Assembly: GCA_000002445.1 (NCBI GenBank)
Contig: AE017150.2
Span: forward strand, 672,001 to 736,000
Reading direction: 5' to 3'
Source: Trypanosoma brucei
Taxonomy: Eukaryota
DNA length: 64,000 nt
Shown here: positions 1-64,000 of the stretch, piece by piece
Numbering within the stretch: the stretch's first letter is position 1
How the letters are laid out: each line of letters starts with the position of its first letter
Translations under genes and position numbers: made by a program
Notes under the pieces: model-generated
Databases searched by the model: none
What the model saw: only the letters and a program-made list of their open reading frames with translations
What the model was told of the DNA's origin: nothing

Positions 1-843
1 GCCCTCCAAACTTCCACAGTTTCCGAACAATAGTCCTGTCAGTCTTTATTCATTTAAATATGTATTTTTTCATCCCTTCGCGACACACATGCGTGTCCAT
101 AACGTCACGATGTCAATATTTCAACCATGGTGAAACTGCAACGTGCCACACCCCCGGTGAGATCCGATCCTTCCCCTCAACCACACAAACCCTCCTTTCA
201 GATATCGATCGCAATACCTCATACCTATTCAAAATCTCTATTACTCTGCCTTACCCCTCATTCTTTCATTTCCTTTCGTTTCTTGAGGGATCATCTCCGC
301 ATCGCTGCATGAAAAGTAATGATAGGTAATACGAACATGTGCACATACACATGCATGTATAGCGAGAAGAACAATGAAAAGAGAGGAAGGTGTCATATTG
401 GTAATATCGGCGTCATTGAAAATATCCATCCAAGAGCATGCTGAGGGGCCGGCAGGTACGGGGGAAAACATGGAGCAGGGCGACACCGAGAAAGGACAAA
501 ATAAAACAAGACAAAAGAGGGAAAGATATTATCCATCCACAACGTACCGGTACAGCACACACGAAGTCGAGAAAAGGAAGAGGGTAAACGGATAAGGTGA
601 AGTAAACAAAATGTCCTTCGCCGCCCCCTTTTTTTTTCACGGGTTTATATCATCCGTTTGGTGTCTCTTCGTCTGCTTACTTTCACAGTTCCCTTCCCTC
701 CAGCTTTCCACACCCGCCATTCCCTTCGCGGTGGACTGTTCCGTCGCCGCCAATTCATTTCACGAAACCCACCCACTGACAACCGCGGTTTATCCGAACT
801 TCCGTTCGTCATATTCTCACTCATTTCCGCATCAGTGCTGGCT

Positions 844-3345
844 CTATCGAGGCGGCACCTTCAGTACCTTTATTAACGTCGCCAAAAGATTAATGTCATC
901 CTCTGTCAATTCATCCTTAAACAATTTAATCGCATTAACAGATGGACGGGAAATGAGTGAGAAGAGTTCATCCGATTTATCAAACTGTCGCCCGAACGTC
1001 ATTCCACTTTCCCCTGAGTTTATTTTAACCGAACACTCGCAGCCCACGCGGCCAACAGTGATGCTCTTCTTATCGCGCTCTAATGACATCACTCGCCCGA
1101 TGAGATGTGGCGTATCGCCCCGCATAAAAGCGAGTGGCGTTCCCGGGTGGAGCTGACCACACTTCACCTTCACAGGGAGAATAATAGGATCGGTGTTATG
1201 GATGGCATCGTCGAGAATGGTGAGTTGTACAGGAAAGACGGCAATTGCGCGTGCCTTATCTTTTTCCCGCTTCTCATACTCGTTTATATACCTTGTGAAC
1301 ATATCAAACAAATGGTAGATGATCTTGGCCTCAAACATATCGATGTCGTTCTTCTTGGCAATGTCTCGAGCGTCATCGGATATCTCAACATCGAAGGCAA
1401 GAACAACAGCGTGACGCGGTGACTTCCGTTTCATGGAGAGGACATTGATCATATGTCTCTTATGCAGTGGCCCAATGGAGGCGCTTGCAACAGGAATCTT
1501 CATTTTGTTCAAAAACGACAACAAGGCTTCCAGAGAACCAAGTGTAGAGCTTTGCACCGTAACCCCAACACCGTCGGGACTCAACTGGTCCGTAATGCTG
1601 TTCGCATCCTTCATCACCTCCTTTGCAACGGCTTCTTTATCGTCTCCCGGCCGCACGACGAGAAGATGCGAACCAGGAATAACATACTCCAGTTCGTTGG
1701 CCGCAATCTTAATTCCCATTGCTGCCTTCATTGTCTTGTGATGAATGTATTCCCCTCTTACTCGAAGTTCCTTCATGGGTTGTGGTGTGAGCAGTGCACG
1801 GATCTGCGTGAACACGGGCCCGTTCTGCCCACAGAGGCAAATATTGTCGCCCTCGTGAAGCTCGCCGTTGATGAGGATGGCATCGATAGTAAAACCATAC
1901 CCCGTTGTGGGCTTCACCTCCAGAATGGTACATTGCAGGTCATCCTTGTATGTAACTTTCCCTTCCATGAACTGTTGCACCAGTTGAACTTCCAACAGAA
2001 TTAGGTCACAAATGCCTTCTCCTGTCTTGGCCGACGTTGGCACAATTGAAACCACCTTTCGCACCTCCTTGTTATGATAGTACAGTTCGGAATTGAGTCC
2101 CTCTGCAAGCAATTCCTGTTTTACTTGAACAAGCCGTGTGCTAAACTCATCACGGACATTAGGCTTCTGTAAGGAAAGCGTTTGCTCAATGTCCATGTCC
2201 TTGTGAGCAACCCAGTCGTAGAGGCGATCCACTTTGTTCAATGCGACGATGAAGGGGCACTTTTTCTCGCGTAGCAGACGGATTGACTCACGCGTCTGTG
2301 GTTCCAACCCGTGCATTATATCCACAACGAGAATAGCGATGTCGCACAAACTGCTTCCACGACTGCGAAGATTTGTGAAGGACTCGTGACCGGGTGTATC
2401 GATAACGAGAAGACCAGGCACGTTCAGCTGATGCTGGTACTTTTGATTGAGATCAGCTGTGGCTTCAACAATTGATTCCCGTGGAAAAAAGGTGGCACCG
2501 ATCTGCTGCGTAATACCACCGGCCTCACCGCCTTGAACGTTAGTCGCTCGAATACGATCCAATAAACTAGTTTTACCAGTGTCCACGTGTCCAAGAACAC
2601 AACAAATTGGCGACCGGAGTTTTGTCACGCTCTCCAATACATGCTCCTTTGCTCGCCTTTCCTCTTCCTTCGCGCGTTTCCGCGCTTCCTTCGCCTTCAG
2701 TCGCTCTTCCACCATCTCAGCACGTCTCTTACGGATACGCTCGTTATTAATTTTACGCTGCTCTCGCCGATCGTCACGCTCCATCATGGCTTCCCAGTCT
2801 TCCTCGTCCACCTCCGCATCGGACTCTGTTGGCTCCGTCACCTCACCGTCATCTTCCACTGGTAGATCCAAACTGTCTTCGTCTGATTCATGACCGGCTT
2901 TGGCTGCCCTCTCATCAGCTGCGTCTTCCTCCTGTTTCTGAGTAGGCTTTTGTTTTTGCTGCTTAGGTCGTGGGGCTTCCCGCTCCTTTTTCTGCTGTTC
3001 CCGAACTTTCTCCACATCAGGAACGATAAAACCGGCGGCAGCCATACGTTCCAGAACATCATTGCGGGACTCCTTGGTTCCCATTTTGCGAGCCAAGCGC
3101 TCCTCTTCCTTCCGCCGCTGACGTTCCCGGGCGCGCTCTTCCTCTTCAAACCTCCGTTGCTCTTCCGCAAGTCGTTCCTCTTCACGCAACCGTTTTTCCT
3201 CTTCCTCCCGTTCCCTGCGAAGCCGTTCTTCTTCTTCCTTTTGCTTCTCCATGTGCTGCTTAAGTTTTGCGATCATCGCGGCGGGAGGCCCGCCCTTGCG
3301 GGCGGGGGCGCCTTTTGGCGCTGCCTTTGGTCCTTTAGGCGGCAT
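844..3345 (-). CDS. EIF5B: Translation initiation factor eIF5B (IF2-type GTPase).
   Basis: 833-aa ORF. The N-terminal ~220 aa is a highly charged K/E/R-rich tract typical of eIF5B. It is followed by a G-domain with the P-loop VLGHVDTGKTSLLD, the switch region GGITQQIGATFFP and DTPGHESF (G3), then an NKVDRL (G4)-like stretch. The C-terminal beta-barrel domains are consistent with eIF5B/IF2 architecture. Confidence 0.9.
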   Translation of the reverse strand: MPPKGPKAAPKGAPARKGGPPAAMIAKLKQHMEKQKEEEERLRREREEEEKRLREEERLAEEQRRFEEEERARERQRRKEEERLARKMGTKESRNDVLERMAAAGFIVPDVEKVREQQKKEREAPRPKQQKQKPTQKQEEDAADERAAKAGHESDEDSLDLPVEDDGEVTEPTESDAEVDEEDWEAMMERDDRREQRKINNERIRKRRAEMVEERLKAKEARKRAKEEERRAKEHVLESVTKLRSPICCVLGHVDTGKTSLLDRIRATNVQGGEAGGITQQIGATFFPRESIVEATADLNQKYQHQLNVPGLLVIDTPGHESFTNLRSRGSSLCDIAILVVDIMHGLEPQTRESIRLLREKKCPFIVALNKVDRLYDWVAHKDMDIEQTLSLQKPNVRDEFSTRLVQVKQELLAEGLNSELYYHNKEVRKVVSIVPTSAKTGEGICDLILLEVQLVQQFMEGKVTYKDDLQCTILEVKPTTGYGFTIDAILINGELHEGDNICLCGQNGPVFTQIRALLTPQPMKELRVRGEYIHHKTMKAAMGIKIAANELEYVIPGSHLLVVRPGDDKEAVAKEVMKDANSITDQLSPDGVGVTVQSSTLGSLEALLSFLNKMKIPVASASIGPLHKRHMINVLSMKRKSPRHAVVLAFDVEISDDARDIAKKNDIDMFEAKIIYHLFDMFTRYINEYEKREKDKARAIAVFPVQLTILDDAIHNTDPIILPVKVKCGQLHPGTPLAFMRGDTPHLIGRVMSLERDKKSITVGRVGCECSVKINSGESGMTFGRQFDKSDELFSLISRPSVNAIKLFKDELTEDDINLLATLIKVLKVPPR

Positions 3346-5638
3346 TATCCGTTAAAACGATGTTTCGGCTGGACCGATGGTGGTGCGTGGCGTGCTATGA
3401 AGTAAAGGGTGTAATGGTGTCGGTAGTGGTGATGACGAACAGATAACGTGCGCTAATGGTAATAGTGCTCCGAGCTAACGTATATATATATATATATATA
3501 TCCCAGGCAATCCCCTTTCTTTTTTGCCTTTTCTTCAGAAACTGTGACACGCCACCTACGTTTCCTCCTGTGGTGAGCTGCACCTATTGGCCTCGGCGCC
3601 TTTGATGTTGAATGGCGGAAGAATAACGGTCCGTCCTTCCTTTAATCGCAACGGCGGAAGCGGTTATCGATGAATTGTCGCTGACGTTATTGTTAATGCT
3701 GCTCCTTTAATCTTCTGGTTCAGTTCCACTTACTCTTCTTATTTGATGCAGGAATCTTTAAGTAGGCACAACGTCGTGTTTCAATGCGATGCTCCCGTTT
3801 GTGTTTACTTTATCTTAAAAGATGCCTCTGGAATTACTCCGTGAAAACGGCGGATCCTTTTCGCAATCAACTCAATATATATATATATATATATATAAAT
3901 ATATTCTTCCTTGCCTTCCTGCTTGGACGTGCAATTTCGAATACTCTTCCACAGTTGTCTTTTTTTTTTCTCAGCACACACACACGCAGGCACGTGAGGG
4001 AAACAAATGCAGAGCCCTAACGTTAATTTTACTATTATTGCTTTCGCGTACCTAGTTATTTGTCAATACTCTGTTTCTTATATATATATATATATATATA
4101 TAGACAAATATATTTATTTACAACAAATATATATAATATATACACGTACGTATATGAGGGGACGGATGTGCAGGTATTTTTGTTGTTTAATTCCGGTTTC
4201 TGTCCCGTTGTATTTCGAGAGTACGCGATTTATATCGTCCCCTAACCTTTCCTATGTGATTGAACCGCTTACGTACTGCTGCGGCACTCCTGTTCTGGAG
4301 ATAATTACTTTTTCTTTTAAGAGACTTCAGTGTTGAAATGCTTGCTGCTGCGTATCAAACTATGTGTATATTATATTTGTATACACGTGTATGTGCATGT
4401 GCGTACATGTTAAGAAGTTGAAAACAACAAGAACAACAAAGGAAACGGCAAAGGGACACGATTGTAAAGTTGTGATAAGAAAGGTTAGATATAACAATAA
4501 CAATAATAATAATTTTTTTTTAAAAAGGCGCGTATCGTTCACACAGTGAGCTTCAACAACACAAGCGTACACATTTGTGACGCTCTCTTTCTTCTTTACT
4601 TTCCTTTTCCTCCCTCTTTTTTTTGGGGGGGGGATCTCCCTTCACGAACTAACACAGACAGTTAGTAATATATAAATATAAAAATATGTCAATGGGGTGC
4701 GTGATCATTTCCATTTCCTTTTTCAGCATAGCATCATTCCCTTTCATTGCTTCAAACACACACGCGAAAAGAAAAGCAACAACACCACAAGTTGTGAAGA
4801 GTACCAAACACTTTAAAATATTGCCTAGTGGTGGTGCCGGTAGCGGAAGAAGTAAAGAAAGCAGCGGGAAAGCCTCTCAAAACGTAACGCGGCAGAAAAA
4901 TAAATTAAGTTGAACAAAGAGGAACCACACAAGTACAGGCACATCCCTACAAAAACAACGGTAATACCACTAAAAACAGGTACATGCATCTCAAACGAAC
5001 ACAACCAACAAATCGTAAATGTTGGATCACAACACAAAAAGAATATATACCGCTGCAGCTGTTGTGAAAAGTAAGATGAAAACAAAAAACAAAACAACAA
5101 CGTCAGGCACAAAAGTAGAAAGTTTACTACTAAGTACTCCACAAAAGCGATCATGAGACCGAGTGATATTCCGCGTAATTGTGAATACAAAAAAAAGCGG
5201 GAGAGGGATGAGACTTCTCACCAGAGATTTTCTTTCTCATTTTTTCCTTTTACCTTCATTTCTCCAGTTGGGCATTCACATGTTTGCTTTTTGGATTATT
5301 CGGAGTCACTACGCTGCACTGCCATTATCTGTTCACTCGCCGACAGCACATAATAGTGTAGGTGAAACAAGTAAAACAACCCCTGTACCATGTTAATCCT
5401 ATCCATAAACAGCCAAATATATAAGTATAAATATACAAATATAGATATTTATCTCTTTGTTCAATCTACTCTATTTTATTCCCTCATTAACTGTCTAGAG
5501 AACTGACGAGAAATAAAGATGCCCCCCCCCCCCGCTACACACACATACACACATACAGACACACACACGAACACGCACAAAAATAAAAAAAAGAACAATA
5601 ATAACAATAACACCGAGATCAACAACAACAAGAAATGC

Positions 5639-7150
5639 CTAGTATGCCGAAACGGCAGTCATGGTGTGAACCATAAGTTCCTCCATTCCTTCTTCTAGCG
5701 CTGCCGCAAGTTTGTTACCGTATTCCCACAGTTCGTCCGTAAGTGCAGCTATATCAATCCTTTCAGCCTGTTGGGGTAGCGGCACAATCCACTCATACTC
5801 CAAACGTTCGCCCTCGTCCCCAGCCTTTGTGATGATGAGCGGCGTTCGTTTTGTCTCTACAAGTTGAAGTGTTACACCAGTGGCCGTTTTCTTGGCCCAC
5901 TTGCGAACCACACGCTCACAACAGTACACAACATCACCTAATTCCGGCGATAACACCGACTGCACAGAATCCCGTGTGCTACGTAGTATGTCCGCTTCAA
6001 GGTAAGCATCCGCAATACGTTTCTTGATGGGATGCCTGGCACGCACGACGTAACGCAAATCGGGCATCTTACTGCGAATGTAGTGTGAAACGAAGAACCG
6101 ATCCCACGGTTTGTTCATCATCGTGCACTTAAGTTGACCATTGAGCTCACAATCGAAAAACTCTGCCATGCGACGGATTGTGACTTTATAGCTCGTTGTG
6201 CGTTCCTGTTGGATGCTCATGTTAAGAGCTGCCGCCAGAGACTCCATGGCCGCTACGTTGGATTCGCTCGCAATGGCAAACCAGGCATACGGATGCTGAG
6301 CGTAGAGATGCTTTTGCACTGTCCACAGCGGCATGACATTACGATTTTGCTTTGCCACACTGCGATAGTAAAGTGCCTTACCCGCTCCGATGTTAAGCTC
6401 ACCCGGCATATTCATATTCCAAATATTCATGAGGCACCATTCAAAGGCCATTCGGAATCGCATTTTGTTTGCGTCGTTTGGGGCAACGTGAATTGCTGCC
6501 AGGGCATTCTTCACCTTACTTTGCCCCGGAAGTTTGCTCGGGTCGATACTCGCAATACCCACATCTGTAGCTGTCTCACTGTGCAGAAGCTGAAAGGCTC
6601 GAGGAGAAAGCGGATCATAACGTTCGCCCATTCGTCCAGGGCTTAATTCCATAAAGTCCAACTCACGACGGTCCTCAAAACCGGGTTCTGCACCCCAATC
6701 ACCGTATTCATCCGCTTCTTCCAGCGCATCTTCGGCACGATCATAGTCCGTCACAACAATGGCGTGTGGGTTGTCCTCCTGCGGTACCGTTGCGCTCGCC
6801 TGCTGCTCAGCGGAGAGAATTTCTTCCACCTGCCGCACCAACGCACTCTTTTTTGCACGAGGGTCCACATTTGCCACGCGGCAGTGCTCCTGTAAAAAAA
6901 AAGCAAGTTCCGGTACTGAAAGTGAAAAGAGATTGCCTTCATTCCATAAGCCCCATACGGTGTTACGAGTAATGTGTGAGAAGTCACCGCTGGCTGCCGG
7001 TGCAGCTGCAGAAAAAGACTGCTGACGAGTCGCAATTTGCAGCGGTGCGACTGCTCGGCTAAAGGCACTTGTTGCACCGTTCAAAGCGCTGAATATTTTC
7101 AGGCGCGCGCGCAGCATGTAAAAAAACTTTTTAGAAAGAGAAAAAAACAA
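5639..7150 (-). CDS. Conserved hypothetical protein with a predicted N-terminal mitochondrial presequence. No recognisable catalytic motif.
   Basis: 503-aa uninterrupted ORF on the same strand as its neighbours. The first 11 codons (MFFSLSKKFFY) look like a translated pyrimidine-rich UTR. The more likely start is the ATG at 7115..7117 (minus), giving MLRARLKIFSALNGATSAFSRAVAPLQIATRQQSF, an Arg/Ser/Ala-rich amphipathic presequence-like segment. An acidic stretch (DYDRAEDALEEADEYGDWGAEPGFED) follows. Confidence 0.7.
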   Translation of the reverse strand: MFFSLSKKFFYMLRARLKIFSALNGATSAFSRAVAPLQIATRQQSFSAAAPAASGDFSHITRNTVWGLWNEGNLFSLSVPELAFFLQEHCRVANVDPRAKKSALVRQVEEILSAEQQASATVPQEDNPHAIVVTDYDRAEDALEEADEYGDWGAEPGFEDRRELDFMELSPGRMGERYDPLSPRAFQLLHSETATDVGIASIDPSKLPGQSKVKNALAAIHVAPNDANKMRFRMAFEWCLMNIWNMNMPGELNIGAGKALYYRSVAKQNRNVMPLWTVQKHLYAQHPYAWFAIASESNVAAMESLAAALNMSIQQERTTSYKVTIRRMAEFFDCELNGQLKCTMMNKPWDRFFVSHYIRSKMPDLRYVVRARHPIKKRIADAYLEADILRSTRDSVQSVLSPELGDVVYCCERVVRKWAKKTATGVTLQLVETKRTPLIITKAGDEGERLEYEWIVPLPQQAERIDIAALTDELWEYGNKLAAALEEGMEELMVHTMTAVSAY

Positions 7151-9009
7151 ATTAACGTGAAATGAAGGGCCAGGCCACTCCCCGCAACAAAACTACCGTG
7201 CGGTTACACTTGCTCTTCGGACTCACTATCGACTTCGGCAGACTCAAACAAACAAAAAAAACAAACAGTTTTTTTTCTTTCTTAGCCGTCCTGATACCAC
7301 CGTGAGCACCTTAACGGTTCAGCGGTTATATTGTTGAGAATGCCGCGCAGTGTGTTGTGTTGTGTTGCCCCGTTTCTTCCCGTTTGTTTCCGCCCTGCAA
7401 TCAATTAAGAGCCGCTATTATGACACAACTTTTTTTTCCTTCTTCAATTCTCTTATATATATATATATATATATTTCTCTTTCGCTTCCTTTTGTTGTTG
7501 TTTTCCCTTGTTTTATTTTTTAATTATTTCTATCCCGAACTTTATATTATCCTTTAGCTAAGGATTTGTTACCGTGTTGTCTGTCTTTTTTCTCTTTTTC
7601 CTCTTTTTTTACTTCAAGTTCTTACTTGAGCAACTTGAACTTGAAGAACTTTACGTGCAACCCCTCAAACGTCACTTCCTATCCCAATCAAAGCACGTAA
7701 ATAACACCAAAAAACTACTACTATATATAAAAAAAAAGCAAGTGAGCTAAGAGAAAAAGAGGAAGAAGAAAAATTGAAGTATAGGGTGAAGATTAAGGCA
7801 ATGTAATATCCGTGTGGTATGTATGAGGGTGTATGTTACATTTAATATTTAAATACATTATGCATATATAAATATATAAATATACGTTCATTGGCTTGTT
7901 TTATAGACGCGGCCGTGCCGCAGTGATTATTTCATTTCTACCGCCCGATTGAGCCAATCCAGCGTTTGGAAAAGGGATAACTGCCTTTCGCTGTTTTCCC
8001 CACTTTCCCTCAATCCTTATAATAATTTCCAACCTCTTCTTTCTTCTCCTTTGCTCCGTTTTTCTTTTCTTTTTTTTTTCTTTAAAAAAAACTCTTTTAA
8101 ACATTGTTTTCTTTTACCTCTTAGAAAAATAAATATATTATTTCCTTTTTAAAATTTCTTTTGCATCTCTTTCTTCTTTTCTTTTCTTTTGTTTTTTATT
8201 TTTCTTCTCCCCTCGATGTTGTTTTGTTCCTTTCCGTCAAATGTCCAATATTCATCTCTTTTTCCTTCTTCCCTTCCTCATTCATCTATTCGTTTTATTT
8301 ACAAAATTTGCCTTTTGCCTTTTCTCATTTATTTTTTTTTACTTTAATCATTTTTTTCCCTTTCCCTCAATACTTATAATATCCCTCTCTTTTTTTCCTC
8401 GTTTATTTACCCGGAGGCATGTGCAAATTGTTTCGGCCGCCCATCAAGAATTAAAATCAAAAGAAACAGAAAAAACAACAACAACAACAACATCATCATC
8501 ATCACCAACAAGAAACATAAATACACACAAACACACATAAATATATAAATATAAATATATAAATATACATATATGCATTTATGTATTTATTTTATCTGCA
8601 CAGCCATACAACAACAGCTACAACAACAAAAAAACAAAACAAAAACAAAAGCCGTCCAACCACAAAAAGGTGTGACATTGAAGTTTTTAAGAAAAAAAAA
8701 GTGATGACGATGGCGAAGGGAGCGCAACAGTAATAATAATAACAATAATAATAAAACCCCAACAGAAAACTGAAACAATCAAATTAAAACAAAAAAAAGT
8801 TACTTACTGGTATTAACAACTATATTATATAGATTAGTAATAGTGACAATTAGGGCAATAATAACACTAGTATAGCAACAACAAAAATATATATTATATT
8901 CGTGTTTAATTACATAAATTTAAATATATAAATATATTTTAATTATTTATTCACGTGTGCGTGTGTGTGCGTGTGTGTGTTTAGCAGTACAAAATCGAGA
9001 AAGGAAGAA

Positions 9010-9042
<33 letters not shown>

Positions 9043-9043
9043 G
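9010..9043. repeat. (AAC)11 trinucleotide microsatellite.
   Basis: aacaacaacaacaacaacaacaacaacaacaa lies within the long ORF-free tract. Confidence 0.9.
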
Positions 9044-12000
9044 AAAGGAATTTATTTTATTTTATGGGGATGAGGCCGCTTGTAAGAGAGGTTAGGAGTC
9101 CGAATGAAAATGAAACAGGCTCATAGGTAAAGGAAAGCTGAGCAGCGTAAAGAGAAATAAATTCCGTATTTCATGCAAAAAAAACAAAACAAAACAAAAC
9201 ACATACAAAAATAATATAGAAAAAGAAATATGCGTATTTATTTATTTATGTATGTATTATATGTGCGCCTTCCCCTTTGTACACGTAAACATAAAACATA
9301 AAACATTGCTCAAAAAAGAAAAAAAAAGAAAGAAAGAAGGAAGGGTTATGAAGAGCTGGAAGCACGAACCTGCACGGACAGTCACAAATGTATAACCCAC
9401 AACAAATCAAATCAAATCAGAGCAAAAAAGAAAAAAAAGAAAAAAGGACTTGAATAAAAAGAAAGAAAAAAAGAAAGAAAAAACAGGTCAAAATTGTAGG
9501 TTCCCTCAGACGCATCCGACATGTGCTCTGATCACAGCTCAAACATATCCACAAATAATTTAAAAAAAAACAACACGACAAAATACTTGCGAAAAAGTAT
9601 ATAAACATGTGGAAAATATTTGTATGTTTATAAACTTCTCCAATGGTTTCGCTGACATTATCAAATTCATCACAACTTTTCCCTATTCTCCTCCTTTCCT
9701 CCTTTTATCTCCAGTCACAAAATATATAAGCACACACGCGCGTATTTACACATGATCTTCTCTTTTTTTCTTTGTAGAAAACAACAACAAAAAAATCGAT
9801 ATAAATGATTTAATTAATACATATAAATTAACACAAAAATATACCGAATACACTTTGCCATTATTCCTCTTGTCGTAGCAATTTTTTGTTTGTTTGTGCG
9901 TGCGTGCGGTGGATTTGGTACAAGGGATATTTTACAACATCCCCACACCAATGCGAAGTCAAAAATACGTAAGGAAAAAAAACAGAAAAACAAAATTAAT
10001 AAATTATTTAACGAAATGAATAAATAATTAATTAACCTTGTTTTCTTTTTTTTTTTTCACTACTAGTATTGTTGATGTTATGGTGGAATCTCGTACAATG
10101 TAGGAGGGACAAGAAGAGGAAGAAGAATGATAATATGAATTCATTGAAACGAAACGAAGAACAAAAACAAGAACAAAAAACAAAAACAAAACAAAACAAA
10201 AACCGCCTCACGTCACTGCTTCCCATGCACTTTTAGTGCTTTTGAATAAAAAAAAATGGGAGAGGGGGTGCGCCTCATATAACGCCAGGCGATATAAAAA
10301 TAATTTTAAAAAATTAAAAAAAAAAGATATTTATATCGTTATCATATCATCGGTAACAATCTCCTTTTGCTTGCCTTTTCCTTACTTACTTCCTTCTTTC
10401 ATTTCCTTCCTCCTTACGAGGAAACAATAATAATAATAATAACAATAATAATAATAATAATGAGACACAAACTCACATGCACGAATCCACATAAATACCC
10501 AAATTCATTCAAATGAATGCATACAACAGAACACAAGGTTTTTTTCTCCTTAAAAAAAAAAAAGAAAAAAAAAAAGAAAATCATTGCTGAGAGACGGCGT
10601 GGCATCTATGAAAAAAAAATGTTATTGAGTGAGCGAATAAGTCGGTGAGTCATCGAAAACATTTGGTGCCATTGCGTGCGCATTTTATTTTTCTCTTGTC
10701 TGTTCTTTTTTTTTCTTTTTCTTTACATTAGCAGTATAATTTATGACCGATAGTAATGGTAAAACGAGTCCTTACGTACCCATCCCAAATGAAAATGAAA
10801 ATGAAAGAAAAAAAAAACACGGGAAACGAGAAACATTAAAACAACAACAAGAAAAAAAAGGGAAAGGGAAAAAAACAAATACACAACAAATGATATATAT
10901 TTTTTTAAAAAAAGAAAAAGAACGCATACATTTCCACCTGATTTCCACACTTGAATCATTATTTTCTTTTCCTTTTCTTTCTTTCTTTTTTCCCCTTCTT
11001 CCCTTCCATCCACGTAATTTCCTCTTATTACTAAAACAATAAATAAATATGTCAGCCACTGACGAAATAATGTCAAGGAAATGGAAAAGTAGGAGGAAAA
11101 GGGAAAACAAACAAACAAACAAAAAAGATAAAAGGAAACAAATGCGGTAACATCACTTCCCTGATATATATATATATATATATTTCTCCTTTTTCGCTTT
11201 ATAAAACCCGCTGTTTCCCCCTATTTTCCTTTCTTTTTTTTTTTGGAAAAAAAAATTTCCGCGAGTATCACACTTATTAATATTTATTTAAAATATTAAT
11301 AATAATGATTATTATTATTTCATAAATTACTTTGAATTACTTTTATTTTTACTGCCGTTTCATTGCATTATATATACAAATATATGTATAAATGTGTGTG
11401 TCTATGCGTGTGTTTGTGTGGTTATTATTATTATTATTATTATTATATTTTTTTTGTAAATTACCTCAGCCGGGGCGGTGATGAAAATAATGAGAAACAA
11501 CAATAATAATGGAATTCCCGTACCGATTTAAATACCACACGGAAAACCCATATCTTCACACATAAATCTAAACATAAACATAAACATAAATGAAAAAAGA
11601 AAATGAATATAAACATAAACATAAACACACACAAATATATAAACTATATTATTATATTACATATTTAAGTATTTATGTATTACGTGAGAATAAGAGGAAG
11701 CGAAAATAAAATGAAGAAATAATAAAAGTAAAATTAATTGAATAACCACCCTCAAAAGCAAGCAAACAAACGAAAAAAACAAAAAAAACAAACAACAAAA
11801 CCAATAATAACAACACTAATAATTAATAAAATTACTACCACTGAAACATTTTGAATATGTTACGTGTATGCGTGCATATATAAATATTTGGTAGTTCTTT
11901 TTTTTCTTTCTTTTTTTTTTTAAAAAAAAGATAAATGATAGGCGTGTTTATGGATTGAGGTTGTACTAAAAGAAGGCGAAGGACATTATTTTATTTTGGT

Positions 12001-12477
12001 AGGCACGACATGAGAGAAAAGGTAGAGGTAAACAGCAACAACAAAAGCCGACAAAATCAAAGAAAGAGAGAGAGAGAGAAAACAAAAAAAGCGTATGACA
12101 ACACTTACCACCAAATTAAAGTACCGAATTGAACAAAAATCCAAGTCATAAATTAATTAGCAAACCAATGAAATTGTTTATTCATTAAATTATTTATTAT
12201 TTTTTCCGGAGTTGTTGGCATCCTTCTCATCCATAGTCTTCTTTTTTTAAAAATAATTTATTTACCTTTTCTTCTCTTTCCTACTTTATTCCCCCCTTTT
12301 CTTTATAAAACCATTTCAACTTTATACATCTAACTGTTCAATACGGGAGAGCGCGAAAACGAAAAAAAAACACAAAAACACCAAAAATAAAACCTAATAA
12401 AAATGAAAAAAAAAAGGGAAAAGGAACTGATGAATCCAAACAATCCTTCTCACATTCCCACGCGCCCTACACGTACT

Positions 12478-12482
<5 letters not shown>

Positions 12483-12516
<34 letters not shown>
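12483..12516. repeat. (TA)17 microsatellite, the longest of many (TA)n tracts in the window.
   Basis: Uninterrupted alternating TA run. Similar tracts sit at ~3481-3501, 3875-3897, 4079-4102, 7454-7474, 11164-11183, 16696-16714, 18553-18602 and 62515-62548. Confidence 0.95.
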
Positions 12517-12518
<2 letters not shown>

Positions 12519-14754
12519 CTGAGTAGCGAATTATACTTGCCCATCAATCAGTTGTTTATTTTCATTTTTGTTTGTTTAATAATTTAATTTGCGTTTATTA
12601 CAAATCTCTTCACTTCGTTTTACCTCCCATTTGTCTTTTCTTCACTTCTGCCCTTATTTTCTTTTTTTTGTTCATATTTCCTATTTTTTAAAAAAATTTT
12701 CGTTCACACGTAATTTGGCTACACCGTGCAACTGTCAAGCAAACAACCAACCAACCAACCAACCAACCAAACAAACAAACAAACACACAGCAATTTTTTT
12801 TTGTTAAATGAGCCGGGAAATATAGAAATCATTAAAAAAGAAAAGAAAGAAAAAGAATGAAAAAGAAGAGGGGAAAGGGGGAGAGACTCATATCATCACA
12901 TGCCTTTCGGATATTATATTAAATACATGCGCAACATCGTACTTGTTTTATTTAATTTGCGTGCATGTGTAATTGAGAGCATGAATTTGCTTCAACCATT
13001 ACAATTAGAAGCGACACGGGACGAATACGACCGCAACTTTTATCCTTTCAATAAATATTCCACACGATTCCGCTGCACTGCGTTATTTAATTTCATTTTT
13101 AAATATTACAAATAAATATATAAATATATATATATTTATTTATATATATTCACTCCACCTTCCCATTCACCTTAACGTTTTTATTGCGCCCTTTTCCCCC
13201 CTCTCCGTTTTCAACTGTGTTTCTCCCACTTTTGAATCACAACACATATTTCTATAAATGTATGTTTGTTATTGATAATTGCTTCACTTGGACCTTCTCG
13301 TTATTGTTTTGTTTTATTTGTCTTTTTGATATTTTATTAACTTTTTAAAAAAAATTTTCCCCTTTTTTCCCATTTCTCTCTTTTCTTCCTTAAATACATT
13401 TATTCAAACATGTTCTTTTTCTCCTCCTCCTCCCCAAAGACACATGCATGCGCTTGCGTATCCTTGTCTTACTTTTTCTTTTTCTCTTTCTTTCTTCCTT
13501 CGAAAAGAAAACTAAAAAAAAAAATTCACCTGTGTTTCGTTCCTCAAAGATCAGATACAACTGTTTCCGCCAATAACAATAATAATGATAGTAACAGTAA
13601 TATCAAAAGGTATAAATAAAATATACAAATATATACCGATATTTCACAATTAATACAAGTAAGTGACGCAACATAGAAAACAAAACAAAACAAAATCGAG
13701 AAGGGAAGCTAGAACAAGAACATATGCACACATACATATACACAGAGACATACACATACATATACACGAATAAAGGTAAATCAAACTGTTAAGGAATGGC
13801 TGAGGGAGTTAAATAAATAAAAAAAAGTAAAGGAAAGAACAACAACAACGAAAACAACAACAACAACAAAGAAACATAACAAAAAAAAGAGAGCTGAGTT
13901 TCCACAAACGTACGTGAACTCTTCTTTATTATTATTATTATTTATTTATTTCTGGCGGGTTGATATCTAATGCCGTTGGCCCTACGACCCACGTGTTTCT
14001 TTCTTTCTACTTTTTTTTTTTAAATTTCTCTCTTCCTTTTTTTTTTTGTGAAACCATTCACTCGTTGATTTCTTTTCCTCATACATTTTTTCTTTCCGTT
14101 TTGTGCGAGTCCACGCTTCGGTATTATTATTATTATCATTATTGTTAGTGTTGGTAGTAGTAGTAGTAGTATTATCCTTGCCCATTTTTTCCTTCCTATC
14201 TCTCTGTCGTTTTTATTTCTTTTTGTCCTCCCGTTCCTTTTTTTTAAAAAAAGATAAACGAAAGGAAAAATCAAAACTAATCGCCATTTCCCACTTGAAA
14301 ACCATCAGGTATCGCCTTATATTTACTTGACACAATGCCCATGCAAAAAAATCCCCCAATTCCTCCAGTTCCACTCCATACATCCACCCGATCCCGCCCT
14401 TCTTTCTTTTTTTAAAAAAAATCTGTTTTATTTGATAACGACAACCCAAATGCCAAACTTTCGATATTGTTTTTTTCTTTTTTTTAACGCTCCGTCACGT
14501 GCCTTCGGCCAGCATGATTTGCATTAACGCTATTTTTTTGTTCCTTCATACATATATGTACAATTCTTCCTGTTCCTCTTCGTATATATTTATATATTTA
14601 TTTCTTCATCTTCCTATTCACTCATTTTCTCTGCTTTCTTCTTTATTTTATTTTTTCTGATATATATATATATATATCATATATTATTTCACTTATTACC
14701 TCTGCCGTTCCTTAAATACACAAACACAGTATATATATATATATGACAGCCATC

Positions 14755-16218
14755 TTAACAGAACATCTGTGGTACCATTGGATAAGACATCATTCCCATT
14801 TGCGCTGTCCCTAACCGCTGCATCGCCGCTGGACTGCTCTCAAATACCTCAATATAACGCGTGCCCATCATTGCACCATTTCTATCAAGTGCCAAAAGCA
14901 CATCATTTCTGTCCTCAACCTCCACGAAGGCTTCTCCCGTCAGACGATTACGCTCATCATAAACCATATGAACCCCTTGCGGCGGGATTTTTACACCAGC
15001 GAAGAACTCCGCAATGGCCTCCTCTGAGGCGCTGTATGGCACGCCACGAATTCGCACAACGAAGGGACTCGGCTGCCGCGCCACCACCAGCGATGACTGC
15101 CCAGGGAAAACTGGAAGAAATGGTGGCGGTGGAGCTCCGCCAGCACCGGGGGGATATGGCGCGGAAGGTCCTTCGGCAACAATTCCTCCACCGCCAACAA
15201 TCCCCCGCTCATCGCTGAACCGGCGATACGGTTGATTGTTCATGGAGTAACGGACATCTCGTCCATCACCACCACCACGCGGATTCATGAAAGAGTTATT
15301 ATGAGGACTGTAGTGATGAAACTGTTGGGCTTGACGATGATGTTGGTGGTTATGGTAGTAGTTTTGCATTTGCGCACTGTGGTGTTGGGCGTGGTGATGG
15401 TTGTTATGGTATTGATGGTGAAATGGCCTCTGGCCCCCAAACCCCAACGGTTGCATGTAACCCTCATAAGTAGTTGGAACAAAAGGGTCAATAATCCGCT
15501 GGACCATCATCGACTCATGGCCCTGGTGGTGCGAAACATCGCCATCCGTGACACTTATTTCATACCCACGACCGCTTCGTCGACCCCGCCGCGAGCGCTG
15601 ACTGGAGGCTCGCATGATGGCATCGCGATCATATACAGTAGAGGGCAGAACTTCAATGTAACGATTGCCCATTGCTTTGCTATGAAGAAGTTTGACACGC
15701 TTCACATCTTCCTCTGATGCGAGCTCAATGAAGGCATCTCCGGTGTTCCTCCCGTCCATGTCACGGCAGATGTCAATGCTCAATACACCTTCCATAGATT
15801 CAATGAAGGTTCGTACATCATCTTCCGTAGCCGCAAAGGGGAGCCCGCGAAGCCGCAGAACGCAAGCCTTATTGCTTTGCTCTTGTTGCTCCATAATACG
15901 CTGTCGCTCCTCCTCTGATGATGTGGAGATCTCAACGTAGCGGGTTTCATCTATGTTTTGGCGATGCAGGCGGTTAATTGCCAACGCCGCGTCCTCCGCG
16001 TTACGAAGTCGAACAAACCCTGTCCCGCGATGAAGGCCCTCAACAAAAAATACAATGGGCTCTTCATCTGCCAAACTAAATGATCCAAAAAACTCCCGAA
16101 TCTTTTCCTCTTTGATGGAGTACGGTAGCCCGTAAAGCCTTAACACCGCGGCTCCCTCTGGCCGGGGACTTTGGCTTCTTTGCTGTTGTTGTTGTTGCTG
16201 CTCAGGAGACTGTTCCAT
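14755..16218 (-). CDS. HNRNPH/F: hnRNP F/H-type RNA-binding protein with three quasi-RRM domains and a His/Gln/Asn-rich low-complexity centre.
   Basis: 487-aa ORF. Three RRM-like modules begin VLRLYGLPYSIKEEKIREFF, VLRLRGLPFAATEDDVRTFI and VVRIRGVPYSASEEAIAEFF. This is the hnRNP F/H qRRM signature (R-G-L-P-[YF/W] instead of canonical RNP1/RNP2). N-terminal poly-Q (QQQQQQQ). A central H/Q/N/Y-rich stretch (HHQYHNNHHHAQHHSAQMQNYYHNHQHHRQAQQFHHY). Confidence 0.85.
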   Translation of the reverse strand: MEQSPEQQQQQQQRSQSPRPEGAAVLRLYGLPYSIKEEKIREFFGSFSLADEEPIVFFVEGLHRGTGFVRLRNAEDAALAINRLHRQNIDETRYVEISTSSEEERQRIMEQQEQSNKACVLRLRGLPFAATEDDVRTFIESMEGVLSIDICRDMDGRNTGDAFIELASEEDVKRVKLLHSKAMGNRYIEVLPSTVYDRDAIMRASSQRSRRGRRSGRGYEISVTDGDVSHHQGHESMMVQRIIDPFVPTTYEGYMQPLGFGGQRPFHHQYHNNHHHAQHHSAQMQNYYHNHQHHRQAQQFHHYSPHNNSFMNPRGGGDGRDVRYSMNNQPYRRFSDERGIVGGGGIVAEGPSAPYPPGAGGAPPPPFLPVFPGQSSLVVARQPSPFVVRIRGVPYSASEEAIAEFFAGVKIPPQGVHMVYDERNRLTGEAFVEVEDRNDVLLALDRNGAMMGTRYIEVFESSPAAMQRLGTAQMGMMSYPMVPQMFC

Positions 16219-16642
16219 GACGAGTGTTGTGTCTGTTGTAGCTTCGTTTTCAACCAGTAGGGGAAAACCTTTACTTCCCTTCCCTTCCCTCTTCTTCTCT
16301 TCTCTCTTTTTTTTTCCTTCTTACTGCCTTTTTCTCACTTCCAAACAAATTCTGGAATTATTTGTTTGTTTAGTAAGTTAAATCCTAACAGATGTTGTTT
16401 TAACAACAACAACAACAACAACTTTGCTTTCCTTGTTTCTTTTCGCTCTTCCCTCTCTAAATATGTCTTTGATAATATTAATATTGTTTCTCTTCTTCTT
16501 TTTTCCCTTTCGTGCGCGTAAAAAAAAAAAATTATGTTTAGCCTTTCTTTGGTTTGCTTTTACTTTATTTTTTTTTTAAATTTTGATTCCTCTTTTTTCT
16601 TTCCGTGTCTGTTGGGTTCCGCCCTCCGAGCGGATAAACGAA

Positions 16643-16714
16643 AATAATAATAATAATAGTAATAATAATAATAATAACAATAATAATAATAATAATATAT
16701 ATATATATATATAT
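16643..16714. repeat. Compound (AAT)n-(TA)n microsatellite (U-rich in the minus-sense transcript), ~430 nt upstream of the hnRNP F/H start.
   Basis: aataataataataatagtaataataataataataacaataataataataataata runs directly into (at)9. On the transcribed (minus) strand this reads as a long U-rich/polypyrimidine-like tract. It is a candidate trans-splicing polypyrimidine signal for the downstream gene. Confidence 0.6.
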
Positions 16715-19132
16715 AAATCCAAATAAAACAAATACCGCCGAAAGTTCACGCAAGGACACACAAACACAAACACACGAAAAAATTTTTCTTTCTGTCACAC
16801 AATATATATGATATCAAATAGAGAAATGAAATGAATGAAAAGAAAAAGAATTACACTTCGAAGATTCTGTTTGTTTCACTTATTAGTTTATTAGTTTCTC
16901 GACTTTAATAATACAACGTAAGAGATTCAAAACAAAAAAAAACTTATAGTCCTAAAATCACAACACAAACTGAAAGGAAACCTCTCCGCCTAATGATACA
17001 ATACAAAGCAAAAAAAAAAAACAACAATAACAACAACAGGAGTATGGTAGCTCAAAAATTAATAACGAAATTATTAATAATAACAATAATAATCGAAGGG
17101 AGGAAAAAAGATAAGTATCGGAAAATCAGCTTAGTGCAGCGGACAAACACAAAAACAAACAAACAAAGCCGGTTGTATGCGTTTATTTATTTATTTAACT
17201 CACCCGACGTTGTTTCCTTTTTTTTTCTTCTTTTTTCTCTTTGATTCCCTTAGCCGTCAAATTACGTTGCCGTTTCGATATGGTAAGGAACCGCTGCCGC
17301 AGTGCGTAATGCTGCTCGCAACTTATTTATCCCAAAAAAAATTTTTTTTTTAAAAAAAGAGAAAATCAAAAACCTTCTTTTCCTTTTATTTTTATTTTAT
17401 TTTATTCTTATCTTGTTTTATTTGTTTGTTTACCTTCTCTTCTTTCACTCGCTGCTTTGTACGTAAGATTCGGTTTCACGCGTAAGCAACCACTAGTTAT
17501 TTGTTGTTGTTGTTGTTATATTTTTATTTTTTTTTTATAAAAAAAAAAACAACCGATTTCTTTTTCTTTCCCCTTTTCTCTCTTTTGATGCTCAAACACA
17601 CACACACACACAGGAATGACGGATTTAGCTGAGTAGGCGGGTTTTTTTTTTCCAGTTACTCTCGCTTTTTTTTTCTTGTTTGGTTGTTTTTCTTCCTTCT
17701 TTTTCGCTTCACCTCTTTTCCTTCCCCCGCACGCTTCCGTTCTTGTCGTTGTTTTGGCGTCTAATCACACAAACGAACAAATAAAACAACAAGTCAAAAA
17801 CACACTAAAGAAAACGAAAACGAAAAAAAAAAAGAAGCGTTACTAAATTAAACTAACTATATATATATATATGTCTCCCTTTTCCAAATCCCTTTTATTT
17901 TTTTTTCTTCTTTTACTTTCTACGAAACTCTACACACGTTTCCCTTTCTTTCTTTCTTTCTTCCACCCACTCCCTTGTGCTCAAACTTCCTCTTCCTTCC
18001 TTCTTTCCTTTAACTCACTGAATGTCTGCCTTCCTTTCTGACCTTTTCTCTTCCTTTCCTTCACTCTTTCCGAGTATTTTTGTGCGTCTCTTTTTTTTTT
18101 TCTTTTCTCTTCTTTTCTTTTTCCCCCTCCCTTCTACTTTCTTCTTACGCTCTCACGTATGCACTGTCACTTGACTGTACACAACACAGACACAAAAGTA
18201 AACAAAACAAAACAAAAAACAAAAAACAAAAAAAAACAAAAAACAGAAGCCCCAAAGTGCCGCTTTGTTTAATTTTATTACCTTTTTTGGTATTTGGTGT
18301 TGTTCTTCGCTCTTAGTTATATAACCTCCGGTACTGTAGGTCGTAAGGGATATAACGTCAATGTATAAATATATAAATCAATATCAATATATTGAGTTGT
18401 TACCACTTAGCTCCCGTCCTGAGGTTTTTGTTCCTTGAACGTGACCTCGCCAGTCGTTTTTTTCCTTCTTTCCTCCCCTTCCTTTTCTTTTCTTCCAAAA
18501 ATCCTTCTAGTTTGTTCTCTCACTTCTCCGTCTCCGTCTGTTTGCTTTTTGAATATATATATATATATATAATTTTTTAGATATATATATATATATATAT
18601 ATGTTGGATCTTCACTATTGTCCCTTCTTCTTTGTTCCCCTTTTAGTTCGGAAATGAGTAATAAGAGATGGGGAAAAAAGAAAACAAATAAATAAATGAA
18701 AGCAAGGGACACGAATATGTATATTCAATTTTTTTTTGCATTGTTTAAATAAGGAACAACGTAAGAGATTAGGGACGTTAGTACAGATAATAACGGTAAT
18801 AACGGCGATGTTGGGAAAGAATTTTGGAAGAATAGAAATACGTTGCCAAAAGATAATATTTGGCTACATGTCCAATGTTTATCCTATCGCGTTGACATGT
18901 GCTTCATCAACGACTGCACAATCACCAAAAGAACGGCGTTCGCACAAAAGCAAAATCAACCATTTTTTCAAAAAAAAAAAATGAAACATTCAAAGAACCA
19001 AACCAAGTCGATATTGTTTCATTTAACCCTTCTCCCCATCCTCCCCCCCCCCAAAAAAGACAACACACACACACAGTCGTACATATCCATTCACTCATTC
19101 ATCACTCTTGCATCAAACGTTGCCGTAATCCT

Positions 19133-20701
19133 TCAAAACTGTGTGAAGAGTAGCGCAGTACTCATGCCGCCAAACCCAAAACTGGTTGAGAGAACTGCTT
19201 CTCCCTTAAATGCACAGGCGGTGGTCCCCTGCACGAGTTGAATGGCGCCGGATGCCGGAAATGATGGGACGTGGAGGTTAACATTTGGTGGAGCCCGCTG
19301 CTCATGAAGTGCCATAACAGCCACTGCCGCTTCGACACTTCCCGCAGCTCCCAACAAGTGACCAATACCGCCCTTCACGCTGCTCACCAACAGCGGTGAG
19401 TTGCGAATAATAGCGGATTTATTATCGCTGCCATCGGTACCGTTTAGAACAGCTTCAATTGCATGGAGCTCCAAGTCGTCTCCAATTGTTCCCGTAGCGT
19501 GTGCATTGACATAAGCAACACATGCAGCAGGAACATCACCACCGTCACGTAAGGCGGAGCGGAGGCACAGCTTTGCCCCGTAACCATCAGGACGCGGTGC
19601 AGCAACATCATGTGCATCGGAGGAGGTACCAAATCCGCGTAACTCAGCAATTATGTGAGCACCCCGTTCCCGTGCGTGTTCCAATGACTCCAAGACCAAA
19701 ACACCAGCACCTTCACCCATAATGAAACCTGCGCGATCTTTGTCGAAAGGACGAGACGCCTCCTGTGGACGGTTATTGTACTTGGTGCACAACGCCCGCA
19801 TGCGTGAGAAACCGGCGATGGCAACGGGAGTAATACACGCTTCAGCAGACCCACAAATGACAACATCAGCACGTCCCTGTTGTATCCAGCTTGCCGATTC
19901 ACCAATACAATGGCCTCCAGTGGCACATGCGCCCACGGAACTACCAACTGGTCCATGGACATTGTACGTCATCGCAACGAGTCCTGTCAGCATATTACCG
20001 AGGATCTTCGGGACGAAAAGGGGGCTGATGCTGTTGTAACGTATCTGTGCGGGATCTGCAAATAGATTATACGCGGCGTCGCACACATCAACGAGCGAAG
20101 GCATACCCACGCCCAAATTCACACCAATGCGCTCCGCGGAACATGATGAAGCGATCCGCCTCTCCGGAGCAGACGACCGTTTAGAGTTATCTGAAGCTGC
20201 CTCATTTGGATGGGCGACGGCCCCCGAAGGTAAAGCACAAAATACGTCTGTACCAATGAGTTTGGCGTGAATAAGTGCCTCTCGCACAGCATGCAGTGCA
20301 AATCGTGTAGCCCGCGTCTCACGGGAAGTGGGTGCAAAGTTAGGCAGGTCGGTTGTTGACACCAACTCTCCGATAACGGGGGCAGCGACCTGACACGGCA
20401 TGGCAGCAAGCAATTCCTCGCGTCGCTTTCCTTTTTCTTCCGTTGTGAGACGCCTGTCAGAATCAATGGAAGAGGGAAAGAAAAATGGTGCTTCTCGCAA
20501 CGCGCGTGTTGCTGACTTTCCCTCGCACAAAGCAGACCATGTGGACTGAGCGCCGACACCTAACGGCGTGACGGCTCCGAGACCCGTAACAACCACACGG
20601 CGGCGCACTTGTGGGGGGAACGTTCCAAATGCCATGCTGTTCTTTTTTCCTCTACCTTCTTTTTGTGTATGCCCCTGCTCAATATGGCCAGTTCTGCGCA
20701 C
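19133..20701 (-). CDS. KAS: 3-oxoacyl-[acyl-carrier-protein] synthase (beta-ketoacyl-ACP synthase, KAS I/II type), probably mitochondrial type II FAS.
   Basis: 522-aa ORF. Thiolase-fold condensing-enzyme motifs are present. N-terminal VVVTGLGAVTPLGVG. Active-site Cys context GPVGSSVGACATGGHCIGESASWIQQGRADVVICGSAEA. His motifs NAHATGTIGDDLE and GGIGHLLGAAG. C-terminal FGFGG. The start may be the internal ATG at 20633..20635 (MAFGTFPPQVRRRVVVTGLG), or the annotated upstream ATG if the Arg-rich leader is a presequence. Confidence 0.9.
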   Translation of the reverse strand: MRRTGHIEQGHTQKEGRGKKNSMAFGTFPPQVRRRVVVTGLGAVTPLGVGAQSTWSALCEGKSATRALREAPFFFPSSIDSDRRLTTEEKGKRREELLAAMPCQVAAPVIGELVSTTDLPNFAPTSRETRATRFALHAVREALIHAKLIGTDVFCALPSGAVAHPNEAASDNSKRSSAPERRIASSCSAERIGVNLGVGMPSLVDVCDAAYNLFADPAQIRYNSISPLFVPKILGNMLTGLVAMTYNVHGPVGSSVGACATGGHCIGESASWIQQGRADVVICGSAEACITPVAIAGFSRMRALCTKYNNRPQEASRPFDKDRAGFIMGEGAGVLVLESLEHARERGAHIIAELRGFGTSSDAHDVAAPRPDGYGAKLCLRSALRDGGDVPAACVAYVNAHATGTIGDDLELHAIEAVLNGTDGSDNKSAIIRNSPLLVSSVKGGIGHLLGAAGSVEAAVAVMALHEQRAPPNVNLHVPSFPASGAIQLVQGTTACAFKGEAVLSTSFGFGGMSTALLFTQF

Positions 20702-21069
20702 GTATACGTTACTGCGTTAAAGGTGTGAGACACCCAGTGGTGATATATATACGAGTTGTGTTTGCCCGTTGTTCTTCTCCCTATGTTTTTGTTACCGTTG
20801 CTACGGTTTCACATGTACCTGTACCAATCTTTCTAAATGAATGAGAAACAACAGTCCACGTTGCCGACACTCCTCACAAGAAAGTGACACCAAACCAGAA
20901 TGTAAATCACTCTTCCCTGCTCCGTAAAGAAACAAAGCCCAGTAAACACCTAGTACACCGTCACCGACGCAAGCACCGCCTTTTAGTTACCACTGTACTG
21001 ATACCATACCACCATTTACACCAGCAAGCAGCAATCGCAACGCGTGTCGCAGTGCAAGAATCACCTCGT

Positions 21070-21639
21070 CTACTTGCGCCTAGAATAAACAGCCTGCGTA
21101 GTTGCCTGCCGCACGTAGGAACCACGTGACAGACCCCGTGAGGCGCTGAAATTTCTCAACCCCGGCAGCATGTGACCTGAAACTATTTGCAATTGGTCCC
21201 ACAACCCGTCTACGGATTGCGCGCCACGCTCCCGGGAAGCCACTGCCCGCGCTCGTACTGATCGTGATTCCATGAGGCCGCGCTGGACGTTAAGAATGCC
21301 TTCACCCCGGCGAATGGCAGCTGAGATTAACTTCGGAGCTGAGAGGTGGCGACGGCTATGGAACTCGTTGCGCAGACGAAAGAGAAGATCCGCACGCTCC
21401 TGAGGTGGGTGCTGATAAATCAGTTTCAGTAAGTCGCGATACAAATGCAACACATCCTGCGCCCGGTAGGGGAAGTTATAAAATGACGGAACCGCCGTAC
21501 CAAGAACCTGCGGCTCACGTCCCCTCGCAAGGCTACGCAGGCAACAAGAAAACATAACCCCGCCTCGGTTCCCGCTTTGGGGAAGGGATATAACAGGGGA
21601 CCTTCGAAAACCGAAATGGTGAAGCTGTGGGCGGTTCAC
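21070..21639 (-). CDS. Small LYR-motif (Complex1_LYR/ISD11-like family) protein, putatively mitochondrial.
   Basis: ORF contains VLHLYRDLLKLIYQHPPQERADLLFRLRNEFHSRR. This is the L-x-x-L-Y-R..L[KR] signature with the downstream conserved Phe of the LYR family. The likely true start is the internal Met (MFSCCLRSLARG..., about 21555), giving ~161 aa. The rest is low-complexity Arg/Ser. Confidence 0.5.
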   Translation of the reverse strand: MNRPQLHHFGFRRSPVISLPQSGNRGGVMFSCCLRSLARGREPQVLGTAVPSFYNFPYRAQDVLHLYRDLLKLIYQHPPQERADLLFRLRNEFHSRRHLSAPKLISAAIRRGEGILNVQRGLMESRSVRARAVASRERGAQSVDGLWDQLQIVSGHMLPGLRNFSASRGLSRGSYVRQATTQAVYSRRK

Positions 21640-22401
21640 TGTATTTCCGATGTTTCAGTACCGAGCCTGTTAATGAATATATAAACGTAGTTGTATGTGT
21701 AAATGTATATATCTTTACCCACACACGCCACAAACAGTATCGGTAAAAGAGATGAATTACAAGGAATGAACCGTGAAGTTCACGAAAATGCGCTTCCCTC
21801 CCTTTTTCAGTCCCCCTTCTGATATTCGGAGCTTCAGTAGGGCGACCTAGGAAAAGTGCAATGGGGGTAACCACAATTGCGCTGTGTTAAATGCAGGCAG
21901 AGAGTGAAGAGTGTGAGGTAAATGAGATGAGAAACCCGAAGTAGCACAAGACAGATTGCGCGAAATGAAGGTCACAGAAACAGTTATTTCTAAAGTAAAA
22001 CGGAATCTCGAACTACAAAGTAGGTAAAAGTACACGAGGAGTAGAGGCATCAACAGCACTGACGGCCAGAAGTAAAAATAATAAAAAACAGGGAGAACTT
22101 CAAGATGTTACAAACACCGCCAGAGCTAATCTATAAAAAACATTTCACTCTATAACGGCACAAAACGTAAGTGACGCATGTACGCTACACAATAACCCAC
22201 AAATTTTTTGGCTACTCAGTTTCTAATATGACTTTAAGTTTTGGGGGCCTTTTTTTTTATTTTGATTCTACCCAACTCACGTGAACCCCAAGAACGCCCT
22301 CACTTCCACCTGATGAGTATCTTTGATAGTGTCGTGTGTACAGCTTACACGAAACATTTCTCTGCAACCCGTAACTCAGACTCAGGCAACTATCTTTCCC
22401 G

Positions 22402-24840
22402 TCAAATGAACTGAACCCATTCATCTTCGCCAATGGCTTCATAAACAAAGCTGTCACCTTGGAGTTCCGATACTGCCTGCCTAAGTTCCTCCATAGAAAG
22501 AGAGCCGCCCAATCTGGCATGCACATCACTCAGACGAACAGCAGGCTGCCGGTCCTGACGCTGGATGAGGCGAAGCATATTTGAAACGCGAGATAAAGTA
22601 ATCTCCTTTGAACTTTCAGCAGTTGTGAGGGCCATCTCTTCTGCTGGCGACGCGACCGCCCCTGCTGCCGTTTCTTCCACCTCCTGCCTCTGCCTCCGGG
22701 TGTTACCAGCGCCAGAAATGATGTCCACGCCAGCCCCATTTGTTAACCCTTCTGCCGATCGTTTCGCACCTTGGCGCTTTTCCATTGCGGTTGCCTTATT
22801 GTCCTCGGCACGCTGCTGTGAAGCTGCGGTGGCTGCGTGGACGGAGGCACGTAAAAGTTCCATAGCGCTCTTCACATCATCCTCATCGACTGTGGAGGAA
22901 AGCCGCAGTTTGGCATTAGCCGTAGCTAGTCGCACAATTGCTTCTAGAGTACGCGCCGTAACAAAAAACCCATCTTTTGAACCTTCTTGCTGCTCAGCCC
23001 GCAGCTGCACGTAGTGCTGACTTACCAACTGCTGTGAAGCTTCCGTGAGCGTGGGTCGACCCAATTTCGCCAACTGCACGTATGCGCGAAGGAAGTCCAC
23101 TCCAACAATAGTTTCGCCGCTACTTGTTGTGGTCATACGGAAGTCCAAACCACCACCGGCACCACCACCCTGCCTCCCTGACTGTGCCCAAACGGAGTCC
23201 ACACTGTCCACCACTGTTTTAGTAATATTCTGATCAATTTCCACAGGCTCAGCTGTCATGTGGTTCCGAAGTATGTGGCGGCCGATCCTGCGGTTATGTT
23301 CAGACGAGTGTTTGTCCAACACAATAAATGTTAGGTCGAAACGAGAAAGCAGTGACTCGGGGAGACCTACATTGAAGGCTAGACGATGATGAACGCTATA
23401 AAATCCATAAATGGGGTTAGCGGCAGCGAGAACACTGCAGCGTGCGTTAAGTGAAGCATGAATCCCCGCCTTGGCAATTGTCACAGTTTGTTGTTCCATT
23501 GCCTCGTGCATGGCTACCCGGTCCTGAGCGCTCATTTTGTCAAATTCATCAATGCAAAGAATACCGCGGTCAGCAAGAACCATTGCACCGGCAGAGAGTG
23601 AACGTTCGCCCGTGTATGCGTCAATAGAGACAGCAGCCGTTAGACCAACACCAGAGGAACCTTTTCCCGTCGTGCTGAGTGCGAGTGGTGCCACACCGAG
23701 CACAAATCGGAGAAGCTGTGACTTGGCCGTGGATGGTTCACCAACAAGAAGAACATTAATGTCCCCGCGGACGTGAGATTGGTGGGCGACACGCTCCACC
23801 CCCCCAACCATTAGTAGCAGAACGGCCTTCCGTTCATTTGTCATTCCGTAAATGGTGGGTGCAACGGCCATACTAAGCGAATTTAGAACGCCCGCCGGGC
23901 CGTCTGTTTGCGTACACTTCGCTGCGAAGGCAAACAATTTCTCTTCAATTGAAGGTACTCGACGATACATAGTAAAAGCTTGTACAGGTATCACGTGATT
24001 TACCAATACTATGGATTGAAAGCTCTTGTTATCGGAAGTAGTGTATGCCATATAAACTCCCACCAACGTTACACGATCCCCCGGTTTGACAATATCGACC
24101 AAATCGTCATCAAAGCGAAGCTCAACGGTTCGTGGGAGTTGACCAGTTGGCGCCCGTTCAGGTGCCTCCTGCAGGATGGCGCACTGCGAATCCATGAAGG
24201 TTGATAGTCCCAACTCAGTACGCAGGACATTTCCCTCCATATCTGTCTTGGGCATGACATTAACGGTTGGAAGATGTCGGCTGTCAATCATGGGTGTTAA
24301 TTGGTCACGGAATTCTTTCCTACTAAACTTATTTGTCTCCGGGCAGTAATGTACCGTTTCAAGCACCCGCGGGCGGTTAGAGGACTGACGTGTGATAATG
24401 CCTTCGAGAGCCACCATTGTGTTGAGGTGCTGCGCGTACAACTCACGGGGCGAACGCACGGTACCAACAGGCCCCTCGAAGCCAACATGGACGGCACGTG
24501 AACGGTAATCCACCTTCAAATACTCCGGCTGCTGCCTTAGCACTACATCATGCAGGGCAAGCTCTAGAAGCGGAACATATTTTCCAGGCTCACGTATAAT
24601 ACAAGCGCCGAGAGAAGCGCTCTGATTTAGCCCTAAGCCGGCTGTAGTGTCGAAACCGGTTGCCGTGGGTGTGAAGTCCAGCAGGTCACCCATATCGAGT
24701 AATAAGCGGGATCCCGACGCCGCCATCATCTCTTGTACAAGTTGATGATATTTTTCCTCATACCGCTCACTTTCAAAGAAATCAATGAAATGACGCCTAA
24801 TGAGCGTCTGCTCCTCCGTGAGGGTCCTGTTGCTAAGCAT
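22402..24840 (-). CDS. MCM3: DNA replication licensing factor MCM3 (MCM2-7 family AAA+ helicase subunit).
   Basis: 812-aa ORF. Walker A GEPSTAKSQLL. MCM-box/Walker B and arginine finger ILCIDEFDKMSAQDRVAMHEAMEQQTVTIAKAGIHASLNARCSVLAAANPIYGFY...SLLSRFDL. The GIHA.LNARCSVLAAANP.YG.Y variant and the long C-terminal tail ending in a winged-helix-like segment match MCM3 best among the MCM2-7 paralogues. Confidence 0.85.
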   Translation of the reverse strand: MLSNRTLTEEQTLIRRHFIDFFESERYEEKYHQLVQEMMAASGSRLLLDMGDLLDFTPTATGFDTTAGLGLNQSASLGACIIREPGKYVPLLELALHDVVLRQQPEYLKVDYRSRAVHVGFEGPVGTVRSPRELYAQHLNTMVALEGIITRQSSNRPRVLETVHYCPETNKFSRKEFRDQLTPMIDSRHLPTVNVMPKTDMEGNVLRTELGLSTFMDSQCAILQEAPERAPTGQLPRTVELRFDDDLVDIVKPGDRVTLVGVYMAYTTSDNKSFQSIVLVNHVIPVQAFTMYRRVPSIEEKLFAFAAKCTQTDGPAGVLNSLSMAVAPTIYGMTNERKAVLLLMVGGVERVAHQSHVRGDINVLLVGEPSTAKSQLLRFVLGVAPLALSTTGKGSSGVGLTAAVSIDAYTGERSLSAGAMVLADRGILCIDEFDKMSAQDRVAMHEAMEQQTVTIAKAGIHASLNARCSVLAAANPIYGFYSVHHRLAFNVGLPESLLSRFDLTFIVLDKHSSEHNRRIGRHILRNHMTAEPVEIDQNITKTVVDSVDSVWAQSGRQGGGAGGGLDFRMTTTSSGETIVGVDFLRAYVQLAKLGRPTLTEASQQLVSQHYVQLRAEQQEGSKDGFFVTARTLEAIVRLATANAKLRLSSTVDEDDVKSAMELLRASVHAATAASQQRAEDNKATAMEKRQGAKRSAEGLTNGAGVDIISGAGNTRRQRQEVEETAAGAVASPAEEMALTTAESSKEITLSRVSNMLRLIQRQDRQPAVRLSDVHARLGGSLSMEELRQAVSELQGDSFVYEAIGEDEWVQFI

Positions 24841-25556
24841 CTATATGTCAACCGTCGTATGCTACTGACGCGGCTTTTGTTTCTTTTTTTTTTGTGTTTG
24901 TATGTGTGGTGCTTTACCTTTTCTTTGTTTTTCTTTAATGTTTTTTTTTACCTTTGGTCTCTCCCTCGATTTATTTTACCTGCTATTTTTTTTTTTTTTG
25001 GTTGCCCTCAAAGGTGTACCCACCCCTTCTTCGAGTCCTCAGGTGTCTAAGAAGTTGTCGCGTCAAGTGGGATGAAACTGAGCGAAAAGACACAAACAGC
25101 CGCAAAAATTCGGTAAATTTCCCCACAGCCAAGGTCGGGATTCTGCGTTCGTCCCTAAGCCCGAAAGAATCAATATTGTAAACACCTATTTATTTACTGA
25201 AGGGACAAATTTATCCGAAGAAGGTAAATTTTCTACAGCCTTCTTCTCTTCCTTCATCGTACGCATACATGTGTATGTGTGTATATGTGTGGGTAAACAA
25301 CAGAAAGAGAACAGAACATATATATTAGAGCTCAGTAAAAAAAAGATAATAAAGCGCATCATTTTTTTTTTTTTAACGGGAACATTCAACTAAATAAACT
25401 CTTACACAACCATAGAAGGATGAAACTAAAGGTAAGGGGTGGTGAGAAAGACAAGCCGTACACCACATCCATGAACTCAGAAACAGCAACCACCCACACA
25501 TCTCAACAACGGTAGAGTTTGAAAGAAAAACAAAAAAAACAAGGCATCGTGTTGCG

Positions 25557-26273
25557 TTACGCCGTAATGTTGACACCACTTTCCTCGCGTGTACGCTTCA
25601 CCGCAGTGGGAAGGGCCTCAGAACCCGAGCTAAAACCCATAGCTCCACCACCACCTTTGCGGCCTTCACGATGGCAACTAAGGTTATGTAATTTCTGCAA
25701 CAGTAAGCGGATTTCATTCACTTTCATATCAAGCAAGCCCTCGTCGATATCCCACTCACTAACCAACGCAGTTTCCATTTGCTTAAATGGGGTCGTTAGC
25801 GCATTTGTAAGTTCATTAATCATTTTCTTTGCAGCGGCCTCCCGCTCAGCAGCCTCCTTATTTGCCGCGGCGCTTTTAGCTAGTGACTCTGCTTCTTTCT
25901 GCCGAAGGATCATTTCTGCCATAATGGCTTCCTCACCCACTCCACATTCCCGTTGCTGCTCCTTCACTTCCCGTTGCTCATGTGCCTCCCGTCGCAATTG
26001 CTCATTATATTCCTGACGCTTTATCGGATCGCTAAGCGTCTCCGCTGCAAGTTTCACTCGAAGGAAGGCTTCTCGTGCCTCTGGTGAAGCATCCTTATCG
26101 GGATGAAATAACAGGGCAAAGCGACGGTACGCTCGATGTAAGGCTTGAAGGTCGATACTCTCCGCCACCTCATCTAAAGAAAATATTTCGTAATACGTCA
26201 GTTGCAACACATTGTCCTTGTTAACACTGGTAGAGGAGGACCTATTCATGCTGACCAGTGACCGGGCTACCAA
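25557..26273 (-). CDS. J-domain (DnaJ/Hsp40 family) co-chaperone with a coiled-coil C-terminal half.
   Basis: 238-aa ORF. J domain with HPD tripeptide: TYYEIFSLDE...LHRAYRRFALLFHPDKDASPEAREAFLRVKLAAETLSDPIKRQEYN. It is followed by an E/K/R/A-rich predicted coiled coil and a Gly-rich tail. Confidence 0.8.
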   Translation of the reverse strand: MVARSLVSMNRSSSTSVNKDNVLQLTYYEIFSLDEVAESIDLQALHRAYRRFALLFHPDKDASPEAREAFLRVKLAAETLSDPIKRQEYNEQLRREAHEQREVKEQQRECGVGEEAIMAEMILRQKEAESLAKSAAANKEAAEREAAAKKMINELTNALTTPFKQMETALVSEWDIDEGLLDMKVNEIRLLLQKLHNLSCHREGRKGGGGAMGFSSGSEALPTAVKRTREESGVNITA

Positions 26274-26587
26274 TAGAACAAAACAAACCTAAGGTGATAT
26301 TTAACAAGTCAGAAGCGAGGAAAGAATAAGCTCATCACTGGACGTGTACGACCAACAGTGAAACGAACGCAAAAAGAAAAGTATGCTCGGTTAAACCATG
26401 GTGGGGAATGGGGAGAAGGGGGAAGTTAGAAAAGAAATAAATTAGTCGTGAGTAAAAGCCGCCACAGAATAAAACATCGATAGGGCAAAAACCACGCGTG
26501 TATTCATGCATGGATACCCATCCAATACTACACAATACCCACCAATTTTTCTTTTTTTTTTTTTAGACTGCATAATTAGAAATCATG

Positions 26588-27499
26588 TTACAGTAACTCA
26601 TCACAATCCAACTGCACCTCAGCAAAACACTGTTCGAGTGTTTCAAAACAAACATCCATGCTGCTTGCCGGTAATAGCTCTAATGGAGGTAACAGTGACG
26701 GTGCCGGCATTGGGGCCAACGGGCGACTACCACCGCAAACTACTGCGACGCTTAATTCATCCGAGCTACTGGTGAATGGCGAATCGTCATCGCTATAGTT
26801 ATTAAGTCCTCTGCGTGAGTTGCTTTTCTTCGTGCGCGCTTTGTGGCGTCGATGATTACTTTTATTATCACGTGGCACCTGATCGGACGGCGGAGGTTGC
26901 AGGTTGCTGCTTTCAGTTATGCCTCCATGCCCAAGGAATTTAAAATGAAACCCGTCCGAATTCCCTTGGCTGACACTCACAGGATTCCAGGGCGCAGAGC
27001 TCTCAGCGACAGCCTGATGTGCGGGAGAAATATAAAAATCCGATATCGTCTCTGATTCTGCGGTGGGTGTGGGTTGGATATCAAACAAAAAACTACATGG
27101 TTGCTGCTGTTGTTGATGCCTCTGCATGTTTTTCTTGCGGAGTTTCTTATTGTACGGCGCCCCACCGCGACCGGCAGCAAATGGAGTTTTAAGCGAAGCC
27201 GGTCGCGCTTTACCTGAAGATTGTCCATGCCGACCAGTAGGAGCCGAAAGGCTGTCATCCTCCATGTTGGTAAACCACAAGAATTCATGTGGTAATTGTT
27301 GCTGCCTCTTTCGGCGCTGGCGGCGAGTAGTACTTGCACTCTTTTTGCTGCTGCGTCTGCTGCTCCCACGATCGGAGCCACACGTCTCAATGTGAATAGT
27401 TGTACCTGCTGTAAAGACACCAGGGAAGTTATATTCCTCATAACTCACCTGGATGCAGTTCGGCATCTCCCTTTCCCCTCGGCCGTTGCTTTCGTTCAT
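26588..27499 (-). CDS. Hypothetical Ser/Arg/Gln-rich low-complexity protein.
   Basis: 303-aa ORF on the transcribed strand. It fills an otherwise empty 2.4-kb gap between the J-domain gene and the GRIP-like gene. Composition is strongly biased (RRSSKKSASTTRRQRRKRQQQ, poly-Q, S-rich). No domain recognised. It is kept as a gene only because the ORF is long for such sequence and co-oriented. Confidence 0.4.
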   Translation of the reverse strand: MNESNGRGEREMPNCIQVSYEEYNFPGVFTAGTTIHIETCGSDRGSSRRSSKKSASTTRRQRRKRQQQLPHEFLWFTNMEDDSLSAPTGRHGQSSGKARPASLKTPFAAGRGGAPYNKKLRKKNMQRHQQQQQPCSFLFDIQPTPTAESETISDFYISPAHQAVAESSAPWNPVSVSQGNSDGFHFKFLGHGGITESSNLQPPPSDQVPRDNKSNHRRHKARTKKSNSRRGLNNYSDDDSPFTSSSDELSVAVVCGGSRPLAPMPAPSLLPPLELLPASSMDVCFETLEQCFAEVQLDCDELL

Positions 27500-28706
27500 T
27501 ACAAAGCCGGCAGTTTCCTTTTTTTTTTACCAAGAAAAACGCGGCAGTTTTTCGAGGGTTCCTCCTCTACCTAACGGTTTCTGAAGCGCGCTCAGTTGAT
27601 TTTTTCGATGCCCAGAAGCAGTAGGCACGAGTGCGGGCGCCGTAACGGGGAGGGATTCACACTTACCACGTTGCTTGATTGAAAATAACTCTTCTTAGAG
27701 TTATCGGCCGCTATTGTTCTAGTGTAGTTACTGTTGTTTATGCCACGTCTGGCAACTTATGCTTTTATCCCTTTTTTTTTCTTCACAATATATATAATAT
27801 TTATCTTATATCGTGCCAGGATTCTCGGCTAATAAAGGAAAAAATGACACGTGTAATTATGTCCTCTACGTACTATTAATGTCGTTCCTTTTTGCTCCTT
27901 ACAAACTCTTTCTGTCTCGCAGCCACGCGCATGAAAGAGATTAAAAGGAAAAACGATAGAACACGTCATATGCCAATGCCCTGCCGCAACCCACGTGGGT
28001 AAGTTAATCTGGAAAGAAAATTGGGGGGCTGATATAATCCGCCTCCGTCTCCCCGTTTCTTTACCATTTCGACTTCACACCTCCTGCCAAAGGAACTCAG
28101 AGGCAAATACACTCGCTAACAGATTCCCTTTTTACAAATAAATATATGTATATTTGTATTTATATATTTTTTGAACAAAAAAGGAAAAGGGTATTTTTAC
28201 CGCTTCGCTCGTTCACAGAAGCCGAGCAGAGTCAATCAGATGCCGAAGGTACCTCTGAATCACCTGCCCATACTTTTTTGTCTCCTCTTTCCCTGCAACA
28301 ACAGCATTGAAAAGATGCCCAAACACTCGCCAGCAACAGCTACGCCGTAATGCGCAGAAACATCATGCAGCCACGCCAGAACCACAACAGCGAAAACAAC
28401 ATCAAGCAAACGAAGTCTACCAAAAGCAAACTCTTGAAGAAGGAACGGTTGCGGTTTGAGGAAAGATTATTAGCGAGTCTCAACTGAGCACGAGAATGAG
28501 TTATGCTTTCCAAGTTCATCCTGTGCTGTGGCACAACGCCTGGACAGACACGCAGAGGCACCAAGAGAAAAGCTGGTTACCATGCCGTAACGGTTATAGA
28601 GTGGAAGAAGTTCAAAAATCCACACAAAAACTCAAGAGATTTTGTTTTTTTTTCAACACGTAACAATAATAATAGTATAGAGTGGTGACTGCAGCACTGA
28701 AGGTGT

Positions 28707-31700
28707 TCAAGTTGTCGAAGCACCAACCTTCCCGCCGCCATCTTCTGTGATCACACCGCTGCTTTCCGCAGGTGTGTCCTTAACATTGTGGGTAACTTCG
28801 ACCGCGGCCTGCATTCCTGCATCACTTTCCCGCATTAAAAAGTCAACCCACAGTTCAGCAATGCCTGCAGTTGGTTTACCACCATCGCGTTTGGTGATTT
28901 GTGAGGTTCCAGCTTGGGATCTACGGCCTCCCCACATGCTGCTCATAATACCACCAATAAATCGACTCCCGCCACCTCCTTTTTGCTGCTGTCCGGGTTT
29001 GGGGTTTGTGGGGCCCGGTATGAGGCCGGCTTTTTCTTGCGTCGGTTCGTCCCAATTTAGCAAGCCACTGAGAACCTTCAGCATTCCATCCGACTCGGGC
29101 TTACCAGCAACGAAAGCATGAATGAAGTTTACTGTTAGATGACTGATCACACGTTTGTCGATAAGGCTCTCACCGTTCAACTGACGAGCCGTGTCACCGA
29201 GTGCCCTGCGCAGCTCGAGGTGCTTATGGTGCAATGCGCTAATTTCTACATTCTTGGCGGCTAGTTCACGCCGATATCCCTGCATAATCTCATCAACTTC
29301 CTTTTGATGACCTCGTATGCGCTGCTCTGCGTCAGCAAGCTGCCCACGCAGTTCGTCAATCTCCACCTGCAATTCCGCTGTCCGCTCCTCAATGTCTCTG
29401 CTCTTATTGAGGGTAAATGTATCAAGCACCTGCTGTAGATTTTCTGTAGCTTGATGCGACCGCAGCAGTTCCTCATCACGCTCGTGAAGCACACTTCGAA
29501 GTGTTTCGATATCATCCTCCAACCTACGCAATTTTTCTATGCTGACACCGGTACCACTCCCCAGAGCCTGCGTTCCACCAGTCTTGTCGTGATTACTACC
29601 GGTTGCCCCCTCGTCACTTCTGCTTACGTTAAATCCACGAGTAGACACATCCAATGACTGCTCTTCCTTTAGCGATTGTAACTCGTTAGTGACGCTTGCT
29701 AGTAACGTTTGAGTGTTACGATGCTCCTGCGCTTCATCCAGTTGTTGTTGTTTGAGCTCGGCAATTGTCTGTTCACACAGAGAGAGTTCCTCACGAAGCG
29801 CTCCAATAGTCTTCCATGCTTCATTAACCTGCTGTGAGACCGTTGCGTTCACCATGCGGGCATTCTCATATGTGCGTTCCATTTCCATCTGAATATGATA
29901 GGCTTGCTTGTTAGCGTCAACCAGGCGGTTAAACTCATTGACCATGAGATTCACTATATCGAAGAAAGGAATTGGCGTGCCCCCCACCTGTGGAGGAGGG
30001 AACTCTACGTTGGCGTGGACAAGAGAATTCGTAATGTTCTGTTCCAGCTGTTTCTGTGTGTGCAGCAGGCGCGCATTTTCCGATTCCAGTTCCTGCTTAC
30101 GGGTGGTAAGGGCAGATATCAATGACGCACTATCATTATCACTGCCTTTCTTGGATGACGAAGCGATTACGCCCTGCAGCTCCACTATGTGATGTTCGGA
30201 TGAAGCTAATCTGCTTGATAGCCCCGCCACCTCGGACTCGGCATCCATCAGGCGTTTCTTATCGTGTTGTTGCTCTTCTACCAATTTGATCTTTTCCTCT
30301 CTCAGTATAGCAAGTTGTTGTTGTGCCTCATTCAGTTTGCTTTGCAACTCCCGCACAACCTCCTCTTCCCGGTCGTTGCGCCCTTTGATAAACTCCGCCA
30401 CTTTACGATCATATTCTTCTCTTTCAGTGATTTTTAGTCGCTCAATTGCCTCACTTTGACTCTGCTTTGCTTCCTGCAGTTGCCGCCTCAGTAATTCAAC
30501 TTCTTCCGTAAGAATTACGGCTTGCTCGTTGTGACTCCCCGTTGCGTCAGGCACAGTGCCCCCAGGCAACTCGAGGCCGCCCTCGTCATCGCCCCTATGA
30601 TGCCGCTGCTGCCGTGCTGTGGCCAACTCGACAACCAACCGTGTCATTTGCTCTGCCTGATCCTGACACCTACAAAGAACTTCATCTTTTTCGCGTAAGG
30701 CAGCCTCAAGACTCCTCTTTCCCTCCAGTAGGAGCTCCTTTACCCTCTCCCGTTCAACAGTTAGCTTCACCTTGTCATGATCCATCGTTTCCGCAACCTG
30801 TGACATCTCGCTCATTACTTTCCTAGCGGATTCATCACTCGTCCTACTAAATGAAGGGGGCATCGCTGTTAACTCTTCCGCCAATTCATAATCCACATGC
30901 TCACTTGGAAAATAGATCGTAGTAGTATTCCCAGAGTCTGTTTCCTGTGGTGGCGTTTCGCCACTGTTCCCAGTGAGCTTCTTCTTTTTCGCACAACGTC
31001 CCTCGGTTAGGGGCGTCTGCTCATCGATAGTGTTGTACGCGGACAGCGGAGATCCTGCTTGTGGGTTGGAGCTCGCCGCCGCAGTCGCAGTCGCCTGTGT
31101 TTGCATCCAATTTTGAATGTCACCACTTGTACCTATTGCGTTTCCTTCGTGAGTATTCGCAGTTTCTTGCAGGCTGTTGTCACGATACTCTTCGCTATGC
31201 ACTGCCTTCTGCTCCACACATTTTGAATTATCCGATGCGTCCCGGTCACCTCCAGATGTGGATTTGTGCAGTTCCTCCCCAGACCTCGCAGCATTCACGA
31301 AGGGAGGACTATGAACTGTTACACCGGAACAGCTATTCGACATATCACGTTCTGGAAGGGATGTTAATGGTGCTGAGAGTGATGACGATGTTGCCGCCAC
31401 CCGATTTTTCGAGGGCGCTGCGGGCACTGCAACAGCAGGTGTTTCTGTGGCCTCTAAAGAGCGAATTGGGGGTGCTTTATAGGCTCCTGCACCCGCCGTC
31501 TGCCGAGTGGGTGGTGCTACTCGTTCACAAGATGAAGTTATGTTTCCATGACTTCCCCTTTGCTGCGATGCGACTTCTCGTATAAAAGAGCCTGCACTGA
31601 AGTTCGAATGCGCACTGCCAGCTGGTGTGTAAGGGCTATCGCACCGATTATTCCCTGAATAGCAGTCTGTGTGTTGTCCCGCAATGTGTCGACCACTACT

Positions 31701-31883
31701 TTTTCTGGCTGAAGGGCTCCTTTCCGATTGAGCGCCCCCGCCTTGCCCCACTGACACCCCAGTATTGACCTCGTTATGCAAATGACCCTGCTGAAGCACT
31801 TCTTCATCTTCAAACTGTGGAGAGGCGAGTTCTGCAGCTATATCTTTCAACCGCCGCGTAACACCATTAATGTGGTCCCACAT
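28707..31883 (-). CDS. Large coiled-coil (golgin-like) protein with a GRIP-like C-terminal domain followed by a Gly-rich tail.
   Basis: 1058-aa ORF. The N-terminal ~370 aa is Ser/Thr/Ala-rich and disordered. The central ~500 aa is heptad-rich (LEAALREKDEVL, ELLRRQLQEAKQSQSEAIERLKITEREEYDRK, LQSLKEEQS...). About 160 aa from the C-terminus, ESLIDKRVISHLTVNFIHAFVAGKPESDGMLKVLSGLLNWDEPTQEKAGL aligns with the GRIP consensus (...EYLKNVLLQFL...RE.LLPVISTLLQFSPEEKQK). The invariant Tyr is replaced by His. Confidence 0.8.
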   Translation of the reverse strand: MWDHINGVTRRLKDIAAELASPQFEDEEVLQQGHLHNEVNTGVSVGQGGGAQSERSPSARKSSGRHIAGQHTDCYSGNNRCDSPYTPAGSAHSNFSAGSFIREVASQQRGSHGNITSSCERVAPPTRQTAGAGAYKAPPIRSLEATETPAVAVPAAPSKNRVAATSSSLSAPLTSLPERDMSNSCSGVTVHSPPFVNAARSGEELHKSTSGGDRDASDNSKCVEQKAVHSEEYRDNSLQETANTHEGNAIGTSGDIQNWMQTQATATAAASSNPQAGSPLSAYNTIDEQTPLTEGRCAKKKKLTGNSGETPPQETDSGNTTTIYFPSEHVDYELAEELTAMPPSFSRTSDESARKVMSEMSQVAETMDHDKVKLTVERERVKELLLEGKRSLEAALREKDEVLCRCQDQAEQMTRLVVELATARQQRHHRGDDEGGLELPGGTVPDATGSHNEQAVILTEEVELLRRQLQEAKQSQSEAIERLKITEREEYDRKVAEFIKGRNDREEEVVRELQSKLNEAQQQLAILREEKIKLVEEQQHDKKRLMDAESEVAGLSSRLASSEHHIVELQGVIASSSKKGSDNDSASLISALTTRKQELESENARLLHTQKQLEQNITNSLVHANVEFPPPQVGGTPIPFFDIVNLMVNEFNRLVDANKQAYHIQMEMERTYENARMVNATVSQQVNEAWKTIGALREELSLCEQTIAELKQQQLDEAQEHRNTQTLLASVTNELQSLKEEQSLDVSTRGFNVSRSDEGATGSNHDKTGGTQALGSGTGVSIEKLRRLEDDIETLRSVLHERDEELLRSHQATENLQQVLDTFTLNKSRDIEERTAELQVEIDELRGQLADAEQRIRGHQKEVDEIMQGYRRELAAKNVEISALHHKHLELRRALGDTARQLNGESLIDKRVISHLTVNFIHAFVAGKPESDGMLKVLSGLLNWDEPTQEKAGLIPGPTNPKPGQQQKGGGGSRFIGGIMSSMWGGRRSQAGTSQITKRDGGKPTAGIAELWVDFLMRESDAGMQAAVEVTHNVKDTPAESSGVITEDGGGKVGASTT

Positions 31884-32439
31884 GCGTTAACCTCGCTTCC
31901 CTGCTTCTTCACGGTACTATTTTTATTTTGACCAAATCAAAGTTACTATCCGCTTGCACGGCTACACCGACGTGGTTGATACCCCTCCTCGTTTCGCACC
32001 ACTTTGTTTCTTCCGGTGTGTGCAGTTGTGTGTGGGAAACAACAAGTGAAAAGTTTATTATCCTCACCTCCTTACCACCTTTTGTCAAAATATATGTATA
32101 AGACAACAGATTCAAAAATAAAAAAAATCAGGGTGCTGCAGAAGTGCTGAAAAGGGCAATAAGCACACAAAGGGCCTTGGAATGCCCGAAACGGCCACTC
32201 ACCAAAAAATGAAACATGCCGTTATATGGTAACTAGCAGTGCAACGTGTTATCAAATATGTCCAAGTTTTCATTTTTCACCTTTAACCGATATGTTTTTC
32301 TTTGCCGTTTATCAAATTTGTAATAAAATAAGGAGCGAGAATTCACCCACGGATACAGAGGCGAAAAGAGCGGACGGTAAACCAAATGCTCATGTGGTTC
32401 GGGCCCGCCATCCAGCTACGTAGCGCAAGACCTCGGAAC

Positions 32440-35124
32440 CTAACGCCCTTTTTGTGAAAGAAAGCTATCTGAAAGCAGAACAGCCGAGCCCTTACCACCC
32501 CTCTTCTTAACATAACCACTCATTTTCTTATGCCGTTCGCCATCGCTACCATTCCGCAGGAGACGCATGGGTAAGCCACTAGAGGAATAATCTTGTGGTG
32601 CGGTAACGCGCCGTGGGCATTGAGAAGGACTATGATGAACCTTCCGAAGTGAAAGCAGGCAAATGGGACAGTTCACGGCGGTGTGCAGCCCTTCGGGGAT
32701 TCTGGTGCACTTTGTGTACAAGTGTCCGTACTCACCACATTTAATGCAGAACAAACTCTCTGCGTTAGCACGAATCTGCTCGCGGTCAATACGGACAGTT
32801 TGGTCATCGCACGGCACCTCACCATCCACACTGTCGCCTCCAGGGAGCTTGGGACACTGAGAGATGTGATGTTTCCCACTGCAGTACGCACAACGTGCTC
32901 TACTTCGATGTAGTTTCGGTCGTTGCTCGTTACGACGCCACGCATGCGGGTTAAATTCCTGAGTAGGAGCAACATTTGGAATTGAAACGATTCCGGCGTC
33001 GCCGTGAGGCGAATCGTTACCTGCTGCAATGGCATCCACTACTTCGTCCAAGGTTGTGATCACAGCCGATTCATTGGATAGTGAAGCCGCTGTGAGAGAC
33101 ATTAAATTGTTGTTATTGACTTTCTCGCACGAACTGTCATCCGATTTAGCTGTTCCTGGAAACAATGGCGGCCCCTGCGGACACACACTCCATACGTGAC
33201 CACTAGCCCCGCAGTAAACGCACACTAATTCACTAACCTCTTCGCTACGAAACCCTGTTAGGCGGCCACTGCTCCACGCTGTCACTAACTCATGCTTCCC
33301 AGGAAGAATTGCTCCCATTCCTTTGTTTAGAACATTACCCTCCTTTTCTTTCCCATGCTGTGGGAGAAGCAGAGTCGAATACGTTTCACAGTCAGAAGAT
33401 GTCCCATAACTAGTGTATAAGAGACGGTCAGCAACGCTTCTACGGTGCGCCTCCGTCAACTCGTCCCCTTCCATGCGTTGCAGAAGATGTTGCACGCCGT
33501 CCACGGTTGGTTCGTGCGCTGAATCAGGAAAATGAACAGCCGCGCACTCCAACCCAGAGCCAAAAACCAGCTGAACGACACGGGTATAACTTCCGCCGTC
33601 AACACGGGCTAATGCTTCCAGTAGAAGCCGATGCCGATATCCATACAACCCCCTGGACTCGTGGTTTTGCAGCTGTGTGGCAACTTCAGTACCTGTCTGT
33701 GTCGGTTCGTCCATGGAGTGCTCCGGGAGTGAGTGCAACAGCAGAGGTCCAGCAACCAACTCCTCTGGAGGCCCCTTCCTCAGGGAATGTTGAACGGCCA
33801 ATGGCAGATTTGCGAGCTTAGAAGGAGGGACGCAGTGCAGCTCCTGTGTGACGTTTGTCATGGCTTCCGCAAGGGAGCGGTCGTTCACGTAATCGTTAAC
33901 AACATAGAGATTAGCCGCGGCGAAGACAGCTTTAATTTCCTCATCCGACATATCATTGGTAGACACTTCGTATAAGCCAAGTTCACACGTTTCGTTAAGC
34001 TTAACCAAACGAAAGTCTAGCCTGAAGGGTTTACCAATAAGCCGACTTACTGTGCGACCCTTATCTTCACCTAATTGCGATACGGGTCTACCCGGGCACG
34101 TAGCGCGGACGTCGAGCGACACACGCAGTCGACAATCGTCACTCAGCCAAGGATGCGCCTCCAAAACGTCACCTCCTTGTAGCGACATCCGCCGGCAAAC
34201 ATTACAATTACGTTCCTCCTGCAACTGCGATGTCATGATGGGGCCACTACTCAGTTGCGCCGTTGGTGGCACTAGAAAAAGTTTTTTGAGCCGCTCCTGT
34301 TGCTCAATGGCACAATGCATGTCCGACGGCATGTGCACAGCACTGAGGTATCCTGTCACAGTGCCATGACGGAGTAACGACGCGTCTTGGATGCTGTAAA
34401 ACCCGCCAGACAGTAGCGGTTGCGGTTGTGCACAAGGTGGAAGGAATCCCCCAAGCAATATACCACTTTCATTACCTCCAAATTCACCACTGTTCCGCTC
34501 CTCTGCGAATTGTCTAACGTATGGATTCTTGAACACACGACCGCTTGCCTCTTTTAACACCTCAACTTGTTGAATTGATTGCCGCACACGGACAGAGACA
34601 CATGGCGGAAGACGGCAGAGCACCCGATACACATATCGCACGAGGTTCAAACGATGACAATTCCGAAGAAACATAAATTCCTGGGGGCAGCACGCAACAA
34701 GCGTGGTTCCCTTTCGCTGAGCCGTGATCGAGTTGAGTTGATCGGCTGAAGCGTACCGTGTTAGTGCGGGATGAATGAGTGGCAGCGCAATCCGAGGCCT
34801 GCCACAGCCCGGGGACAGTAAGTCTGTCAAACGTGTGAGAAGCGAGTCGCTCACATCGGCTGGTGACACGGGGGGAAGGGACTGCGGTGATGCGGAGAAG
34901 AGACGCGAGGCACTGCCACCGTAATCCGAAACACTGCCATTAGAACCGTTATCAGGGATATTGCATCCTGACAACTGGGATTTGGCAAAGTAGGGTAAGC
35001 CGCAAGGCTTGTACGCAGCAACAAGTGGCGATGTACGGCTTTTCACAACGCCATGGGGACCAACGGGCAACGTGCTCTGGTTGAGTAACCGCAGCGGCCG
35101 TGGCACTCGTTGTGACATGGCCAA
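32440..35124 (-). CDS. CCHC zinc-knuckle protein (three Cys-Cys-His-Cys knuckles in the C-terminal third), putatively nucleic-acid binding.
   Basis: 894-aa ORF. Knuckles CVYCGASGHVWSVCPQ, CAYCSGKHHISQCPK and CIKCGEYGHLYTKCTR, plus a fourth Cys cluster CPICLLSLRKVHHSPSQCPR. The N-terminal two-thirds has no motif I recognise. Confidence 0.8.
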   Translation of the reverse strand: MAMSQRVPRPLRLLNQSTLPVGPHGVVKSRTSPLVAAYKPCGLPYFAKSQLSGCNIPDNGSNGSVSDYGGSASRLFSASPQSLPPVSPADVSDSLLTRLTDLLSPGCGRPRIALPLIHPALTRYASADQLNSITAQRKGTTLVACCPQEFMFLRNCHRLNLVRYVYRVLCRLPPCVSVRVRQSIQQVEVLKEASGRVFKNPYVRQFAEERNSGEFGGNESGILLGGFLPPCAQPQPLLSGGFYSIQDASLLRHGTVTGYLSAVHMPSDMHCAIEQQERLKKLFLVPPTAQLSSGPIMTSQLQEERNCNVCRRMSLQGGDVLEAHPWLSDDCRLRVSLDVRATCPGRPVSQLGEDKGRTVSRLIGKPFRLDFRLVKLNETCELGLYEVSTNDMSDEEIKAVFAAANLYVVNDYVNDRSLAEAMTNVTQELHCVPPSKLANLPLAVQHSLRKGPPEELVAGPLLLHSLPEHSMDEPTQTGTEVATQLQNHESRGLYGYRHRLLLEALARVDGGSYTRVVQLVFGSGLECAAVHFPDSAHEPTVDGVQHLLQRMEGDELTEAHRRSVADRLLYTSYGTSSDCETYSTLLLPQHGKEKEGNVLNKGMGAILPGKHELVTAWSSGRLTGFRSEEVSELVCVYCGASGHVWSVCPQGPPLFPGTAKSDDSSCEKVNNNNLMSLTAASLSNESAVITTLDEVVDAIAAGNDSPHGDAGIVSIPNVAPTQEFNPHAWRRNEQRPKLHRSRARCAYCSGKHHISQCPKLPGGDSVDGEVPCDDQTVRIDREQIRANAESLFCIKCGEYGHLYTKCTRIPEGLHTAVNCPICLLSLRKVHHSPSQCPRRVTAPQDYSSSGLPMRLLRNGSDGERHKKMSGYVKKRGGKGSAVLLSDSFLSQKGR

Positions 35125-35483
35125 AGATCACTAATTGTTTTTGGCAATTTAACTCCCTCCAGGGAACAAGGTTCAATTGACTCGCAGCACCTTATTCATG
35201 CAGACAAACTAATGTTGAGGACACAGTGACCGACCTTCGGTAGTGACAACGAAAGTAGAGTGTGGAATAGCCCGCGGCACAACAAAGGAACCCAACAAGG
35301 CAAAGCAGTTTTACAAGTAGCGAGAGAAAGAAAGAAACCAGCTCCTCCACATTACTCAACCATCTCTTCCCTGTTCCTTCTCCCCACCAAATCTCCCACT
35401 ATGTCCCATGTTAGAAGCAAAGCGCACACAACCTTCACTCATACCAACACTCATTTTTCACGTGACCACGCAAGCCGCCTCCG

Positions 35484-35499
35484 CCCCCCCCCCCCCCCC
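35484..35499. repeat. Poly(C)16 homopolymer (poly-G on the transcribed strand), in the spacer between the NAE1 and CCHC genes.
   Basis: The run ccgcccccccccccccccca is directly visible. Comparable runs are C11 at 5521-5531, G9 at 4625-4633 and G10 at 37614-37623. Confidence 0.9.
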
Positions 35500-35606
35500 A
35501 CACACACCCCGAACACCGGTCGTGCTTGCCCACGTCCATCCAAAAGTAGTAGGGCACCTAACTAAGCCTCTTCAACTTCCTTTCACCACCGCACCGTTTG
35601 CACCGA

Positions 35607-37433
35607 TTATTGAGCCTCTGCAACCCAGAAGCAACTGCGATAACCATCGAAAACGAGCGGCCGCTGTATGGGCACCCGTCGGTGTTGCAAAAGTTTTATA
35701 CACTCTTGTGCTGCCGCCGCACCCATAACACCTGCCGTTGGAAAGGGTTCGCCACAGCCGCATCGCGCAACCTCCATGCACGCTTTCCTCATGAGACACT
35801 CATCGACTACTTTATCACTTCTACCGCTTTCGTTTAGTATTCGCTCTCCAACGATACGTATCAACTCCTCTCCATCACTCATCCACAACAGGGTATCATC
35901 CTTGTCGCCGTAGTGCACGCGACCATTTAAGGAATCCAATAAGCCAGGCCATCTTCCAAACATTTCCTCAAAGCAGCGTGCCCCCAGTAAAGCGGCGTAC
36001 AACATTACAGTGAATTGCTCGCTAGCATCAACACAATCCGAGAGATAACGTTCAAAGGATTCCCGCTGCAGCAACTCGTGAGAGTCGATATCGAGAGAGG
36101 GCGAAAACGTGGTTAGCTGCAGCGTCCAGATATTCTGGACAAGCGACCTTGTCAACGCGCTAACCTCAGTTTCCAACCCTGTTTTCTCCCCCACCAACAG
36201 TGCTGTTGATGCTGCGGTATCTGAAGTAAATTTGCCACCCATCACATTAGAGGCATTAATTGCCTCCATTGCATAACCTTGCACAACACAACAGTCATCC
36301 TCCATCTTGTTGTTGTAAATGGAACGAAGCTCTCGGTACCATTGTGTTGTTGTGTTAATATCTGGAACAAACCCGCAAAATGGTGGTACTCCATTATTTT
36401 CGGCAATAAACCTGTTGATACCATACAACACAGCCCAGGTGATGGGAGGTACGCCGCTCACCGGGAATCCTCCGCTCCAGTCAATAAAATGACCGTTCGC
36501 ACGGGGATCCCTCAGTAATTGTTCAAGAGATTCAGAGAGGCACATTGGGCGGTTAAGTATCATACGGCAGTTCTCCATTGCTTCATGGACTCCATCAGGA
36601 GGACGGTCTGAGAGGTACGGAAGTGATGACACAGCAGTGCGGAGGGTATCATAATCCGCTTTACTGCACGGTATAAATTCCGCATTCTCCTTATCACAAC
36701 GTAGACACTGGAGCGCATGATAAATCATCGCAATCCACGGCAAGTGGCCGTAGCCAGCGGGATCGGTACGGTACAAAACCTCATCTCTCGGATCATGCGC
36801 GTCGAGCCAACTGCGCAACTCAGGAAATGGATTGAATAAGCGAAGGTCTGCCACGCGCATTTCCTGCTTTGGTTCAGCATGAACAACGAGACGCTCCCGG
36901 TCCTGTATTTGAATGATGCCAGATAAACCACACGTTTGAACGTACATAAGCGGTATACTCCTCAAAGAGGCACTTTTAAGATGATCTGCCAGGCGTCGGA
37001 GGTGGGTAGCCGGAAGACGAGGCGTAGCCACAATGAGCGTAGGGAAACGTCCTACAAAGTCTCTTCCTCCAGAAGTGGATGAAATAAACGAATCGCTCCA
37101 CTCGACACAGGATTGTACACAGGCAGTACCACTACTATGAGGGTTCAATTCACACAGTCGCTTCACCAACACTTCTGATAAAGGTTTTCTTGCTGCGTAA
37201 TCGCTCAGTTCCACAAAGTAATTATTACCCAATGTATCTGCATCTACAAACGAGCCGTCCACCAGCGTGAAAAAGCCAAGCCCGGGTAGTATCATGTTCT
37301 TAAGCATTTCCACGGCGGTTGCAGTTGCCCCAAGTACCACCACGTGTGACTCCGCTAACGCCATTTGTCCCGCATGTCCCCATAGTCGCAGCTGCCTGTC
37401 ATATTTTTCATTACTCATACAAATCGCAAACAA
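35607..37433 (-). CDS. NAE1: NEDD8-activating enzyme E1 regulatory subunit (NAE1/APPBP1/ULA1 orthologue).
   Basis: 608-aa ORF. The N-terminus [64 protein letters not shown] is nearly collinear with the human APPBP1 N-terminus ([52 protein letters not shown]...AGNNFF). It has a ThiF-fold, lacks a catalytic Cys context, and its length matches the ULA1 class rather than SAE1. Confidence 0.85.
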   Translation of the reverse strand: [608 protein letters not shown]

Positions 37434-38847
37434 AAAAGGACGATAACTGTGATGGTGCTGGCGCCGAGCGGTGACTGGGGAAGGTGATCTCCCTTTTTTG
37501 TATGGACCTGAGTATATATTTTTTCCAAAAATTTTTTGACGACTCGTTTCCGCTTTTCACACCTCTCCCCCTCCCTCCACCACCAGCAAAAACAAAAAAA
37601 AAACACCGCTACAGGGGGGGGGGATGTAAATTAGCAACAGGTGAAGCAAGAGTAATAGTTAAGATATGAGAAACAGAAGAGACCATTAATGGGTAACGGA
37701 AACGGACACGCGTAAGCTAGAAGTCGGGCATATATACAAATGGTGTGGTAAACCACGTGCAATATCTGTAGGCGTGAAATAAGCTCGAGTTGTGTAAAAA
37801 CTGATACAGAAGAATGTGCTGCACAACGAGTGGCATCTAGTTGCTTTCGTCTTTCCTTTCTCTTCCTTTAGACATAACCAGTTCTTGCAATCTGAACAAT
37901 TTTTTCTCCCTTCGTTTCATTTTCATTTGTGAGTGGCACACAACAAAAAAAGTGTTGAGCTTTAAAATGCGCACGCAACTGTACACCGGTTAACACTTTC
38001 CTCCTCCAAACTATAATTGCTATCGCTGATGTTACTGCGCTCCTTCTCTCCACATAATGCCTTTTCCCCATTTTCTTTCTCCTTTTCCCTCTTTTATCTT
38101 TCCTTCAGATGCACCCACACAACTTTGTATGAAAATTTGCATTTGTGTCATTGCGTAGACAATACGCACACGAAACAGTTACGCACTAGTGAACCCTCAA
38201 ATAGCAGTGATTTCCTCCTTACCTACAGTTACACAGTTGGAAAACGGGAGGTCTCCCTCGAGCCTTCCCTTCTTCCCCTCCCTTTTGCTTTCTTTTTCTT
38301 TTTCTTTTTCTCTTTTCCTCTTCTCTCACTCCTCATCACTAGACGAGTTTGGGAATGACAGCCACAATATACATGCAACAGAAAGGACGAAATGAAGAAT
38401 AGTAGACAAACAAAGCGCAGAAAAGAAAAAAAAATCAACACACTAAAAAAAAAAAAGAAACAACTCCCCCTTCCTTTTTCCTTTTTTTTAAAAAAAAGAG
38501 CAAGCACGACGTATGCCAGCCAAATTGCACAAAAAAGGGGGTAAGTTAGATAGAACGATAAACCACGCGTGGAAGGCAAAATTGTGATGGTATTTTGCTT
38601 CGAACATCTAATACATAAACATATAAATATAAGAGCAGGGAGGGTAGGGCAAACGTGTGTCAAAGTGGCAACCATCTGACGTGTGTGCACAGTTTGGTAT
38701 AGACAAATGAACGAAAGAAGTAAGAAGGATAAATGAAAGTAAGAAAAAGAAAAGGAAGCTCAAGTCATCACGTCTAACGAAAGGATCAGCGCCACATGGT
38801 ACGAAAAATAAAACAAACACGGAATGAAGTAACGATACACCCCCCTA

Positions 38848-41800
38848 TCAATTCTTCTTCGGTGATATCGATGGTGATTCAGGAGGTGACAAGCAGATAA
38901 TATTGTTATCATTCTGTGAGTAATATTGTTGACGATGAATCAGAGCGAGTCTTTTGGAGTTGGTGCTGCTTCCACGCTCGTGATCTATGTTCAGCGTCAG
39001 CGTAGGTGGGATTATACCCTCTGCATTTACATTTAACCTGGGACGCCGCTCAGAATTAACATCAAAACGCCGAATCGCCCTTTCGAACTTATGACGGAAG
39101 TTACTCGTGAACATCGTATCATCAGCGGCCTCCTCCTTGGCCACATTTTCTGATAAACCCCTCACACTGCACTCGGAGCAAATGACACTATTATTAGTTA
39201 CCTGGAAGTACGCGTCTGATATGCTATTCGCACCACACAGTTTGCAGCGAATACATTGTGGATGGAAATGCAATTTTCCGGCTTCGACACGTGTGACGGC
39301 GTCAACGGGACAGCCACAGTAAGCACACCCGACGTGAATCTCCTCAACAACGTGGATAGGACCCGTATAGTTGAGGGAAACACCGTTGCGAGCGCGAAAG
39401 ACAGAGTATTCTTCGGCGGGAGTTAAATTAAGGGGGTTGCGAACCCTCTGTATAACGTGAGGACCGTAATAATTTTCGTAAAGGAGACCTTTCCTTTTTC
39501 TCCTGACATGCTTGCCCACCGTTCCAGCTGCGGGTTGGTGCTGAGCAGATGCTAACACCTCCTGTTTCGCAGGCTTATCCCCTTTGCTCTTTTCCAATGT
39601 CCGTTGTGGCTCCTTCCCCACATTCGGTGTGAGATCCTTCTTTTCGGAGGGATTGACAGCGGCGCTCTCCACCCTTTTCGGTCCGTCGGCGCTGGCATCC
39701 TTCGGCAATGCAAGTTCCTTTGCCATACCACCCGGACCCGCCGTCTGGGCCCTTACTCCTGCATCTGAGTGTAAAGGAGTTGGTGTAGTGGCGCTCGTTT
39801 CCGTCTCTTTCCGCTCTGGAAATCCACTACCTTCCGTATTTTTCACATCATCCTCTCTGCTACTAACTACCGCGATATCCTGTTCACCCCGGGCGCCTCC
39901 AGAAACTCCAGCGGAACCAACAGTATTGACCACTTCATCATATTCAACAACCGGGGGATTTTCTCCACTCGGAGCCTCAAGGGTCTTAATATCATCAACA
40001 GCCCCAGCGGAGGCAATTGCGTCAGTTTCTACTCCAGTAACCTCAGCAAGAGGAGCCTCAGTGTTGTTGGCGGCCCGCTCGCTCTCTAGGTCCTTGAGCA
40101 CCTCTACAGCTTCGTGGGTAGCTTTGTTTTTGTCTACGGCCTTTGCGTCATTATCGACCTCGATACCACCGGAGGTTATTGCACCATCAACTACACTGTC
40201 ATCCCTAGTCGTGTCTGCTTGGTAAACAATCTCAGACTCCTCTACCACAACGGCAGATTCAGTGCCATCAACGCTAATTGTAACCTCGGCTCCCTCGATA
40301 ACTTCTGTGGCTTCCACAGTCTCAGTGGCATTGAGAGCCTCAACAGCTTCTGCAACTTCTGTGGCTTCCACAGTCTCAGTGGCATTGAGAGCCTCAGCAG
40401 CTTCTGCAACTTCTGTGGCTTCCACAGTCTCAGTGGCATTGAGAGCCTCAACAGCTTCTGCAACTTCCATAGCTTCGACAGTCTCAGTGGCATTGAGAGC
40501 CTCAGCAGCTTCTGCAACTTCTGTGGCTTCCACAGTCTCAGTGGCATTGAGAGCCTCAGCAGTTTCTGCAACTTCTGTGGCTTCCACAGTCTCAGTGGCA
40601 TTGAGAGCCCCAGCAGTTTCTGCAACTTCTGTGGCTTCCACAGTCTCAGTGGCATTGAGAGCCTCAGCAGTTTCTGCAACTTCTGTGGCTTCCACAGTCT
40701 CAGTGGCATTGAGAGCCCCAGCAGTTTCTGCAACTTCTGTGGCTTCCACAGTCTCAGTGGCATTGAGAGCCTCAGCAGTTTCTGCAACTTCTGTGGCTTC
40801 CACAGTCTCAGTGGCATTGAGAGCCTCAGCAGCTTCTGCAACTTCTGTGGCTTCCACAGTCTCAGTGGCATTGAGAGCCTCAGCAGCTTCTGCAACTTCT
40901 GTGGCTTCCACAGTCTCAGTGGCATTGAGAGCCTCAGCAGCTTCTGCAACTTCCGTGGCTTCCACAGTCTCAGTGGCATTGAGAGCCTCAGCAGTTTCTG
41001 CAACTTCTGTGGCTTCCACAGTCTCAGTGGCATTGAGAGCCTCAACAGCTTCTGCAACTTCCGTGGCTTCCACAGTCTCAGTGGCATTGAGAGCCTCAAC
41101 AGCTTCTGCAACTTCCGTGGCTTCCACAGTCTCAGTGGCATTGAGAGCCTCAACAGCTTCTGCAACTTCCGTGGCTTCCACAGTCTCAGTGGCATTGAGA
41201 GCCTCAACAGCTTCTGCAACTTCTGTGGCTTCCACAGTCTCAGTGGCATTGAGAGCCTCAGCAGCCTCTGCAGCTTCCGTGGCTTCCACAGTCTCAGTGG
41301 CATTGAGAGCCTCAGCAGTTTCTGCAACTTCTGTGGCTTCCACAGTCTCAGTGGCATTGAGAGCCTCAACAGCTTCTGCAACTTCTGTGGCTTCCACAGT
41401 CTCAGTGGCATTGAGAGCCTCAGCAGCTTCTGCAACTTCCGTGGCTTCCACAGTCTCAGTGGCATTGAGAGCCTCAGCAGTTTCTGCAACTTCTGTGGCT
41501 TCCACAGTCTCAGTGGCATTGAGAGCCTCAGCAGTTTCTGCAACTTCTGTGGCTTCCACAGTCTCAGTGGCATTGAGAGCCTCAGCAGCTTCTGCAACTT
41601 CTGTGGCTTCCACAGTCTCAGTGGCATTGAGAGCCTCAGCAGCTTCTGCAACTTCTGTGGCTTCCACAGTCTCAGTGGCATTGAGAGCCTCAGCAGTTTC
41701 TGCAACTTCTGTGGCTTCCACAGTCTCAGTGGCATTGAGAGCCTCAGCAGCTTCTGCAACTTCTGTGGCTTCCACAGTCTCAGTGGCATTGAGAGCCTCA

Positions 41801-42594
41801 GCAGCTTCTGCAACTTCTGTGGCTTCCACAGTCTCAGTGGCATTGAGAGCCTCAGCAGTTTCTGCAACTTCTGTGGCTTCCACAGTCTCAGTGGCATTGA
41901 GAGCCTCAACAGCTTCTGCAACTTCTGTGGCTTCCACAGTCTCAGTGGCATTGAGAGCCTCAGCAGCTTCTGCAACTTCTGTGGCTTCCACAGTCTCAGT
42001 GGCATTGAGAGCCTCAACAGCTTCTGCAACTTCCGTGGCTTCCACAGTCTCAGTGGCATTGAGAGCCTCAGCAGCTTCTGCAACTTCCGTGGCTTCCACA
42101 GTCTCAGTGGCATCATCTGCTTCAACAGTTTCTGCAACTTCCATAGCTTCGACAGTCTCAGTGGCATCATCTGCTTCAACAATCTCTGAAACTTCCATGA
42201 TTTCTACAGTCTCAGCGGCATCAGTGGTTACATTGTCTGTTCCGTAGCTTTTTTTTTTAATTTCTCCAATATGATTTTCTGTATTTGTGCCACAGATGCT
42301 TCCTGGAACTTGGTGTGTTTCAGTGGTATCTGAGCTCTTGATTGCTTCAATTGTCTCGTTTTCTTTAGGGTCCATGGGTGGAGAGGCAGTTTCAAAGTTT
42401 CGTTCGTCATTTAGTGTCACGCAATCACTTGCGTCGATACCTTTCCTGGTATTGGCAAGATCAGGAGGAGACGATATGTCGTGGAGATTAACTTCATCCT
42501 CCTCAGCATTTGTGTCGGGCGCACCTTCTAAGCTTTCAGGAAAACTTCCACGACTCGAAGACATTACCACCGCTTCAATATGCGAATGCGGCAC
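38848..42594 (-). CDS. Repeat-containing LIM-domain protein. Acidic N-terminus, ~36 tandem 18-aa repeats (ATETVEATEVAEAAEALN consensus), then a unique C-terminal region with a single canonical LIM domain.
   Basis: 1248-aa ORF. It is the only frame that stays open through unique flanks on both sides of the repeat array. Residues ~140-775 are near-perfect 18-aa repeats with variation only at AEA[A/V/T]EALN or AGALN. LIM domain at nt 39169..39327: C-AY-C-(17)-H-PQ-C-IR-C-KL-C-(18)-C-SE-C, matching C-x2-C-x16-23-H-x2-C-x2-C-x2-C-x16-21-C-x2-C exactly. An alternative start is the ATG at 42562..42564 (MSSSRGSF...). Confidence 0.85.
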   Translation of the reverse strand: MPHSHIEAVVMSSSRGSFPESLEGAPDTNAEEDEVNLHDISSPPDLANTRKGIDASDCVTLNDERNFETASPPMDPKENETIEAIKSSDTTETHQVPGSICGTNTENHIGEIKKKSYGTDNVTTDAAETVEIMEVSEIVEADDATETVEAMEVAETVEADDATETVEATEVAEAAEALNATETVEATEVAEAVEALNATETVEATEVAEAAEALNATETVEATEVAEAVEALNATETVEATEVAETAEALNATETVEATEVAEAAEALNATETVEATEVAEAAEALNATETVEATEVAETAEALNATETVEATEVAEAAEALNATETVEATEVAEAAEALNATETVEATEVAETAEALNATETVEATEVAETAEALNATETVEATEVAEAAEALNATETVEATEVAEAVEALNATETVEATEVAETAEALNATETVEATEAAEAAEALNATETVEATEVAEAVEALNATETVEATEVAEAVEALNATETVEATEVAEAVEALNATETVEATEVAEAVEALNATETVEATEVAETAEALNATETVEATEVAEAAEALNATETVEATEVAEAAEALNATETVEATEVAEAAEALNATETVEATEVAETAEALNATETVEATEVAETAGALNATETVEATEVAETAEALNATETVEATEVAETAGALNATETVEATEVAETAEALNATETVEATEVAEAAEALNATETVEAMEVAEAVEALNATETVEATEVAEAAEALNATETVEATEVAEAVEALNATETVEATEVIEGAEVTISVDGTESAVVVEESEIVYQADTTRDDSVVDGAITSGGIEVDNDAKAVDKNKATHEAVEVLKDLESERAANNTEAPLAEVTGVETDAIASAGAVDDIKTLEAPSGENPPVVEYDEVVNTVGSAGVSGGARGEQDIAVVSSREDDVKNTEGSGFPERKETETSATTPTPLHSDAGVRAQTAGPGGMAKELALPKDASADGPKRVESAAVNPSEKKDLTPNVGKEPQRTLEKSKGDKPAKQEVLASAQHQPAAGTVGKHVRRKRKGLLYENYYGPHVIQRVRNPLNLTPAEEYSVFRARNGVSLNYTGPIHVVEEIHVGCAYCGCPVDAVTRVEAGKLHFHPQCIRCKLCGANSISDAYFQVTNNSVICSECSVRGLSENVAKEEAADDTMFTSNFRHKFERAIRRFDVNSERRPRLNVNAEGIIPPTLTLNIDHERGSSTNSKRLALIHRQQYYSQNDNNIICLSPPESPSISPKKN
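40290..42235. repeat. Tandem array of ~36 copies of a 54-bp unit (plus-strand unit close to TTCTGTGGCTTCCACAGTCTCAGTGGCATTGAGAGCCTCAGCAGCTTCTGCAAC), with degenerate copies at both ends.
   Basis: Directly visible periodicity of 54 nt across ~1.9 kb. Only a few polymorphic positions separate copies (aacagc/agcagc/agcagt, ttctgt/ttccgt). The homogeneity keeps all six frames open, giving artefactual ORFs 40114..42189(+), 40262..42247(+) and 40242..42182(-). Confidence 0.95.
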
Positions 42595-43418
42595 TATCTA
42601 GTACGGGAGCCGAGCGAAAAGTATATCTAAATACTGTGATGGTTGAACTAAGTGTGGTGGGTTCCACGGGAGGGAAAATTTAACATTAAGATGATCCGGA
42701 GTGAACGTGCATTGAAGGATGCTGTAGCAAGAAACCACAGTTTCAGGGATTTTTTTTTAAAGGCTGAAACCATACCTGACTCCTTTTCGCTTGTCTGGTG
42801 CGACGGTTGGTAACAAGGTGTAGTACGTACACACACCAAACAGAGCTCTATGGCTGGGAAGTAGACGACATGAGGAACGCGGTCACAGAACAAAACGCAC
42901 CCCACAATGAGTAAAACCGTAAAATGTAAAATGATCTGTGCTGAGATTAATTGACCAAGAAAACATTATAAGAGAACCTGTGAGCCCTTAAATCTCTTTC
43001 ATTGCTCTAATTTCTCACTTTTATTCCTTTTTGCATTTTAATACATAGTTACTTCTTTCTTCTTGTACCAACTCCAGGAGCTGAACCGCGTAAGGTCTAA
43101 AAACTAATAGTTTGTTTCCACTGCTGCAGTTTCACCTCCCCATCATATTTTTATCTTTGTTTTACGTTAGCCTCATTTTTTTCTTTATGCCCTCTGATGA
43201 CCATCCAGTTTGCACACCTCAGTTAGAAAGGTGCACTCCCCTAGTCACCTGCAGATATCGAGCCTTTCTGATCCATTTTGCCCTGTCCTGCTACTAATGT
43301 ACATCACCATGCGGACGCCAGCGGTAACATTTGCCTTACTCCCAACAAAAGTCACCGTCTTCTCATGCTACAGCTGCTCTGTTTTCCAGTGCCTAAATAC
43401 CGCACGGTACGGCACAGG

Positions 43419-46013
43419 TTATGTGGTCGCCTTTCGAACTACATCCTCCAACTCACGTTCTTGTTCCTCCAGAGACAAGTTCATACTACTGTAGTACTGA
43501 CCGATAAGACGAAAGACCGTGACATCACCCTTCTCATCGCCTACCACAACAGCAGGGGCATCTTGTTCAGCGAATAGCACCGCGGTGAGGCGTCGCCTGT
43601 CCACATATTGCACACGAGAGGTAGGATGAATGGATTCGGCAATGGACCAAAATTCGACACTTCCTTGTGCACTTACGGTGGCAAAACTTGTAGAGTTTGC
43701 GTAGGACCACGCCACATCCTGCACCGCATCCTGGTTGGGACTGTCAAACGTCAGCACTTGTGCAGATTGACCAAGGCGATAAAGACGAGAACTCCAGTCA
43801 GCCGAACAAGTTAGAAAATAGTTGTCACTGTATGGAGACCACCGCACGCGATACACTAGCTCAGAGTGGGGGGCATAGTCTAGTTCGTAGTTCTCTGTCT
43901 GACTCTTGTTGCATTGATGCACGGAACCATCTTCCGTACCAACTACATACACACTTCCATCAGCTGGACAGACATCAAAGCACATACCACCACATTGCCG
44001 TGAAAAAAGCGCTTCACATCTACGTCGTTGCGTCGGCATTTTCAGACCCGCAGGAGCGCCATCTTTTTTACCATTCAGGACGCCGCTCGACTCAGCGGCG
44101 AACGCAGACTCTGATGCGGCACCGTGCTGCCTCTTGAGGTTCATAAGATCAGGAGCCACACGCTCAATGGTTTTACCGACAGCCCACTGTACAACACGAC
44201 CATCGCCGGATATGGAAAGGAGGAACTCTCCTCGCTCCTTCCGCCGCGCCACCCATTTCAGCTCCCACACCGCCCCAGTGTGCTGACCGCTTGTGAGGGT
44301 GGTTTTGATAGCGGGGATATTTGTGTCCTTTCGTATGTCATAAATAACGATGCGCCCCTCCGTATTTCCGACCGCAAGAAGACTCGGATGCTCGTCGGAA
44401 AAGGCAATGGAGGAAACACCAGCTTCGGAGGAAAGTTGAATAACGCGCTCAGGAGCAAGAGGATTCTTGAGCGACCAGCAACATACAATACCACCATGAA
44501 ACATGTGTGGGGCATCTAACATTTGAGTCTCTTCGTCATGATACGCGCTGTAACCCACAGCAAGAATGTCGGTCTCTTTGCAATTCCACGCCATACAGGT
44601 TACCTCGCGCCGCTTTGTGATGGGCGATCGAAACGTCCATAAGGCCCTCACATCTTCAGGCAACTTCACTGGTGGCACTTCCGCCTTTTGTGCAACTGCT
44701 GCAGCAGAATCGTCGACCCCAGCTGTCTGTTGATCATTCTGCTGCTCTGCTTCTTTATTATCATCCGTAGTTGCAGAGTTCATGTCGTCTGAATCAGGTC
44801 CCATCAGACCTGACGTTGCCGCTTCCTCCTTCCTTACCCGACAAGCTTCTGGATCCATTACTATCCCTCTATAGGAGAGCTGCACCTCTTCCATGGTATT
44901 CTGCACGACTACGCGCTCCATCACGCGCAGGGTTGACATGATCGTGTCCGAAAACATCCACGCCACTGACTGTTGGGATGTACTTGCATTACTAGGATCT
45001 GTTGTGCGCTCGGAACCCGTATCCTTTCCGGTATCCGAGGGGTCCTCAACAAGTTCTACTTCCTCCTCCTCCTCATCCGCGGTTCCCTCTTGGTCTTCGT
45101 CATTTGTATCATTTTCGGCAAAATGCGCAAACGCGTCGCGAAGCATCCACGGTGTGACTTGTAACCCACCAGAATTCTTTTTGGACGGAGGCTGTATGGC
45201 AGAGTGAATAGACTTTTTCGGTGGCGCAAACGTCCAGGAGCCCTTCACCTGAAACCGCGTCCCCTCGTCCACACGTTTTGCCTCAACCAACTCGGCATAC
45301 GCTTTGTTGCGCTCTAAAACTTCGTTTAACTCAGTCGGCCGATCGTTTGGAACTACTTCATCCTGGTGCATGTAGAGCATGATCGTTGGGGTTTCGTGAA
45401 GCACAACAGTTGTTTTTTCCTCTAACCACTCGCGGCGCTGCTCCCGAGTGAGCACCTGCGTCGCGTCGCCGCGGCCGTGACCATCCCACGACGTGTGTGG
45501 CGGCGCGTCAGCCAGCGGACCACTTCCGGCTGCTCGAGCGGAACCGGTGGTTGTGCTCGAGAGGCGGTGATCAATTGAAATACTCGTGAGTGAGGACGAC
45601 GCAGTGAGGAATCCGACTTGAGATTGATTTGCCCCTTCTCCCGTGGATGGAATTGGAACAACATCAGCAGAAGCATTCAAGGCAGATGACTGAAATATGG
45701 AGTTGGAGTCGGGAAGCATTGCTTGACTTACAGACGTCGTTATCTGACCGCTTGTGTTCTGACTAAAGGGGTGACGCGGATCGTGCGGAGCTCCGCTACC
45801 AGCCCTTTGAAGTGGAAGCGGTGTACGGTCAACGCCATTGTCCAGAACGTGAATTGCTGCTTCTACTTCCTTTTTTGAGTCCGTTGAGCGCCGCCTGCCT
45901 TCCCCTTTACCCCGACGGACGTGGGAACCTCTCACCGCGCTACGGTCACTGCCGCCCCGGCGGTGTCCGCCCGTGGTTGACATTTGGTTTCCACTCGAGG
46001 AGCCATTTTTCAT
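43419..46013 (-). CDS. WD40-repeat protein, dynein intermediate chain-like (axonemal inner-arm I1 IC138/IC140 or IFT-dynein WDR60-like class).
   Basis: The ORF extends to 46367, but its first 118 codons (MGYNGGSSLSSSLFFSLLPHLYVF...) read as translated polypyrimidine UTR. The likely start is the ATG at 46011..46013 (MKNGSSSGNQMSTTGGHRRGG). A long disordered S/T/acidic N-terminal half is followed by a C-terminal WD40 block (LAVGYSAYHD, LLAVGNTEGRIVIYDIRKD, HTGAVWELKWV, FLLSISGDGRVVQWAV, YVVGTEDGSVHQC, FLTCSADWSSRLY). That arrangement is the standard dynein-IC layout. Confidence 0.75.
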   Translation of the reverse strand: MKNGSSSGNQMSTTGGHRRGGSDRSAVRGSHVRRGKGEGRRRSTDSKKEVEAAIHVLDNGVDRTPLPLQRAGSGAPHDPRHPFSQNTSGQITTSVSQAMLPDSNSIFQSSALNASADVVPIPSTGEGANQSQVGFLTASSSLTSISIDHRLSSTTTGSARAAGSGPLADAPPHTSWDGHGRGDATQVLTREQRREWLEEKTTVVLHETPTIMLYMHQDEVVPNDRPTELNEVLERNKAYAELVEAKRVDEGTRFQVKGSWTFAPPKKSIHSAIQPPSKKNSGGLQVTPWMLRDAFAHFAENDTNDEDQEGTADEEEEEVELVEDPSDTGKDTGSERTTDPSNASTSQQSVAWMFSDTIMSTLRVMERVVVQNTMEEVQLSYRGIVMDPEACRVRKEEAATSGLMGPDSDDMNSATTDDNKEAEQQNDQQTAGVDDSAAAVAQKAEVPPVKLPEDVRALWTFRSPITKRREVTCMAWNCKETDILAVGYSAYHDEETQMLDAPHMFHGGIVCCWSLKNPLAPERVIQLSSEAGVSSIAFSDEHPSLLAVGNTEGRIVIYDIRKDTNIPAIKTTLTSGQHTGAVWELKWVARRKERGEFLLSISGDGRVVQWAVGKTIERVAPDLMNLKRQHGAASESAFAAESSGVLNGKKDGAPAGLKMPTQRRRCEALFSRQCGGMCFDVCPADGSVYVVGTEDGSVHQCNKSQTENYELDYAPHSELVYRVRWSPYSDNYFLTCSADWSSRLYRLGQSAQVLTFDSPNQDAVQDVAWSYANSTSFATVSAQGSVEFWSIAESIHPTSRVQYVDRRRLTAVLFAEQDAPAVVVGDEKGDVTVFRLIGQYYSSMNLSLEEQERELEDVVRKATT

Positions 46014-46654
46014 ATTTGTACTTACTTTGTTTTCCTTTTTTTGCTTTATCCCCCTCTCCACAGCTTTGCAATATAGGTGTGCGTTTCTGTATTTGCCCTT
46101 CGTGAACTTTAAGTGCAATGCCTCCTTCCACACTGTTGTCCCTCCCAGCTGTATCCTCTCTTTGCTTGTCGGAAACCGTTGAAAGATGCAACGACGTTGA
46201 AAATTACCCGCCCTCCATGATGTAATGAGCGAGAAGAAGGGGAAGAAAGGGCACGAAACAATCGCAAAAAAAAATATAGGTAAAGAAAAAGGTGAAAATA
46301 CATACAAATGCGGTAATAAAGAAAAAAATAAGGAGCTAGACAAAGATGATCCACCATTATACCCCACCGTATTTAAAAATACAGTTTATTTTCAACTTTG
46401 GGTGAGAAAGTGAGAAAACACAACGCAAAAAAGAGAGGAATGTACAGACACAAGCGCAACAGTTCCACAAACGTGACAGTAACCATGGAATCCCATCGCA
46501 AAATTTTCCTCCTCTCTCCTCTTTTTATATGTTCTAACTTCCTCACCCCGCTCGCGTACACTTCCGCTTCCATTTGAATGCTGCGAGCCAACAAGGGAAA
46601 CTTCTCCCGCCAGGAGGCACTACAGGGACGTACCACACATACGTGAAGTATTAG

Positions 46655-47524
46655 TTAACTCGTCGCGAACTCACGTACGGGCTCCACATTATACACTTGA
46701 TCTTCCGGACCAACAAAGGAAGAGATGTCCACGAATTGTACTGGAACCTGGAAATTGGCAAATGAGAATTTCCTCGCCTCATCCAGTGACAGTTCATGTG
46801 AACGACAGCCATGCGTTGCGGCGTTCCTTCGTGATTTGTTACCCGAACCTACGGCAACCCCCGACGCATTTACAATACTCTCGAGCCGCTGCACGCCGCC
46901 GTGGCGGGTGCTCAAGCAGTGCGTTATTTCCTTCTCGAGCAGTTTCTGCACAGCCTTTGCGGAGTAGCTCGTCAGTTCATCACGTTTCGTGCACGCAATC
47001 AACACACTTTCCACGCCGAAAAATTCAGTGGAAGAAAGGACAGCAACTATAAGCTCTGCCACAGCTTCAGCCCCCTCGTGGGGGTCTTGAATAGTGACTG
47101 CGTCAACAACAAACACAACCTTCTTTACTTCTTCAAGAGCTCGCATGAGGGACTCGCGCAGGCGGCGGTGTCCGGGGAAGTCAATAATTGTCACACCACT
47201 TGATTCCGATCCTGCGGTGGGATCCTCATTTTCGGCTGCAGACGCCAGCCGCATCACGCCCCTGTTGGGTTCCATACTTGTGCGCACTTGCACACGTTTT
47301 CGCGCCACCAGCTGCGCAAACAATGTTGTTTTGCCACTACCAGTGAGGCCAACCAACAGCACGGAGCGAGAGCGTCGTCGTGTGGTTCCTCGGACCGCGG
47401 AAAAGAGGGTGGAGATGTAATAGGCAACGAGGAGCGCCACAATGATTGTGACGGCAATTAAAAGCATCTCCACCAGTAGATTTCTGTCCTCGTCTTTGCT
47501 TCCTTTTCTTTTTCGTTTCTCCAC
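46655..47524 (-). CDS. SRPRB: Signal recognition particle receptor beta subunit (SR-beta; Arf-like membrane-anchored GTPase).
   Basis: 289-aa ORF. N-terminal hydrophobic anchor (LLVEMLLIAVTIIVALLVAYYISTLF). P-loop VLLVGLTGSGKTTLFAQLV. DFPGH (G3). CTKRD (NKxD-like G4). Size and topology fit SR-beta. Confidence 0.8.
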   Translation of the reverse strand: MEKRKRKGSKDEDRNLLVEMLLIAVTIIVALLVAYYISTLFSAVRGTTRRRSRSVLLVGLTGSGKTTLFAQLVARKRVQVRTSMEPNRGVMRLASAAENEDPTAGSESSGVTIIDFPGHRRLRESLMRALEEVKKVVFVVDAVTIQDPHEGAEAVAELIVAVLSSTEFFGVESVLIACTKRDELTSYSAKAVQKLLEKEITHCLSTRHGGVQRLESIVNASGVAVGSGNKSRRNAATHGCRSHELSLDEARKFSFANFQVPVQFVDISSFVGPEDQVYNVEPVREFATS

Positions 47525-48003
47525 TCTTCCTCTCTCTACACACTGTTAACAGCCTTTCCTTTTTTTCTTTTCTGTTTCCCTTCTCACCTCTTTTGTGTCA
47601 CACCAAGTTTCTGCGGAGCACCCTCTACTGTTTTTTTCTCTTTGCTTCACGATCGGTGTCTGCTCTTCCCCTTATGCGGTGACGCGTCCGTTATCCGCTT
47701 CACTTAAATGAACAAATAGTTGCGTTATTAATGAAGTAAGTAACACCGATCTAATGAGCTGGTGCAGTATATAAGAAGTGTGTTTTGCCTTTTTTTTCTT
47801 TTTTTAAATATATTTGAAGCAAATTTTGCAAACCAGCCTTTCACAGAAGAATGTGATATATAGAAATGCGGTCCGCGACGAATTGGGGGAAGAACGATGA
47901 AAAGAGAAAAGAAAACGAGAACAGACAACAAACATATGATAGTGTCGAGACAGAAAAAAAGTTATGGATGTCATTAAAATCAAATGAAAGGTTGCACATG
48001 GTG

Positions 48004-48008
<5 letters not shown>

Positions 48009-48046
<38 letters not shown>
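48009..48046. repeat. (CA)19 dinucleotide microsatellite.
   Basis: An uninterrupted run of 19 CA units lies in the SR-beta/MPP-alpha intergenic spacer. Confidence 0.95.
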
Positions 48047-48048
<2 letters not shown>

Positions 48049-48226
48049 TACAAAAGGAAACGACAACCATTTATGGGACACCAGAACTCACCCCACAAAA
48101 TGTTATTCGCACAAAAAAAAATTGTGAAAATATGTAAATTAATAAATCTGACTGAATTCGATGTGAACTTTGTTTTTCTTCCCTTTTTTGTTTTTTATTT
48201 TACGTACGTGTAAGTGAGAACTGATA

Positions 48227-49636
48227 TCAGTTTAGTTTCTCATAAGTTTTGCGAACGGTTTCTTCCAAGGACTCATGTGATGGCATCTTCGTCGTGTCGC
48301 CATACACAGTGAATGTGAGTGGCTTTTTTATCATATCAGCGCAAACACGTTTCAAGTCATCCAATGTTATGTTGCGTGTTCCTTCCATTGTTTCCGTGGC
48401 TGTTATTATGTGATTGTGCACAACCAAGTTGAAACCCATATCAGAGAGGAGTTGTTCTCTCCCCTCACCTAGCAATATGAGCTGCGAGCGGAGTTGATTC
48501 TTCGCCATTTCTAAATGCGTGGGACTAACCCGTTGGCAAATAGACGCCGCTTGATATATCATTACGTTAAGAAGCGATACAACGGCCTGATGGGGGGCAG
48601 TACCATAAAGCCCAAACAATCCGCCGTCACTATACCACGCAGTGATGCATTCTAGCCCATGTAAGAAACCTTCCCTATTAAGCACCTCACGGAACAACTT
48701 TGTCTGCATCCCTTTACCAGGACCACCGGAGCTAAACGATGTGCCCCCGCCAAGAAGTGTTTGAATCACACTTATGTTGTAATAATCCGGGTGGTTGATT
48801 GGTACGCCCTGAAAGAAGAGAGCCACATGACTCAAACTCTTCTCTTGAAACTTATTCACGCTTTCTGGAGCCTCCGTGCGGTGGACCAAACGACTGCCAC
48901 CCGTATAGGGGTAGTAACCGGGTTGCAGCTGCGGCATTGCCTGCACCGCTACGTCTGCATTGTTGAACCGCAACAACTTCTCCACCTCTTCAGCAAACGA
49001 CTTGTGATCGGCCACTCCCGTCGCGGCTAGTACGGTACGCTCTGGACGTGTGCAGGCGCTGTGGAATGCCGTAAATTTCTCCAACGTAAGTTTGTCGAGT
49101 TCTTCCTTTTTTGGATTGAGGGAATGTCCCAGACCTTTACCGTTCCATCCCGCTTCATGGACAAGCTCAAAACATACACTGGTAGCGTCACGATCATATA
49201 ACAATGTTCGCTCGTGTGTTTTCTCCTTTGCAATGCGAAACTCCTCCTCATTTCGCGTGGGGTGGAGGCACATGGCGTTAAGAAGCTCCAACCCATCACG
49301 CTGGTGGTATCGCGGCAGCATGAGAATAACGGAGAGAGCTTCTTTATTATTCGTCACCTTAAAAGCGTTACCGAGGCCACTCAATGCTTGGCTGATCTCA
49401 CGGCTAGTATAAATTTGATTATCACGTAGCGGAAGGGCTTCAAACACCGCAGCAGCACCAGCGTTGTCAGGACTTTCAAACTTGGCACCATTCAGCATAA
49501 AGAGTCCCATACCCGTGACTCCATTACCATCATCGCATGTGAGCACACGCAAACCATTGGTGAGTGTTGAAAGTGAATAATTGTCTTTTATGACTGTTTT
49601 GGCTATGCCTAAACGTGGAATACAATGACGCAGCAT
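48227..49636 (-). CDS. MPPalpha: Mitochondrial processing peptidase alpha subunit (M16 family, non-catalytic).
   Basis: 469-aa ORF. M16 fold starting STLTNGLRVLT. It lacks the HxxEH zinc motif (the corresponding region has no His-x-x-Glu-His). It carries the glycine-rich loop characteristic of MPP-alpha (LLGGGTSFSSGGPGKGMQTKLFREVLN). Confidence 0.85.
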   Translation of the reverse strand: MLRHCIPRLGIAKTVIKDNYSLSTLTNGLRVLTCDDGNGVTGMGLFMLNGAKFESPDNAGAAAVFEALPLRDNQIYTSREISQALSGLGNAFKVTNNKEALSVILMLPRYHQRDGLELLNAMCLHPTRNEEEFRIAKEKTHERTLLYDRDATSVCFELVHEAGWNGKGLGHSLNPKKEELDKLTLEKFTAFHSACTRPERTVLAATGVADHKSFAEEVEKLLRFNNADVAVQAMPQLQPGYYPYTGGSRLVHRTEAPESVNKFQEKSLSHVALFFQGVPINHPDYYNISVIQTLLGGGTSFSSGGPGKGMQTKLFREVLNREGFLHGLECITAWYSDGGLFGLYGTAPHQAVVSLLNVMIYQAASICQRVSPTHLEMAKNQLRSQLILLGEGREQLLSDMGFNLVVHNHIITATETMEGTRNITLDDLKRVCADMIKKPLTFTVYGDTTKMPSHESLEETVRKTYEKLN

Positions 49637-50500
49637 ATTCAGCTTTCTATTGGCTACTTCGGCTTATCACAACCTCCTACGCTAAACGTTGATGAAAATT
49701 TTCACCTTGCCGCTTTTTTTTTAAAAGAAGATACGTTATATCCACCTTTTTTTTTTCGTTGTTTCCCCTCCACCTTTTATATATTTCCCTGTGCTACTTG
49801 AGTGAAGGACAAGACACAGAAATCGTTACTTCGTTTCCTTCTGCACCTCGGACAAGACTACTGATAATACAGAACAATTTGATCAGGTTATTTTTTTTTT
49901 GTGGCAAGCCGATACAACAGTGCGTATCGGCAACCAAATGAATCAAAACCGCCATGAATTTCATCCAAACAAGGAAACAACCAAACAAAAAAAAAAAAGA
50001 GAGAACAACCAACAGAACGAAATAGTGTGGTCATACAATAGCGAAGTGAAGAGCAAGAAGATCAATATTGGTATATTCACGCATCCAGCCAAGTACATAT
50101 ACCTATGGAGATATTCGCATAATTAAATGTGTTCACGCGGACCGAATCCTCCCTTTCCTAAACTTCTTTCTAAAAAAAAAAGATAATGTCAATTAACGGA
50201 ACTCATAATAACAACGACAAATCAGTGAGAGGAGAAAACAAAGTAATTTTAAAAAATATATAGAAAAAACATTTGAATGTAATAGAGCGCTACCACAATA
50301 CAGTACACAGACACCAACAAACGCAGTGCACGCGGATACACGCACGCGATTTAGTGACTCTTCACCTTCGATCCTATTTCACTTATACCTCCCAACTCCT
50401 CCCCCTTCTTTTAAAAAATTTCGTTCCTCGCGTCTCTTCTTCTTTTACCCTCATTCCTTCTTTTCTCTCCCCTTCTCTGCACATAACACTGTCAAATCGC

Positions 50501-52942
50501 TTACGGCCACGTGGAACGAAATGTCTGTTGAGATGACGCCATTTGACGCAGTTCCTCGCAAGGGAGTGGAAACAAGGCATCACCAAAGGTTTTGTTGTAA
50601 ATTCGCATGCGATGCACAACATTCGGAAGACCGAATTTGTCCGCGTAATAACACAGTCCACCCCTCCAAGCAGGGAAACCGTGTCCAAAAGTTGTCGCGA
50701 TATCAATGGCAGATGAACTACTAACCGCCTCCTCACGCAAAAGCATGGCTGCCTCATTCACAGCGGCAAAGAGAATGCGTTCAATCATCTCTTTCCGACT
50801 TATATCACGGCGCATTATCTTTTTCTCACGACACACATCGAGAATCAATAACTCAACATCACGATCCTGATAAGGCCGACGCATAAGCGAGGCTCCTCCT
50901 TTGGACCAAACCCCATACGTGTTCTTCGTGCTATTTGATGCTGAGCCAATCAACCGCTGTCGCCATGCAGCCAAAGACGAAAACAAATCCCCTTCCTCAT
51001 ATGTGTACCAACCCCGCCCTGTCTTTTGTCCAAAATGGCCCATCTCCACCAACCGGCGGTGAATGGTGAAAACATCAGTGGGTGGACAGGGAGAGCGAAC
51101 ACCGCTACATCCCTCTCGAACCCTAAGAGAGTTAAGTATCTGGGACACTACTTGAAGTCCTGCAAGATCCTCCATCGCAAATATGCCTAACCGGAAACCG
51201 AAATGCCTCATCGCGCGGTCGATATCAACAGGAAATGCACCTTGCTCTAACATGGAGAGCGCCTGATAAAGAATCGCAAAGAATATTCGAGAAATAATAC
51301 TGAAGCCAACGTCCCTGGTAAGGATCGTCGCTTTGTGAAATAATCTTCCAACATGAATGGCCCGCTGTAGTGTTGTGTGATCTGTTCGGTACCCCCGTGT
51401 AACTTCAAGGAACGGTACATTATGCACAGGGGGAGCAAAGTACATTCCAACAACCTTTTCTGGCCTTCGTGAAACCTTCACGAACTCCCTGAGTTCGAGC
51501 GAGGAACAACAAGTTGCCAACACACAATGGGGGGGACACAAATCAGTCAACATGGTGAACACCTGCCGTTTAGTGTCCAAATCACCAACAATACACTCCG
51601 CCATGACATCTACATCTTGAAGCACTGTCTGAAGGTCGCCATGATACGGCAAAACTTTCAAATTATTAAGGTACATATTTACACAATCCGCGCTAATATT
51701 GTAACCCAAGGCATCGTTCGGCAGTTCTGACTTTATGACATGAAGCGCATATTCGCACTCATTGTCGTCTTCACCCAAGAGTACCACCTGCGAACCAGCA
51801 CGCAGTGCCATAATGACGATGCCAATGCCAACAACACCGCACCCGACAACAGCCAACTTGCGGAGCCGCTGCTGCTGTAGTCCCGTTCCAGCTCTCACTG
51901 GCAGTGTTGGGAGTGTGTCACTAAGCACAGTGTAGGATGAGCGGAGTAAATGCTGCATTGCATGTGCCTCAGGTGAATGTAGTGTTTGCTTAAATATTCT
52001 CGTCTCCTCTGCAAGACCTTCCTTAAAGGATGCAGAGTTGGTGGCCGCCCGGATTGCCTGCAGGCACTGTAGCGGGGCGCTAACCTCTTTGGGGGCCTTC
52101 TTCGTTATCTCACTTCCCACGCGCCGGAATAAAATAGAATTGTAGAGCATAATGCCCAGCTTCGTCGCATCACAAGAAATGCGTCGCGGTTTGGTCCACC
52201 GCGCGGACAACCGCAGGGCTGCCTCGATGGCACTTTCCAAATTTCCATTCGGATCGGTACAACAGAACGGCCCCTGTGCACTTACTCCATTCACATCTTG
52301 ATCTCGCCTCTCTTCATGGGGTGATGACGTGAGATGATCAATAAGACCTAGACGCAATGCCTCCTTTGCACTCACCTTCCTTCCAGTGCTGATAATGTCG
52401 AGAGCTGCACGCACACCAATCAGCCGCGGCAGTCGCTGCGTCGCTCCACCACACGGCACAATACCCAACTTAACCTCCGGCATACAAAACACGGAAGTGG
52501 GGGAAGCAACCCTATAGTGGGCTGCGAGTGCCAACTCCAAGCCGCCTGAATATGTGATCCCGCTTGTTGCCGCAATAACTACCTTGTCACTTTGTTCTAT
52601 TCTGGTAGTAAGTGACGGCAAGCTGGGGATCCTTACCCCGTTTTCTTTGGTGGTGTCAACCAAGGAGGCAGCAAAATCATTAATATCGATACCACAAGAA
52701 AATGCTCCACCCTCACCGGCGATTATAATACACTTCACAGAGCTATCATTATCGGCCTCGTTGAAAAAGTGTAGAAGCGCGGCCCGCATGTCTACCGTTA
52801 GCGCGTTCAGCAGCTCATGGTGCAATATGAGAACCACCGCATCACCACGGCGCTGCAGATGGCAAAAGCGACGGAAACCAACGTGGCTTGATATGGTTTC
52901 CAAGCGACGCATCTCGTAGCTGTGTATCTTTGCTCTTAACAA
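50501..52942 (-). CDS. Bifunctional fatty-acid beta-oxidation enzyme: enoyl-CoA hydratase/isomerase (crotonase) domain fused to a 3-hydroxyacyl-CoA dehydrogenase domain.
   Basis: 813-aa ORF. Crotonase signature AVVLILHHELLNALTVDMRAALLHFFNEADNDSSVKCIIIAGEGGAFSCGIDINDF and ATSGITYSGGLELALAAHYRVAS. Then a Rossmann NAD motif KLAVVGCGVVGIGIVIMALRAGSQVVLL and the 3HCDH C-terminal domain. The N-terminal RLETISSHV resembles a PTS2 nonapeptide. Confidence 0.9.
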   Translation of the reverse strand: MLRAKIHSYEMRRLETISSHVGFRRFCHLQRRGDAVVLILHHELLNALTVDMRAALLHFFNEADNDSSVKCIIIAGEGGAFSCGIDINDFAASLVDTTKENGVRIPSLPSLTTRIEQSDKVVIAATSGITYSGGLELALAAHYRVASPTSVFCMPEVKLGIVPCGGATQRLPRLIGVRAALDIISTGRKVSAKEALRLGLIDHLTSSPHEERRDQDVNGVSAQGPFCCTDPNGNLESAIEAALRLSARWTKPRRISCDATKLGIMLYNSILFRRVGSEITKKAPKEVSAPLQCLQAIRAATNSASFKEGLAEETRIFKQTLHSPEAHAMQHLLRSSYTVLSDTLPTLPVRAGTGLQQQRLRKLAVVGCGVVGIGIVIMALRAGSQVVLLGEDDNECEYALHVIKSELPNDALGYNISADCVNMYLNNLKVLPYHGDLQTVLQDVDVMAECIVGDLDTKRQVFTMLTDLCPPHCVLATCCSSLELREFVKVSRRPEKVVGMYFAPPVHNVPFLEVTRGYRTDHTTLQRAIHVGRLFHKATILTRDVGFSIISRIFFAILYQALSMLEQGAFPVDIDRAMRHFGFRLGIFAMEDLAGLQVVSQILNSLRVREGCSGVRSPCPPTDVFTIHRRLVEMGHFGQKTGRGWYTYEEGDLFSSLAAWRQRLIGSASNSTKNTYGVWSKGGASLMRRPYQDRDVELLILDVCREKKIMRRDISRKEMIERILFAAVNEAAMLLREEAVSSSSAIDIATTFGHGFPAWRGGLCYYADKFGLPNVVHRMRIYNKTFGDALFPLPCEELRQMASSQQTFRSTWP

Positions 52943-54264
52943 ATAAATGGCAGGAACAGCCAGAAGCGGTGGTCAAAAAATGAGCCGCTACACCCCTCGT
53001 GACACACACACACACAAAAAAAAAAAAGACAGGTGAACATGAAAACCAAATAAAGAACATGTAATCAACCGAAAACAGTACACTACAGAGTCTGACGTAT
53101 CAACGAACTCGGCTTACATTACCAAAAGGAAGAAAAGTACAATGATGTTATGGAATCATTGTGTGGAAGGGTGGCCGCACACACGCGCGAACAAAAAGTT
53201 AAATTTCTACCGCCAATCAACCTCCGATCCCACAGATTTCCGCCCTTCACGTTGCGTCCTTTAAATCCATTGTTTCTCACTAACAACGCGTCATCGTACC
53301 TGCGAGCGATAAAAAAATAAATGTGTAAAATGTCGCCGCCAACTCAAGTCATGATGATGCGTCCACATCATTGATTACTTCTCCACACAATTTTATAATA
53401 TATCTTCCATTCATTAAAGGAATTTAAACTGTCACCGTTTCGATCTCAACACAGAAGTTCCTCGCCCTTCTACCTCCATTACTACCCCCCATCACAAAGC
53501 CACTGCATTTTTCATCATCTCACTATAATACCCTCTTGTCACGCATTTTCACCACTACTGCACCGTCCGAATTCCCTTCGTATTAAACTCACCGGTACCA
53601 GACAGATGGTGGAGAAAATGATAATAACAACAAAAGTTAGGTAACAAAACGACCGAAGAGATGACACTATTTGGGTAAGTCGGTCGGTGAAGGGAGACGG
53701 AACTTCCAACAGCGCGTGACGGAGAGAAATAGGTTGAACTGGAAGATTTAGGACAGCCTTTTCTTGCATCCAACTCTATTTCTGTAAATATGTATATGTT
53801 ATCGCAGGTGCGTGCACCTCAGTGGTAACAGGTTCAGAAAAATGACTGGGTGATATCAATGAACATCAGTACACCAACGTACAACACCAGTAACAACAAT
53901 TAAACAAACAAAGGGAGGTTAGTAGCGAAACTTCACCCATACCGTTTCCAAGGGACATCAACACACTTAGATGGACTTGCAAAGAATTGAAATGATGAAC
54001 ACTATGTCTCCTGCACAGCTCCTTCCACCTGAAACCCCAGTAATATATTGAGGAGTCGAAAGTGGCGGGGGTGGTTGGAGAATGGTGCTTCTCACCTATT
54101 CCCTCCCGCTTTCTTTCCTTTTTAGCCTCCACGGTTATTATCACTTTGTACTTCCCGTGTTGCATCGTACCGGTGGCACAAACAAGGGAGGAAGGAGAAA
54201 ATAGCTCCAGGAGCACCAATCCCGTATCTGAAGATCAAACGCAACTTATCCCCTTCAGTCATCG

Positions 54265-56454
54265 TTAAAAGCGTTTCATTTGTCCATGACCTTGACAAAC
54301 ACGCCAGTCCCAAGGACAGTCGTTCATCAACCCTGGATACAACAGCCCAACTTTTTCCATCTTAACTAAGTCAAATCTCCTCCTCACCTTCTTACCAGGC
54401 ACATCGTCCTTCAATTCGTTACCTCCATGAGGGGAAATACCTGCCGTTGGGGAGTTGACTCCATTTTCGCTTGCATTAGTCTCAGGAGGCAACAAATACG
54501 TATCCAACAGTACCTTCAGTGCTCGACAACCGCTCACCTGAGACATCATTTCTTCCGCGGCATCTAGTTCCAGTAGCTCCGACAAGGCAGCAATTTGTGC
54601 GAATAACACTTGTGCAAACGGGTTGATAGAGGTGGGCGATGCTAAGCATGAAGGTGATGTCGCTGACGGCAGCACAACGCGTTGCCTCTCAAGCTGAAGC
54701 AATAAGCATTTGTGAAGTTGCTTGCGTATATCCTCAACATTATGTATGTGTTCCCGCATAAAGCGAAACAGTGGATAAACATGCAAGGCCGCCCGTGTGC
54801 GTTGTGCTTTGGGGACCAGCAGGTGACCAACCGTCGGTGGCGCCATGCGGACACGCGTTGATCCTGCAGGCCTGGTCGAGCAGCCTGCGTTCGGTTGAAC
54901 TGGTTGATATCCCTTTGTAACAAGCACAATGAACTTACGATACATATCTGTTGCCTCTTCTGTCCCGCCAAGGAGCGCCAGGCTGGGAGCTAAATATATC
55001 AGGCATCTCGGGCTCTCCACCATCAGAACAGAATTAAGGTGAAAAGTCAACAGCTCACGCCACCAGTCGGCACTCCCACACACACCTACTGACCGTTGGC
55101 GTATGAGGTCTTCCGCTAGTCGATGAAAGACAAGATCCGTGCAACTCCGAAGAATATCAAGATAAACCGTTTCCGAAGGACGTATTTCCGACTGTGAAAA
55201 GGAGGGAAGCGTGGAAGAGCCATTTGGGTCCGCACCCCACCCTTGTGTCGGATTTTTATGCTGACCCGCAACCGCTCGCGCTTCGTCGTCATGAGCTTGC
55301 AAAGAAAGCTCGAGGTCCAAGAGCCACTGCAGCACAAACTGAATGAGTTCATTGCGGTACAATAGCATCCTGTTATTCTGCACAAACGTATCGGTAAGAC
55401 GGGCGACACCGGAGGTACGACCACTAATCGATCCACCAAGCGCATCATCTGTACCGGAACGCATGCTTTGGCTGGCATCGCTAAGATCTGCATCGCTACT
55501 CGACAAAAACGGAGCCTTCAGTCCAGTAGAATGTCGTTGCTGTTGAGGATGGCACGCGCTCGGAGAGGCAAAACTCCCAGCATCTGCACTACTCCCATCA
55601 GAGCGACACAGAGATGCATCCCGAGAGGAAGTTTGCTGTGTGTCATACCCGCATCCACCAAGTTTACTTTCTTCCTTGCATCGAGCACTACCATTCGCAC
55701 TATGCCCAAGCATGCTGATCTCTCCACCGCTAAACGGAGAGGCTAGGGGTATATGTGCCTCAAGTGCGAGGTGAAGGAAGAGGGCGATAGAAATCGTGTG
55801 ATGCCTCTTCTCTCCCCACCTCCACCGAGGCACAAGAAAGCGCACACACGTATTCAATACATCCAAAACCACAGTGCCATCATAATTGACCGCCACAGCG
55901 TTTATGAGACGCATGATGGTATCTGCTGGAACCATGCGCTGCGCACCATCCGCCACAGGCGAGCGAATACGGAAAGGTTTCATTGCAACCTCTAACACAC
56001 CACGAACAGCTTGCACGGATTGTTCCATCAGCAGCAAACAAACGCGTTCGAAGCCCACTTTAATTCGATCGTGCCAACGCGTGATCTTCCGCATGTCATG
56101 GCGGTACCCGTCTCGGCTGTACACCTCCAATCCCATAGTTTCCCGTGACTCGAACACCCTCCACCACGGTAGCGTATGAAGCACGCCAAGAACCAAAAGA
56201 CGGAGTTCAGTGAGTGCCCCCTTTGAAAAGTTTTTGTTTTCGATGCATTCCTTCACCCAAACGTAAGCGTCGTCCAGCCACTCACATATTTCGCGGTCCT
56301 TTTGCTCAGCTAGCGATGTACGTCGTAAGATATCGAAAAGGACCTGTTGTTGCGCAGCGAACTCACTCCTGTCTTCACTACGCAACGAAGGAAATGACTC
56401 CCCCTTCTGCGCGGAAAGTGTAGGAGAGTTTGAAAATGAGCGCTCTCGCTTCAT
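54265..56454 (-). CDS. Conserved hypothetical protein (729 aa), predicted largely alpha-helical with a central Ser-rich disordered segment.
   Basis: Long uninterrupted co-oriented ORF with ordinary amino-acid composition. No catalytic or binding motif recognised. It has a central low-complexity S/D/A stretch. Confidence 0.7.
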   Translation of the reverse strand: MKRERSFSNSPTLSAQKGESFPSLRSEDRSEFAAQQQVLFDILRRTSLAEQKDREICEWLDDAYVWVKECIENKNFSKGALTELRLLVLGVLHTLPWWRVFESRETMGLEVYSRDGYRHDMRKITRWHDRIKVGFERVCLLLMEQSVQAVRGVLEVAMKPFRIRSPVADGAQRMVPADTIMRLINAVAVNYDGTVVLDVLNTCVRFLVPRWRWGEKRHHTISIALFLHLALEAHIPLASPFSGGEISMLGHSANGSARCKEESKLGGCGYDTQQTSSRDASLCRSDGSSADAGSFASPSACHPQQQRHSTGLKAPFLSSSDADLSDASQSMRSGTDDALGGSISGRTSGVARLTDTFVQNNRMLLYRNELIQFVLQWLLDLELSLQAHDDEARAVAGQHKNPTQGWGADPNGSSTLPSFSQSEIRPSETVYLDILRSCTDLVFHRLAEDLIRQRSVGVCGSADWWRELLTFHLNSVLMVESPRCLIYLAPSLALLGGTEEATDMYRKFIVLVTKGYQPVQPNAGCSTRPAGSTRVRMAPPTVGHLLVPKAQRTRAALHVYPLFRFMREHIHNVEDIRKQLHKCLLLQLERQRVVLPSATSPSCLASPTSINPFAQVLFAQIAALSELLELDAAEEMMSQVSGCRALKVLLDTYLLPPETNASENGVNSPTAGISPHGGNELKDDVPGKKVRRRFDLVKMEKVGLLYPGLMNDCPWDWRVCQGHGQMKRF

Positions 56455-57161
56455 TAACTCACTCCCACACCGTACGTGCCTACCTTTCGACTAATAGTTG
56501 AGCCGCAATGGGCACGCAAACACAAAATTAATGGACCGAAAACAATAATAACAATAATGTATGTACGAACGCCCGTTTGTTTGTGTGTTTCTGCTTTAGC
56601 TCCCCGTTGTGGTGCCTTCGGAATTACAAATAGCGAAACGAGAACAGAAAACCTCACGGGAAAGATTAAATGCATAACAGGGATAAAAGACATGGCCACA
56701 TGAACCGCACACAATTTTAAAAAGATATTAAGAGGTGAAATAAACAACAATGATAGAAACAATTTTGAAATGAATAAAAAACTCACACGTTTTAGAGGGA
56801 TGGTAGCTTGTCCAAGAGCGGCATTCCCATCCCATCTGAACTGCAAGTGAAGTTAAATAGAACCAAATATCAGCAACAAACACAGCGGCACAACTCAAAA
56901 GAAAAAATAGACAAACAAAAAATCTACTGCCACAGCCCTGGTCCACAAAGAAATAGCAACAATAATAGTAGAAGACAAAAATCACAACAAACGTCAAACC
57001 TCTTCCTCCTCCCTTCACCACCGCCTTGGGTAGTACAGCAACAATAAATGAAGAGTAAAAAAAAAAAAGTTGTGTTACGAAATTTTCCTTGACGTAAAAA
57101 CACAACAGAATGTCAACAGTTGAAACAAAGCGAAGGATATTCACAAAAGGTAAAACAGCTG

Positions 57162-58121
57162 TTATGATATATGTGACAAATGTTCTTCTGTGGCGGGGGT
57201 GGCGGTGGGTCGTTTTGTTTTTCCGTTGACCAAACGAAGATGAGTTTCCAGCGCACTCAAGAACCAATAATGAATTTCATTCACGTCATCAATTCGGCGG
57301 ACGGTTCCTCGGACACACGTCACACCGCCACAGGAATCGACGGGCAACGCCGTTCTTTTTCGGGGTTCAACATTATTTGATGTGGAGGAGATGAAGTCCT
57401 GCATACCCTTCACCACACGACACGCATCCTTTGAAATATCCGCGAAGGTGAGGCGACCCACCACAAACACATAATCATTTTCCTGTACCTCGCAATTGCA
57501 ATCGCATAATTCAGGCCTGTCTTGGAGATCGGAATCACCATAAAGCATTGCTTCTGCCGCTAAAGTTTCTGTTGTGCGGTCATCTTTTCGCAGAGAACGC
57601 GCTCCCTCCCCATGTGGAGCACATGCGCCATGTGCTGCGTTTGTAACATCACATTCATTATTATGTTCTTTTAACTGCGAGTCGTATTGTATCACAGCAA
57701 TCATACCCGTATTATCTGAGACCAACATCGCAGTATAATCTCTAGCTGCATGACTCTCAGCCGTTGTGACTCTCTCACATCTCACAACGCGGCCGCTGAA
57801 ACATATCGCTTCGCACGGGCAACCGTCGATCATGACAGTCGACACACCAACACGTGGCGCGCGGAGCAGTTGTGATAAAAAAACCGGGCGTTGTGGCCGG
57901 TACTTGTGTGGTGCAGACATGTTTCCCGCTGAAATGCCGGTGTTATGGTGGTCGGCGCCATTACCGCTTTTCAACAAAGCTTCCCAATTTCCATGAGAAG
58001 TGGCCATAAAGCAGGGGTCAGTTTTTATATGTGTGGACTGAGCGAAGCGAGTGGCATCACATTGACCAGTGGTGACCTTCTCATTAGGCATATTGAGAAA
58101 ATGAAAGGCCACAGACTTCAT
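57162..58121 (-). CDS. Cys-rich hypothetical protein, possibly OB-fold-containing.
   Basis: The ORF runs to 58310, but its first 63 codons look like UTR-derived hydrophobic/pyrimidine-coded sequence. The likely start is the ATG at 58119..58121 (MKSVAFHFLNMPNEKV...). Several CxC/CxxC clusters (DGCPCEAICFSGRVVRCERV; CDCNCEVQENDYVFVVGRLTFADI). The beta-strand-like alternation is compatible with an OB fold. This is inference only. Confidence 0.55.
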   Translation of the reverse strand: MKSVAFHFLNMPNEKVTTGQCDATRFAQSTHIKTDPCFMATSHGNWEALLKSGNGADHHNTGISAGNMSAPHKYRPQRPVFLSQLLRAPRVGVSTVMIDGCPCEAICFSGRVVRCERVTTAESHAARDYTAMLVSDNTGMIAVIQYDSQLKEHNNECDVTNAAHGACAPHGEGARSLRKDDRTTETLAAEAMLYGDSDLQDRPELCDCNCEVQENDYVFVVGRLTFADISKDACRVVKGMQDFISSTSNNVEPRKRTALPVDSCGGVTCVRGTVRRIDDVNEIHYWFLSALETHLRLVNGKTKRPTATPATEEHLSHIS

Positions 58122-58704
58122 GATTATGTGTCTTTGTACTTGTACTTGACATATCGGCATACAAACCGCGTTAATTGATACGGTGTATATCAAAAAAAAA
58201 AGAGAGAGAAGAAAGTCGATGGACACGTGATTTAGTACTTGTGGCATTAGCATATCTAACACCACCATATACTTGGTGAAAAAGTTAACAGGTGCGAGGA
58301 GAACAAACAATGCATACGAAGGTTTCTCTCTTCAGGCACATAAGCACACTGATAAAGACTAACAGTGCATCAGTTGTATTGATAGCGCCGGTGGCAGAGT
58401 ACGTCTGACAAGTGGTGAGACGGAAGGAAGAAGGGGGGAAAGCTGCGTATCATCAAAATATATGAAATAAAGTGAACGGGCGCGGTCCACAATTTGGCAC
58501 GCAGTTCCGGGTATAATGAGTTAGCTCAAATGAGCAAGCACCCTTTGTTAGGAAGGTGACACATCAATAAAGGGGGGGGGAACAAGCGAAAGTGCAAATC
58601 GCCCTCTTACGTCCTCTTCAGATTATCTATCATTTCTATAGACCAAAAACAACAGCAACAAAAAAAAAATAATAATAATAATATATCATTTATACCATCC
58701 TCCG

Positions 58705-61212
58705 CTACGATGCAGAGGGACTTGTACGGGTGTGGAGGGGTTTTAAATGCAACGACACGGGGAACTGTGTTATCGGTACATCTCTCACGACAGAAGTCCT
58801 TCCCTGTATCCCTTCCTTTTTTCCACCATCGCTGGTACGAGCCGAATCACCATAATTCATCCTTCGCACCTTTTCAGTTTCCTCCTCATCGCCCTCCCGA
58901 CCGTCGCGTTCCTCTTCACTGGTGATTGTATCTGAAGAACGTGCCGACTGACCTAATTGACATTCAATAGGCCGACTATAAAACCAATTCTGCGCTTGTC
59001 TCATTAATATCACCATTTCATCGGCAAAAAACAATGACTTCTGCACGGTTATCTCTACACAATTTTGAACCATAGAGCGGTGCAGTTGGTGCATAGAAGA
59101 GAGATGGTTGGCCAAAATTGAGTTCATTCTGTGTGAAAGAATTACCTCGGACATATGATCCGTCGCCTTTTCGAGAACAGCTATTTGTGCGTTGCTCTCG
59201 CGCAGGGCCCTTTCCGCCTCACCGCGGCGCTGTATTTCTTTGCGCAGCCGCTTCATCAACTCCTCCCGCGAGAGAGCGGCAAACTCAATCATGCCATTGT
59301 CAACCGTATGTAGGCAAAAAGGTAAGTCATTGCTCATTGTCAGAATGCTTTCTTGTTCCTTCCTCGTTTGAGCCATCTGCAGTTGGCCGTCACCTGAATC
59401 TCTTAAAACACTCGGGCTTGTGGCAGTCACCGCCCGCTCCCTGAAGGTACCAGACACTTCGTGAGGGTATATTGTCAACCGCGGGACTTTGTCCAGTTTT
59501 CCCTCGAAGTACTGCATGAGAATATTATCCGCGTCTTTTCCACCACATAAAAATACACTAGGTTGTACCCCTTCTTTATTTTCCATGTTTTTAGGATATA
59601 CATTCGTGGCAGTCGCAGCCGTGACTGCCTTGCCTTCACCACTATCTCCGTCCGAATGGCAGCGCGTACCGTCCGCTGTTGCGGAACTCGCCGACACCAA
59701 GACGTCATGATTATGGATTCTCTTTAATCGATATGTCACCGCACGCTCGATCATTTTATCCAACGCCCTACTGCCGCGTTCTCGAGCCTCCGCAACGAGT
59801 TCCTGACGCCGCTTTTCATGTTCCTGCACAAGTTGCCCATCCTGCGGTGTGGCAACAATTAACGTGTCCTTCCTACATTGTCTGGAGTCCAACAAGGGGG
59901 ATAAACGCTCATTGGGATGAAGTGACGTACTACGTGATGTCACAGCACCCAATTCTGGAATAGTCCACTGGTGCTCGCTGATGACAGCGTGCCCGTATGT
60001 GCTGTGCTCATGGTCATCAACACCATTACCGCCATTTGGTGGAGGACCTTCCACAGCATTCTTATGGGACAAACCAGTGTAACCGAGCATATGCAATTGC
60101 TTTCTCAGCCACTCTAGTTCTCTTTCATAAAGGTGACGTTCCTCCAAATCCGAGGGTGTTTTAATAGAACCTCGAACGTTTCCATCACATGAGGCGTGGC
60201 CCTCCACCCTTACGTACGATTCAACCATTCCAATCATTCGTTGAAGAATACTGACACGGGTTTCCAGCGGACATTCTGCAAAAGTTTCCGCCCCTTCATT
60301 ATCCAACTTGGCTTCTGACGCGAGAAAATGTATGAGAGACTTATATGACCTCAAAAAGCAAATAAACAACGGTGTCCGGGCTGCTGCCATTCGGTTCCCC
60401 TCATTGGCTATGCGCAACACCTCTTCGTATGGCGCATTGAGTAGAGAATCACATACGTCGCCACACCTCCTACATAAGGTAAGGAGCGAGATGGTGGTGG
60501 AGTGTGTTGTACTTCTATCGTTTGCTTGCAATAGATGCGGTCGTGCACGTGCTACGATGGGGCGCCTAAAGATATTTGGTGCATTTAACCATCCAAGCGC
60601 ATTACTGCACGGCGCCCCGCACAGCCAACATGAGTATGATGACGACGATGATGATGATATATTGGTAGGGAATGACCCGTTCACCTCGTCCCCACCGTTA
60701 CCTGCGTGAGGACTCCACTCCATTGTCGTAAGATGTTTGATTTCTTCATTTAGTCCATCGATACTTGCACTCGCATTATCCAACTCAATACTCTCCGCCA
60801 TAGTTCTGTGACTGCGAAGGATGTGCGTGAGACGCTCCTCAATGGCGGAACTGCCATTGTGTCGATCCCCCTTTCCACTGAACGAATTACCTCCATACGC
60901 GGAAGCTTCATCACACCTGCCGACGTGGTCACTTTTATCACTAATCACAACGTTTCGTTTGGAAGTTCCGTGCGTGCAGGTAATTGTGCGCGGGGATCCG
61001 CTCCTCGGTAGGAGATGACGCAGCGGCGTGCCCACGGGTTGCTGCATGATGGAACTCACACCATCAAATGAATTCTCGCTGATGAAACCTTGAGTTGTTG
61101 TCTCCTTGCCTTGGTGAGGTGGAACTGCAGCCTTCCACGCGATGAATGGGCTGAAGGCTTGAGTTAATTCCTGATACATTTGCTCCACGTCATTATTCGG
61201 TGTGGAGCTCAT
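58705..61212 (-). CDS. Conserved hypothetical protein (835 aa) with coiled-coil segments and a C-terminal acidic tail.
   Basis: Long co-oriented ORF. Predicted coiled-coil stretch ELMKRLRKEIQRRGEAERALRESNAQIAVLEKA. Cys cluster CWLCGAPCSNALGWL...CRRCGDVCDS. Acidic tail EEERDGREGDEEETEK. No defined domain recognised. Confidence 0.7.
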   Translation of the reverse strand: MSSTPNNDVEQMYQELTQAFSPFIAWKAAVPPHQGKETTTQGFISENSFDGVSSIMQQPVGTPLRHLLPRSGSPRTITCTHGTSKRNVVISDKSDHVGRCDEASAYGGNSFSGKGDRHNGSSAIEERLTHILRSHRTMAESIELDNASASIDGLNEEIKHLTTMEWSPHAGNGGDEVNGSFPTNISSSSSSSYSCWLCGAPCSNALGWLNAPNIFRRPIVARARPHLLQANDRSTTHSTTISLLTLCRRCGDVCDSLLNAPYEEVLRIANEGNRMAAARTPLFICFLRSYKSLIHFLASEAKLDNEGAETFAECPLETRVSILQRMIGMVESYVRVEGHASCDGNVRGSIKTPSDLEERHLYERELEWLRKQLHMLGYTGLSHKNAVEGPPPNGGNGVDDHEHSTYGHAVISEHQWTIPELGAVTSRSTSLHPNERLSPLLDSRQCRKDTLIVATPQDGQLVQEHEKRRQELVAEARERGSRALDKMIERAVTYRLKRIHNHDVLVSASSATADGTRCHSDGDSGEGKAVTAATATNVYPKNMENKEGVQPSVFLCGGKDADNILMQYFEGKLDKVPRLTIYPHEVSGTFRERAVTATSPSVLRDSGDGQLQMAQTRKEQESILTMSNDLPFCLHTVDNGMIEFAALSREELMKRLRKEIQRRGEAERALRESNAQIAVLEKATDHMSEVILSHRMNSILANHLSSMHQLHRSMVQNCVEITVQKSLFFADEMVILMRQAQNWFYSRPIECQLGQSARSSDTITSEEERDGREGDEEETEKVRRMNYGDSARTSDGGKKEGIQGRTSVVRDVPITQFPVSLHLKPLHTRTSPSAS

Positions 61213-62511
61213 GCCTCAAAGGATGACACCTACCACAACCTCTGATGATTCACGAAAACAAGTTAAAAGTTGTGCTAGAAATTTCTAGCACCTCAAAAAG
61301 TGTTTGAGAGAAACTTTTCTGCCTCTATAAAGTAGAAAAGGTTAATATGATAATGAAGAGCTATGATGGAAGTGATAACAAAAATAATAATGATAGTTAT
61401 CCCGCTACGGTCGTTTGATTTCACTTGTCGGTTGTTGGTGATGAGCCTCTATGTGCTTTGGAACCCTATAGAGGGAAAATAAGAGAGCTAAGCGTAATGG
61501 AGAAATGAATGGAGAGCACACGAGAAGAAATAATAGCGCACGCGATTCATACGTATGGAACAGAATCAAATGTTTTCCCTTCATACAATGTCGAAAAGGA
61601 GGAAGCGGGTTTCCCTAACGGAAGAGAAAGCCGTACGGAAGATGAAGAGAATTAGGCATAACTGTCACATCCAATGTGGTATTCGTATCCACACATCCAC
61701 ACACACAGAGAAAGAGTAGAACACGGTTGGAAAGAGAGAGAGAGAAAAGGGAAAACACACACAAAAAAATTAAATCATCAGATCCTCGCCCGTCTGTCTT
61801 ACCTCTTCTCTGTGCCGTCAACTATCACAATGCAAAGTTTTTTTTTAATTATTATTATTACTTTTTTTGACTTCAATAACAAACAGATGCTTCTGGAGCT
61901 TCCCTTTTCGTCTTTCCCCCCTCTCTCACTTCACTTCAGTTCATCTCCTTTCCTGAGTTTATTAAATTTTATATTGTCACTGTTGTGAAATTTGTACCTC
62001 CTTTTCTTTCCTCCAAAATTTATATGGTTATATATTATTTATTTTCGTAACGTACCACAACATCTACACATGAAGGAATCTTAACAAATATGGAAGAAAT
62101 ATAAAATAAAAGGAACACAAATCAAGAATTGTACGAGGCACACTAAGAAGAAATAAAACAAAGTGAAAATATGACAAAACAAAACAAAACAAAAATTTTG
62201 AAATAAGGAGAGGAATAAATAATGAAAGAAATATATAAGAAGGAATAGGGAAATGGTTGGGGTTTGATATATTCATACATATGTACGTGTGAACGAGTTG
62301 TTTTGGTGGCAGTGCTTCAATGCACGCGAATACAAACCTGAAAAGGAAGAAAATAACGACAAAAACAACGGCATGAAATCAAGAAGAAAACAAAAAGATA
62401 TAATAATACAGGGCCAAATCAAAAAGAAAAAAGAGGAGGATGGAGAAATGAGCACGAAAACACATGACAGCACTAAAAAAAAAAAGAAAAAGAAGAGAAA
62501 TTACACTTCTT

Positions 62512-62552
<41 letters not shown>

Positions 62553-64000
62553 CCCCTTCCTCCCTAAGCACACCTTACTCAACTCGTACCTGTTGTAAGA
62601 AAAAAGTTTTTTTTTAAAAAAATCTTTCTCTACAAACAAAACACCCAAAAAATGAAAGCGAAGAGTGATGCCGTTGTAAAAAAATAAAAAGGAAAAATAG
62701 AAATAGAAATAGAAGCGCAGAAACCGTTAAAGGGGAAAAGGAAAAAGGAAAAAGGAAAAGCAAGCGAAGAAAAAGAAGCTGCTTCTATCCATCTATCCGT
62801 CCATTCATTCATCATAACAGAAATTTTGTGTTTGAATTTGTCTGTAAAGGTGACTGTGAGGAAAAGGGAGAAAAGTAACAAATTCACCCATACGAAGTAA
62901 TTGAACCACCTTCCTCCCTACACACATACACCAAACAATAAAAAAGGGGGGAGAATACGCGCGTTCAATACAAAATAAACAAATAAATAAATATATATGT
63001 ATATTTACGTTCCTGTGTTTATCTATTTTTACTTATCCATCTTTTCCCTCTTTTTTTTAATTTATACTCAACAAAAACCAACAAATATGAATAAATAAGG
63101 GAATGTCTGCATACACTAGCGTAAAAATAAAGAATAAATCAAAAAATGAGCGAGATGTCTGTGGGAAGGAAGGGGATTTTTTAAAAAAATCTCTCTCTAT
63201 CTCTTTTTTAAAAAAAATAATTGAATGGACACTGCTGCAAAGTGGCGGCGCAAGAAAAAACATCGAGCCGTTCACTTTCTTGAGAAAAACGAAAATAGAA
63301 AATACGCGCAACCTCACAAGAAACACAAAAAAAACCTGCCGGCGCTAACACGTCACCACATATTTGATGTAGCGAAACGGAAATATACGGCAACAACCAG
63401 ACCAAAATAATAAAAGTAAAAAAGAAAATAAACGGAATGAGACGGTAGAAATGGGTTTCGCACAAACAAAGAAACAAAAAAAACTCCAAAAATCGGGAAA
63501 ATTGAACCGACAAAAAAAATAAGTGAAGGAATGAGTTGAGTCGAGAGAAAAAGGAAACGCGTTCGGATGGGAATGCAATAAAACTGATGGTGGAAAATGA
63601 CGGCTCCGTTCATTATAAAAAATAACCTTTGGCTCAGTATTACTGAAGCAAAGTAGTGATAAAACTCGGAACCGTACGCCAGCAGCTTACTACTTTCATG
63701 CGCTACGGAAAACCTTCAGGAATTTTCTTTAAAATAGGGGGAAGGGAAAGAAAAAAGTAATAATAATTAACGCCCATACTGACAAGGTACGAAAAACATG
63801 TAAAAATAAATGCCTACACAAGTAGAGTTAAATATATTATAATTGCTCAAGTATGTTGAGAAAAATGTTTTGGTATTTTGATTTTGACTTTGAGAAAACA
63901 AAACAAAAGAGTTTCACTCACTCATCGCTGCGTCGCCAACCACGGTCTTTTCCTCTTCCCATTCCTCCACTCTTTCCTATTGTGAACTTCAAACATCATC

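What the first reader, a model, noticed from the sequence alone, without database searches (positions are those of the whole stretch)
7151..14754. 7.6-kb ORF-free, low-complexity tract downstream of the hnRNP F/H gene
Most spacers in this window are 0.3-2.5 kb, whereas this one is 7.6 kb with no ORF longer than ~125 aa, and those are translations of homopolymeric or microsatellite sequence. It is dense in (TA)n, (AAC)n, (CCAA)n, poly-A/T and alternating pyrimidine-rich and purine-rich blocks. It lies on the 3' side of the hnRNP F/H-type RNA-binding protein gene, which also has a 2.9-kb spacer (16219-19132) on its 5' side. Possibilities are an exceptionally long regulated 3'UTR (regulatory RBPs in trypanosomes often carry long UTRs), unannotated non-coding RNA genes (snoRNA clusters live in such spacers), or an assembly-difficult repetitive region.
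Basis: seen in the sequence. Interest (0 to 1): 0.6.

Follow-up and report, generated by a model that had tools for sequence, protein, structure and literature searches.

The report
Seven-kilobase 3'UTR of trypanosome hnRNP F/H
The 7.6-kb gene-free stretch is real and is most likely the very long 3' untranslated tail of the Trypanosoma brucei hnRNP F/H messenger RNA plus a start-codon-free leader of the next gene, which is a known kind of feature for regulatory RNA-binding proteins in trypanosomes.

Summary
The window is T. brucei chromosome 2 (window = Tb927_02_v4 coordinate minus 672,000). The spacer between hnRNP F/H (Tb927.2.3880) and GAP1/RESC2 (Tb927.2.3800) is 7,637 bp (7118-14754). It is the longest of 17-18 spacers, 31% GC, has no ATG-ORF above 99 aa, and is about 11% microsatellite or homopolymer.

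Published spliced-leader mapping (Kolev 2010) lists no acceptor between window 16598 and 7720. It places a 436-nt trans-spliced, polyadenylated non-coding transcript, Tb2.NT.37, at 7720-7284. Local poly(A)-to-acceptor spacing is 158-214 nt, which predicts an hnRNP F/H poly(A) site near 7880-7930 and a 3'UTR of about 6.85 kb.

The last 724 nt before the GAP1 ATG contain no ATG, so they look like a 5' leader. The rest has exactly the expected ATG density.

The long spacer is syntenically conserved in length (4.3-8.8 kb in Trypanosoma, 4.7 kb in Leptomonas) but not in sequence. It is only 0.3-0.7 kb in Bodo and another free-living kinetoplastid.

snoRNA, tRNA and Rfam scans are negative, and T. 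equiperdum is colinear, so this is not an assembly artefact. It is a new example of a known kind (compare the RBP10 7.3-kb 3'UTR).

The most surprising by-product is a 2.5-kb ATG-free tract upstream of hnRNP F/H.

The parts
14755..16218 (-). hnRNP F/H (HNRNPH/F, Tb927.2.3880) coding sequence, 487 aa, three RRM/qRRM domains
   Evidence: 100% identity to the T. brucei-group protein; CDS 1464 nt.
7900..14754 (-). Predicted hnRNP F/H 3'UTR, about 6.85 kb. It is AT-rich, has normal ATG density, contains 21 internal polypyrimidine-tract + AG candidates and 51 AAGAA motifs, and has no UAUUUUUU.
   Evidence: Kolev 2010 Table S4 lists no SL acceptor between window 16598 and 7720. PPT list. Motifs and ATG count (131 observed, 132 expected). 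The extent is inferred, because no poly(A) site was seen.
7878..7934 (-). Predicted poly(A) addition zone for hnRNP F/H mRNA
   Evidence: Inference. The three mapped poly(A)-to-next-acceptor distances in this locus are 158, 162-190 and 214 nt. These were applied to the acceptor at 7720.
7721..7773 (-). Polypyrimidine tract (7773-7749) and AG acceptor (7722-7721). The mapped spliced-leader site has its first exon base at 7720.
   Evidence: 679720, 4 reads, 'ag'; acceptor context verified in the window.
7284..7720 (-). Tb2.NT.37, a 436-nt trans-spliced, polyadenylated transcript with no ATG at all. It is probably also the body of a minor long-leader GAP1 mRNA.
   Evidence: Kolev Table S7 coordinates 679720-679284, also listed in the no-ORF table; zero ATG; folding z-score -0.57, so no unusual structure.
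7118..7840 (-). ATG-free tract of 723 nt ending at the GAP1 start codon (a 5'-leader signature)
   Evidence: 0 ATG against 7.4 expected, and only 0.05% of dinucleotide shuffles reach 0; runs of 300-610 nt before RESC1/2 in other trypanosomatids.
7127..7147 (-). GAP1 polypyrimidine tract and major AG acceptor. The SL site is at 7126, giving a 9-nt 5'UTR.
   Evidence: (679126, 76 reads).
5639..7117 (-). GAP1/RESC2 (Tb927.2.3800) coding sequence, 492 aa
   Evidence: RESC1_2 domain; CDS 1479 nt.
16219..18741 (-). Outside the finding: an ATG-free 2,523-nt tract upstream of the hnRNP F/H ATG. It contains the mapped 405-nt 5'UTR (SL site 16623) and Tb2.NT.38 (18639-16837).
   Evidence: 30.2 ATG expected, minimum 18 in 1000 shuffles, and 23 ATG on the antisense strand.

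Best explanation
The tract is transcribed non-coding sequence of the minus-strand polycistron on T. brucei chromosome 2, and it has two functional parts.

Part 1 runs from the hnRNP F/H stop codon (14754) to about 7880-7930 and is one continuous 3'UTR of about 6.85 kb. With the mapped 405-nt 5'UTR this gives an mRNA of about 8.8 kb. The 3'UTR probably acts as a large landing platform for RNA-binding proteins. These would set mRNA stability and translation, so that the protein is abundant in bloodstream forms and scarce in procyclic forms. Its many internal polypyrimidine tracts must be masked from the trans-splicing machinery, as shown for other long 3'UTRs with DRBD18 and DRBD3. Its purine blocks carry many copies of hnRNP F/H's own AAGAA motif, which would allow feedback.

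Part 2 is the last ~0.8 kb. It holds the coupled poly(A)/trans-splice signals, the short transcript Tb2.NT.37 and the GAP1 leader. This part is kept free of ATG, so that long-leader GAP1 mRNAs would still initiate at the right codon.

Shown: coordinates, composition, mapped acceptors, synteny and the ATG statistics. Inferred: the poly(A) position, the continuity of the UTR in bloodstream forms, and all regulatory function.
For: Coordinate mapping. Window = chr2 coordinate minus 672,000. This was checked on the ATGs of four genes and on AG dinucleotides at the mapped acceptors; the one exception reads GC in the window, just as Kolev lists it.

Transcript map. Kolev 2010 Table S4 lists consecutive acceptors at 7126, 7608, 7720, then 16598/16623, with none in between. 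Poly(A)-to-acceptor distances in this locus are 158-214 nt.

ATG density. The density is exactly as expected in 7900-14754 (131 against 132). It is zero in 7118-7840. Mapped 5'UTRs in this window are also ATG-free: IF-2 (1014 nt) and hnRNP F/H (405 nt).

Conserved synteny and length. The same gene order and an outsized spacer occur in T. vivax (8,795 bp), T. theileri (4,719), T. melophagium (4,593), T. cruzi (4,344), T. rangeli (at least 3,571) and Leptomonas (4,693). Bodo has 685 bp and a metagenomic kinetoplastid 333 bp.

Literature. The longest trypanosome 3'UTRs (5 kb or more) belong to RNA-binding proteins and kinases, for example RBP10 at 7.3 kb (PMC8982893). DRBD18 masks UTR-internal polypyrimidine tracts (PMC9380746), as does DRBD3 (PMC12592628).

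Regulation of HNRNPH/F. The protein is about 100-fold higher in bloodstream forms (PMC6597758), while the mRNA is only 2.5-fold higher (PMC2771046). The mRNA rises 19-fold after heat shock in procyclic forms (PMC3616968). This points to strong post-transcriptional control.

Motifs. AAGAA occurs 51 times against 18 expected, and UAUUUUUU (the RBP10 destruction motif) 0 times against 3.7 expected.
Against: I could not retrieve any poly(A) site for Tb927.2.3880. It is absent from the summary poly(A) table that lists GAP1.

The SL data come from procyclic forms, where this gene had only about 10 tags. Minor or bloodstream-specific internal acceptors could have been missed. There are 21 plausible PPT+AG sites inside the tract.

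No sequence block is conserved between species, so no specific regulatory element is identified.

The AAGAA enrichment is measured against a global shuffle and partly reflects the purine-block structure.
Confidence: 0.72

Rival explanations
1. The hnRNP F/H 3'UTR is much shorter. Most of the tract would then be occupied by one or more independent trans-spliced, polyadenylated lncRNAs (of the Kolev 'NT' or Guegan Ksplice type), or by stage-specific UTR-internal transcripts.
For: One such transcript is documented at the distal end (Tb2.NT.37). There are 21 internal PPT+AG candidates. T. brucei has 1,428 mostly intergenic lncRNAs (PMC9200285). Cryptic acceptors in long 3'UTRs do yield lncRNAs plus truncated mRNAs (PMC12592628; Kolev main text).
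Against: No acceptor is listed between 7720 and 16598 in Kolev's site table. Tb927.2.3880 did not turn up in the held text of his alternative-processing table. The lncRNA supplements I could search did not mention this locus.
Confidence: 0.18
2. The tract is a long 3'UTR or spacer, but its length is a neutral by-product of microsatellite and AT-rich expansion and carries no regulatory information.
For: There is no primary-sequence conservation between species. Microsatellite content is high and the indels against T. equiperdum fall within microsatellites. Spacers throughout T. brucei are AT-rich and of low complexity.
Against: This particular spacer is the largest at the syntenic locus in every trypanosomatid examined, despite complete sequence turnover, and it is short in free-living kinetoplastids. 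The gene is strongly regulated post-transcriptionally. In the analogous RBP10 3'UTR, at least six separate fragments confer regulation (PMC8982893).
Confidence: 0.2
3. The tract hosts a cluster of small RNA genes (C/D or H/ACA snoRNAs, or tRNAs).
For: snoRNA clusters do sit in trypanosome intergenic regions, and the lncRNA grumpy hosts a snoRNA.
Against: Rfam gives 0 hits at gathering scores over the whole window, and only E>0.2 hits to miRNA or bacterial sRNA models in low-complexity DNA. ARAGORN finds 0 tRNAs. There are 0 C/D-box candidates with a terminal stem on either strand. No gene-sized tandem repeats are present. No 10-13-mers of normal complexity are shared with three or more other species.
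Confidence: 0.03
4. The tract is an assembly artefact, either an expansion or a chimera in the reference.
For: Short-read assemblies fragment here. T. equiperdum contigs end at window ~11234-11244, there are N gaps at the (TA)17 array at 12482-12516, and Logan contigs end at the (TA)n at 7474.
Against: Two T. equiperdum contigs tile 18602-11234 and 11244-1 colinearly, with 0.13% substitutions and matching lengths. There are no internal large duplications. Comparable spacer lengths occur in independent long-contig assemblies of five other species.
Confidence: 0.03

Closest known systems
RBP10 (Tb927.8.2780) 7.3-kb 3'UTR and other very long 3'UTRs of T. brucei RNA-binding-protein and kinase mRNAs (e.g. 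DRBD12, mRNA ~8.4 kb)
   Same: The gene class is the same: a stage-regulated RNA-binding protein that is higher in bloodstream forms. The size range (about 7 kb) matches. Both are AT-rich and of low complexity with many internal polypyrimidine tracts. Both mRNAs rise after heat shock in procyclic forms.
   Different: The RBP10 UTR has been mapped by northern blot and RNA-seq and dissected with reporters. For hnRNP F/H I found no mapped poly(A) site and no dissection. hnRNP F/H additionally has a 2.5-kb ATG-free upstream tract.
Kolev 2010 'novel transcripts' and UTR-internal transcripts (Tb2.NT.37, Tb2.NT.38)
   Same: Tb2.NT.37 lies inside the finding (7720-7284). It is trans-spliced and polyadenylated and has no ORF of 25 aa or more.
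   Different: It covers only 6% of the tract. Its complete lack of ATG, together with the ATG-free run continuing to the GAP1 start, suggests an alternative 5' leader rather than an autonomous lncRNA. This is my inference and is not in the paper.
grumpy lncRNA / snoGRUMPY upstream of RBP7 (PMC9200285)
   Same: It is a non-coding transcript lying next to a regulatory RNA-binding-protein gene in a polycistron, and hnRNP F/H protein binds grumpy.
   Different: No snoRNA signature was found here. There is no evidence for an abundant discrete lncRNA over 8000-14700.

Membership tests
Very long regulatory 3'UTR of a trypanosome RNA-binding-protein mRNA (RBP10 type) | Continuous sequence from the stop codon to a poly(A) site coupled to the next used trans-splice acceptor, with no major acceptor in between | tested here: inconclusive
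   Published procyclic SL-site table: no site between window 16598 and 7720. The poly(A) site was not retrievable. Bloodstream-form data were not available.
Very long regulatory 3'UTR of a trypanosome RNA-binding-protein mRNA (RBP10 type) | Several kb long, non-coding, low-complexity, with multiple internal polypyrimidine tracts | tested here: met
   About 6.85 kb. Maximum ATG-ORF is 99 aa, and no coding sequence is conserved. 21 PPT+AG candidates. 25 runs of U8 or longer.
Very long regulatory 3'UTR of a trypanosome RNA-binding-protein mRNA (RBP10 type) | The encoded protein is a post-transcriptionally, developmentally regulated regulator | tested here: met
   Literature: the protein is ~100x higher in bloodstream forms, the mRNA 2.5x, with a 19x heat-shock increase.
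Very long regulatory 3'UTR of a trypanosome RNA-binding-protein mRNA (RBP10 type) | Fragments confer stage-specific expression on a reporter | not testable with these tools
   This requires transfection experiments.
snoRNA gene cluster | C/D (RUGAUGA...CUGA with a terminal stem) or H/ACA-like units, usually tandemly reiterated and conserved across trypanosomatids | tested here: not met
   Rfam negative. 0 C/D candidates. No gene-sized repeats. No conserved k-mers.
Trans-spliced, polyadenylated lncRNA (Kolev NT class) | Own SL acceptor and poly(A) site, and no ORF of 25 aa or more | tested here: met
   Met only for 7720-7284 (Tb2.NT.37): SL sites 7720/7608 and end 7284, with zero ATG. Not shown for the remaining ~6.9 kb.
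5' leader under selection against upstream AUGs | Strand-specific absence of ATG extending from the start codon to or beyond the mapped acceptor | tested here: met
   7840-7118: 0 ATG against 7.4 expected, P~0.0005, with 7 on the antisense strand. Acceptors at 7720/7608/7126 lie inside it. Mapped 5'UTRs of IF-2 and hnRNP F/H are also ATG-free. Use of the long leader on GAP1 mRNA is inferred.

The most novel reading that the evidence does not exclude
The hnRNP F/H gene sits in about 10 kb of constrained non-coding RNA: a 2.5-kb upstream tract that has been purged of every AUG, and a 6.9-kb 3'UTR.

On this reading, the catalogued 'novel transcripts' Tb2.NT.38 and Tb2.NT.37 are not autonomous lncRNAs. 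They would be the bodies or by-products of alternative giant leaders of hnRNP F/H and GAP1 mRNAs.

hnRNP F/H is a trans-splicing repressor that binds AAGAA. It could autoregulate by choosing among its own acceptors (18639, 17836, 16989, 16623; four AAGAA lie within -50..+150 of the main site, against 0-1 at neighbouring genes). It could also act by binding the 51 AAGAA copies in its own 3'UTR. The architecture would have arisen with parasitism, since it is present in trypanosomatids and absent in Bodo.
Probability: 0.25. Interest if true: 0.55.

Novelty: new member of a known kind. Interest (0 to 1): 0.3.

Why it matters
hnRNP F/H is a stage-specific splicing and stability regulator in T. brucei, yet how its own roughly 100-fold protein regulation is achieved has not been described.

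Recognising that it carries one of the longest 3'UTRs in the genome, and probably a very long uAUG-free leader, defines the sequence space in which that control must lie. It also adds a second, evolutionarily traceable case alongside RBP10 for asking why trypanosome regulators have giant UTRs.

The comparison across species (long in all parasitic trypanosomatids sampled, short in free-living kinetoplastids, with no sequence conservation) argues that length or element redundancy is what is maintained, rather than a particular motif.

For genome annotation, ATG-free runs turned out to be a simple sequence-only marker of 5' leaders in this window.

Tried and rejected
Published UTR lengths. I searched for a 3'UTR or mRNA length for Tb927.2.3880 in the supplements of six papers. 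The files were either not held, cut before the gene, or silent on it. Only Kolev 2010 gave usable site tables. The Gupta 2013 northern legend gives no transcript size. Full-text searches for Tb927.2.3810-3870 and for Tb2.NT.37/38 found nothing.

Cross-species conservation. blastn (word size 9), tblastx and shared k-mer analysis of the spacers found only low-complexity matches.

Dispersed repeats. Nothing is shared with the rest of the window.

RNA structure of Tb2.NT.37. The z-score is -0.57, which is unremarkable.

T. equiperdum divergence as a constraint test. The two are too similar to be informative: 10 substitutions in 7.6 kb.

T. equiperdum scaffold L001. It first suggested a 4.5-kb spacer ending at a 472-aa gene. 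That part lies beyond an N gap, matches nothing in the window and is a scaffolding join.

T. congolense. Only 2.3 kb downstream of hnRNP F/H is available, and its GAP1 protein has no contig on record.

Centromere, origin or transcription-start readings. I considered these but did not pursue them. The tract has no satellite array and lies inside a unidirectional gene cluster.
Full report
WHAT THE WINDOW IS

All large ORFs lie on the minus strand. The tract is flanked by two ORFs:
- A 487-aa protein with three RRMs at 14755-16218.
- A RESC1/2 (GAP1-type) protein whose ORF ends at 5639.

The RRM protein is 100% identical to 'heterogeneous nuclear ribonucleoprotein H/F' of the T. brucei group, on a 1,193,948-bp contig. 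Its 1464-nt CDS equals that of Tb927.2.3880. The 1479-nt GAP1 CDS equals that of Tb927.2.3800 and places the real ATG at 7117, not at the TTG-extended 7150.

Kolev et al. 2010 (PMC2936537) list spliced-leader (SL) sites by chromosome coordinate. The GAP1 site at 679126, with a 9-nt 5'UTR, fixes window = chr2 coordinate minus 672,000. The same offset reproduces the ATGs of IF-2, KAS and MCM. Every mapped acceptor falls on an AG in the window, and the one listed as 'gc' falls on a GC.

CHECKING THE OBSERVATION

- The spacer is 7118-14754, or 7,637 bp. The other spacers are 338-2,914 bp.
- GC is 0.31, against 0.50-0.54 in coding sequence.
- The longest ORFs are 125 and 116 aa (TTG starts) and 99 aa (ATG start).
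- Microsatellites and homopolymers cover 10.8% of bases. That is high, but it is matched by the 2.9-kb spacer upstream of hnRNP F/H at 14%.
- Purine-rich and pyrimidine-rich 200-nt blocks alternate on the sense strand, in 36 of 75 windows.

The tract is AT-rich and repeat-studded rather than mostly simple repeat.

WHAT IS TRANSCRIBED (PUBLISHED PROCYCLIC-FORM DATA)

On the minus strand, Kolev's Table S4 gives these sites in order:

| Transcript | SL sites, window coordinates (reads) |
|---|---|
| GAP1 | 7126 (76) |
| Tb2.NT.37 | 7608 (1), 7720 (4) |
| Tb927.2.3880 | 16598 (1), 16623 (10) |
| Tb2.NT.38 | 16989, 17836, 18605, 18639 |

Nothing is listed between 7720 and 16598.

Table S7 gives Tb2.NT.37 as 7720-7284 (436 nt) and Tb2.NT.38 as 18639-16837 (1,802 nt). 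Tb2.NT.37 also appears in a second table whose position in the file order suggests it is Table S11, the list of transcripts without an ORF of 25 aa or more.

GAP1 poly(A) sites are at 4521/4549.

Three poly(A)-to-next-acceptor distances can be read from this locus: 158 nt, 162-190 nt and 214 nt. Polyadenylation is coupled to downstream trans-splicing; this is established knowledge and is restated in PMC9380746. The hnRNP F/H poly(A) site is therefore predicted at about 7878-7934. That gives a 3'UTR of about 6.82-6.88 kb and an mRNA of about 8.8 kb. This step is inference, because no poly(A) entry for the gene was retrievable.

A SEQUENCE-ONLY PARTITION OF THE TRACT

On the sense strand, the last 723 nt before the GAP1 ATG (7840-7118) contain no ATG.
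- Dinucleotide shuffles expect 7.4, and only 0.05% of shuffles reach zero.
- The antisense strand has 7.

The remaining 6.86 kb has 131 ATG against 132 expected.

The mapped 5'UTRs of IF-2 (1014 nt) and hnRNP F/H (405 nt) are also ATG-free. The three longest sense-strand ATG-free runs in the whole 64-kb window all end exactly at start codons: hnRNP F/H at 2,523 nt, IF-2 at 1,053 nt and GAP1 at 724 nt.

So 7840-7118 behaves like a 5' leader and 14754-7841 does not. Tb2.NT.37 lies wholly inside the ATG-free part and has no ATG at all. I therefore read it as the body or by-product of a minor long-leader GAP1 mRNA spliced at 7720. It could still be an independent non-coding RNA. Its predicted folding is unremarkable (z = -0.57).

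COMPARATIVE EVIDENCE

The gene order KAS - hnRNP F/H - RESC1/2 - IF-2 is conserved. The hnRNP F/H to RESC1/2 spacer is always the outlier at the locus.

| Species | hnRNP F/H to RESC1/2 spacer |
|---|---|
| T. vivax | 8,795 bp |
| T. theileri | 4,719 bp |
| T. melophagium | 4,593 bp |
| T. cruzi | 4,344 bp |
| T. rangeli | at least 3,571 bp (contig end) |
| T. congolense | at least 2,274 bp (contig end) |
| Leptomonas pyrrhocoris | 4,693 bp |
| Bodo saltans | 685 bp |
| Metagenomic kinetoplastid | 333 bp |

Neighbouring spacers at these loci are 0.5-1.9 kb.

In Leptomonas pyrrhocoris, a weakly hnRNP F/H-like 569-aa gene (pairwise E = 2e-10) precedes RESC1/2 by the 4,693 bp shown. In Leishmania martiniquensis, no gene is called in the 10 kb upstream of RESC1/2. 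In Bodo saltans and the metagenomic kinetoplastid, the same two genes are close neighbours.

Sequence is not conserved between these spacers. blastn, tblastx and shared 10-13-mers find nothing beyond low complexity. ATG-free leaders of 300-610 nt precede RESC1/2 in all the trypanosomatids examined.

The long, low-complexity spacer is thus an ancestral trypanosomatid feature that is maintained in length, not in sequence.

RIVAL READINGS

- Small RNA genes. Rfam gives nothing at gathering thresholds and only chance-level hits in E-value mode. There are no tRNAs, no C/D candidates and no gene-sized repeats.
- Dispersed repeats. None is shared with the rest of the window.
- Assembly artefact. Two T. 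equiperdum contigs tile the tract colinearly, with 0.13% substitutions. They break only at an A/T homopolymer near 11240 and carry N gaps at the (TA)17 array. Logan short-read contigs end at the (TA)n at 7474. The tract is hard for short reads, but it is correctly assembled.
- Independent internal transcripts. These cannot be excluded. There are 21 polypyrimidine-tract + AG candidates inside the predicted UTR, and the SL data are shallow and come from procyclic forms only.

HOW IT PROBABLY WORKS

The longest trypanosome 3'UTRs belong to RNA-binding proteins and kinases. The 7.3-kb RBP10 UTR contains at least six independently acting regulatory fragments, and its length has been proposed as a fail-safe (PMC8982893). 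UTR-internal polypyrimidine tracts are kept silent by DRBD18 and DRBD3. Losing either protein gives truncated mRNAs plus lncRNAs (PMC9380746; PMC12592628).

HNRNPH/F fits this class:
- The protein is about 100-fold higher in bloodstream forms, while the mRNA is only 2.5-fold higher.
- The mRNA rises 19-fold after heat shock, as do the RBP10 and DRBD12 mRNAs.

Within the predicted UTR:
- hnRNP F/H's own AAGAA motif (PMC3711420) occurs 51 times against 18 expected. This is partly a consequence of the purine blocks.
- The RBP10 destruction motif UAUUUUUU is absent, against 3.7 expected.
- (UAU)n runs are present.

These counts suggest feedback and escape from RBP10, but none of this has been tested.

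VERDICT

The finding is real and is explained as an instance of a known phenomenon. I found no paper describing this particular UTR, so it is a new member of a known kind and of modest interest.

The more unexpected result lies just outside the given coordinates. The 2.5 kb upstream of the hnRNP F/H start codon contain no ATG. Shuffles expect 30.2, the Poisson probability is about 7e-14, and the antisense strand has 23. This tract includes the whole of 'novel transcript' Tb2.NT.38. Long ATG-free runs also precede the gene in T. congolense (at least 777 nt), T. theileri (781) and T. melophagium (704). That points to very long alternative leaders for this regulator.

Noticed in passing
window 16219-18741 (minus strand): The 2,523 nt upstream of the hnRNP F/H start codon contain no ATG on the sense strand. 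Dinucleotide shuffles expect 30.2 (minimum 18 in 1000), and the antisense strand has 23. The tract spans the mapped 405-nt 5'UTR and the whole of Kolev's 1.8-kb 'novel transcript' Tb2.NT.38, which suggests giant alternative 5' leaders. Comparable runs occur in T. congolense (>=777 nt), T. theileri (781) and T. melophagium (704).
   Followed up: partly
window 3346-4398 (minus strand): A 1,053-nt ATG-free run ends at the IF-2 start codon and matches the published 1,014-nt 5'UTR (SL site at window 4359). In this window the three longest sense-strand ATG-free runs all end at start codons, so the statistic marks 5' leaders.
   Followed up: yes
window 16573-16673 and neighbouring acceptors: Four AAGAA motifs (the hnRNP F/H binding motif) lie within -50..+150 of hnRNP F/H's own main splice acceptor, against 0-1 at the IF-2, GAP1, KAS, LYR and MCM acceptors. 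The 2.9-kb upstream spacer has 10.3 AAGAA per kb, the highest in the window. This may indicate autoregulation of trans-splicing, but the sample is small.
   Followed up: partly
window 17836-17838: Kolev's most-used Tb2.NT.38 spliced-leader site (10 reads) is preceded by GC rather than AG in this reference sequence, as in their table. It may be a strain difference or a mapping artefact next to a (TA)n run.
   Followed up: no
L001:7356-10401 (T. equiperdum CZPT02001591.1): After a 10-N gap, the scaffold continues with sequence unrelated to the window. This sequence carries a 472-aa ORF with no Pfam match. It is probably a mis-scaffold at the A/T homopolymer near window 11240.
   Followed up: partly
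window 5639-7720 / Antwi 2016 supplement: The GAP1 mRNA length is tabulated as 3,777 nt. CDS 1,479 + mapped 3'UTR ~1,118 + the longest mapped leader of 603 gives only ~3,200 nt. The source of the extra ~580 nt is unexplained; it may be a different annotation or an estimate.
   Followed up: no
L015:1-10000 (Leishmania martiniquensis CM030428.1): No gene is called and no hnRNP F/H similarity is found in the 10 kb upstream of RESC1/2. The only ORFs of 150 aa or more are 247 and 200 aa, without Pfam hits. This is an unusually long gene-free stretch for Leishmania.
   Followed up: partly
window 38848-42594: A 1,238-aa minus-strand ORF is overlapped by several 600-690-aa ORFs in other frames and on the other strand. 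It also shows a 2,489-nt ATG-free run on the plus strand (39708-42197). This indicates a highly repetitive, compositionally biased coding region.
   Followed up: no
window 21070-21552 (minus strand): The 1.77-kb 'spacer' between KAS and MCM contains a short ORF at the position where all the other species have a 160-aa Complex1_LYR gene. The real spacers there are therefore ~0.4 and ~0.85 kb. I did not run a domain search on the window ORF itself.
   Followed up: no

What the first reader, a model, noticed from the sequence alone, without database searches (positions are those of the whole stretch)
40290..42235. Highly homogenised 54-bp x ~36 tandem array embedded in a coding sequence
Roughly 1.9 kb of near-identical 54-nt units differ at only 3-4 positions per unit. 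Such homogeneity implies ongoing concerted evolution (unequal crossover or gene conversion). In a reference assembly it usually means the true copy number is collapsed or variable between alleles and strains. Because 54 is a multiple of 3 and the unit has no stops in any frame, all six frames stay open, so automated callers will emit spurious overlapping genes here. Encoded acidic, Ala/Glu/Thr/Val-rich 18-mers of this kind are typical of immunodominant repetitive antigens and of cytoskeleton-associated repeat proteins in trypanosomatids.
Basis: seen in the sequence. Interest (0 to 1): 0.8.

Follow-up and report, generated by a model that had tools for sequence, protein, structure and literature searches.

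The report
Repeat array in trypanosome flagellar protein
The 54-base repeat is real and sits inside a known Trypanosoma brucei gene (Tb927.2.4050) for a flagellar microtubule-bound LIM protein, adding a long acidic tail whose repeat number differs between strain assemblies; it is an ordinary example of a common trypanosome feature.

Summary
Observation confirmed. There are 36 in-frame 54-bp units at window 40276-42219 on the minus strand, 96-97% alike.

They lie inside one 1238-aa ORF (38848-42564, minus). This is Trypanosoma brucei Tb927.2.4050, and its score against PDB 9e5c chain 0q equals its self-score. That chain is a "LIM zinc-binding domain-containing protein" in the cryo-EM model of the T. 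brucei flagellar doublet microtubule 96-nm repeat. It is the ortholog of Leishmania IJAP2, an external microtubule-associated protein.

Only about 97 residues around the C-terminal LIM domain are modelled. The array encodes 648 residues with 182 acidic and no basic residues, in the non-conserved N-terminal half.

Orthologs in seven other trypanosomatid species are 405-446 aa and lack the array, so it is a T. brucei-lineage expansion. Assemblies carry 36, 27 and 13 units with different variant orders, while flanks are 98.5-99.7% identical. A fourth assembly's contig starts inside the array.

"All six frames open" is wrong: four are open. Antigenicity is untested.

The gene is already known, and interest is low.

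The parts
38848..42564 (-). Complete CDS of Tb927.2.4050 (1238 aa plus stop at 38848-38850). This is the LIM zinc-binding domain protein and the ortholog of Leishmania IJAP2.
   Evidence: ORF and translation. The phmmer score against PDB 9e5c_0q equals the self-score, 2374.6 bits over 1-1238. Gene id comes from the phosphopeptide listed under Tb427.02.4050 and the ortholog table.
42220..42564 (-). Unique acidic N-terminal region, aa 1-115. It has no signal peptide and no transmembrane segment.
   Evidence: The maximum Kyte-Doolittle 19-residue mean in the first 60 aa is -0.31, and the region's net charge is -15.
42112..42219 (-). Degenerate 5' edge units 1-2 (AAETVEIMEVSEIVEADD, ATETVEAMEVAETVEADD). 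They show a weak 27-bp half-unit periodicity.
   Evidence: Unit table. TRF reports a 27-bp row at 42092-42186 with 68% matches.
40330..42111 (-). Homogenised core, units 3-35 (consensus ATETVEATEVAEAAEALN). There are 33 units in 8 DNA variants.
40276..40329 (-). Degenerate last unit 36 (ATETVEATEVIEGAEVTI).
39445..40275 (-). Non-conserved acidic linker, aa 764-1040. It contains the published phosphopeptide GEQDIAVVSSREDDVK (aa 893-908, window 39841-39888).
   Evidence: AlphaFold pLDDT is below 50 here.
38851..39444 (-). Conserved kinetoplastid C-terminal module, aa 1041-1238. It comprises the TPxEEY motif, one LIM domain and the C-terminal QRQQYYxQND motif.
   Evidence: A 17-sequence alignment has 27 invariant columns. 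The representative search gave 37 proteins at E<=1e-10.
39163..39327 (-). LIM domain, aa 1080-1134. The zinc ligands are C1080, C1083, H1101, C1104, C1107, C1110, C1129 and C1132.
   Evidence: The LIM spacing pattern matches and all eight ligands are invariant. Pfam LIM scores E=3.3e-4, 21.3 bits against a cut-off of 22.9. Foldseek matches 9e5c_0q at 100% identity and solved LIM domains.
40114..42189 (+). Spurious ORF (691 aa) kept open by the repeat.
   Evidence: It ends at the array edges, and neither annotated assembly calls a gene there.
40262..42247 (+). Spurious ORF (661 aa) kept open by the repeat.
40242..42182 (-). Spurious ORF (646 aa) in an alternative minus-strand frame.

Best explanation
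The array is an in-frame coding minisatellite that arose and expanded in the Trypanosoma brucei lineage. It sits in the fast-evolving acidic N-terminal half of Tb927.2.4050 (IJAP2 ortholog), a protein anchored on the outside of the flagellar doublet microtubule once per 96-nm axonemal repeat.

Shown:
- The gene identity.
- The conserved C-terminal LIM-containing module, which is the only part modelled on the microtubule in the cryo-EM structure.
- The absence of the array from orthologs in seven other trypanosomatid species.
- Different unit numbers and unit orders in three T. brucei-group assemblies with near-identical flanks.
- Strain-private variants, degenerate edge units and recombinant site combinations.

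Inferred:
- The array grows, shrinks and is homogenised by replication slippage, unequal sister-chromatid or allelic exchange, and gene conversion.
- The encoded 13-36 x 18-aa segment has 27.5% Glu, no Lys/Arg/His, and a net charge of about -5 per unit. It probably acts as a flexible or extended polyanionic projection or spacer hanging from the LIM anchor, not as a catalytic or specific binding domain.
- Its exact length is probably under weak constraint.
For: - Array and register.
- Organism and orthologs.
- Gene id: the peptide GEQDIAVVSSREDDVK is listed under Tb427.02.4050 in PMC9633767. The upstream neighbour is Tb927.2.4060, TbIC138, 864 aa (PMC4640498).
- Structure: the score against PDB 9e5c chain 0q equals the self-score. 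Foldseek reports a modelled target of 97 residues at 100% identity, aligned to the LIM region.
- Leishmania ortholog: 9y6s_4L at E=2.8e-30. The supplementary table of PMC12637542 lists IJAP2 = LtaP33.2870 = Tb927.2.4050 under 'External MAPs' with 96 nm periodicity.
- Orthologs without the array: T. congolense 446 aa, T. vivax 405, T. grayi 406, T. conorhini 412, T. melophagium 422, Porcisia 441, L. tarentolae 429.
- Copy number is 36/27/13. The AA variant at unit positions 13-14 (13 copies) is private to the window. The TV variant occurs in homogenised core units only in the other two assemblies. Flanks are 98.5-99.7% identical and colinear.
- Polymorphism is confined to four sites, and the edge units are degenerate.
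- Charge and absence of a signal peptide.
- The L. mexicana IJAP2 deletion has normal growth, motility and flagellum length. This fits an accessory, weakly constrained protein.
Against: - No read-level data were available. The copy numbers are assembly values and may be partly collapsed or mis-assembled.
- The conformation of the repeat is unknown. The single-sequence AlphaFold model gives regular beta strands with a 9-residue period at pLDDT 60-80. If real, that would make the repeat a structured solenoid rather than a flexible tail.
- The normal knockout phenotype comes from Leishmania, whose protein lacks the array, so it says nothing directly about the array's role in T. brucei.
- The exact position of the protein relative to the inner junction rests on a name in a supplementary table. 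I could not read the primary T. brucei structure paper.
Confidence: 0.75

Rival explanations
1. The repeat is primarily an immunodominant B-cell antigen. Multivalent 18-mers released from lysed parasites would draw a strong antibody response, as with other trypanosomatid repeat proteins. The repeat number would then be shaped by host immunity or be useful for serodiagnosis.
For: The array has many near-identical hydrophilic acidic units. From general knowledge rather than any test here, several intracellular cytoskeletal or flagellar repeat proteins of trypanosomatids are dominant antigens. This is compatible with the best explanation rather than exclusive of it.
Against: No serological evidence was found. 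A full-text search for the repeat peptide returned zero papers, and no paper naming Tb927.2.4050 as an antigen was found. The protein is axonemal and intracellular, with no signal peptide. Immune selection on it would therefore be indirect.
Confidence: 0.25
2. The repeats fold into a defined beta-solenoid rod, about one coil per 18 residues. The rod would work as a rigid ruler or strut projecting from the doublet microtubule, so unit number sets a physical length that matters for flagellar architecture.
For: The single-sequence AlphaFold model of the 13-unit allele gives 7-residue strands with a 9-residue period across the whole array at pLDDT 60-80. Its best Foldseek resemblances, apart from the Leishmania ortholog, are left-handed beta-helices (LpxA, LpxD, GlmU), which have 18 residues per coil.
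Against: Those Foldseek matches are not significant (E>=0.09, probability <=0.15, TM about 0.1). From my recollection, AlphaFold tends to produce solenoids for perfect repeats. Stacking about 5 uncompensated Glu per coil with no basic residue is electrostatically unfavourable without bound cations. The region is not modelled in the cryo-EM structure (97 residues modelled). Assembly lengths of 13 to 36 units argue against a fixed ruler.
Confidence: 0.1
3. The array length in this window is largely an assembly artefact, either over-expansion or collapse, and the between-strain differences reflect assembly methods rather than biology.
For: The array (1.9 kb) is longer than short or Sanger reads. 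The T. equiperdum OVI contig starts inside it, and its gene model there is a 292-aa fragment. [quoted passage not shown]
Against: All three full assemblies contain an uninterrupted in-frame array without Ns and with the same edge units. Unit orders differ in complex, non-nested ways and use different variant sets, which simple collapse does not produce.
Confidence: 0.2
4. The Thr-rich units, each with an N-A-T sequon, mark a secreted or surface mucin-like glycoprotein.
For: There are 33 N-x-T sequons in the array and 18% Thr.
Against: There is no signal peptide and no hydrophobic segment anywhere (maximum KD19 is 1.01, inside the LIM domain). The protein is built into axonemal doublet microtubules.
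Confidence: 0.02

Closest known systems
Leishmania tarentolae IJAP2 (LtaP33.2870; PDB 9y6s chain 4L) and its kinetoplastid orthologs
   Same: They share the C-terminal module: the TPxEEY motif, a single LIM domain with all eight zinc ligands, and the QRQQYYTQNDxN motif. They are built into the doublet microtubule with 96-nm periodicity and have a variable acidic N-terminal half.
   Different: The orthologs are 405-446 aa and have no tandem array. The T. brucei protein carries 13-36 extra 18-aa units and is 824-1238 aa.
Tandem-repeat cytoskeletal and flagellar proteins of trypanosomatids (for example T. brucei MARP, GM6, FAZ1, NUP-1; T. cruzi FRA; Leishmania K39). Named from general knowledge, not tested here.
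   Same: These are long in-frame arrays of near-identical short units inside large intracellular structural proteins. Their repeat numbers vary between strains and are hard to assemble.
   Different: The 18-aa unit here has no detectable sequence relation to those repeats. No antigenicity data exist for it. Here the anchor is a LIM domain on the axonemal doublet.
Coding minisatellites under concerted evolution (general class)
   Same: The unit length is a multiple of 3, the core is homogenised with degenerate edges, some variants are strain-private, and copy number varies.
   Different: Nothing unusual for the class.
Canonical LIM-domain proteins (CRP, FHL, zyxin/paxillin, LMO)
   Same: The C-x2-C-x17-H-x2-C-x2-C-x2-C-x18-C-x2-C spacing matches, and the predicted fold superposes on solved LIM domains at 2.6-3 A over about 60 residues.
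   Different: It is a single LIM domain bound to a microtubule doublet rather than to actin-linked or nuclear partners. The Pfam score is just below the gathering cut-off.

Membership tests
Tb927.2.4050 / IJAP2 doublet-microtubule-associated LIM protein | Sequence identity with the chain built into the T. brucei 96-nm doublet microtubule structure | tested here: met
   The phmmer score against 9e5c_0q is 2374.6 bits over 1-1238 and equals the self-score. One substitution lowers it to 2372.2.
Tb927.2.4050 / IJAP2 doublet-microtubule-associated LIM protein | Orthology to Leishmania IJAP2 | tested here: met
   9y6s_4L matches at E=2.8e-30 over the C-terminal module. The authors' table pairs LtaP33.2870 with Tb927.2.4050.
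Tb927.2.4050 / IJAP2 doublet-microtubule-associated LIM protein | Conserved synteny and gene id | tested here: met
   The phosphopeptide of Tb427.02.4050 is present at aa 893-908. The upstream gene is the 864-aa TbIC138, Tb927.2.4060. T. b. gambiense and T. b. equiperdum show the same gene order.
LIM domain (Pfam PF00412) | Eight zinc ligands with C-x2-C-x16-23-H-x2-C-x2-C-x2-C-x16-21-C-x2-C/H/D spacing | tested here: met
   The regular expression matches aa 1080-1132. All eight ligands are invariant in 17 orthologs.
LIM domain (Pfam PF00412) | Profile score at or above Pfam's gathering cut-off | tested here: not met
   The score is 21.3 bits against a cut-off of 22.9, E=3.3e-4. The T. congolense ortholog carries a precomputed PF00412 hit.
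LIM domain (Pfam PF00412) | LIM fold | tested here: met
   The AlphaFold model has pLDDT 77-87 over the domain. Foldseek matches many solved LIM domains with probability 0.99-1.0 and rmsd 2.6-3 A over 57-62 columns.
Coding minisatellite under concerted evolution | In-frame unit that is a multiple of 3, with a homogenised core and degenerate edge units | tested here: met
Coding minisatellite under concerted evolution | Variants private to one lineage and spread over several units | tested here: met
   The AA variant at unit positions 13-14 (types C and L, 13 units) occurs only in the window. The TV core variant (type D) occurs 4 and 3 times in the other two assemblies and never in the window.
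Coding minisatellite under concerted evolution | Copy-number polymorphism between alleles or strains | tested here: inconclusive
   Three assemblies carry 36, 27 and 13 units with colinear flanks. No reads or sizing data were available, so assembly error cannot be excluded.
Immunodominant tandem-repeat antigen | Recognition of the repeat by sera of infected hosts | not testable with these tools
   No paper was found that holds the peptide or names the gene as an antigen.
Left-handed beta-helix / beta-solenoid repeat | Significant structural match of the repeat region to solved solenoids, or experimental order | tested here: not met
   Foldseek gives E>=0.09, probability <=0.15 and TM about 0.1. 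The region is not modelled in the cryo-EM structure.

The most novel reading that the evidence does not exclude
The T. brucei-specific array might encode an ordered polyanionic rod or cation-binding (Ca2+/Mg2+) solenoid. It would project from each 96-nm repeat near the inner junction. Its subspecies-specific length (13-36 units, about 23-66 kDa) would then tune flagellar mechanics or local ion buffering, making a length-polymorphic structural adaptation of the trypanosome axoneme.
Probability: 0.07. Interest if true: 0.5.

Novelty: already known. Interest (0 to 1): 0.15.

Why it matters
The practical value is limited.

- The array explains why this gene is fragmented or has different lengths in different T. 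brucei-group assemblies. It also warns against taking 1238 aa as a fixed protein length.
- About half of the Tb927.2.4050 protein is a lineage-specific repeat that is absent from the modelled part of the cryo-EM structure and from all orthologs examined. Anyone tagging, deleting or modelling this protein should take that into account.
- The array could serve as a strain-typing minisatellite or be tested as a serodiagnostic repeat.

It does not open a new biological question by itself.

Tried and rejected
- The Pfam hits of the repeat to Plasmodium_HRP (85 bits, above cut-off) and LED_rpt (54.8 bits, below its 59-bit cut-off) were treated as compositional matches of an Ala/Glu-rich repeat, not as homology.
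- A protein search with the N-terminus plus six units returned only two weak unrelated hits and missed even the known orthologs. It was swamped by low-complexity words, so it is uninformative about other proteins carrying this repeat.
- Full-text searches for the repeat peptide and for Tb927.2.4050 in main texts found nothing. The TrypTag paper's held supplements do not contain the id.
- The primary T. brucei structure paper (Xia et al. 2025, Science, PMC12165780) is not held. The exact binding site of chain 0q could therefore not be read.
- Exact-sequence look-ups of the window's own proteins failed. The strain of the window is inferred only from the score match to the PDB entity.
- Rfam and tRNA scans of the window were empty.
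- A permutation test for clustering of identical adjacent units was significant in T. b. gambiense (p=0.005) but not in the window (p=0.45). No clear higher-order repeat was seen.
- The surface-mucin reading (N-A-T sequons) was rejected on topology and on the cryo-EM placement.
Full report
**1. The observation**

Tandem Repeats Finder reports a 54-bp period at 40300-42167 with 34.6 copies, 96% matches, no indels and a score of 3400. The raw sequence shows the same thing.

Read in the protein register, the array is exactly 36 units of 18 codons at 40276-42219 on the minus strand. The 33 interior units fall into 8 DNA variants with a mean pairwise identity of 96.9%. Each differs from the consensus GCCACTGAGACTGTGGAAGCCACAGAAGTTGCAGAAGCTGCTGAGGCTCTCAAT at 0-3 positions, with one unit at 5. 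Only nt 24 (synonymous), nt 37 (Ala/Thr), nt 41 (Ala/Val) and nt 44 (Glu/Gly) are polymorphic in more than one unit. Units 1, 2 and 36 are degenerate.

The claim that no frame has a stop is wrong. Across the array the six frames carry 1, 0 and 38 stops (plus strand) and 0, 1 and 71 stops (minus strand). This gives three spurious long ORFs besides the real one.

**2. Which frame is real, and which gene**

Only one frame continues beyond the array on both sides: 38848-42564 on the minus strand, 1238 aa from the first ATG. Its non-repeat C-terminal 480 aa match proteins of the following taxa:
- T. b. equiperdum: 824 aa, 99% identity.
- T. b. gambiense DAL972: 1076 aa.
- T. congolense: 446 aa, 57% identity over the C-terminal module.

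Every real gene in the window lies on the minus strand, as in a trypanosome polycistronic unit.

The peptide GEQDIAVVSSREDDVK is listed as a phosphopeptide of Tb427.02.4050 in PMC9633767 and occurs at aa 893-908. The upstream WD40 gene is the 864-aa TbIC138, Tb927.2.4060 (PMC4640498). The gene is therefore Tb927.2.4050.

**3. What the protein is**

An AlphaFold model was built for the last 260 aa from a 17-sequence alignment. Its pLDDT is 77-87 over the zinc-finger region. In the PDB it matched the following:
- 9e5c chain 0q, 'Cryo-EM structure of 96 nm repeat of microtubule doublet from T. brucei flagellum', at 100% identity over 96 of 97 modelled residues.
- 9y6s chain 4L, the Leishmania tarentolae 96-nm repeat.
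- Many solved LIM domains.

By sequence, the 9e5c_0q entity is 1238 aa and is named 'LIM zinc-binding domain-containing protein'. It scores 2374.6 bits over 1-1238, exactly the self-score of the window protein, whereas one substitution lowers the score to 2372.2. The window therefore carries the same allele as the deposited reference sequence, array included.

The supplementary chain table of PMC12637542 lists IJAP2 = LtaP33.2870 = LmxM.32.2640 = Tb927.2.4050 among 'External MAPs' with 96-nm periodicity. Its knockout table records a complete L. mexicana deletion with normal growth, motility (9.1 um/s, among the fastest in the screen), cell shape and flagellum length.

The LIM assignment rests on three points:
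- The exact ligand spacing C-x2-C-x17-H-x2-C-x2-C-x2-C-x18-C-x2-C at aa 1080-1132.
- Invariance of all eight ligands in 17 orthologs.
- The fold matches.

The Pfam score is marginally below the cut-off, 21.3 against 22.9 bits.

**4. Where the array sits and how old it is**

An exhaustive HMMER search with the C-terminal 260 aa found 37 representatives at E<=1e-10. The named ones are T. congolense, T. vivax, T. grayi, T. conorhini, T. melophagium and Porcisia hertigi, and L. tarentolae is added through the PDB. All are 405-446 aa. Two unnamed representatives from run assemblies are longer, at 568 and 701 aa.

All share the about 200-aa C-terminal module: the TPxEEY motif, the LIM domain and the QRQQYYTQNDxN motif. 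All have a non-alignable acidic N-terminal half. I saw no tandem array in the sequences shown.

The T. brucei protein is built as follows:

| Segment | Residues |
|---|---|
| Unique N-terminus | 115 aa |
| Array | 648 aa |
| Linker | 277 aa |
| Conserved module | 198 aa |

The array is thus a T. brucei-lineage insertion and expansion in the unconstrained part of the protein.

**5. Dynamics of the array**

The same locus was fetched from T. b. gambiense DAL972 (L001) and T. b. equiperdum IVM-t1 (L002).

- The flanks (6 kb on each side, plus the N-terminal and C-terminal coding parts) are colinear and 97.7-100% identical.
- The arrays hold 36, 27 and 13 units.
- The unit orders are not nested subsets of one another.
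- The variant with Ala-Ala at unit positions 13-14 (13 units) occurs only in the window.
- The Thr-Val variant occurs in homogenised core units only in the other two assemblies. In the window this pair appears only in degenerate edge unit 2.
- The 5' degenerate 'EADD' unit recurs internally in the other two assemblies but not in the window.
- All four combinations of the two biallelic sites (nt 37 and nt 41) occur.

Together with the degenerate edge units, this is the usual signature of unequal exchange, slippage and conversion within an array. The mechanism itself is inferred, not shown.

The T. equiperdum OVI contig CZPT02001529.1 begins 13 nt plus one unit from the 3' end of the array. Its gene model is a 292-aa C-terminal fragment. 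This is direct evidence that the array breaks an assembly.

No reads were available. Whether 36, 27 and 13 are the true allele lengths therefore remains open.

**6. What the repeat encodes**

The 648-residue segment is 29% Ala, 27.5% Glu, 18% Thr and 13% Val. It has 182 acidic residues and no Lys, Arg or His. Each unit is six tripeptides: ATE, TVE, ATE, VAE, AAE, ALN.

Each unit has an N-A-T sequon. However, the protein has no signal peptide or hydrophobic segment and is axonemal, so glycosylation is not expected.

In 9e5c only about 97 residues are modelled, so the repeat is not modelled there. A single-sequence AlphaFold run of the 13-unit allele predicts regular 7-residue beta strands with a 9-residue period at pLDDT 60-80. 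Its only resemblances are non-significant matches to left-handed beta-helices. I do not trust this model for three reasons:
- From my recollection, perfect repeats are prone to solenoid artefacts in AlphaFold.
- Five uncompensated carboxylates per 18 residues would disfavour such stacking.
- The match statistics are poor.

My preferred reading is a flexible or extended polyanionic appendage. This is an inference.

**7.

| Claim | Verdict |
|---|---|
| Periodicity and homogeneity | Right |
| Coding context | Right |
| Concerted evolution | Right |
| Assembly and copy-number problem | Right |
| Trypanosomatid origin | Right |
| 'Cytoskeleton-associated repeat protein' | Right |
| Six open frames | Wrong (four are open) |
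| Spurious overlapping genes | Not borne out in the two annotated assemblies checked |
| Immunodominance | Untested |

**8. Novelty and interest**

The gene, its 1238-aa product and its place in the axoneme are already public. In-frame repeat arrays in trypanosome structural proteins are a familiar class.

The points that may not have been stated before are minor. They are the T. brucei-lineage origin of the array, its 13-36-unit range between assemblies, and the fact that half the protein is an unmodelled polyanionic repeat. Interest is low.

Noticed in passing
window 7151-14754: A 7.6-kb stretch with GC 0.31 and no open stretch longer than 159 codons. It lies downstream (minus strand) of a three-RRM protein gene at 14755-16218. 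That is unusually long for an intergenic region or 3' UTR in this otherwise dense gene array.
   Followed up: partly
window 43419-46013 (-): The gene immediately upstream of the repeat gene is TbIC138 (Tb927.2.4060), an inner-arm dynein intermediate chain. Two axonemal genes are therefore adjacent in the same transcription unit. The mechanical ORF list extends it to 982 aa from a GTG, whereas the published protein is 864 aa.
   Followed up: partly
L003 1-700 (T. equiperdum OVI contig CZPT02001529.1): The contig starts inside the array, 13 nt plus the last unit from its 3' end. The gene is annotated there as a 292-aa fragment starting at an internal Met.
   Followed up: yes
window 1-64000: All 18 plausible genes are on the minus strand, forming one polycistronic unit. 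They include eIF5B-like, RESC1/2, beta-ketoacyl synthase, MCM, DnaJ, ThiF-family, SRP receptor beta, M16 peptidase and an enoyl-CoA hydratase / 3-hydroxyacyl-CoA dehydrogenase.
   Followed up: partly
window 16643-16697; 48009-48046; 12482-12515; 62516-62547: Intergenic microsatellites: (AAT)18, a 38-bp CA-dinucleotide run, and several (TA)n runs of 10-17 units.
   Followed up: no
window 61213-64000: The window ends in a 2.8-kb AT-rich stretch (GC 0.35, positive AT skew) with no ORF longer than 133 codons.
   Followed up: no
window 42220-42564 (-): The 345-nt unique N-terminal coding part differs at 8 positions (97.7% identity) from both T. b. gambiense and T. b. equiperdum, which are identical to each other there. 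That makes it more diverged than the surrounding non-coding flanks at about 98.8%.
   Followed up: no
L001 6346-7803 and L002 6346-7047: In the T. b. gambiense and T. b. equiperdum arrays the degenerate 5' edge-type unit ending in 'EADD' recurs in the array interior. This suggests block duplications that included the array edge. It is not seen in the window's allele.
   Followed up: partly

What the first reader, a model, noticed from the sequence alone, without database searches (positions are those of the whole stretch)
38848..42594. Repeat array fused to a canonical LIM domain: an unusual protein architecture for a kinetoplastid
The unique C-terminal region downstream of the repeats contains a perfect LIM zinc-binding module at nt 39169..39327, CAYC-x17-H-x2-C-x2-C-x2-C-x18-C-x2-C. 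The eight zinc ligands are spaced exactly as in LIM domains. LIM proteins are very sparse in kinetoplastids. A single LIM domain tethered to a ~630-residue acidic repeat rod is not an architecture I can map to a characterised family. It could be a cytoskeletal or flagellar scaffold, since LIM acts as a protein-interaction module, with the repeat as a spacer or antigenic region. This is the best candidate in the window for something undescribed.
Basis: partly seen in the sequence, partly recalled or inferred. Interest (0 to 1): 0.85.

Follow-up and report, generated by a model that had tools for sequence, protein, structure and literature searches.

The report
Known flagellar LIM protein with repeats
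This gene encodes a Trypanosoma brucei flagellar-skeleton protein whose LIM zinc finger is real, but it has already been placed in published cryo-EM structures of the flagellar doublet microtubule, so only its brucei-specific acidic repeat tail is still unexplained.

Summary
One minus-strand ORF encodes about 35 acidic 18-residue repeats followed by a LIM motif at exactly nt 39169-39327. The real ATG is at 42564, giving 1238 aa.

The LIM call is sound:
- Pfam PF00412 scores at its threshold.
- All 36 relatives keep all eight zinc ligands.
- The AF2 model matches only LIM structures.

It is not undescribed. The protein aligns end to end (E=0) with PDB 9E5C chain 0q, in the cryo-EM structure of the T. 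brucei 96-nm doublet-microtubule repeat (released March 2025). Its Leishmania tarentolae orthologue is chain 4L of 9Y6S. A 2025 preprint supplement lists that orthologue as the external microtubule-associated protein IJAP2, 96-nm periodicity, T. brucei orthologue Tb927.2.4050. Deleting it in L. mexicana left growth, swimming and flagellum length normal. UniProt already calls it a LIM protein.

The novelty claim was not.

Still open:
- The conserved basic C-terminal module of about 200 aa is the docking part.
- An acidic N-terminal extension is common to the orthologues I measured.
- Only T. brucei-group sequences carry the 18-aa repeat, with 12, 25 and 35 units in three assemblies.
- The repeat's structure and function are unknown.

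The parts
38848..42564 (-). Complete CDS (1238 aa plus stop) of the T. brucei axonemal LIM protein Tb927.2.4050, the orthologue of Leishmania IJAP2.
   Evidence: ORF; first ATG read and translated. It aligns over 1-1238 with PDB 9e5c_0q (2374.6 bits, E=0).
42565..42594 (-). Ten extra codons from a GTG start. This is an artefact of the bacterial ORF rule and not part of the gene.
   Evidence: The T. b. gambiense and T. b. equiperdum proteins and the PDB sequence all start at MSSSRGSF.
42668..42678 (-). The only polypyrimidine tract of at least 10 nt between the upstream gene and the stop codon. It lies about 105 nt upstream of the ATG and is the likely spliced-leader acceptor signal (inferred).
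   Evidence: Python scan; sequence. No such tract lies inside the CDS.
42175..42564 (-). N-terminal acidic region (aa 1-130). It is mostly unique sequence; degenerate repeat-like units begin near aa 117.
   Evidence: pI 4.19; 124/130 identical to T. b. gambiense and T. b. equiperdum.
40285..42174 (-). Acidic tandem-repeat region (aa 131-760). It has 2 degenerate units, then 33 canonical 18-aa (54-nt) units from nt 42066 downwards. There is no K or R, and the net charge is about -5 per unit.
   Evidence: TRF; unit census. Copy number is 35, 25 and 12 in three T. brucei-group proteins. The repeat is absent from T. congolense and all other orthologues.
39478..40284 (-). Non-repetitive acidic linker (about aa 761-1029). 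It is not conserved outside the T. brucei group.
   Evidence: pI 4.68. BLASTP against T. congolense aligns only aa 1046-1247.
38851..39477 (-). Conserved basic C-terminal module (aa 1030-1238, pI about 8.4), inferred to be the microtubule/axoneme docking part.
   Evidence: Profile search found 38 family members covering this module; alignment A2. The A2 profile hits 9y6s_4L at 2.9e-74 and 9e5c_0q at 2.4e-65. AF2 mean pLDDT is 78.
39328..39429 (-). Family-specific pre-LIM motif (aa 1046-1079, NLTPAEEYSVFRARNGVSLNYTGPIHVVEEIHVG). It is also present in euglenid multi-LIM relatives.
   Evidence: Alignment A2; hhalign against the Rhabdomonas costata protein gives 99.2% probability over this segment plus the LIM.
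39169..39327 (-). LIM domain (aa 1080-1132) with eight zinc ligands.
   Evidence: Regex coordinates. Pfam PF00412 scores 23.2-23.6 bits against a gathering score of 22.9. AF2 pLDDT is 94-97 over this stretch. Foldseek matches are 9e5c_0q, 9y6s_4L, then EPLIN, CRP, LMO2 and FHL2 LIM domains.
39046..39153 (-). Predicted long alpha-helix after the LIM domain (aa 1138-1173), moderately conserved among trypanosomatids.
   Evidence: AF2 secondary structure H109-144; alignment A2.
38890..38958 (-). Conserved C-terminal motif (aa 1203-1225, LALIHRQQYYSQNDNNIICL), predicted helical.
   Evidence: Invariant or nearly invariant L179, R182, Q183, D190 and N192 in A2; AF2 helix 174-189.

Best explanation
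The gene is Tb927.2.4050, the T. brucei orthologue of the trypanosomatid axonemal protein IJAP2. IJAP2 is an external microtubule-associated protein of the flagellar doublet microtubule, present once per 96-nm axonemal repeat.

Shown:
- The protein is the sequence deposited as a chain of the solved T. brucei 96-nm doublet structure.
- Only about 97 residues of it are ordered there, and they superpose on my model of the conserved C-terminal module.
- The L. tarentolae orthologue is modelled in the same kind of structure.

Inferred:
- The basic C-terminal module (pre-LIM motif, LIM double zinc finger and flanking helices) acts as a rigid, zinc-stabilised docking plug. It fixes the protein to a unique site on the doublet surface, probably near the inner junction.
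- The long acidic N-terminal part is flexible and projects away from the microtubule. This part is 100-400 aa in most of the trypanosomatid orthologues measured.
- In the T. brucei lineage that acidic extension was enlarged by amplification of a 54-nt unit into a polyanionic tail of about 630 aa. Its copy number differs between subspecies assemblies.
- The protein is an accessory structural or spacer component, not a motor or core regulator. This fits the normal swimming of the L. mexicana deletion mutant.
For: - The window protein aligns 1-1238 to 1-1238 with PDB 9e5c_0q (E=0, 2374.6 bits).
- Foldseek names 9e5c as 'Cryo-EM structure of 96 nm repeat of microtubule doublet from T. brucei flagellum'. 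It has 97 modelled residues, 100% identical to my C-terminal model over 96 columns.
- The family profile hits 9y6s_4L at 2.9e-74. 9Y6S is the L. tarentolae 96-nm DMT repeat (PMC12637542).
- Supplement 2 of that preprint lists IJAP2 = LtaP33.2870 = LmxM.32.2640 = CFAC1_210037100 = Tb927.2.4050, under External MAPs, periodicity 96 nm, 429 aa, in the model.
- Supplement 3 records the deletion in L. mexicana as normal for growth, motility, curling, shape and flagellum length, with a speed of 9.15.
- The Crithidia orthologue is about 420-fold more abundant in swimming than in attached cells, alongside other flagellar proteins.
- The upstream neighbour is TbIC138, Tb927.2.4060, which fixes the locus.
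- The C-terminal module has pI 8.4 and the rest has pI about 4.
- Acidic N-terminal extensions occur in nearly all trypanosomatid orthologues.
- The repeat is found only in T. brucei-group sequences.
Against: - Only about 97 of 1238 residues are ordered in the solved structure. Nothing I could access shows that the repeat region is present in the assembled protein, where it points, or what it touches.
- I could not read the coordinates or the primary paper (Xia et al., Science 2025). The binding site and my reading of 'IJAP' as 'inner-junction-associated protein' are therefore unverified.
- The Leishmania knockout has no phenotype, so a functional role is not demonstrated in any species.
- Leishmania lacks the repeat, so that experiment says nothing about it.
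- Differences in repeat number between assemblies may partly reflect collapsed repeats.
Confidence: 0.85

Rival explanations
1. The repeat region and the LIM module are separate products. An internal trans-splice site or internal initiation would give a short LIM protein of about 290 aa, and the repeat ORF would be a different or non-functional product.
For: - One public annotation (T. equiperdum SCU70885.1, 292 aa) starts at the internal Met 'MAKELALPKD'.
- The cryo-EM chain has only about 97 ordered residues, all from the C-terminal module.
Against: - The reading frame is uninterrupted over 1238 codons.
- No polypyrimidine tract of at least 10 nt lies inside the CDS, and one lies at the expected place upstream of ATG 42564.
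- Nearly all trypanosomatid orthologues have an acidic N-terminal extension contiguous with the module.
- The 292-aa model comes from a 21.7-kb fragmentary contig.
- The gambiense and equiperdum models and the PDB depositors use the full-length protein.
Confidence: 0.05
2. It is a conventional LIM adaptor of the animal type: an actin- or adhesion-associated or nuclear scaffold, with the repeat as spacer, and not a microtubule or axoneme protein.
For: Apart from its own structures, the nearest solved structures are CRP1, EPLIN, LIMD2, MLP and FHL.
Against: - Identity to these is only 15-28%, and the match is limited to the zinc-finger core.
- The protein and its orthologue are modelled on doublet microtubules.
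- No partner domain (PDZ, CH, homeodomain, kinase) is found by Pfam.
- The family-specific pre-LIM and C-terminal motifs have no counterpart in those proteins.
Confidence: 0.03
3. The repeat is functionally neutral. It would be a slippage or unequal-crossover expansion inside an already disordered acidic tail, tolerated because the tail has no sequence-specific role. Any biological effect would be incidental, such as acting as a repetitive B-cell antigen.
For: - Copy number is 12, 25 and 35 in three T. brucei-group assemblies, with flanks 95-99% identical.
- Units are 96% identical at DNA level, indicating recent homogenisation.
- Orthologues work with unrelated acidic extensions of very different lengths.
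- The knockout of the repeat-less orthologue is normal.
Against: - The frame is maintained over 1.9 kb.
- Most unit variants are confined to two or three positions.
- The acidic character is conserved family-wide, which suggests that at least the charge is selected.

This rival overlaps with the best explanation and differs only in denying the repeat any selected role.
Confidence: 0.35

Closest known systems
IJAP2 of Leishmania tarentolae (LtaP33.2870; PDB 9Y6S chain 4L; L. mexicana LmxM.32.2640; Crithidia CFAC1_210037100)
   Same: It is the orthologue. It shares the same C-terminal module of about 200 aa (pre-LIM motif, LIM, helix, RQQYYTQND motif) and has an acidic N-terminal extension. It is listed as an external doublet-microtubule MAP with 96-nm periodicity, with Tb927.2.4050 as its T. 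brucei orthologue.
   Different: It is 429 aa with no tandem repeat, and it is about 35% identical in the module. It has a C-terminal extension, and related orthologues end in an LP[KR]L motif that T. brucei lacks.
T. congolense TCIL3000_2_560 (446 aa) and other Trypanosoma orthologues (T. vivax, T. grayi, T. rangeli, T. conorhini, T. melophagium)
   Same: The T. congolense gene ID points to chromosome 2. The C-terminal 202 aa are 57% identical in T. congolense and 44-51% in the others. All eight zinc ligands are kept.
   Different: None has the 18-aa repeat. Their N-terminal regions are 100-235 aa of unrelated acidic sequence.
Animal single- or double-LIM proteins (CRP1 1B8T, EPLIN 2D8Y, LIMD2 2LZU, MLP 2O13)
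   Same: They share the LIM fold and ligand spacing. The profile E-value is down to 1.7e-9 and Foldseek probability is about 1.0.
   Different: Identity is 15-28%. They are actin or nuclear adaptors, and they lack the pre-LIM and C-terminal motifs, axonemal binding and an acidic repeat.
Kinetoplastid mitoribosomal LIM protein mL90 (PDB 7AOI chain BX; 7AIH chain Ax)
   Same: It is another kinetoplastid LIM-type zinc finger used as a structural piece of a very large assembly.
   Different: It belongs to a different complex (the mitochondrial ribosome). The match is weak (E about 0.004), it lacks the shared flanking motifs, and it has no repeats.
Euglenid multi-LIM proteins (Rhabdomonas costata EP00906_P010343, Ploeotia vitrea EP01006_P016273)
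   Same: They share the pre-LIM motif plus the first LIM domain (hhalign 99.2%). The docking-module core therefore predates kinetoplastids.
   Different: The module is followed by further LIM domains in place of the helix and RQQYY motif. They have no acidic extension. Their location is unknown.
Trypanosomatid tandem-repeat cytoskeletal/flagellar proteins (e.g. GM6/FAZ11, MARPs; named from my own knowledge, not tested here)
   Same: They also have long, near-identical tandem repeats in a cytoskeleton-associated protein, with copy number varying between strains.
   Different: The unit sequences are unrelated. Antigenicity of this repeat was not examined. Here the repeat is attached to an axonemal docking module.

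Membership tests
LIM domain (Pfam PF00412) | Eight zinc ligands with the spacing C-x2-C-x16-23-H-x2-C-x2-C-x2-C-x16-21-C-x2-(C/H/D). | tested here: met
   The motif is exact at aa 1080-1132 and is kept in all 36 relatives.
LIM domain (Pfam PF00412) | Profile-HMM score at or above the curated gathering score (22.9 bits). | tested here: met
   The score is 23.2-23.6 bits for the C-terminal 209-250 aa, which passes only just. It is 21.3 bits, just below the cut-off, when the repeat-rich full protein is scored. All 35 family members match LIM, with a best E-value of 7.1e-9.
LIM domain (Pfam PF00412) | The fold is two consecutive treble-clef zinc fingers. | tested here: met
   AF2 pLDDT is 94-97 across the domain. 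Every Foldseek PDB match with probability about 1 is a LIM domain. This rests on a predicted model, plus the solved chain, which the depositors labelled LIM.
LIM domain (Pfam PF00412) | The domain binds two zinc ions. | not testable with these tools
   This needs the 9E5C or 9Y6S coordinates or maps, or metal analysis.
IJAP2 / trypanosomatid doublet-microtubule external MAP | It is the polypeptide assigned to axonemal cryo-EM density. | tested here: met
   It aligns 1-1238 to 1-1238 with 9e5c_0q, and 96 of the 97 modelled residues are identical to my model.
IJAP2 / trypanosomatid doublet-microtubule external MAP | Orthology to LtaP33.2870 / LmxM.32.2640. | tested here: met
   The profile E-value against 9y6s_4L is 2.9e-74 over the whole module. 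The authors' own table gives Tb927.2.4050 as the orthologue. The locus is fixed by the neighbour Tb927.2.4060, IC138.
IJAP2 / trypanosomatid doublet-microtubule external MAP | 96-nm periodicity and a position on the outer surface of the doublet. | not testable with these tools
   This is taken from supplement 2 of PMC12637542. I could not inspect coordinates or maps.
Multi-domain animal LIM scaffold classes (PDZ-LIM, CH-LIM, LIM-homeodomain, LIM-kinase, paxillin/zyxin) | Several LIM domains, or a LIM domain joined to a PDZ, CH, homeodomain or kinase domain. | tested here: not met
   Pfam finds a single LIM and no other genuine domain. The regex finds one LIM motif.
Plasmodium histidine-rich protein (PF05403) and LED repeat (PF20854), both hit by the repeat region | His-rich AHH-type repeats for PF05403, and a specific LED repeat sequence for PF20854. 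| tested here: not met
   The repeat region is 30% A, 27% E, 18% T and 13% V, and the listed repeat units contain no His. The 86-bit PF05403 hit is a composition artefact even though it exceeds the cut-off.

The most novel reading that the evidence does not exclude
The T. brucei-specific polyanionic repeat of about 630 residues might be a selected adaptation and not a neutral expansion. It would be a long acidic projection planted once every 96 nm on each doublet by the LIM plug.

Possible roles:
- an electrostatic or entropic spacer
- a cation (Ca2+/Mg2+) sink
- a mimic or competitor of tubulin's glutamate-rich tails

Any of these would tune the unusual tip-to-base beat or the doublet-to-paraflagellar-rod and attached-flagellum mechanics peculiar to this lineage.

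One coincidence is worth recording. 630 residues as an alpha-helix would span about 95 nm, one axonemal repeat. However, the variable copy number between assemblies and the lack of basic residues argue against a ruler.
Probability: 0.1. Interest if true: 0.45.

Novelty: already known. Interest (0 to 1): 0.2.

Why it matters
As a discovery claim it matters little. The protein, its LIM domain and its place in the flagellar axoneme are already in the PDB (9E5C, 9Y6S), in UniProt and TriTrypDB annotation, and in a knockout screen.

Three points have modest residual value:
- A LIM zinc finger serving as a docking plug on axonemal doublet microtubules is, as far as the searchable literature goes, not discussed anywhere in main text.
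- The docking core (pre-LIM motif plus LIM) reaches back to euglenids.
- T. brucei alone has turned the acidic tail into a large, copy-number-variable repeat whose role is untested.

That last point is a small, directly testable question for trypanosome flagellum biologists. It is also a possible repetitive antigen.

Tried and rejected
- **Word-indexed homologue search** with the C-terminal 300 aa found only T. congolense. The exhaustive HMM search was needed to see the family.
- **Literature searches** for 'LIM domain' with T. brucei, Leishmania/flagell*, or doublet microtubule gave only incidental table entries. Tb927.2.4050 appears in no searchable main text. 'IJAP' is not defined in any held text. 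Xia et al., Science 2025, is not held. The Doran et al. 2025 text and supplement do not mention it. I first suspected the zinc-binding DC6, but its orthologue is Tb927.8.4910, so I rejected that.
- **Taxon of the short (180-280 aa) environmental homologues.** The contig L001 is gene-dense and mostly unidirectional, but three neighbouring proteins have no PDB relatives and no Pfam hits. The taxon stays unknown.
- **Conformation of the repeat.** Single-sequence AF2 gave a beta-strand stack (best model pLDDT 68.5), but the five models disagree (43-68). Foldseek finds nothing significant; the best hit has E 0.03 and TM 0.17, to left-handed beta-helices. I treat this as uninformative.
- **Helical-wheel reasoning (my own)** shows Glu on all faces and no basic residues. 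That argues against an amphipathic or salt-bridged single helix. I considered a '96-nm ruler' reading and set it aside because copy number differs between assemblies.
- **The bacterial promoter/terminator scan** is irrelevant for this organism.
- **The long ORFs** on the opposite strand and in other frames of the repeat (40114-42189 +, 40262-42247 +, 40242-42182 -) are by-products of a stop-free repeat unit.


Full report
**1. What is in the sequence**

Region 38848..42594 is a single uninterrupted minus-strand ORF. It lies in a 64-kb stretch where every ORF of at least 250 aa that is not a by-product of the repeat is on the minus strand, as expected for a kinetoplastid polycistronic unit.

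The listed GTG start comes from the bacterial ORF rule. An in-frame TAG lies two codons upstream, and the first ATG is at 42564. The CDS is therefore 38848..42564 and encodes 1238 aa.

Tandem Repeats Finder reports one array at 40300..42167 (54-nt period, 34.6 copies, 96% matches). It is the only strong array in the window. In the protein this is 33 canonical 18-residue units (consensus ALNATETVEATEVAEAAE, 9 DNA variants) preceded by two degenerate units. The repeat region is about 630 aa, with pI 4.05, 30% Ala, 27% Glu, 18% Thr and 13% Val.

**2. Is it a LIM domain?**

- Pfam PF00412 matches positions 1-55 of its 58. It scores 23.2-23.6 bits on the isolated C-terminal region (gathering score 22.9) and 21.3 bits in the context of the whole repetitive protein. 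On its own this is borderline.
- An exhaustive profile search with the C-terminal module found a family of about 38 proteins.
- All 36 members examined keep all eight ligands with LIM spacing.
- All 35 aligned members hit PF00412, with a best E-value of 7.1e-9.
- The family profile finds CRP1, EPLIN, LIMD2, MLP and FHL LIM domains in the PDB.
- An AF2 model built on the family alignment has pLDDT 94-97 across the domain. By Foldseek it matches only LIM structures.

**3. What the protein is**

The decisive result came from the PDB sequence search.

- The window protein aligns 1-1238 to 1-1238 with chain 0q of entry 9E5C (E=0, 2374.6 bits). The depositors call that chain 'LIM zinc-binding domain-containing protein'.
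- Foldseek identifies 9E5C as the 'Cryo-EM structure of 96 nm repeat of microtubule doublet from T. brucei flagellum', released 2025-03-12. It has 97 modelled residues, 100% identical to my C-terminal model over 96 columns.
- A second entry, 9Y6S chain 4L (429 aa), matches the family profile at 2.9e-74. 9Y6S is the 96-nm doublet repeat of Leishmania tarentolae (bioRxiv 10.1101/2025.11.06.687033 = PMC12637542).
- Supplement 2 of that preprint lists, under 'External MAPs': IJAP2 = LtaP33.2870 = LmxM.32.2640 = CFAC1_210037100 = Tb927.2.4050, periodicity 96 nm, 429 residues, present in the model.
- The locus assignment fits. The next gene upstream (43419..46367 as listed) is a WD40 protein. Tb927.2.4060 is TbIC138, 864 aa (PMC4640498), which is the length obtained from the internal ATG of that ORF.
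- The remaining neighbours are a ThiF enzyme, SRP receptor beta, an M16 peptidase and an enoyl-CoA hydratase/3-hydroxyacyl-CoA dehydrogenase.

**4. Functional data already public**

- Supplement 3 of the same preprint records a complete deletion of LmxM.32.2640 in L. mexicana. Swimming speeds were 9.12, 9.10 and 9.23. Growth, motility, curling, cell shape and flagellum length were all normal.
- The protein was quantified in their flagellar proteomics.
[quoted passage not shown] It sits in a list with several proteins that the preprint's table shows to be doublet-microtubule components, such as RIB72D, CFAP106A, DMIP8 and DMIP23 (PMC11520290; gene IDs cross-checked).
- UniProt already names the T. 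b. gambiense, T. b. equiperdum, T. vivax, T. rangeli, T. conorhini and Porcisia proteins 'LIM zinc-binding domain-containing protein'. GenBank calls the T. equiperdum one 'LIM domain containing protein, putative'.

**5. Anatomy of the family**

The conserved part is the C-terminal module of about 200 aa (alignment A2). It has four elements:
- a pre-LIM motif (..EEY..FR.RN.V...Y.GPV.VVED..V) that runs straight into the first cysteine
- the LIM domain, with family-specific residues (C..CG.PVDPV.RVPVG.LFFHP.C.RC.LC)
- a helix predicted at model residues 109-144
- a C-terminal motif (L..RQQYYTQND.NI) predicted as a helix

The module is basic (pI 8.4), whereas everything N-terminal to it is strongly acidic.

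Named members come from T. congolense, T. vivax, T. grayi, T. rangeli, T. conorhini, T. melophagium, Porcisia, Phytomonas, Angomonas and L. tarentolae. Nearly all of them carry an acidic N-terminal extension of 100-400 aa with pI 4.0-5.3.

Shorter environmental homologues (180-280 aa) lack the extension. Their taxa are unknown.

Two euglenid transcriptome proteins (Rhabdomonas costata, Ploeotia vitrea) share the pre-LIM motif and first LIM but continue with further LIM domains.

**6. The repeat**

- The 18-aa repeat occurs only in the T. brucei group. The T. congolense orthologue (446 aa) aligns only over aa 1046-1247, at 57% identity.
- Unit counts are 35 in the window, 25 in T. b. gambiense DAL972 (1076 aa) and 12 in T. 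b. equiperdum (824 aa). The flanks are 95-99% identical. Part of this variation may be assembly collapse.
- The Pfam hits of the repeat to Plasmodium_HRP (86 bits, above its cut-off) and LED_rpt are composition artefacts.
- Single-sequence AF2 of 230 residues gave a stack of short beta-strands. The five models disagree (mean pLDDT 43-68) and nothing in the PDB resembles the best one. The conformation is therefore undetermined.
- With about five Glu and no Lys or Arg per unit, a disordered polyanion is the most economical expectation. This is an inference.

**7. One product or two?**

- No polypyrimidine tract of at least 10 nt occurs inside the CDS.
- The only one between the upstream gene and the stop codon is at 42678-42668, about 105 nt before the ATG.
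- The orthologues' contiguous acidic extensions also argue for a single product.
- One 292-aa annotation starts at an internal Met, but it comes from a fragmentary T. equiperdum contig.

This is indirect evidence. RNA-seq spliced-leader mapping would settle it.

**8. Mechanism**

Shown: the protein is a component of the solved axonemal doublet, and only its C-terminal module is ordered there.

Inferred:
- The basic, zinc-stabilised module is a docking plug that recognises one site per 96-nm repeat on the doublet surface. I read 'IJAP' as inner-junction-associated protein, but no text I could access defines it.
- The acidic N-terminal part is a flexible projection.
- In T. brucei the projection was enlarged by unequal crossing-over of a 54-nt unit.
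- Its role is accessory, given the normal Leishmania knockout.

Whether the enlarged tail has any selected function in T. brucei is open. I give roughly one chance in three that it is simply a tolerated expansion with no selected role. I give one in ten that it has a specific lineage-adapted function.

**9. Verdict**

The finding is real but already explained. The LIM domain and the guess of a flagellar scaffold are correct. The claim of an undescribed architecture is not.

Novelty: already known. Interest: 0.2. The residual question is what the brucei-specific acidic repeat does, and why a LIM finger serves as an axonemal docking module. It is small but directly testable.

Noticed in passing
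window 43419..46367 (-); probable true CDS 43419..46013: The gene immediately upstream in the same transcription unit is the inner-arm dynein intermediate chain IC138 (Tb927.2.4060, 864 aa from the internal ATG). Two axonemal genes therefore sit side by side. The listed 982-aa ORF is over-extended by a GTG start.
   Followed up: partly
window 40114..42247, other frames and strand: Three long ORFs (691, 661 and 646 aa) overlap the repeat on the plus strand and in another minus-strand frame. They exist only because the 54-nt unit lacks stop codons in those frames, and they are not genes.
   Followed up: yes
window 40285..42174 (-), protein aa 106-760: The repeat scores 86 bits against Pfam Plasmodium_HRP (cut-off 45.8) and 54.6 bits against LED_rpt, although the listed repeat units contain no histidine. 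This is a composition-driven false positive that passes a curated threshold.
   Followed up: yes
orthologues P0003, P0004, P0006, P0011, P0012, P0014, P0015, P0020 (extreme C-termini): Many orthologues end in a short [LMF]P[KRQ]L[MKTH] motif (e.g. MPKLM, LPRLK, LPQLT). The T. brucei protein stops earlier, at ...SPKKN. The meaning is unknown.
   Followed up: no
P0038 (Rhabdomonas costata), P0040 (Ploeotia vitrea), P0037: Euglenid proteins carry the same pre-LIM motif and first LIM domain, followed by further LIM domains. The docking-module core therefore appears older than kinetoplastids and occurs in a different architecture.
   Followed up: partly
L001 (ENA ERZ27237200 contig, 12.4 kb) 1..6721: A short (184 aa) extension-less homologue lies on a gene-dense environmental contig. 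Seven of the eight called genes are on one strand, intergenic gaps are about 100 bp, and the neighbours have no Pfam or PDB matches. The source organism is unidentified.
   Followed up: partly
P0049 (T. equiperdum SCU70885.1, 292 aa): This public gene model starts at the internal Met (MAKELALPKD, about aa 947 of the window protein) on a 21.7-kb contig. It is probably truncated because the repeat did not assemble.
   Followed up: partly
window 41575..42264 (-), AF2 model mc13b19778522: Single-sequence AlphaFold predicts two short beta-strands per 18-aa unit, with pLDDT up to 86 in the best model. The five models disagree, and there is no significant structural match, only faint similarity to 18-residue-per-turn left-handed beta-helices.
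   Followed up: partly

What the first reader, a model, noticed from the sequence alone, without database searches (positions are those of the whole stretch)
52883..52909. PTS2-like nonapeptide at the N-terminus of the enoyl-CoA hydratase/3-hydroxyacyl-CoA dehydrogenase
Residues 12-20 of the ORF read R-L-E-T-I-S-S-H-V. That is R-L-x5-H-V, one position off the glycosomal/peroxisomal PTS2 consensus [RK]-[LVIQ]-x2-[LVIH]-[LSGA]-x-[HQ]-[LAF]. The C-terminus (...RSTWP) has no PTS1. Beta-oxidation multifunctional enzymes are peroxisomal in many eukaryotes, so a glycosomal location through a slightly non-canonical PTS2 would be biologically coherent. Alternatively the Arg-rich N-terminus could be a mitochondrial presequence.
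Basis: partly seen in the sequence, partly recalled or inferred. Interest (0 to 1): 0.5.

Follow-up and report, generated by a model that had tools for sequence, protein, structure and literature searches.

The report
Known glycosome-import signal on TFEα1
The nine-residue motif RLETISSHV at the start of this Trypanosoma brucei fatty-acid-oxidation enzyme is real and conserved, but it was already published as the signal (PTS2) that sends the enzyme into glycosomes, so the finding is correct but not new.

Summary
The window is Trypanosoma brucei chromosome 2. The ORF is Tb927.2.4130 (TFEα1, UniProt Q586V7), 803 aa from the first in-frame ATG at 52912 on the minus strand.

The nonapeptide R-L-E-T-I-S-S-H-V exists, but it is residues 3-11 (window 52880..52906), not 12-20.

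The motif differs from the strict PTS2 consensus [RK][LVI]x5[HQ][LAF] only at position 9 (Val). It fits the relaxed consensus used for trypanosomatids.

On its own the motif is weak: 0.2-2.6 % chance per protein, and 4 of 49 long ORFs in this window match a relaxed form. The strength comes from 17 orthologues. Positions 1, 5, 8 and 9 are conserved in all 17 and position 2 in 16 of 17, while positions 3, 4 and 6 vary freely.

There is no PTS1 (C-terminus TWP).

Allmann et al. 2014 name exactly 'PTS2, RLETISSHV'. The protein is in the high-confidence glycosome proteome, and it drops 3.2-fold from the organelle fraction on PEX14 knockdown. Mitochondrial evidence is prediction only.

Direct PEX7 dependence and sufficiency of the peptide remain untested.

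Verdict: supported, already known.

Side note: the catalytic His of the dehydrogenase half is Tyr in T. brucei.

The parts
50501..52912 (-). Coding sequence of TFEα1 (Tb927.2.4130): enoyl-CoA hydratase/isomerase plus 3-hydroxyacyl-CoA dehydrogenase, 803 aa plus the stop codon at 50501..50503
   Evidence: ORF listing. First in-frame ATG at 52912. 100 % identical to P0001 = XP_951619.1/Q586V7 on a 1,193,948-bp contig. Pfam ECH_1, ECH_2, 3HCDH_N and 3HCDH.
52880..52906 (-). PTS2 nonapeptide R3-L-E-T-I-S-S-H-V11 (CGC TTG GAA ACC ATA TCA AGC CAC GTT)
   Evidence: Coordinates and translation. Conserved at the PTS2-defining positions in 17 orthologues. Named as the PTS2 in PMC4262433.
52847..52912 (-). 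N-terminal extension (about residues 1-22) that precedes the crotonase fold and is absent from bacterial homologues. It carries the PTS2 and is Arg-rich (6 R, 2 acidic in the first 24 residues)
   Evidence: Alignment with bacterial homologues and frog peroxisomal bifunctional enzyme. AlphaFold model: helix 2-14, pLDDT below 50 for residues 1-8, first strand of the fold at 17-22. Charge count.
52325..52822 (-). Enoyl-CoA hydratase/isomerase (crotonase) domain, residues 31-196. The catalytic Glu126 and Glu146 are kept
   Evidence: Pfam PF00378, E = 7.8e-36. Alignment columns.
51311..51859 (-). 3-hydroxyacyl-CoA dehydrogenase NAD-binding domain, residues 352-534
   Evidence: Pfam PF02737, E = 3.6e-34.
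51440..51442 (-). Codon of Tyr491, which occupies the position of the catalytic His of the dehydrogenase (human HAD His158, rat MFE1 His431)
   Evidence: Alignments. Role of the His taken from PMC10988713. Tyr is present in all four named T. brucei-clade sequences.
50999..51298 (-). 3-hydroxyacyl-CoA dehydrogenase C-terminal domain, residues 539-638
   Evidence: Pfam PF00725, E = 9.6e-25.
50504..50512 (-). C-terminal tripeptide T-W-P: no PTS1
   Evidence: Translation. The 'PTS1 according to PSORT II' column is blank for this protein in PMC5436138 Suppl. Data 10. Orthologue C-termini (WP, WQ, WK, FP and others) are also not PTS1-like.
52996..53029 (-). Pyrimidine-rich tract (T12, a GT repeat, then C) followed by the first AG (52997/52996). 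Inferred trans-splice acceptor, giving a 5' UTR of about 85 nt in which I saw no ATG
   Evidence: Sequence read directly. The function is inferred from the usual trypanosomatid arrangement and was not tested.

Best explanation
Residues 3-11 (RLETISSHV) of T. brucei TFEα1 are a functional type-2 peroxisomal targeting signal. After synthesis in the cytosol, the N-terminal extension forms a short amphipathic helix. This helix presents Arg3, Leu4, Ile7, His10 and Val11 on one face. The PTS2 receptor PEX7, with its PEX5 co-receptor, binds that face. The complex docks at PEX14/PEX13 on the glycosome membrane and the folded enzyme is carried into the matrix. Shown: the motif, its position, its conservation, glycosomal location of the protein, and PEX14 dependence. 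Inferred: that this peptide, rather than another feature, is what is recognised, and that PEX7 is the receptor.
For: The motif sits at residues 3-11 of the ATG-initiated protein. It matches [RK][LVI]x5[HQ] with a hydrophobic residue at position 5, and departs from the strict consensus only by Val at position 9. It matches the trypanosomatid search pattern [RKHQ][VLIWFY]x5[HKQR][ILVYAF] (PMC7082770). Across 17 orthologues down to about 30-35 % identity: position 1 is R in 17/17; position 2 is L/V/I in 16 and A in 1; position 5 is I/L/V in 17/17; position 8 is H in 14 and Q in 3; position 9 is V 8, L 7, M 1, I 1. Positions 3, 4 and 6 vary freely. Bacterial homologues lack the extension. The five key residues fall within a 120-degree arc of a helical wheel, and AlphaFold predicts a helix at 2-14 ahead of the fold. 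There is no PTS1. Published evidence: the motif is named as PTS2 and the protein was found in glycosome fractions (PMC4262433). The protein is in the high-confidence glycosomal reference set, and falls to 0.31-fold (log2 -1.69, p = 0.004) in the organelle pellet after PEX14 RNAi (PMC5436138). T. cruzi orthologues were found in purified glycosomes with PTS2 RVDTILSHV (PMC7082770). The enzyme is listed as a PTS2 protein across kinetoplastids (PMC7237986; PMC9512073).
Against: I found no experiment showing that the nonapeptide is necessary or sufficient, or that import needs PEX7. PEX14 serves both PTS1 and PTS2 routes and would also be needed for piggy-back import. Val at position 9 lies outside the strict consensus. 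The relaxed motif is common by chance. The AlphaFold confidence for residues 1-8 is low (below 50), so the helix is only suggestive. TargetP predicts a mitochondrial presequence and MitoProt gives 0.41.
Confidence: 0.85

Rival explanations
1. The Arg-rich N-terminus (MRRLETISSHVGFRRFCHLQRRG) is a mitochondrial presequence, either alone or overlapping the PTS2. The protein would then be mitochondrial or dually targeted. This could compensate for the loss of the mitochondrial TFEα2 gene in African trypanosomes.
For: There are six Arg in the first 24 residues. TargetP is positive and MitoProt gives 0.41. African trypanosomes lack TFEα2 (PMC4262433). The likely partner SCP2-thiolase carries both a mitochondrial signal and a PTS2 and is mitochondrial in procyclic cells (PMC9512073).
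Against: MitoFates is negative. In the reference table of PMC5436138, the gene is marked in none of the experimental mitochondrial proteome columns; it is marked only for the TriTrypDB term and TargetP. The protein is in the high-confidence glycosome proteome and is PEX14-dependent. Glu5 sits inside the would-be presequence. The extra Arg residues are not conserved in orthologues (MQR, MNR, MSR, MER, MHR), whereas the PTS2 positions are. ATOM40-knockdown values for this protein could not be read because the stored files were cut.
Confidence: 0.08
2. The motif is a chance match. The enzyme reaches glycosomes by piggy-backing on a partner that carries its own signal, or through an unrecognised internal signal.
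For: Relaxed PTS2 patterns are frequent: 1.35-3.9 % of random N-termini and 4 of 49 long ORFs in this window. Piggy-back import is documented in trypanosome glycosomes (title and abstract of PMC8262884, listed). PEX14 dependence does not discriminate between the routes.
Against: A chance match would not keep exactly the PTS2-defining positions, at the same distance from Met1, across 17 orthologues while the x positions drift. The extension carrying it is absent from bacterial relatives.
Confidence: 0.04
3. The conserved N-terminal helix serves the enzyme itself (folding, oligomerisation or substrate channel) rather than targeting.
For: Within Trypanosoma the segment after the motif (G12, R14, C17, H18) is also invariant.
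Against: Bacterial and animal homologues with the same fold do without it. AlphaFold places residues 1-8 at low confidence, ahead of the first strand of the fold at residues 17-22. The pattern of which positions are conserved is that of a PTS2, not of a buried helix.
Confidence: 0.03

Closest known systems
PTS2 of T. brucei TFEα1 itself (Tb927.2.4130), as published by Opperdoes & Szikora 2006 (cited in PMC4262433) and Allmann et al. 2014 (PMC4262433)
   Same: It is the identical sequence. The paper prints 'PTS2, RLETISSHV' and reports the protein in glycosome fractions. The window ORF is 100 % identical to Q586V7, the UniProt entry given for this gene.
   Different: Nothing differs.
PTS2 of the T. 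cruzi orthologues (Tc00.1047053507547.40 and Tc00.1047053508441.70), RVDTILSHV, found in purified glycosomes (PMC7082770)
   Same: Same position (residues 3-11), same Val at position 9, and the same enzyme.
   Different: Four of nine residues differ (positions 2, 3, 6 and 7). T. cruzi also has a separate mitochondrial TFEα2, which T. brucei lacks.
Canonical PTS2 nonapeptides [RK]-[LVI]-x5-[HQ]-[LAF] of thiolase and other peroxisomal enzymes (Petriv 2004; Kunze 2011, as summarised in PMC7710942)
   Same: An N-terminal nonapeptide with basic, aliphatic, middle hydrophobic, His/Gln and hydrophobic positions.
   Different: Val at position 9. The same RLx5HV variant is noted as a likely functional form in stramenopiles (PMC7710942). 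In plants and animals the PTS2 presequence is cleaved after import; whether that happens here is unknown.
Peroxisomal multifunctional enzyme type 1 of animals (rat MFE1/EHHADH, PDB 2X58, 3ZW8) and Arabidopsis MFP2 (2WTB)
   Same: Same two-part architecture and family; these are among the best solved matches, E = 1e-80 and 1.5e-77. They are peroxisomal beta-oxidation enzymes.
   Different: Animal MFE1 uses a C-terminal PTS1 (the frog homologue ends in NKL), whereas the trypanosomatid enzyme uses an N-terminal PTS2. The T. brucei protein has Tyr in place of the catalytic His431.

Membership tests
PTS2 (peroxisomal targeting signal type 2) | Nonapeptide matching the strict consensus [RK]-[LVI]-x5-[HQ]-[LAF] (or Petriv's [RK][LVIQ]xx[LVIHQ][LSGAK]x[HQ][LAF]) | tested here: not met
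   Eight of nine positions fit. Position 9 is Val. Two of the 17 orthologues (T. grayi RVQTIASQL, Leptomonas RIDNISSHL) meet the Petriv pattern in full.
PTS2 (peroxisomal targeting signal type 2) | Match to the relaxed consensus used for trypanosomatids, [RKHQ][VLIWFY]x5[HKQR][ILVYAF], with a hydrophobic residue at position 5 | tested here: met
   RLETISSHV fits, with Ile at position 5.
PTS2 (peroxisomal targeting signal type 2) | Located close to the N-terminus (within about the first 20-40 residues) | tested here: met
   Residues 3-11 from the first in-frame ATG.
PTS2 (peroxisomal targeting signal type 2) | Conserved in sequence and position in orthologues (the criterion of PMC7237986: at least 75 % of kinetoplastid species) | tested here: met
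   17 of 17 orthologues, starting at residue 3-6.
PTS2 (peroxisomal targeting signal type 2) | Forms an exposed amphipathic helix | tested here: inconclusive
   AlphaFold gives a helix at 2-14 ahead of the fold, but pLDDT is below 50 for residues 1-8. On a helical wheel the key residues fall within 120 degrees.
PTS2 (peroxisomal targeting signal type 2) | Protein resides in the peroxisome/glycosome and needs the import machinery | not testable with these tools
   Published evidence says yes: high-confidence glycosome proteome, and PEX14 RNAi fold change 0.31 with p = 0.004 (PMC4262433, PMC5436138).
PTS2 (peroxisomal targeting signal type 2) | Binding to or dependence on PEX7; necessity and sufficiency of the peptide | not testable with these tools
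   No such experiment for this protein was found in the papers searched.
PTS1 | C-terminal tripeptide of the SKL type | tested here: not met
   The C-terminus is T-W-P. The PSORT II PTS1 column is blank.
Mitochondrial N-terminal presequence | Predicted presequence and presence in mitochondrial proteomes | tested here: inconclusive
   Published predictors disagree: TargetP positive, MitoFates negative, MitoProt 0.41. No experimental mitochondrial proteome column is marked. No predictor was run here.
[quoted passage not shown] | Crotonase domain followed by HAD domains | tested here: met
   Pfam PF00378, PF02737 and PF00725. Best solved matches are MFE1-type enzymes.
[quoted passage not shown] | Hydratase catalytic glutamate pair | tested here: met
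   Glu126 is invariant and Glu146 nearly invariant in the 37-sequence alignment, and both are present in T. brucei. That these two columns are the catalytic pair rests on my recollection of rat MFE1 (Glu103, Glu123); it was not checked against a paper here.
[quoted passage not shown] | Dehydrogenase catalytic His-Glu pair (HsHAD His158/Glu170, RnMFE1 His431/Glu443) | tested here: not met
   The His position is Tyr491 and the Glu is kept as Glu503.

The most novel reading that the evidence does not exclude
In African trypanosomes the PTS2 delivers to glycosomes a TFEα1 whose dehydrogenase half can no longer catalyse the reaction. The proton-accepting His is Tyr in the T. brucei clade and Phe in a second salivarian-like sequence, and it has been replaced independently in several other trypanosomatid lineages. 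The imported protein would then be a hydratase/isomerase-only enzyme or a pseudoenzyme. This would explain why the knockout leaves 3-hydroxyacyl-CoA dehydrogenase activity, growth and lipid turnover unchanged. A less likely further possibility is that the Arg-enriched N-terminus of the T. brucei protein also gives partial mitochondrial targeting.
Probability: 0.4. Interest if true: 0.4.

Novelty: already known. Interest (0 to 1): 0.12.

Why it matters
Confirming the signal adds nothing new. The PTS2 of TFEα1 has been predicted since 2006, was printed verbatim in 2014, and is supported by glycosome proteomics and PEX14-knockdown proteomics. It remains a useful example of a PTS2 with Val at position 9 that is conserved across trypanosomatids, and of a beta-oxidation enzyme that uses PTS2 where animals use PTS1. 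The open question of real interest is what the protein does once inside. The knockout has no phenotype, and the sequence shows that the catalytic His of the dehydrogenase is missing in T. brucei.

Tried and rejected
(1) Two word-indexed protein searches, one with a single sequence and one with an 8-sequence profile, returned only Trypanosoma orthologues and then bacterial FadB-like proteins. No Leishmaniinae appeared, because the 8000-candidate prefilter was saturated. The exhaustive representative search supplied the wider set. No Leishmania sequence proper was obtained; Leptomonas pyrrhocoris stands in for that subfamily.

(2) The TrypTag paper's stored supplements hold no entry for Tb927.2.4130, so no microscopy evidence could be added.

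(3) ATOM40-knockdown values for the protein could not be read, because those supplementary files were cut when stored.

(4) An apparent loss of the Rossmann beta2 acidic residue (Gly380) was rejected as evidence. Glu381 follows immediately, so a one-residue shift would restore it.

(5) Replacement of the Asn of the GFxGNR motif by Thr or Ser in all Trypanosoma sequences was not counted as inactivating. As I recall it, the PROSITE signature for this family allows Thr there.

(6) The internal loose matches RIFKQTLHS (305), RISCDATKL (244) and KVSRRPEKV (479) were dismissed because they lie inside folded domains.

(7) A conserved Cys17 downstream of the PTS2 was considered as a possible processing site, as in plant and animal PTS2 proteins. 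It is confined to Trypanosoma and absent from other trypanosomatid orthologues, so it was not pursued.
Full report
WHAT IS AT THE COORDINATES. The finding lies at the 5' end of a long minus-strand ORF (50501..52942 in a bacterial-style listing that starts at a TTG). Every ORF of 250 aa or more outside a repeat-like stretch at about 40.1-42.2 kb is on the minus strand, as expected for a trypanosomatid polycistronic unit. The first in-frame ATG is 52912..52910. Upstream of it lie a T12/(GT)n pyrimidine-rich tract and the first AG at 52997/52996, and I saw no ATG in between.

Translation from this ATG gives 803 aa beginning MRRLETISSHVGFRRFCHLQRRGD and ending FRSTWP. This product is 100 % identical to XP_951619.1/UniProt Q586V7 on a 1,193,948-bp contig. 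Q586V7 is the UniProt entry given for Tb927.2.4130 in PMC5436138. The published probe primer for that gene, ATGCGTCGCTTGGAAACCATATC (PMC4262433), matches the window from 52912 downward. The next gene downstream (48227..49636) is an M16 peptidase, which fits Tb927.2.4110, the mitochondrial processing peptidase alpha subunit listed just before Tb927.2.4130 in the table quoted. The window is therefore T. brucei chromosome 2, and the ORF is TFEα1.

CHECK OF THE OBSERVATION. The peptide RLETISSHV is present, but it is residues 3-11 (window 52880..52906).

Taken alone the motif is weak evidence. Random N-termini of this composition match R[LVI]x5[HQ]x in 2.6 % of trials, [RK][LVI]x5[HQ][LAIVF] in 1.35 %, and the six-position form with V/I allowed at position 9 in 0.18 %. 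Four of the 49 ATG-ORFs of at least 100 aa in this window match a relaxed form near their start.

CONSERVATION. Seven named or unnamed Trypanosoma orthologues have the motif at residues 3-11:
- T. grayi: RVQTIASQL
- T. cruzi: RVDTILSHV
- T. theileri: RVETLASHV
- T. melophagium: RVETIASHV
- T. rangeli: RVDTICSHM
- T. conorhini: RVDTICSHV
- an unnamed salivarian-like sequence: RVETISSHV

An exhaustive profile search added more distant representatives:
- Leptomonas pyrrhocoris: RIDNISSHL
- Strigomonas culicis: RAKLLYSHL
- six unnamed assemblies: RVEVLSQQV, RLTTIESHL, RLTVLRDHL, RVHVIESHL, RVDQLCSHL, RLEVVAKQI
- the euglenid Petalomonas cantuscygni: RLAVVQSHV

Over the 17 sequences:
- position 1 is Arg in all;
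- position 2 is L/V/I in 16 and Ala in one;
- position 5 is I/L/V in all;
- position 8 is His in 14 and Gln in 3;
- position 9 is V (8), L (7), M (1) or I (1);
- positions 3, 4 and 6 vary freely.

This is the PTS2 signature, not general N-terminal conservation. Bacterial homologues start about 14 residues later, directly at the first strand of the crotonase fold. The T. brucei-clade sequences (four named, full length) all carry RLETISSHV, and T. cruzi strains carry RVDTILSHV or RVDKILSHV.

STRUCTURE. An AlphaFold model built on a 37-sequence alignment has mean pLDDT 86 and pTM 0.87. It predicts a helix at residues 2-14 before the first strand (17-22), with pLDDT below 50 for residues 1-8. On a helical wheel Arg3, Leu4, Ile7, His10 and Val11 fall within a 120-degree arc. 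This agrees with an exposed amphipathic helix, the form in which PTS2 peptides are understood to be recognised (established knowledge). The low confidence makes it only suggestive.

WHAT IS PUBLISHED.
- Allmann et al. [quoted passage not shown] They say it was found enriched in glycosomal fractions (Guther et al. 2014) and has a MitoProt score of 0.41. They also report that all trypanosomatid TFEα1 isoforms contain a PTS2, and that African trypanosomes lack the mitochondrial TFEα2. [quoted passage not shown]
- Peikert et al. 2017 (PMC5436138) place the gene in their glycosomal reference set. They measure a fold change of 0.309 (mean log2 -1.69, p = 0.0041, 15 peptides) in the organelle pellet after PEX14 RNAi, with no PSORT II PTS1. 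The same paper lists the gene in its mitochondrial reference set. That listing rests only on a TriTrypDB text term and TargetP, without MitoFates support and without any experimental mitochondrial proteome column.
- Acosta et al. 2019 (PMC7082770) found both T. cruzi alleles in purified glycosomes, 'both containing a PTS2 (RVDTILSHV)'.
- Durrani et al. 2020 (PMC7237986) and Andrade-Alviarez et al. 2022 (PMC9512073) list the enzyme as a PTS2 protein in most kinetoplastids, with PTS1 in diplonemids, euglenids and Naegleria.

I found no test of PEX7 dependence, and no test of necessity or sufficiency of the peptide, for this protein. TrypTag data were not retrievable.

MECHANISM AND RIVALS. The best explanation (0.85) is a working PTS2. 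It would be recognised by PEX7 with PEX5 as co-receptor, and imported through the PEX14/PEX13 docking complex. Shown: the motif, its position, its conservation, glycosomal residence and PEX14 dependence. Inferred: recognition of this particular peptide, and the identity of the receptor.

The rivals are weaker:
- A mitochondrial or dual signal (0.08) rests on prediction only, and the extra arginines are not conserved.
- A chance motif with piggy-back import (0.04) is contradicted by the position-specific conservation.
- A purely structural role for the helix (0.03) is contradicted by its absence from homologues of the same fold.

COMPARISON AND NOVELTY. This is not merely like a known case; it is the known case. 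Novelty: already known. Interest is low.

NOTICED IN PASSING. In the dehydrogenase half, the catalytic His is Tyr491 in T. brucei (GMYFAPP against GxHFFSP). This is the proton acceptor, His158 in human HAD and His431 in rat MFE1, anchored by Glu170/Glu443 (PMC10988713). The partner Glu503 is kept, at the same 12-residue spacing. A direct alignment to rat MFE1 confirms the equivalence. All four named T. brucei-clade sequences have Tyr, and the salivarian-like P0008 has Phe. The six stercorarian and other Trypanosoma species keep His. Among more distant trypanosomatid representatives the position is Asn, Tyr or Ser in three and His in the rest. The hydratase glutamates are retained.

This fits the knockout result that TFEα1 does not encode the measured dehydrogenase activity. 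The words 'catalytic', 'histidine' and 'active site' do not occur in that paper. It suggests a hydratase-only enzyme or pseudoenzyme in African trypanosomes, but it was followed up only by alignment.

Noticed in passing
window 51440..51442 (minus strand), codon 491 of the same gene: The catalytic His of the 3-hydroxyacyl-CoA dehydrogenase domain (human HAD His158, rat MFE1 His431) is Tyr in T. brucei (GMYFAPP), while the partner Glu503 is kept. It is Phe in a second salivarian-like sequence and His in T. cruzi, grayi, theileri, melophagium, rangeli and conorhini. It has also been replaced (Asn, Tyr, Ser) in three other trypanosomatid representatives, including Leptomonas pyrrhocoris. This may explain why the TFEα1 knockout leaves dehydrogenase activity unchanged. 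The knockout paper does not use the words 'catalytic', 'histidine' or 'active site'.
   Followed up: partly
P0159 (Petalomonas cantuscygni transcript, eukprot), residues 6-14: The euglenid orthologue carries a PTS2-like RLAVVQSHV near its N-terminus and ends in ...GERIQ, with no PTS1. The 2022 review says the trifunctional enzyme has a PTS1 in euglenids.
   Followed up: no
P0147 (Leptomonas pyrrhocoris XP_015662769.1): [quoted passage not shown] The name is probably misleading.
   Followed up: no
P0297, P0299, P0305 (T. cruzi gene models of 845, 809 and 851 aa): Some T. cruzi strain annotations start the gene 17-58 codons upstream. That would put the PTS2 at residues 20-61 instead of 3-11. These are probably start-codon miscalls.
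   Followed up: no
window 52862..52864 (Cys17) and 52859..52861 (His18), minus strand: Cys17-His18, six residues after the PTS2, are invariant in all eight Trypanosoma sequences but absent from other trypanosomatid orthologues. In plants and animals the PTS2 presequence is cleaved next to a conserved Cys; whether any processing occurs here is unknown.
   Followed up: no
window 38848..42594, both strands: Long ORFs overlap in several frames and on both strands (1248 aa and 646 aa on the minus strand; 691 aa and 661 aa on the plus strand). This suggests a repetitive or compositionally biased coding region.
   Followed up: no
window 43419..49636, minus strand: The downstream neighbours are a mitochondrial-processing-peptidase-like M16 protein (48227..49636), an SRP receptor beta subunit (46655..47524) and a WD40 protein (43419..46367). 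The three upstream ORFs (54265..56454, 57162..58310, 58705..61212) have no Pfam match.
   Followed up: partly
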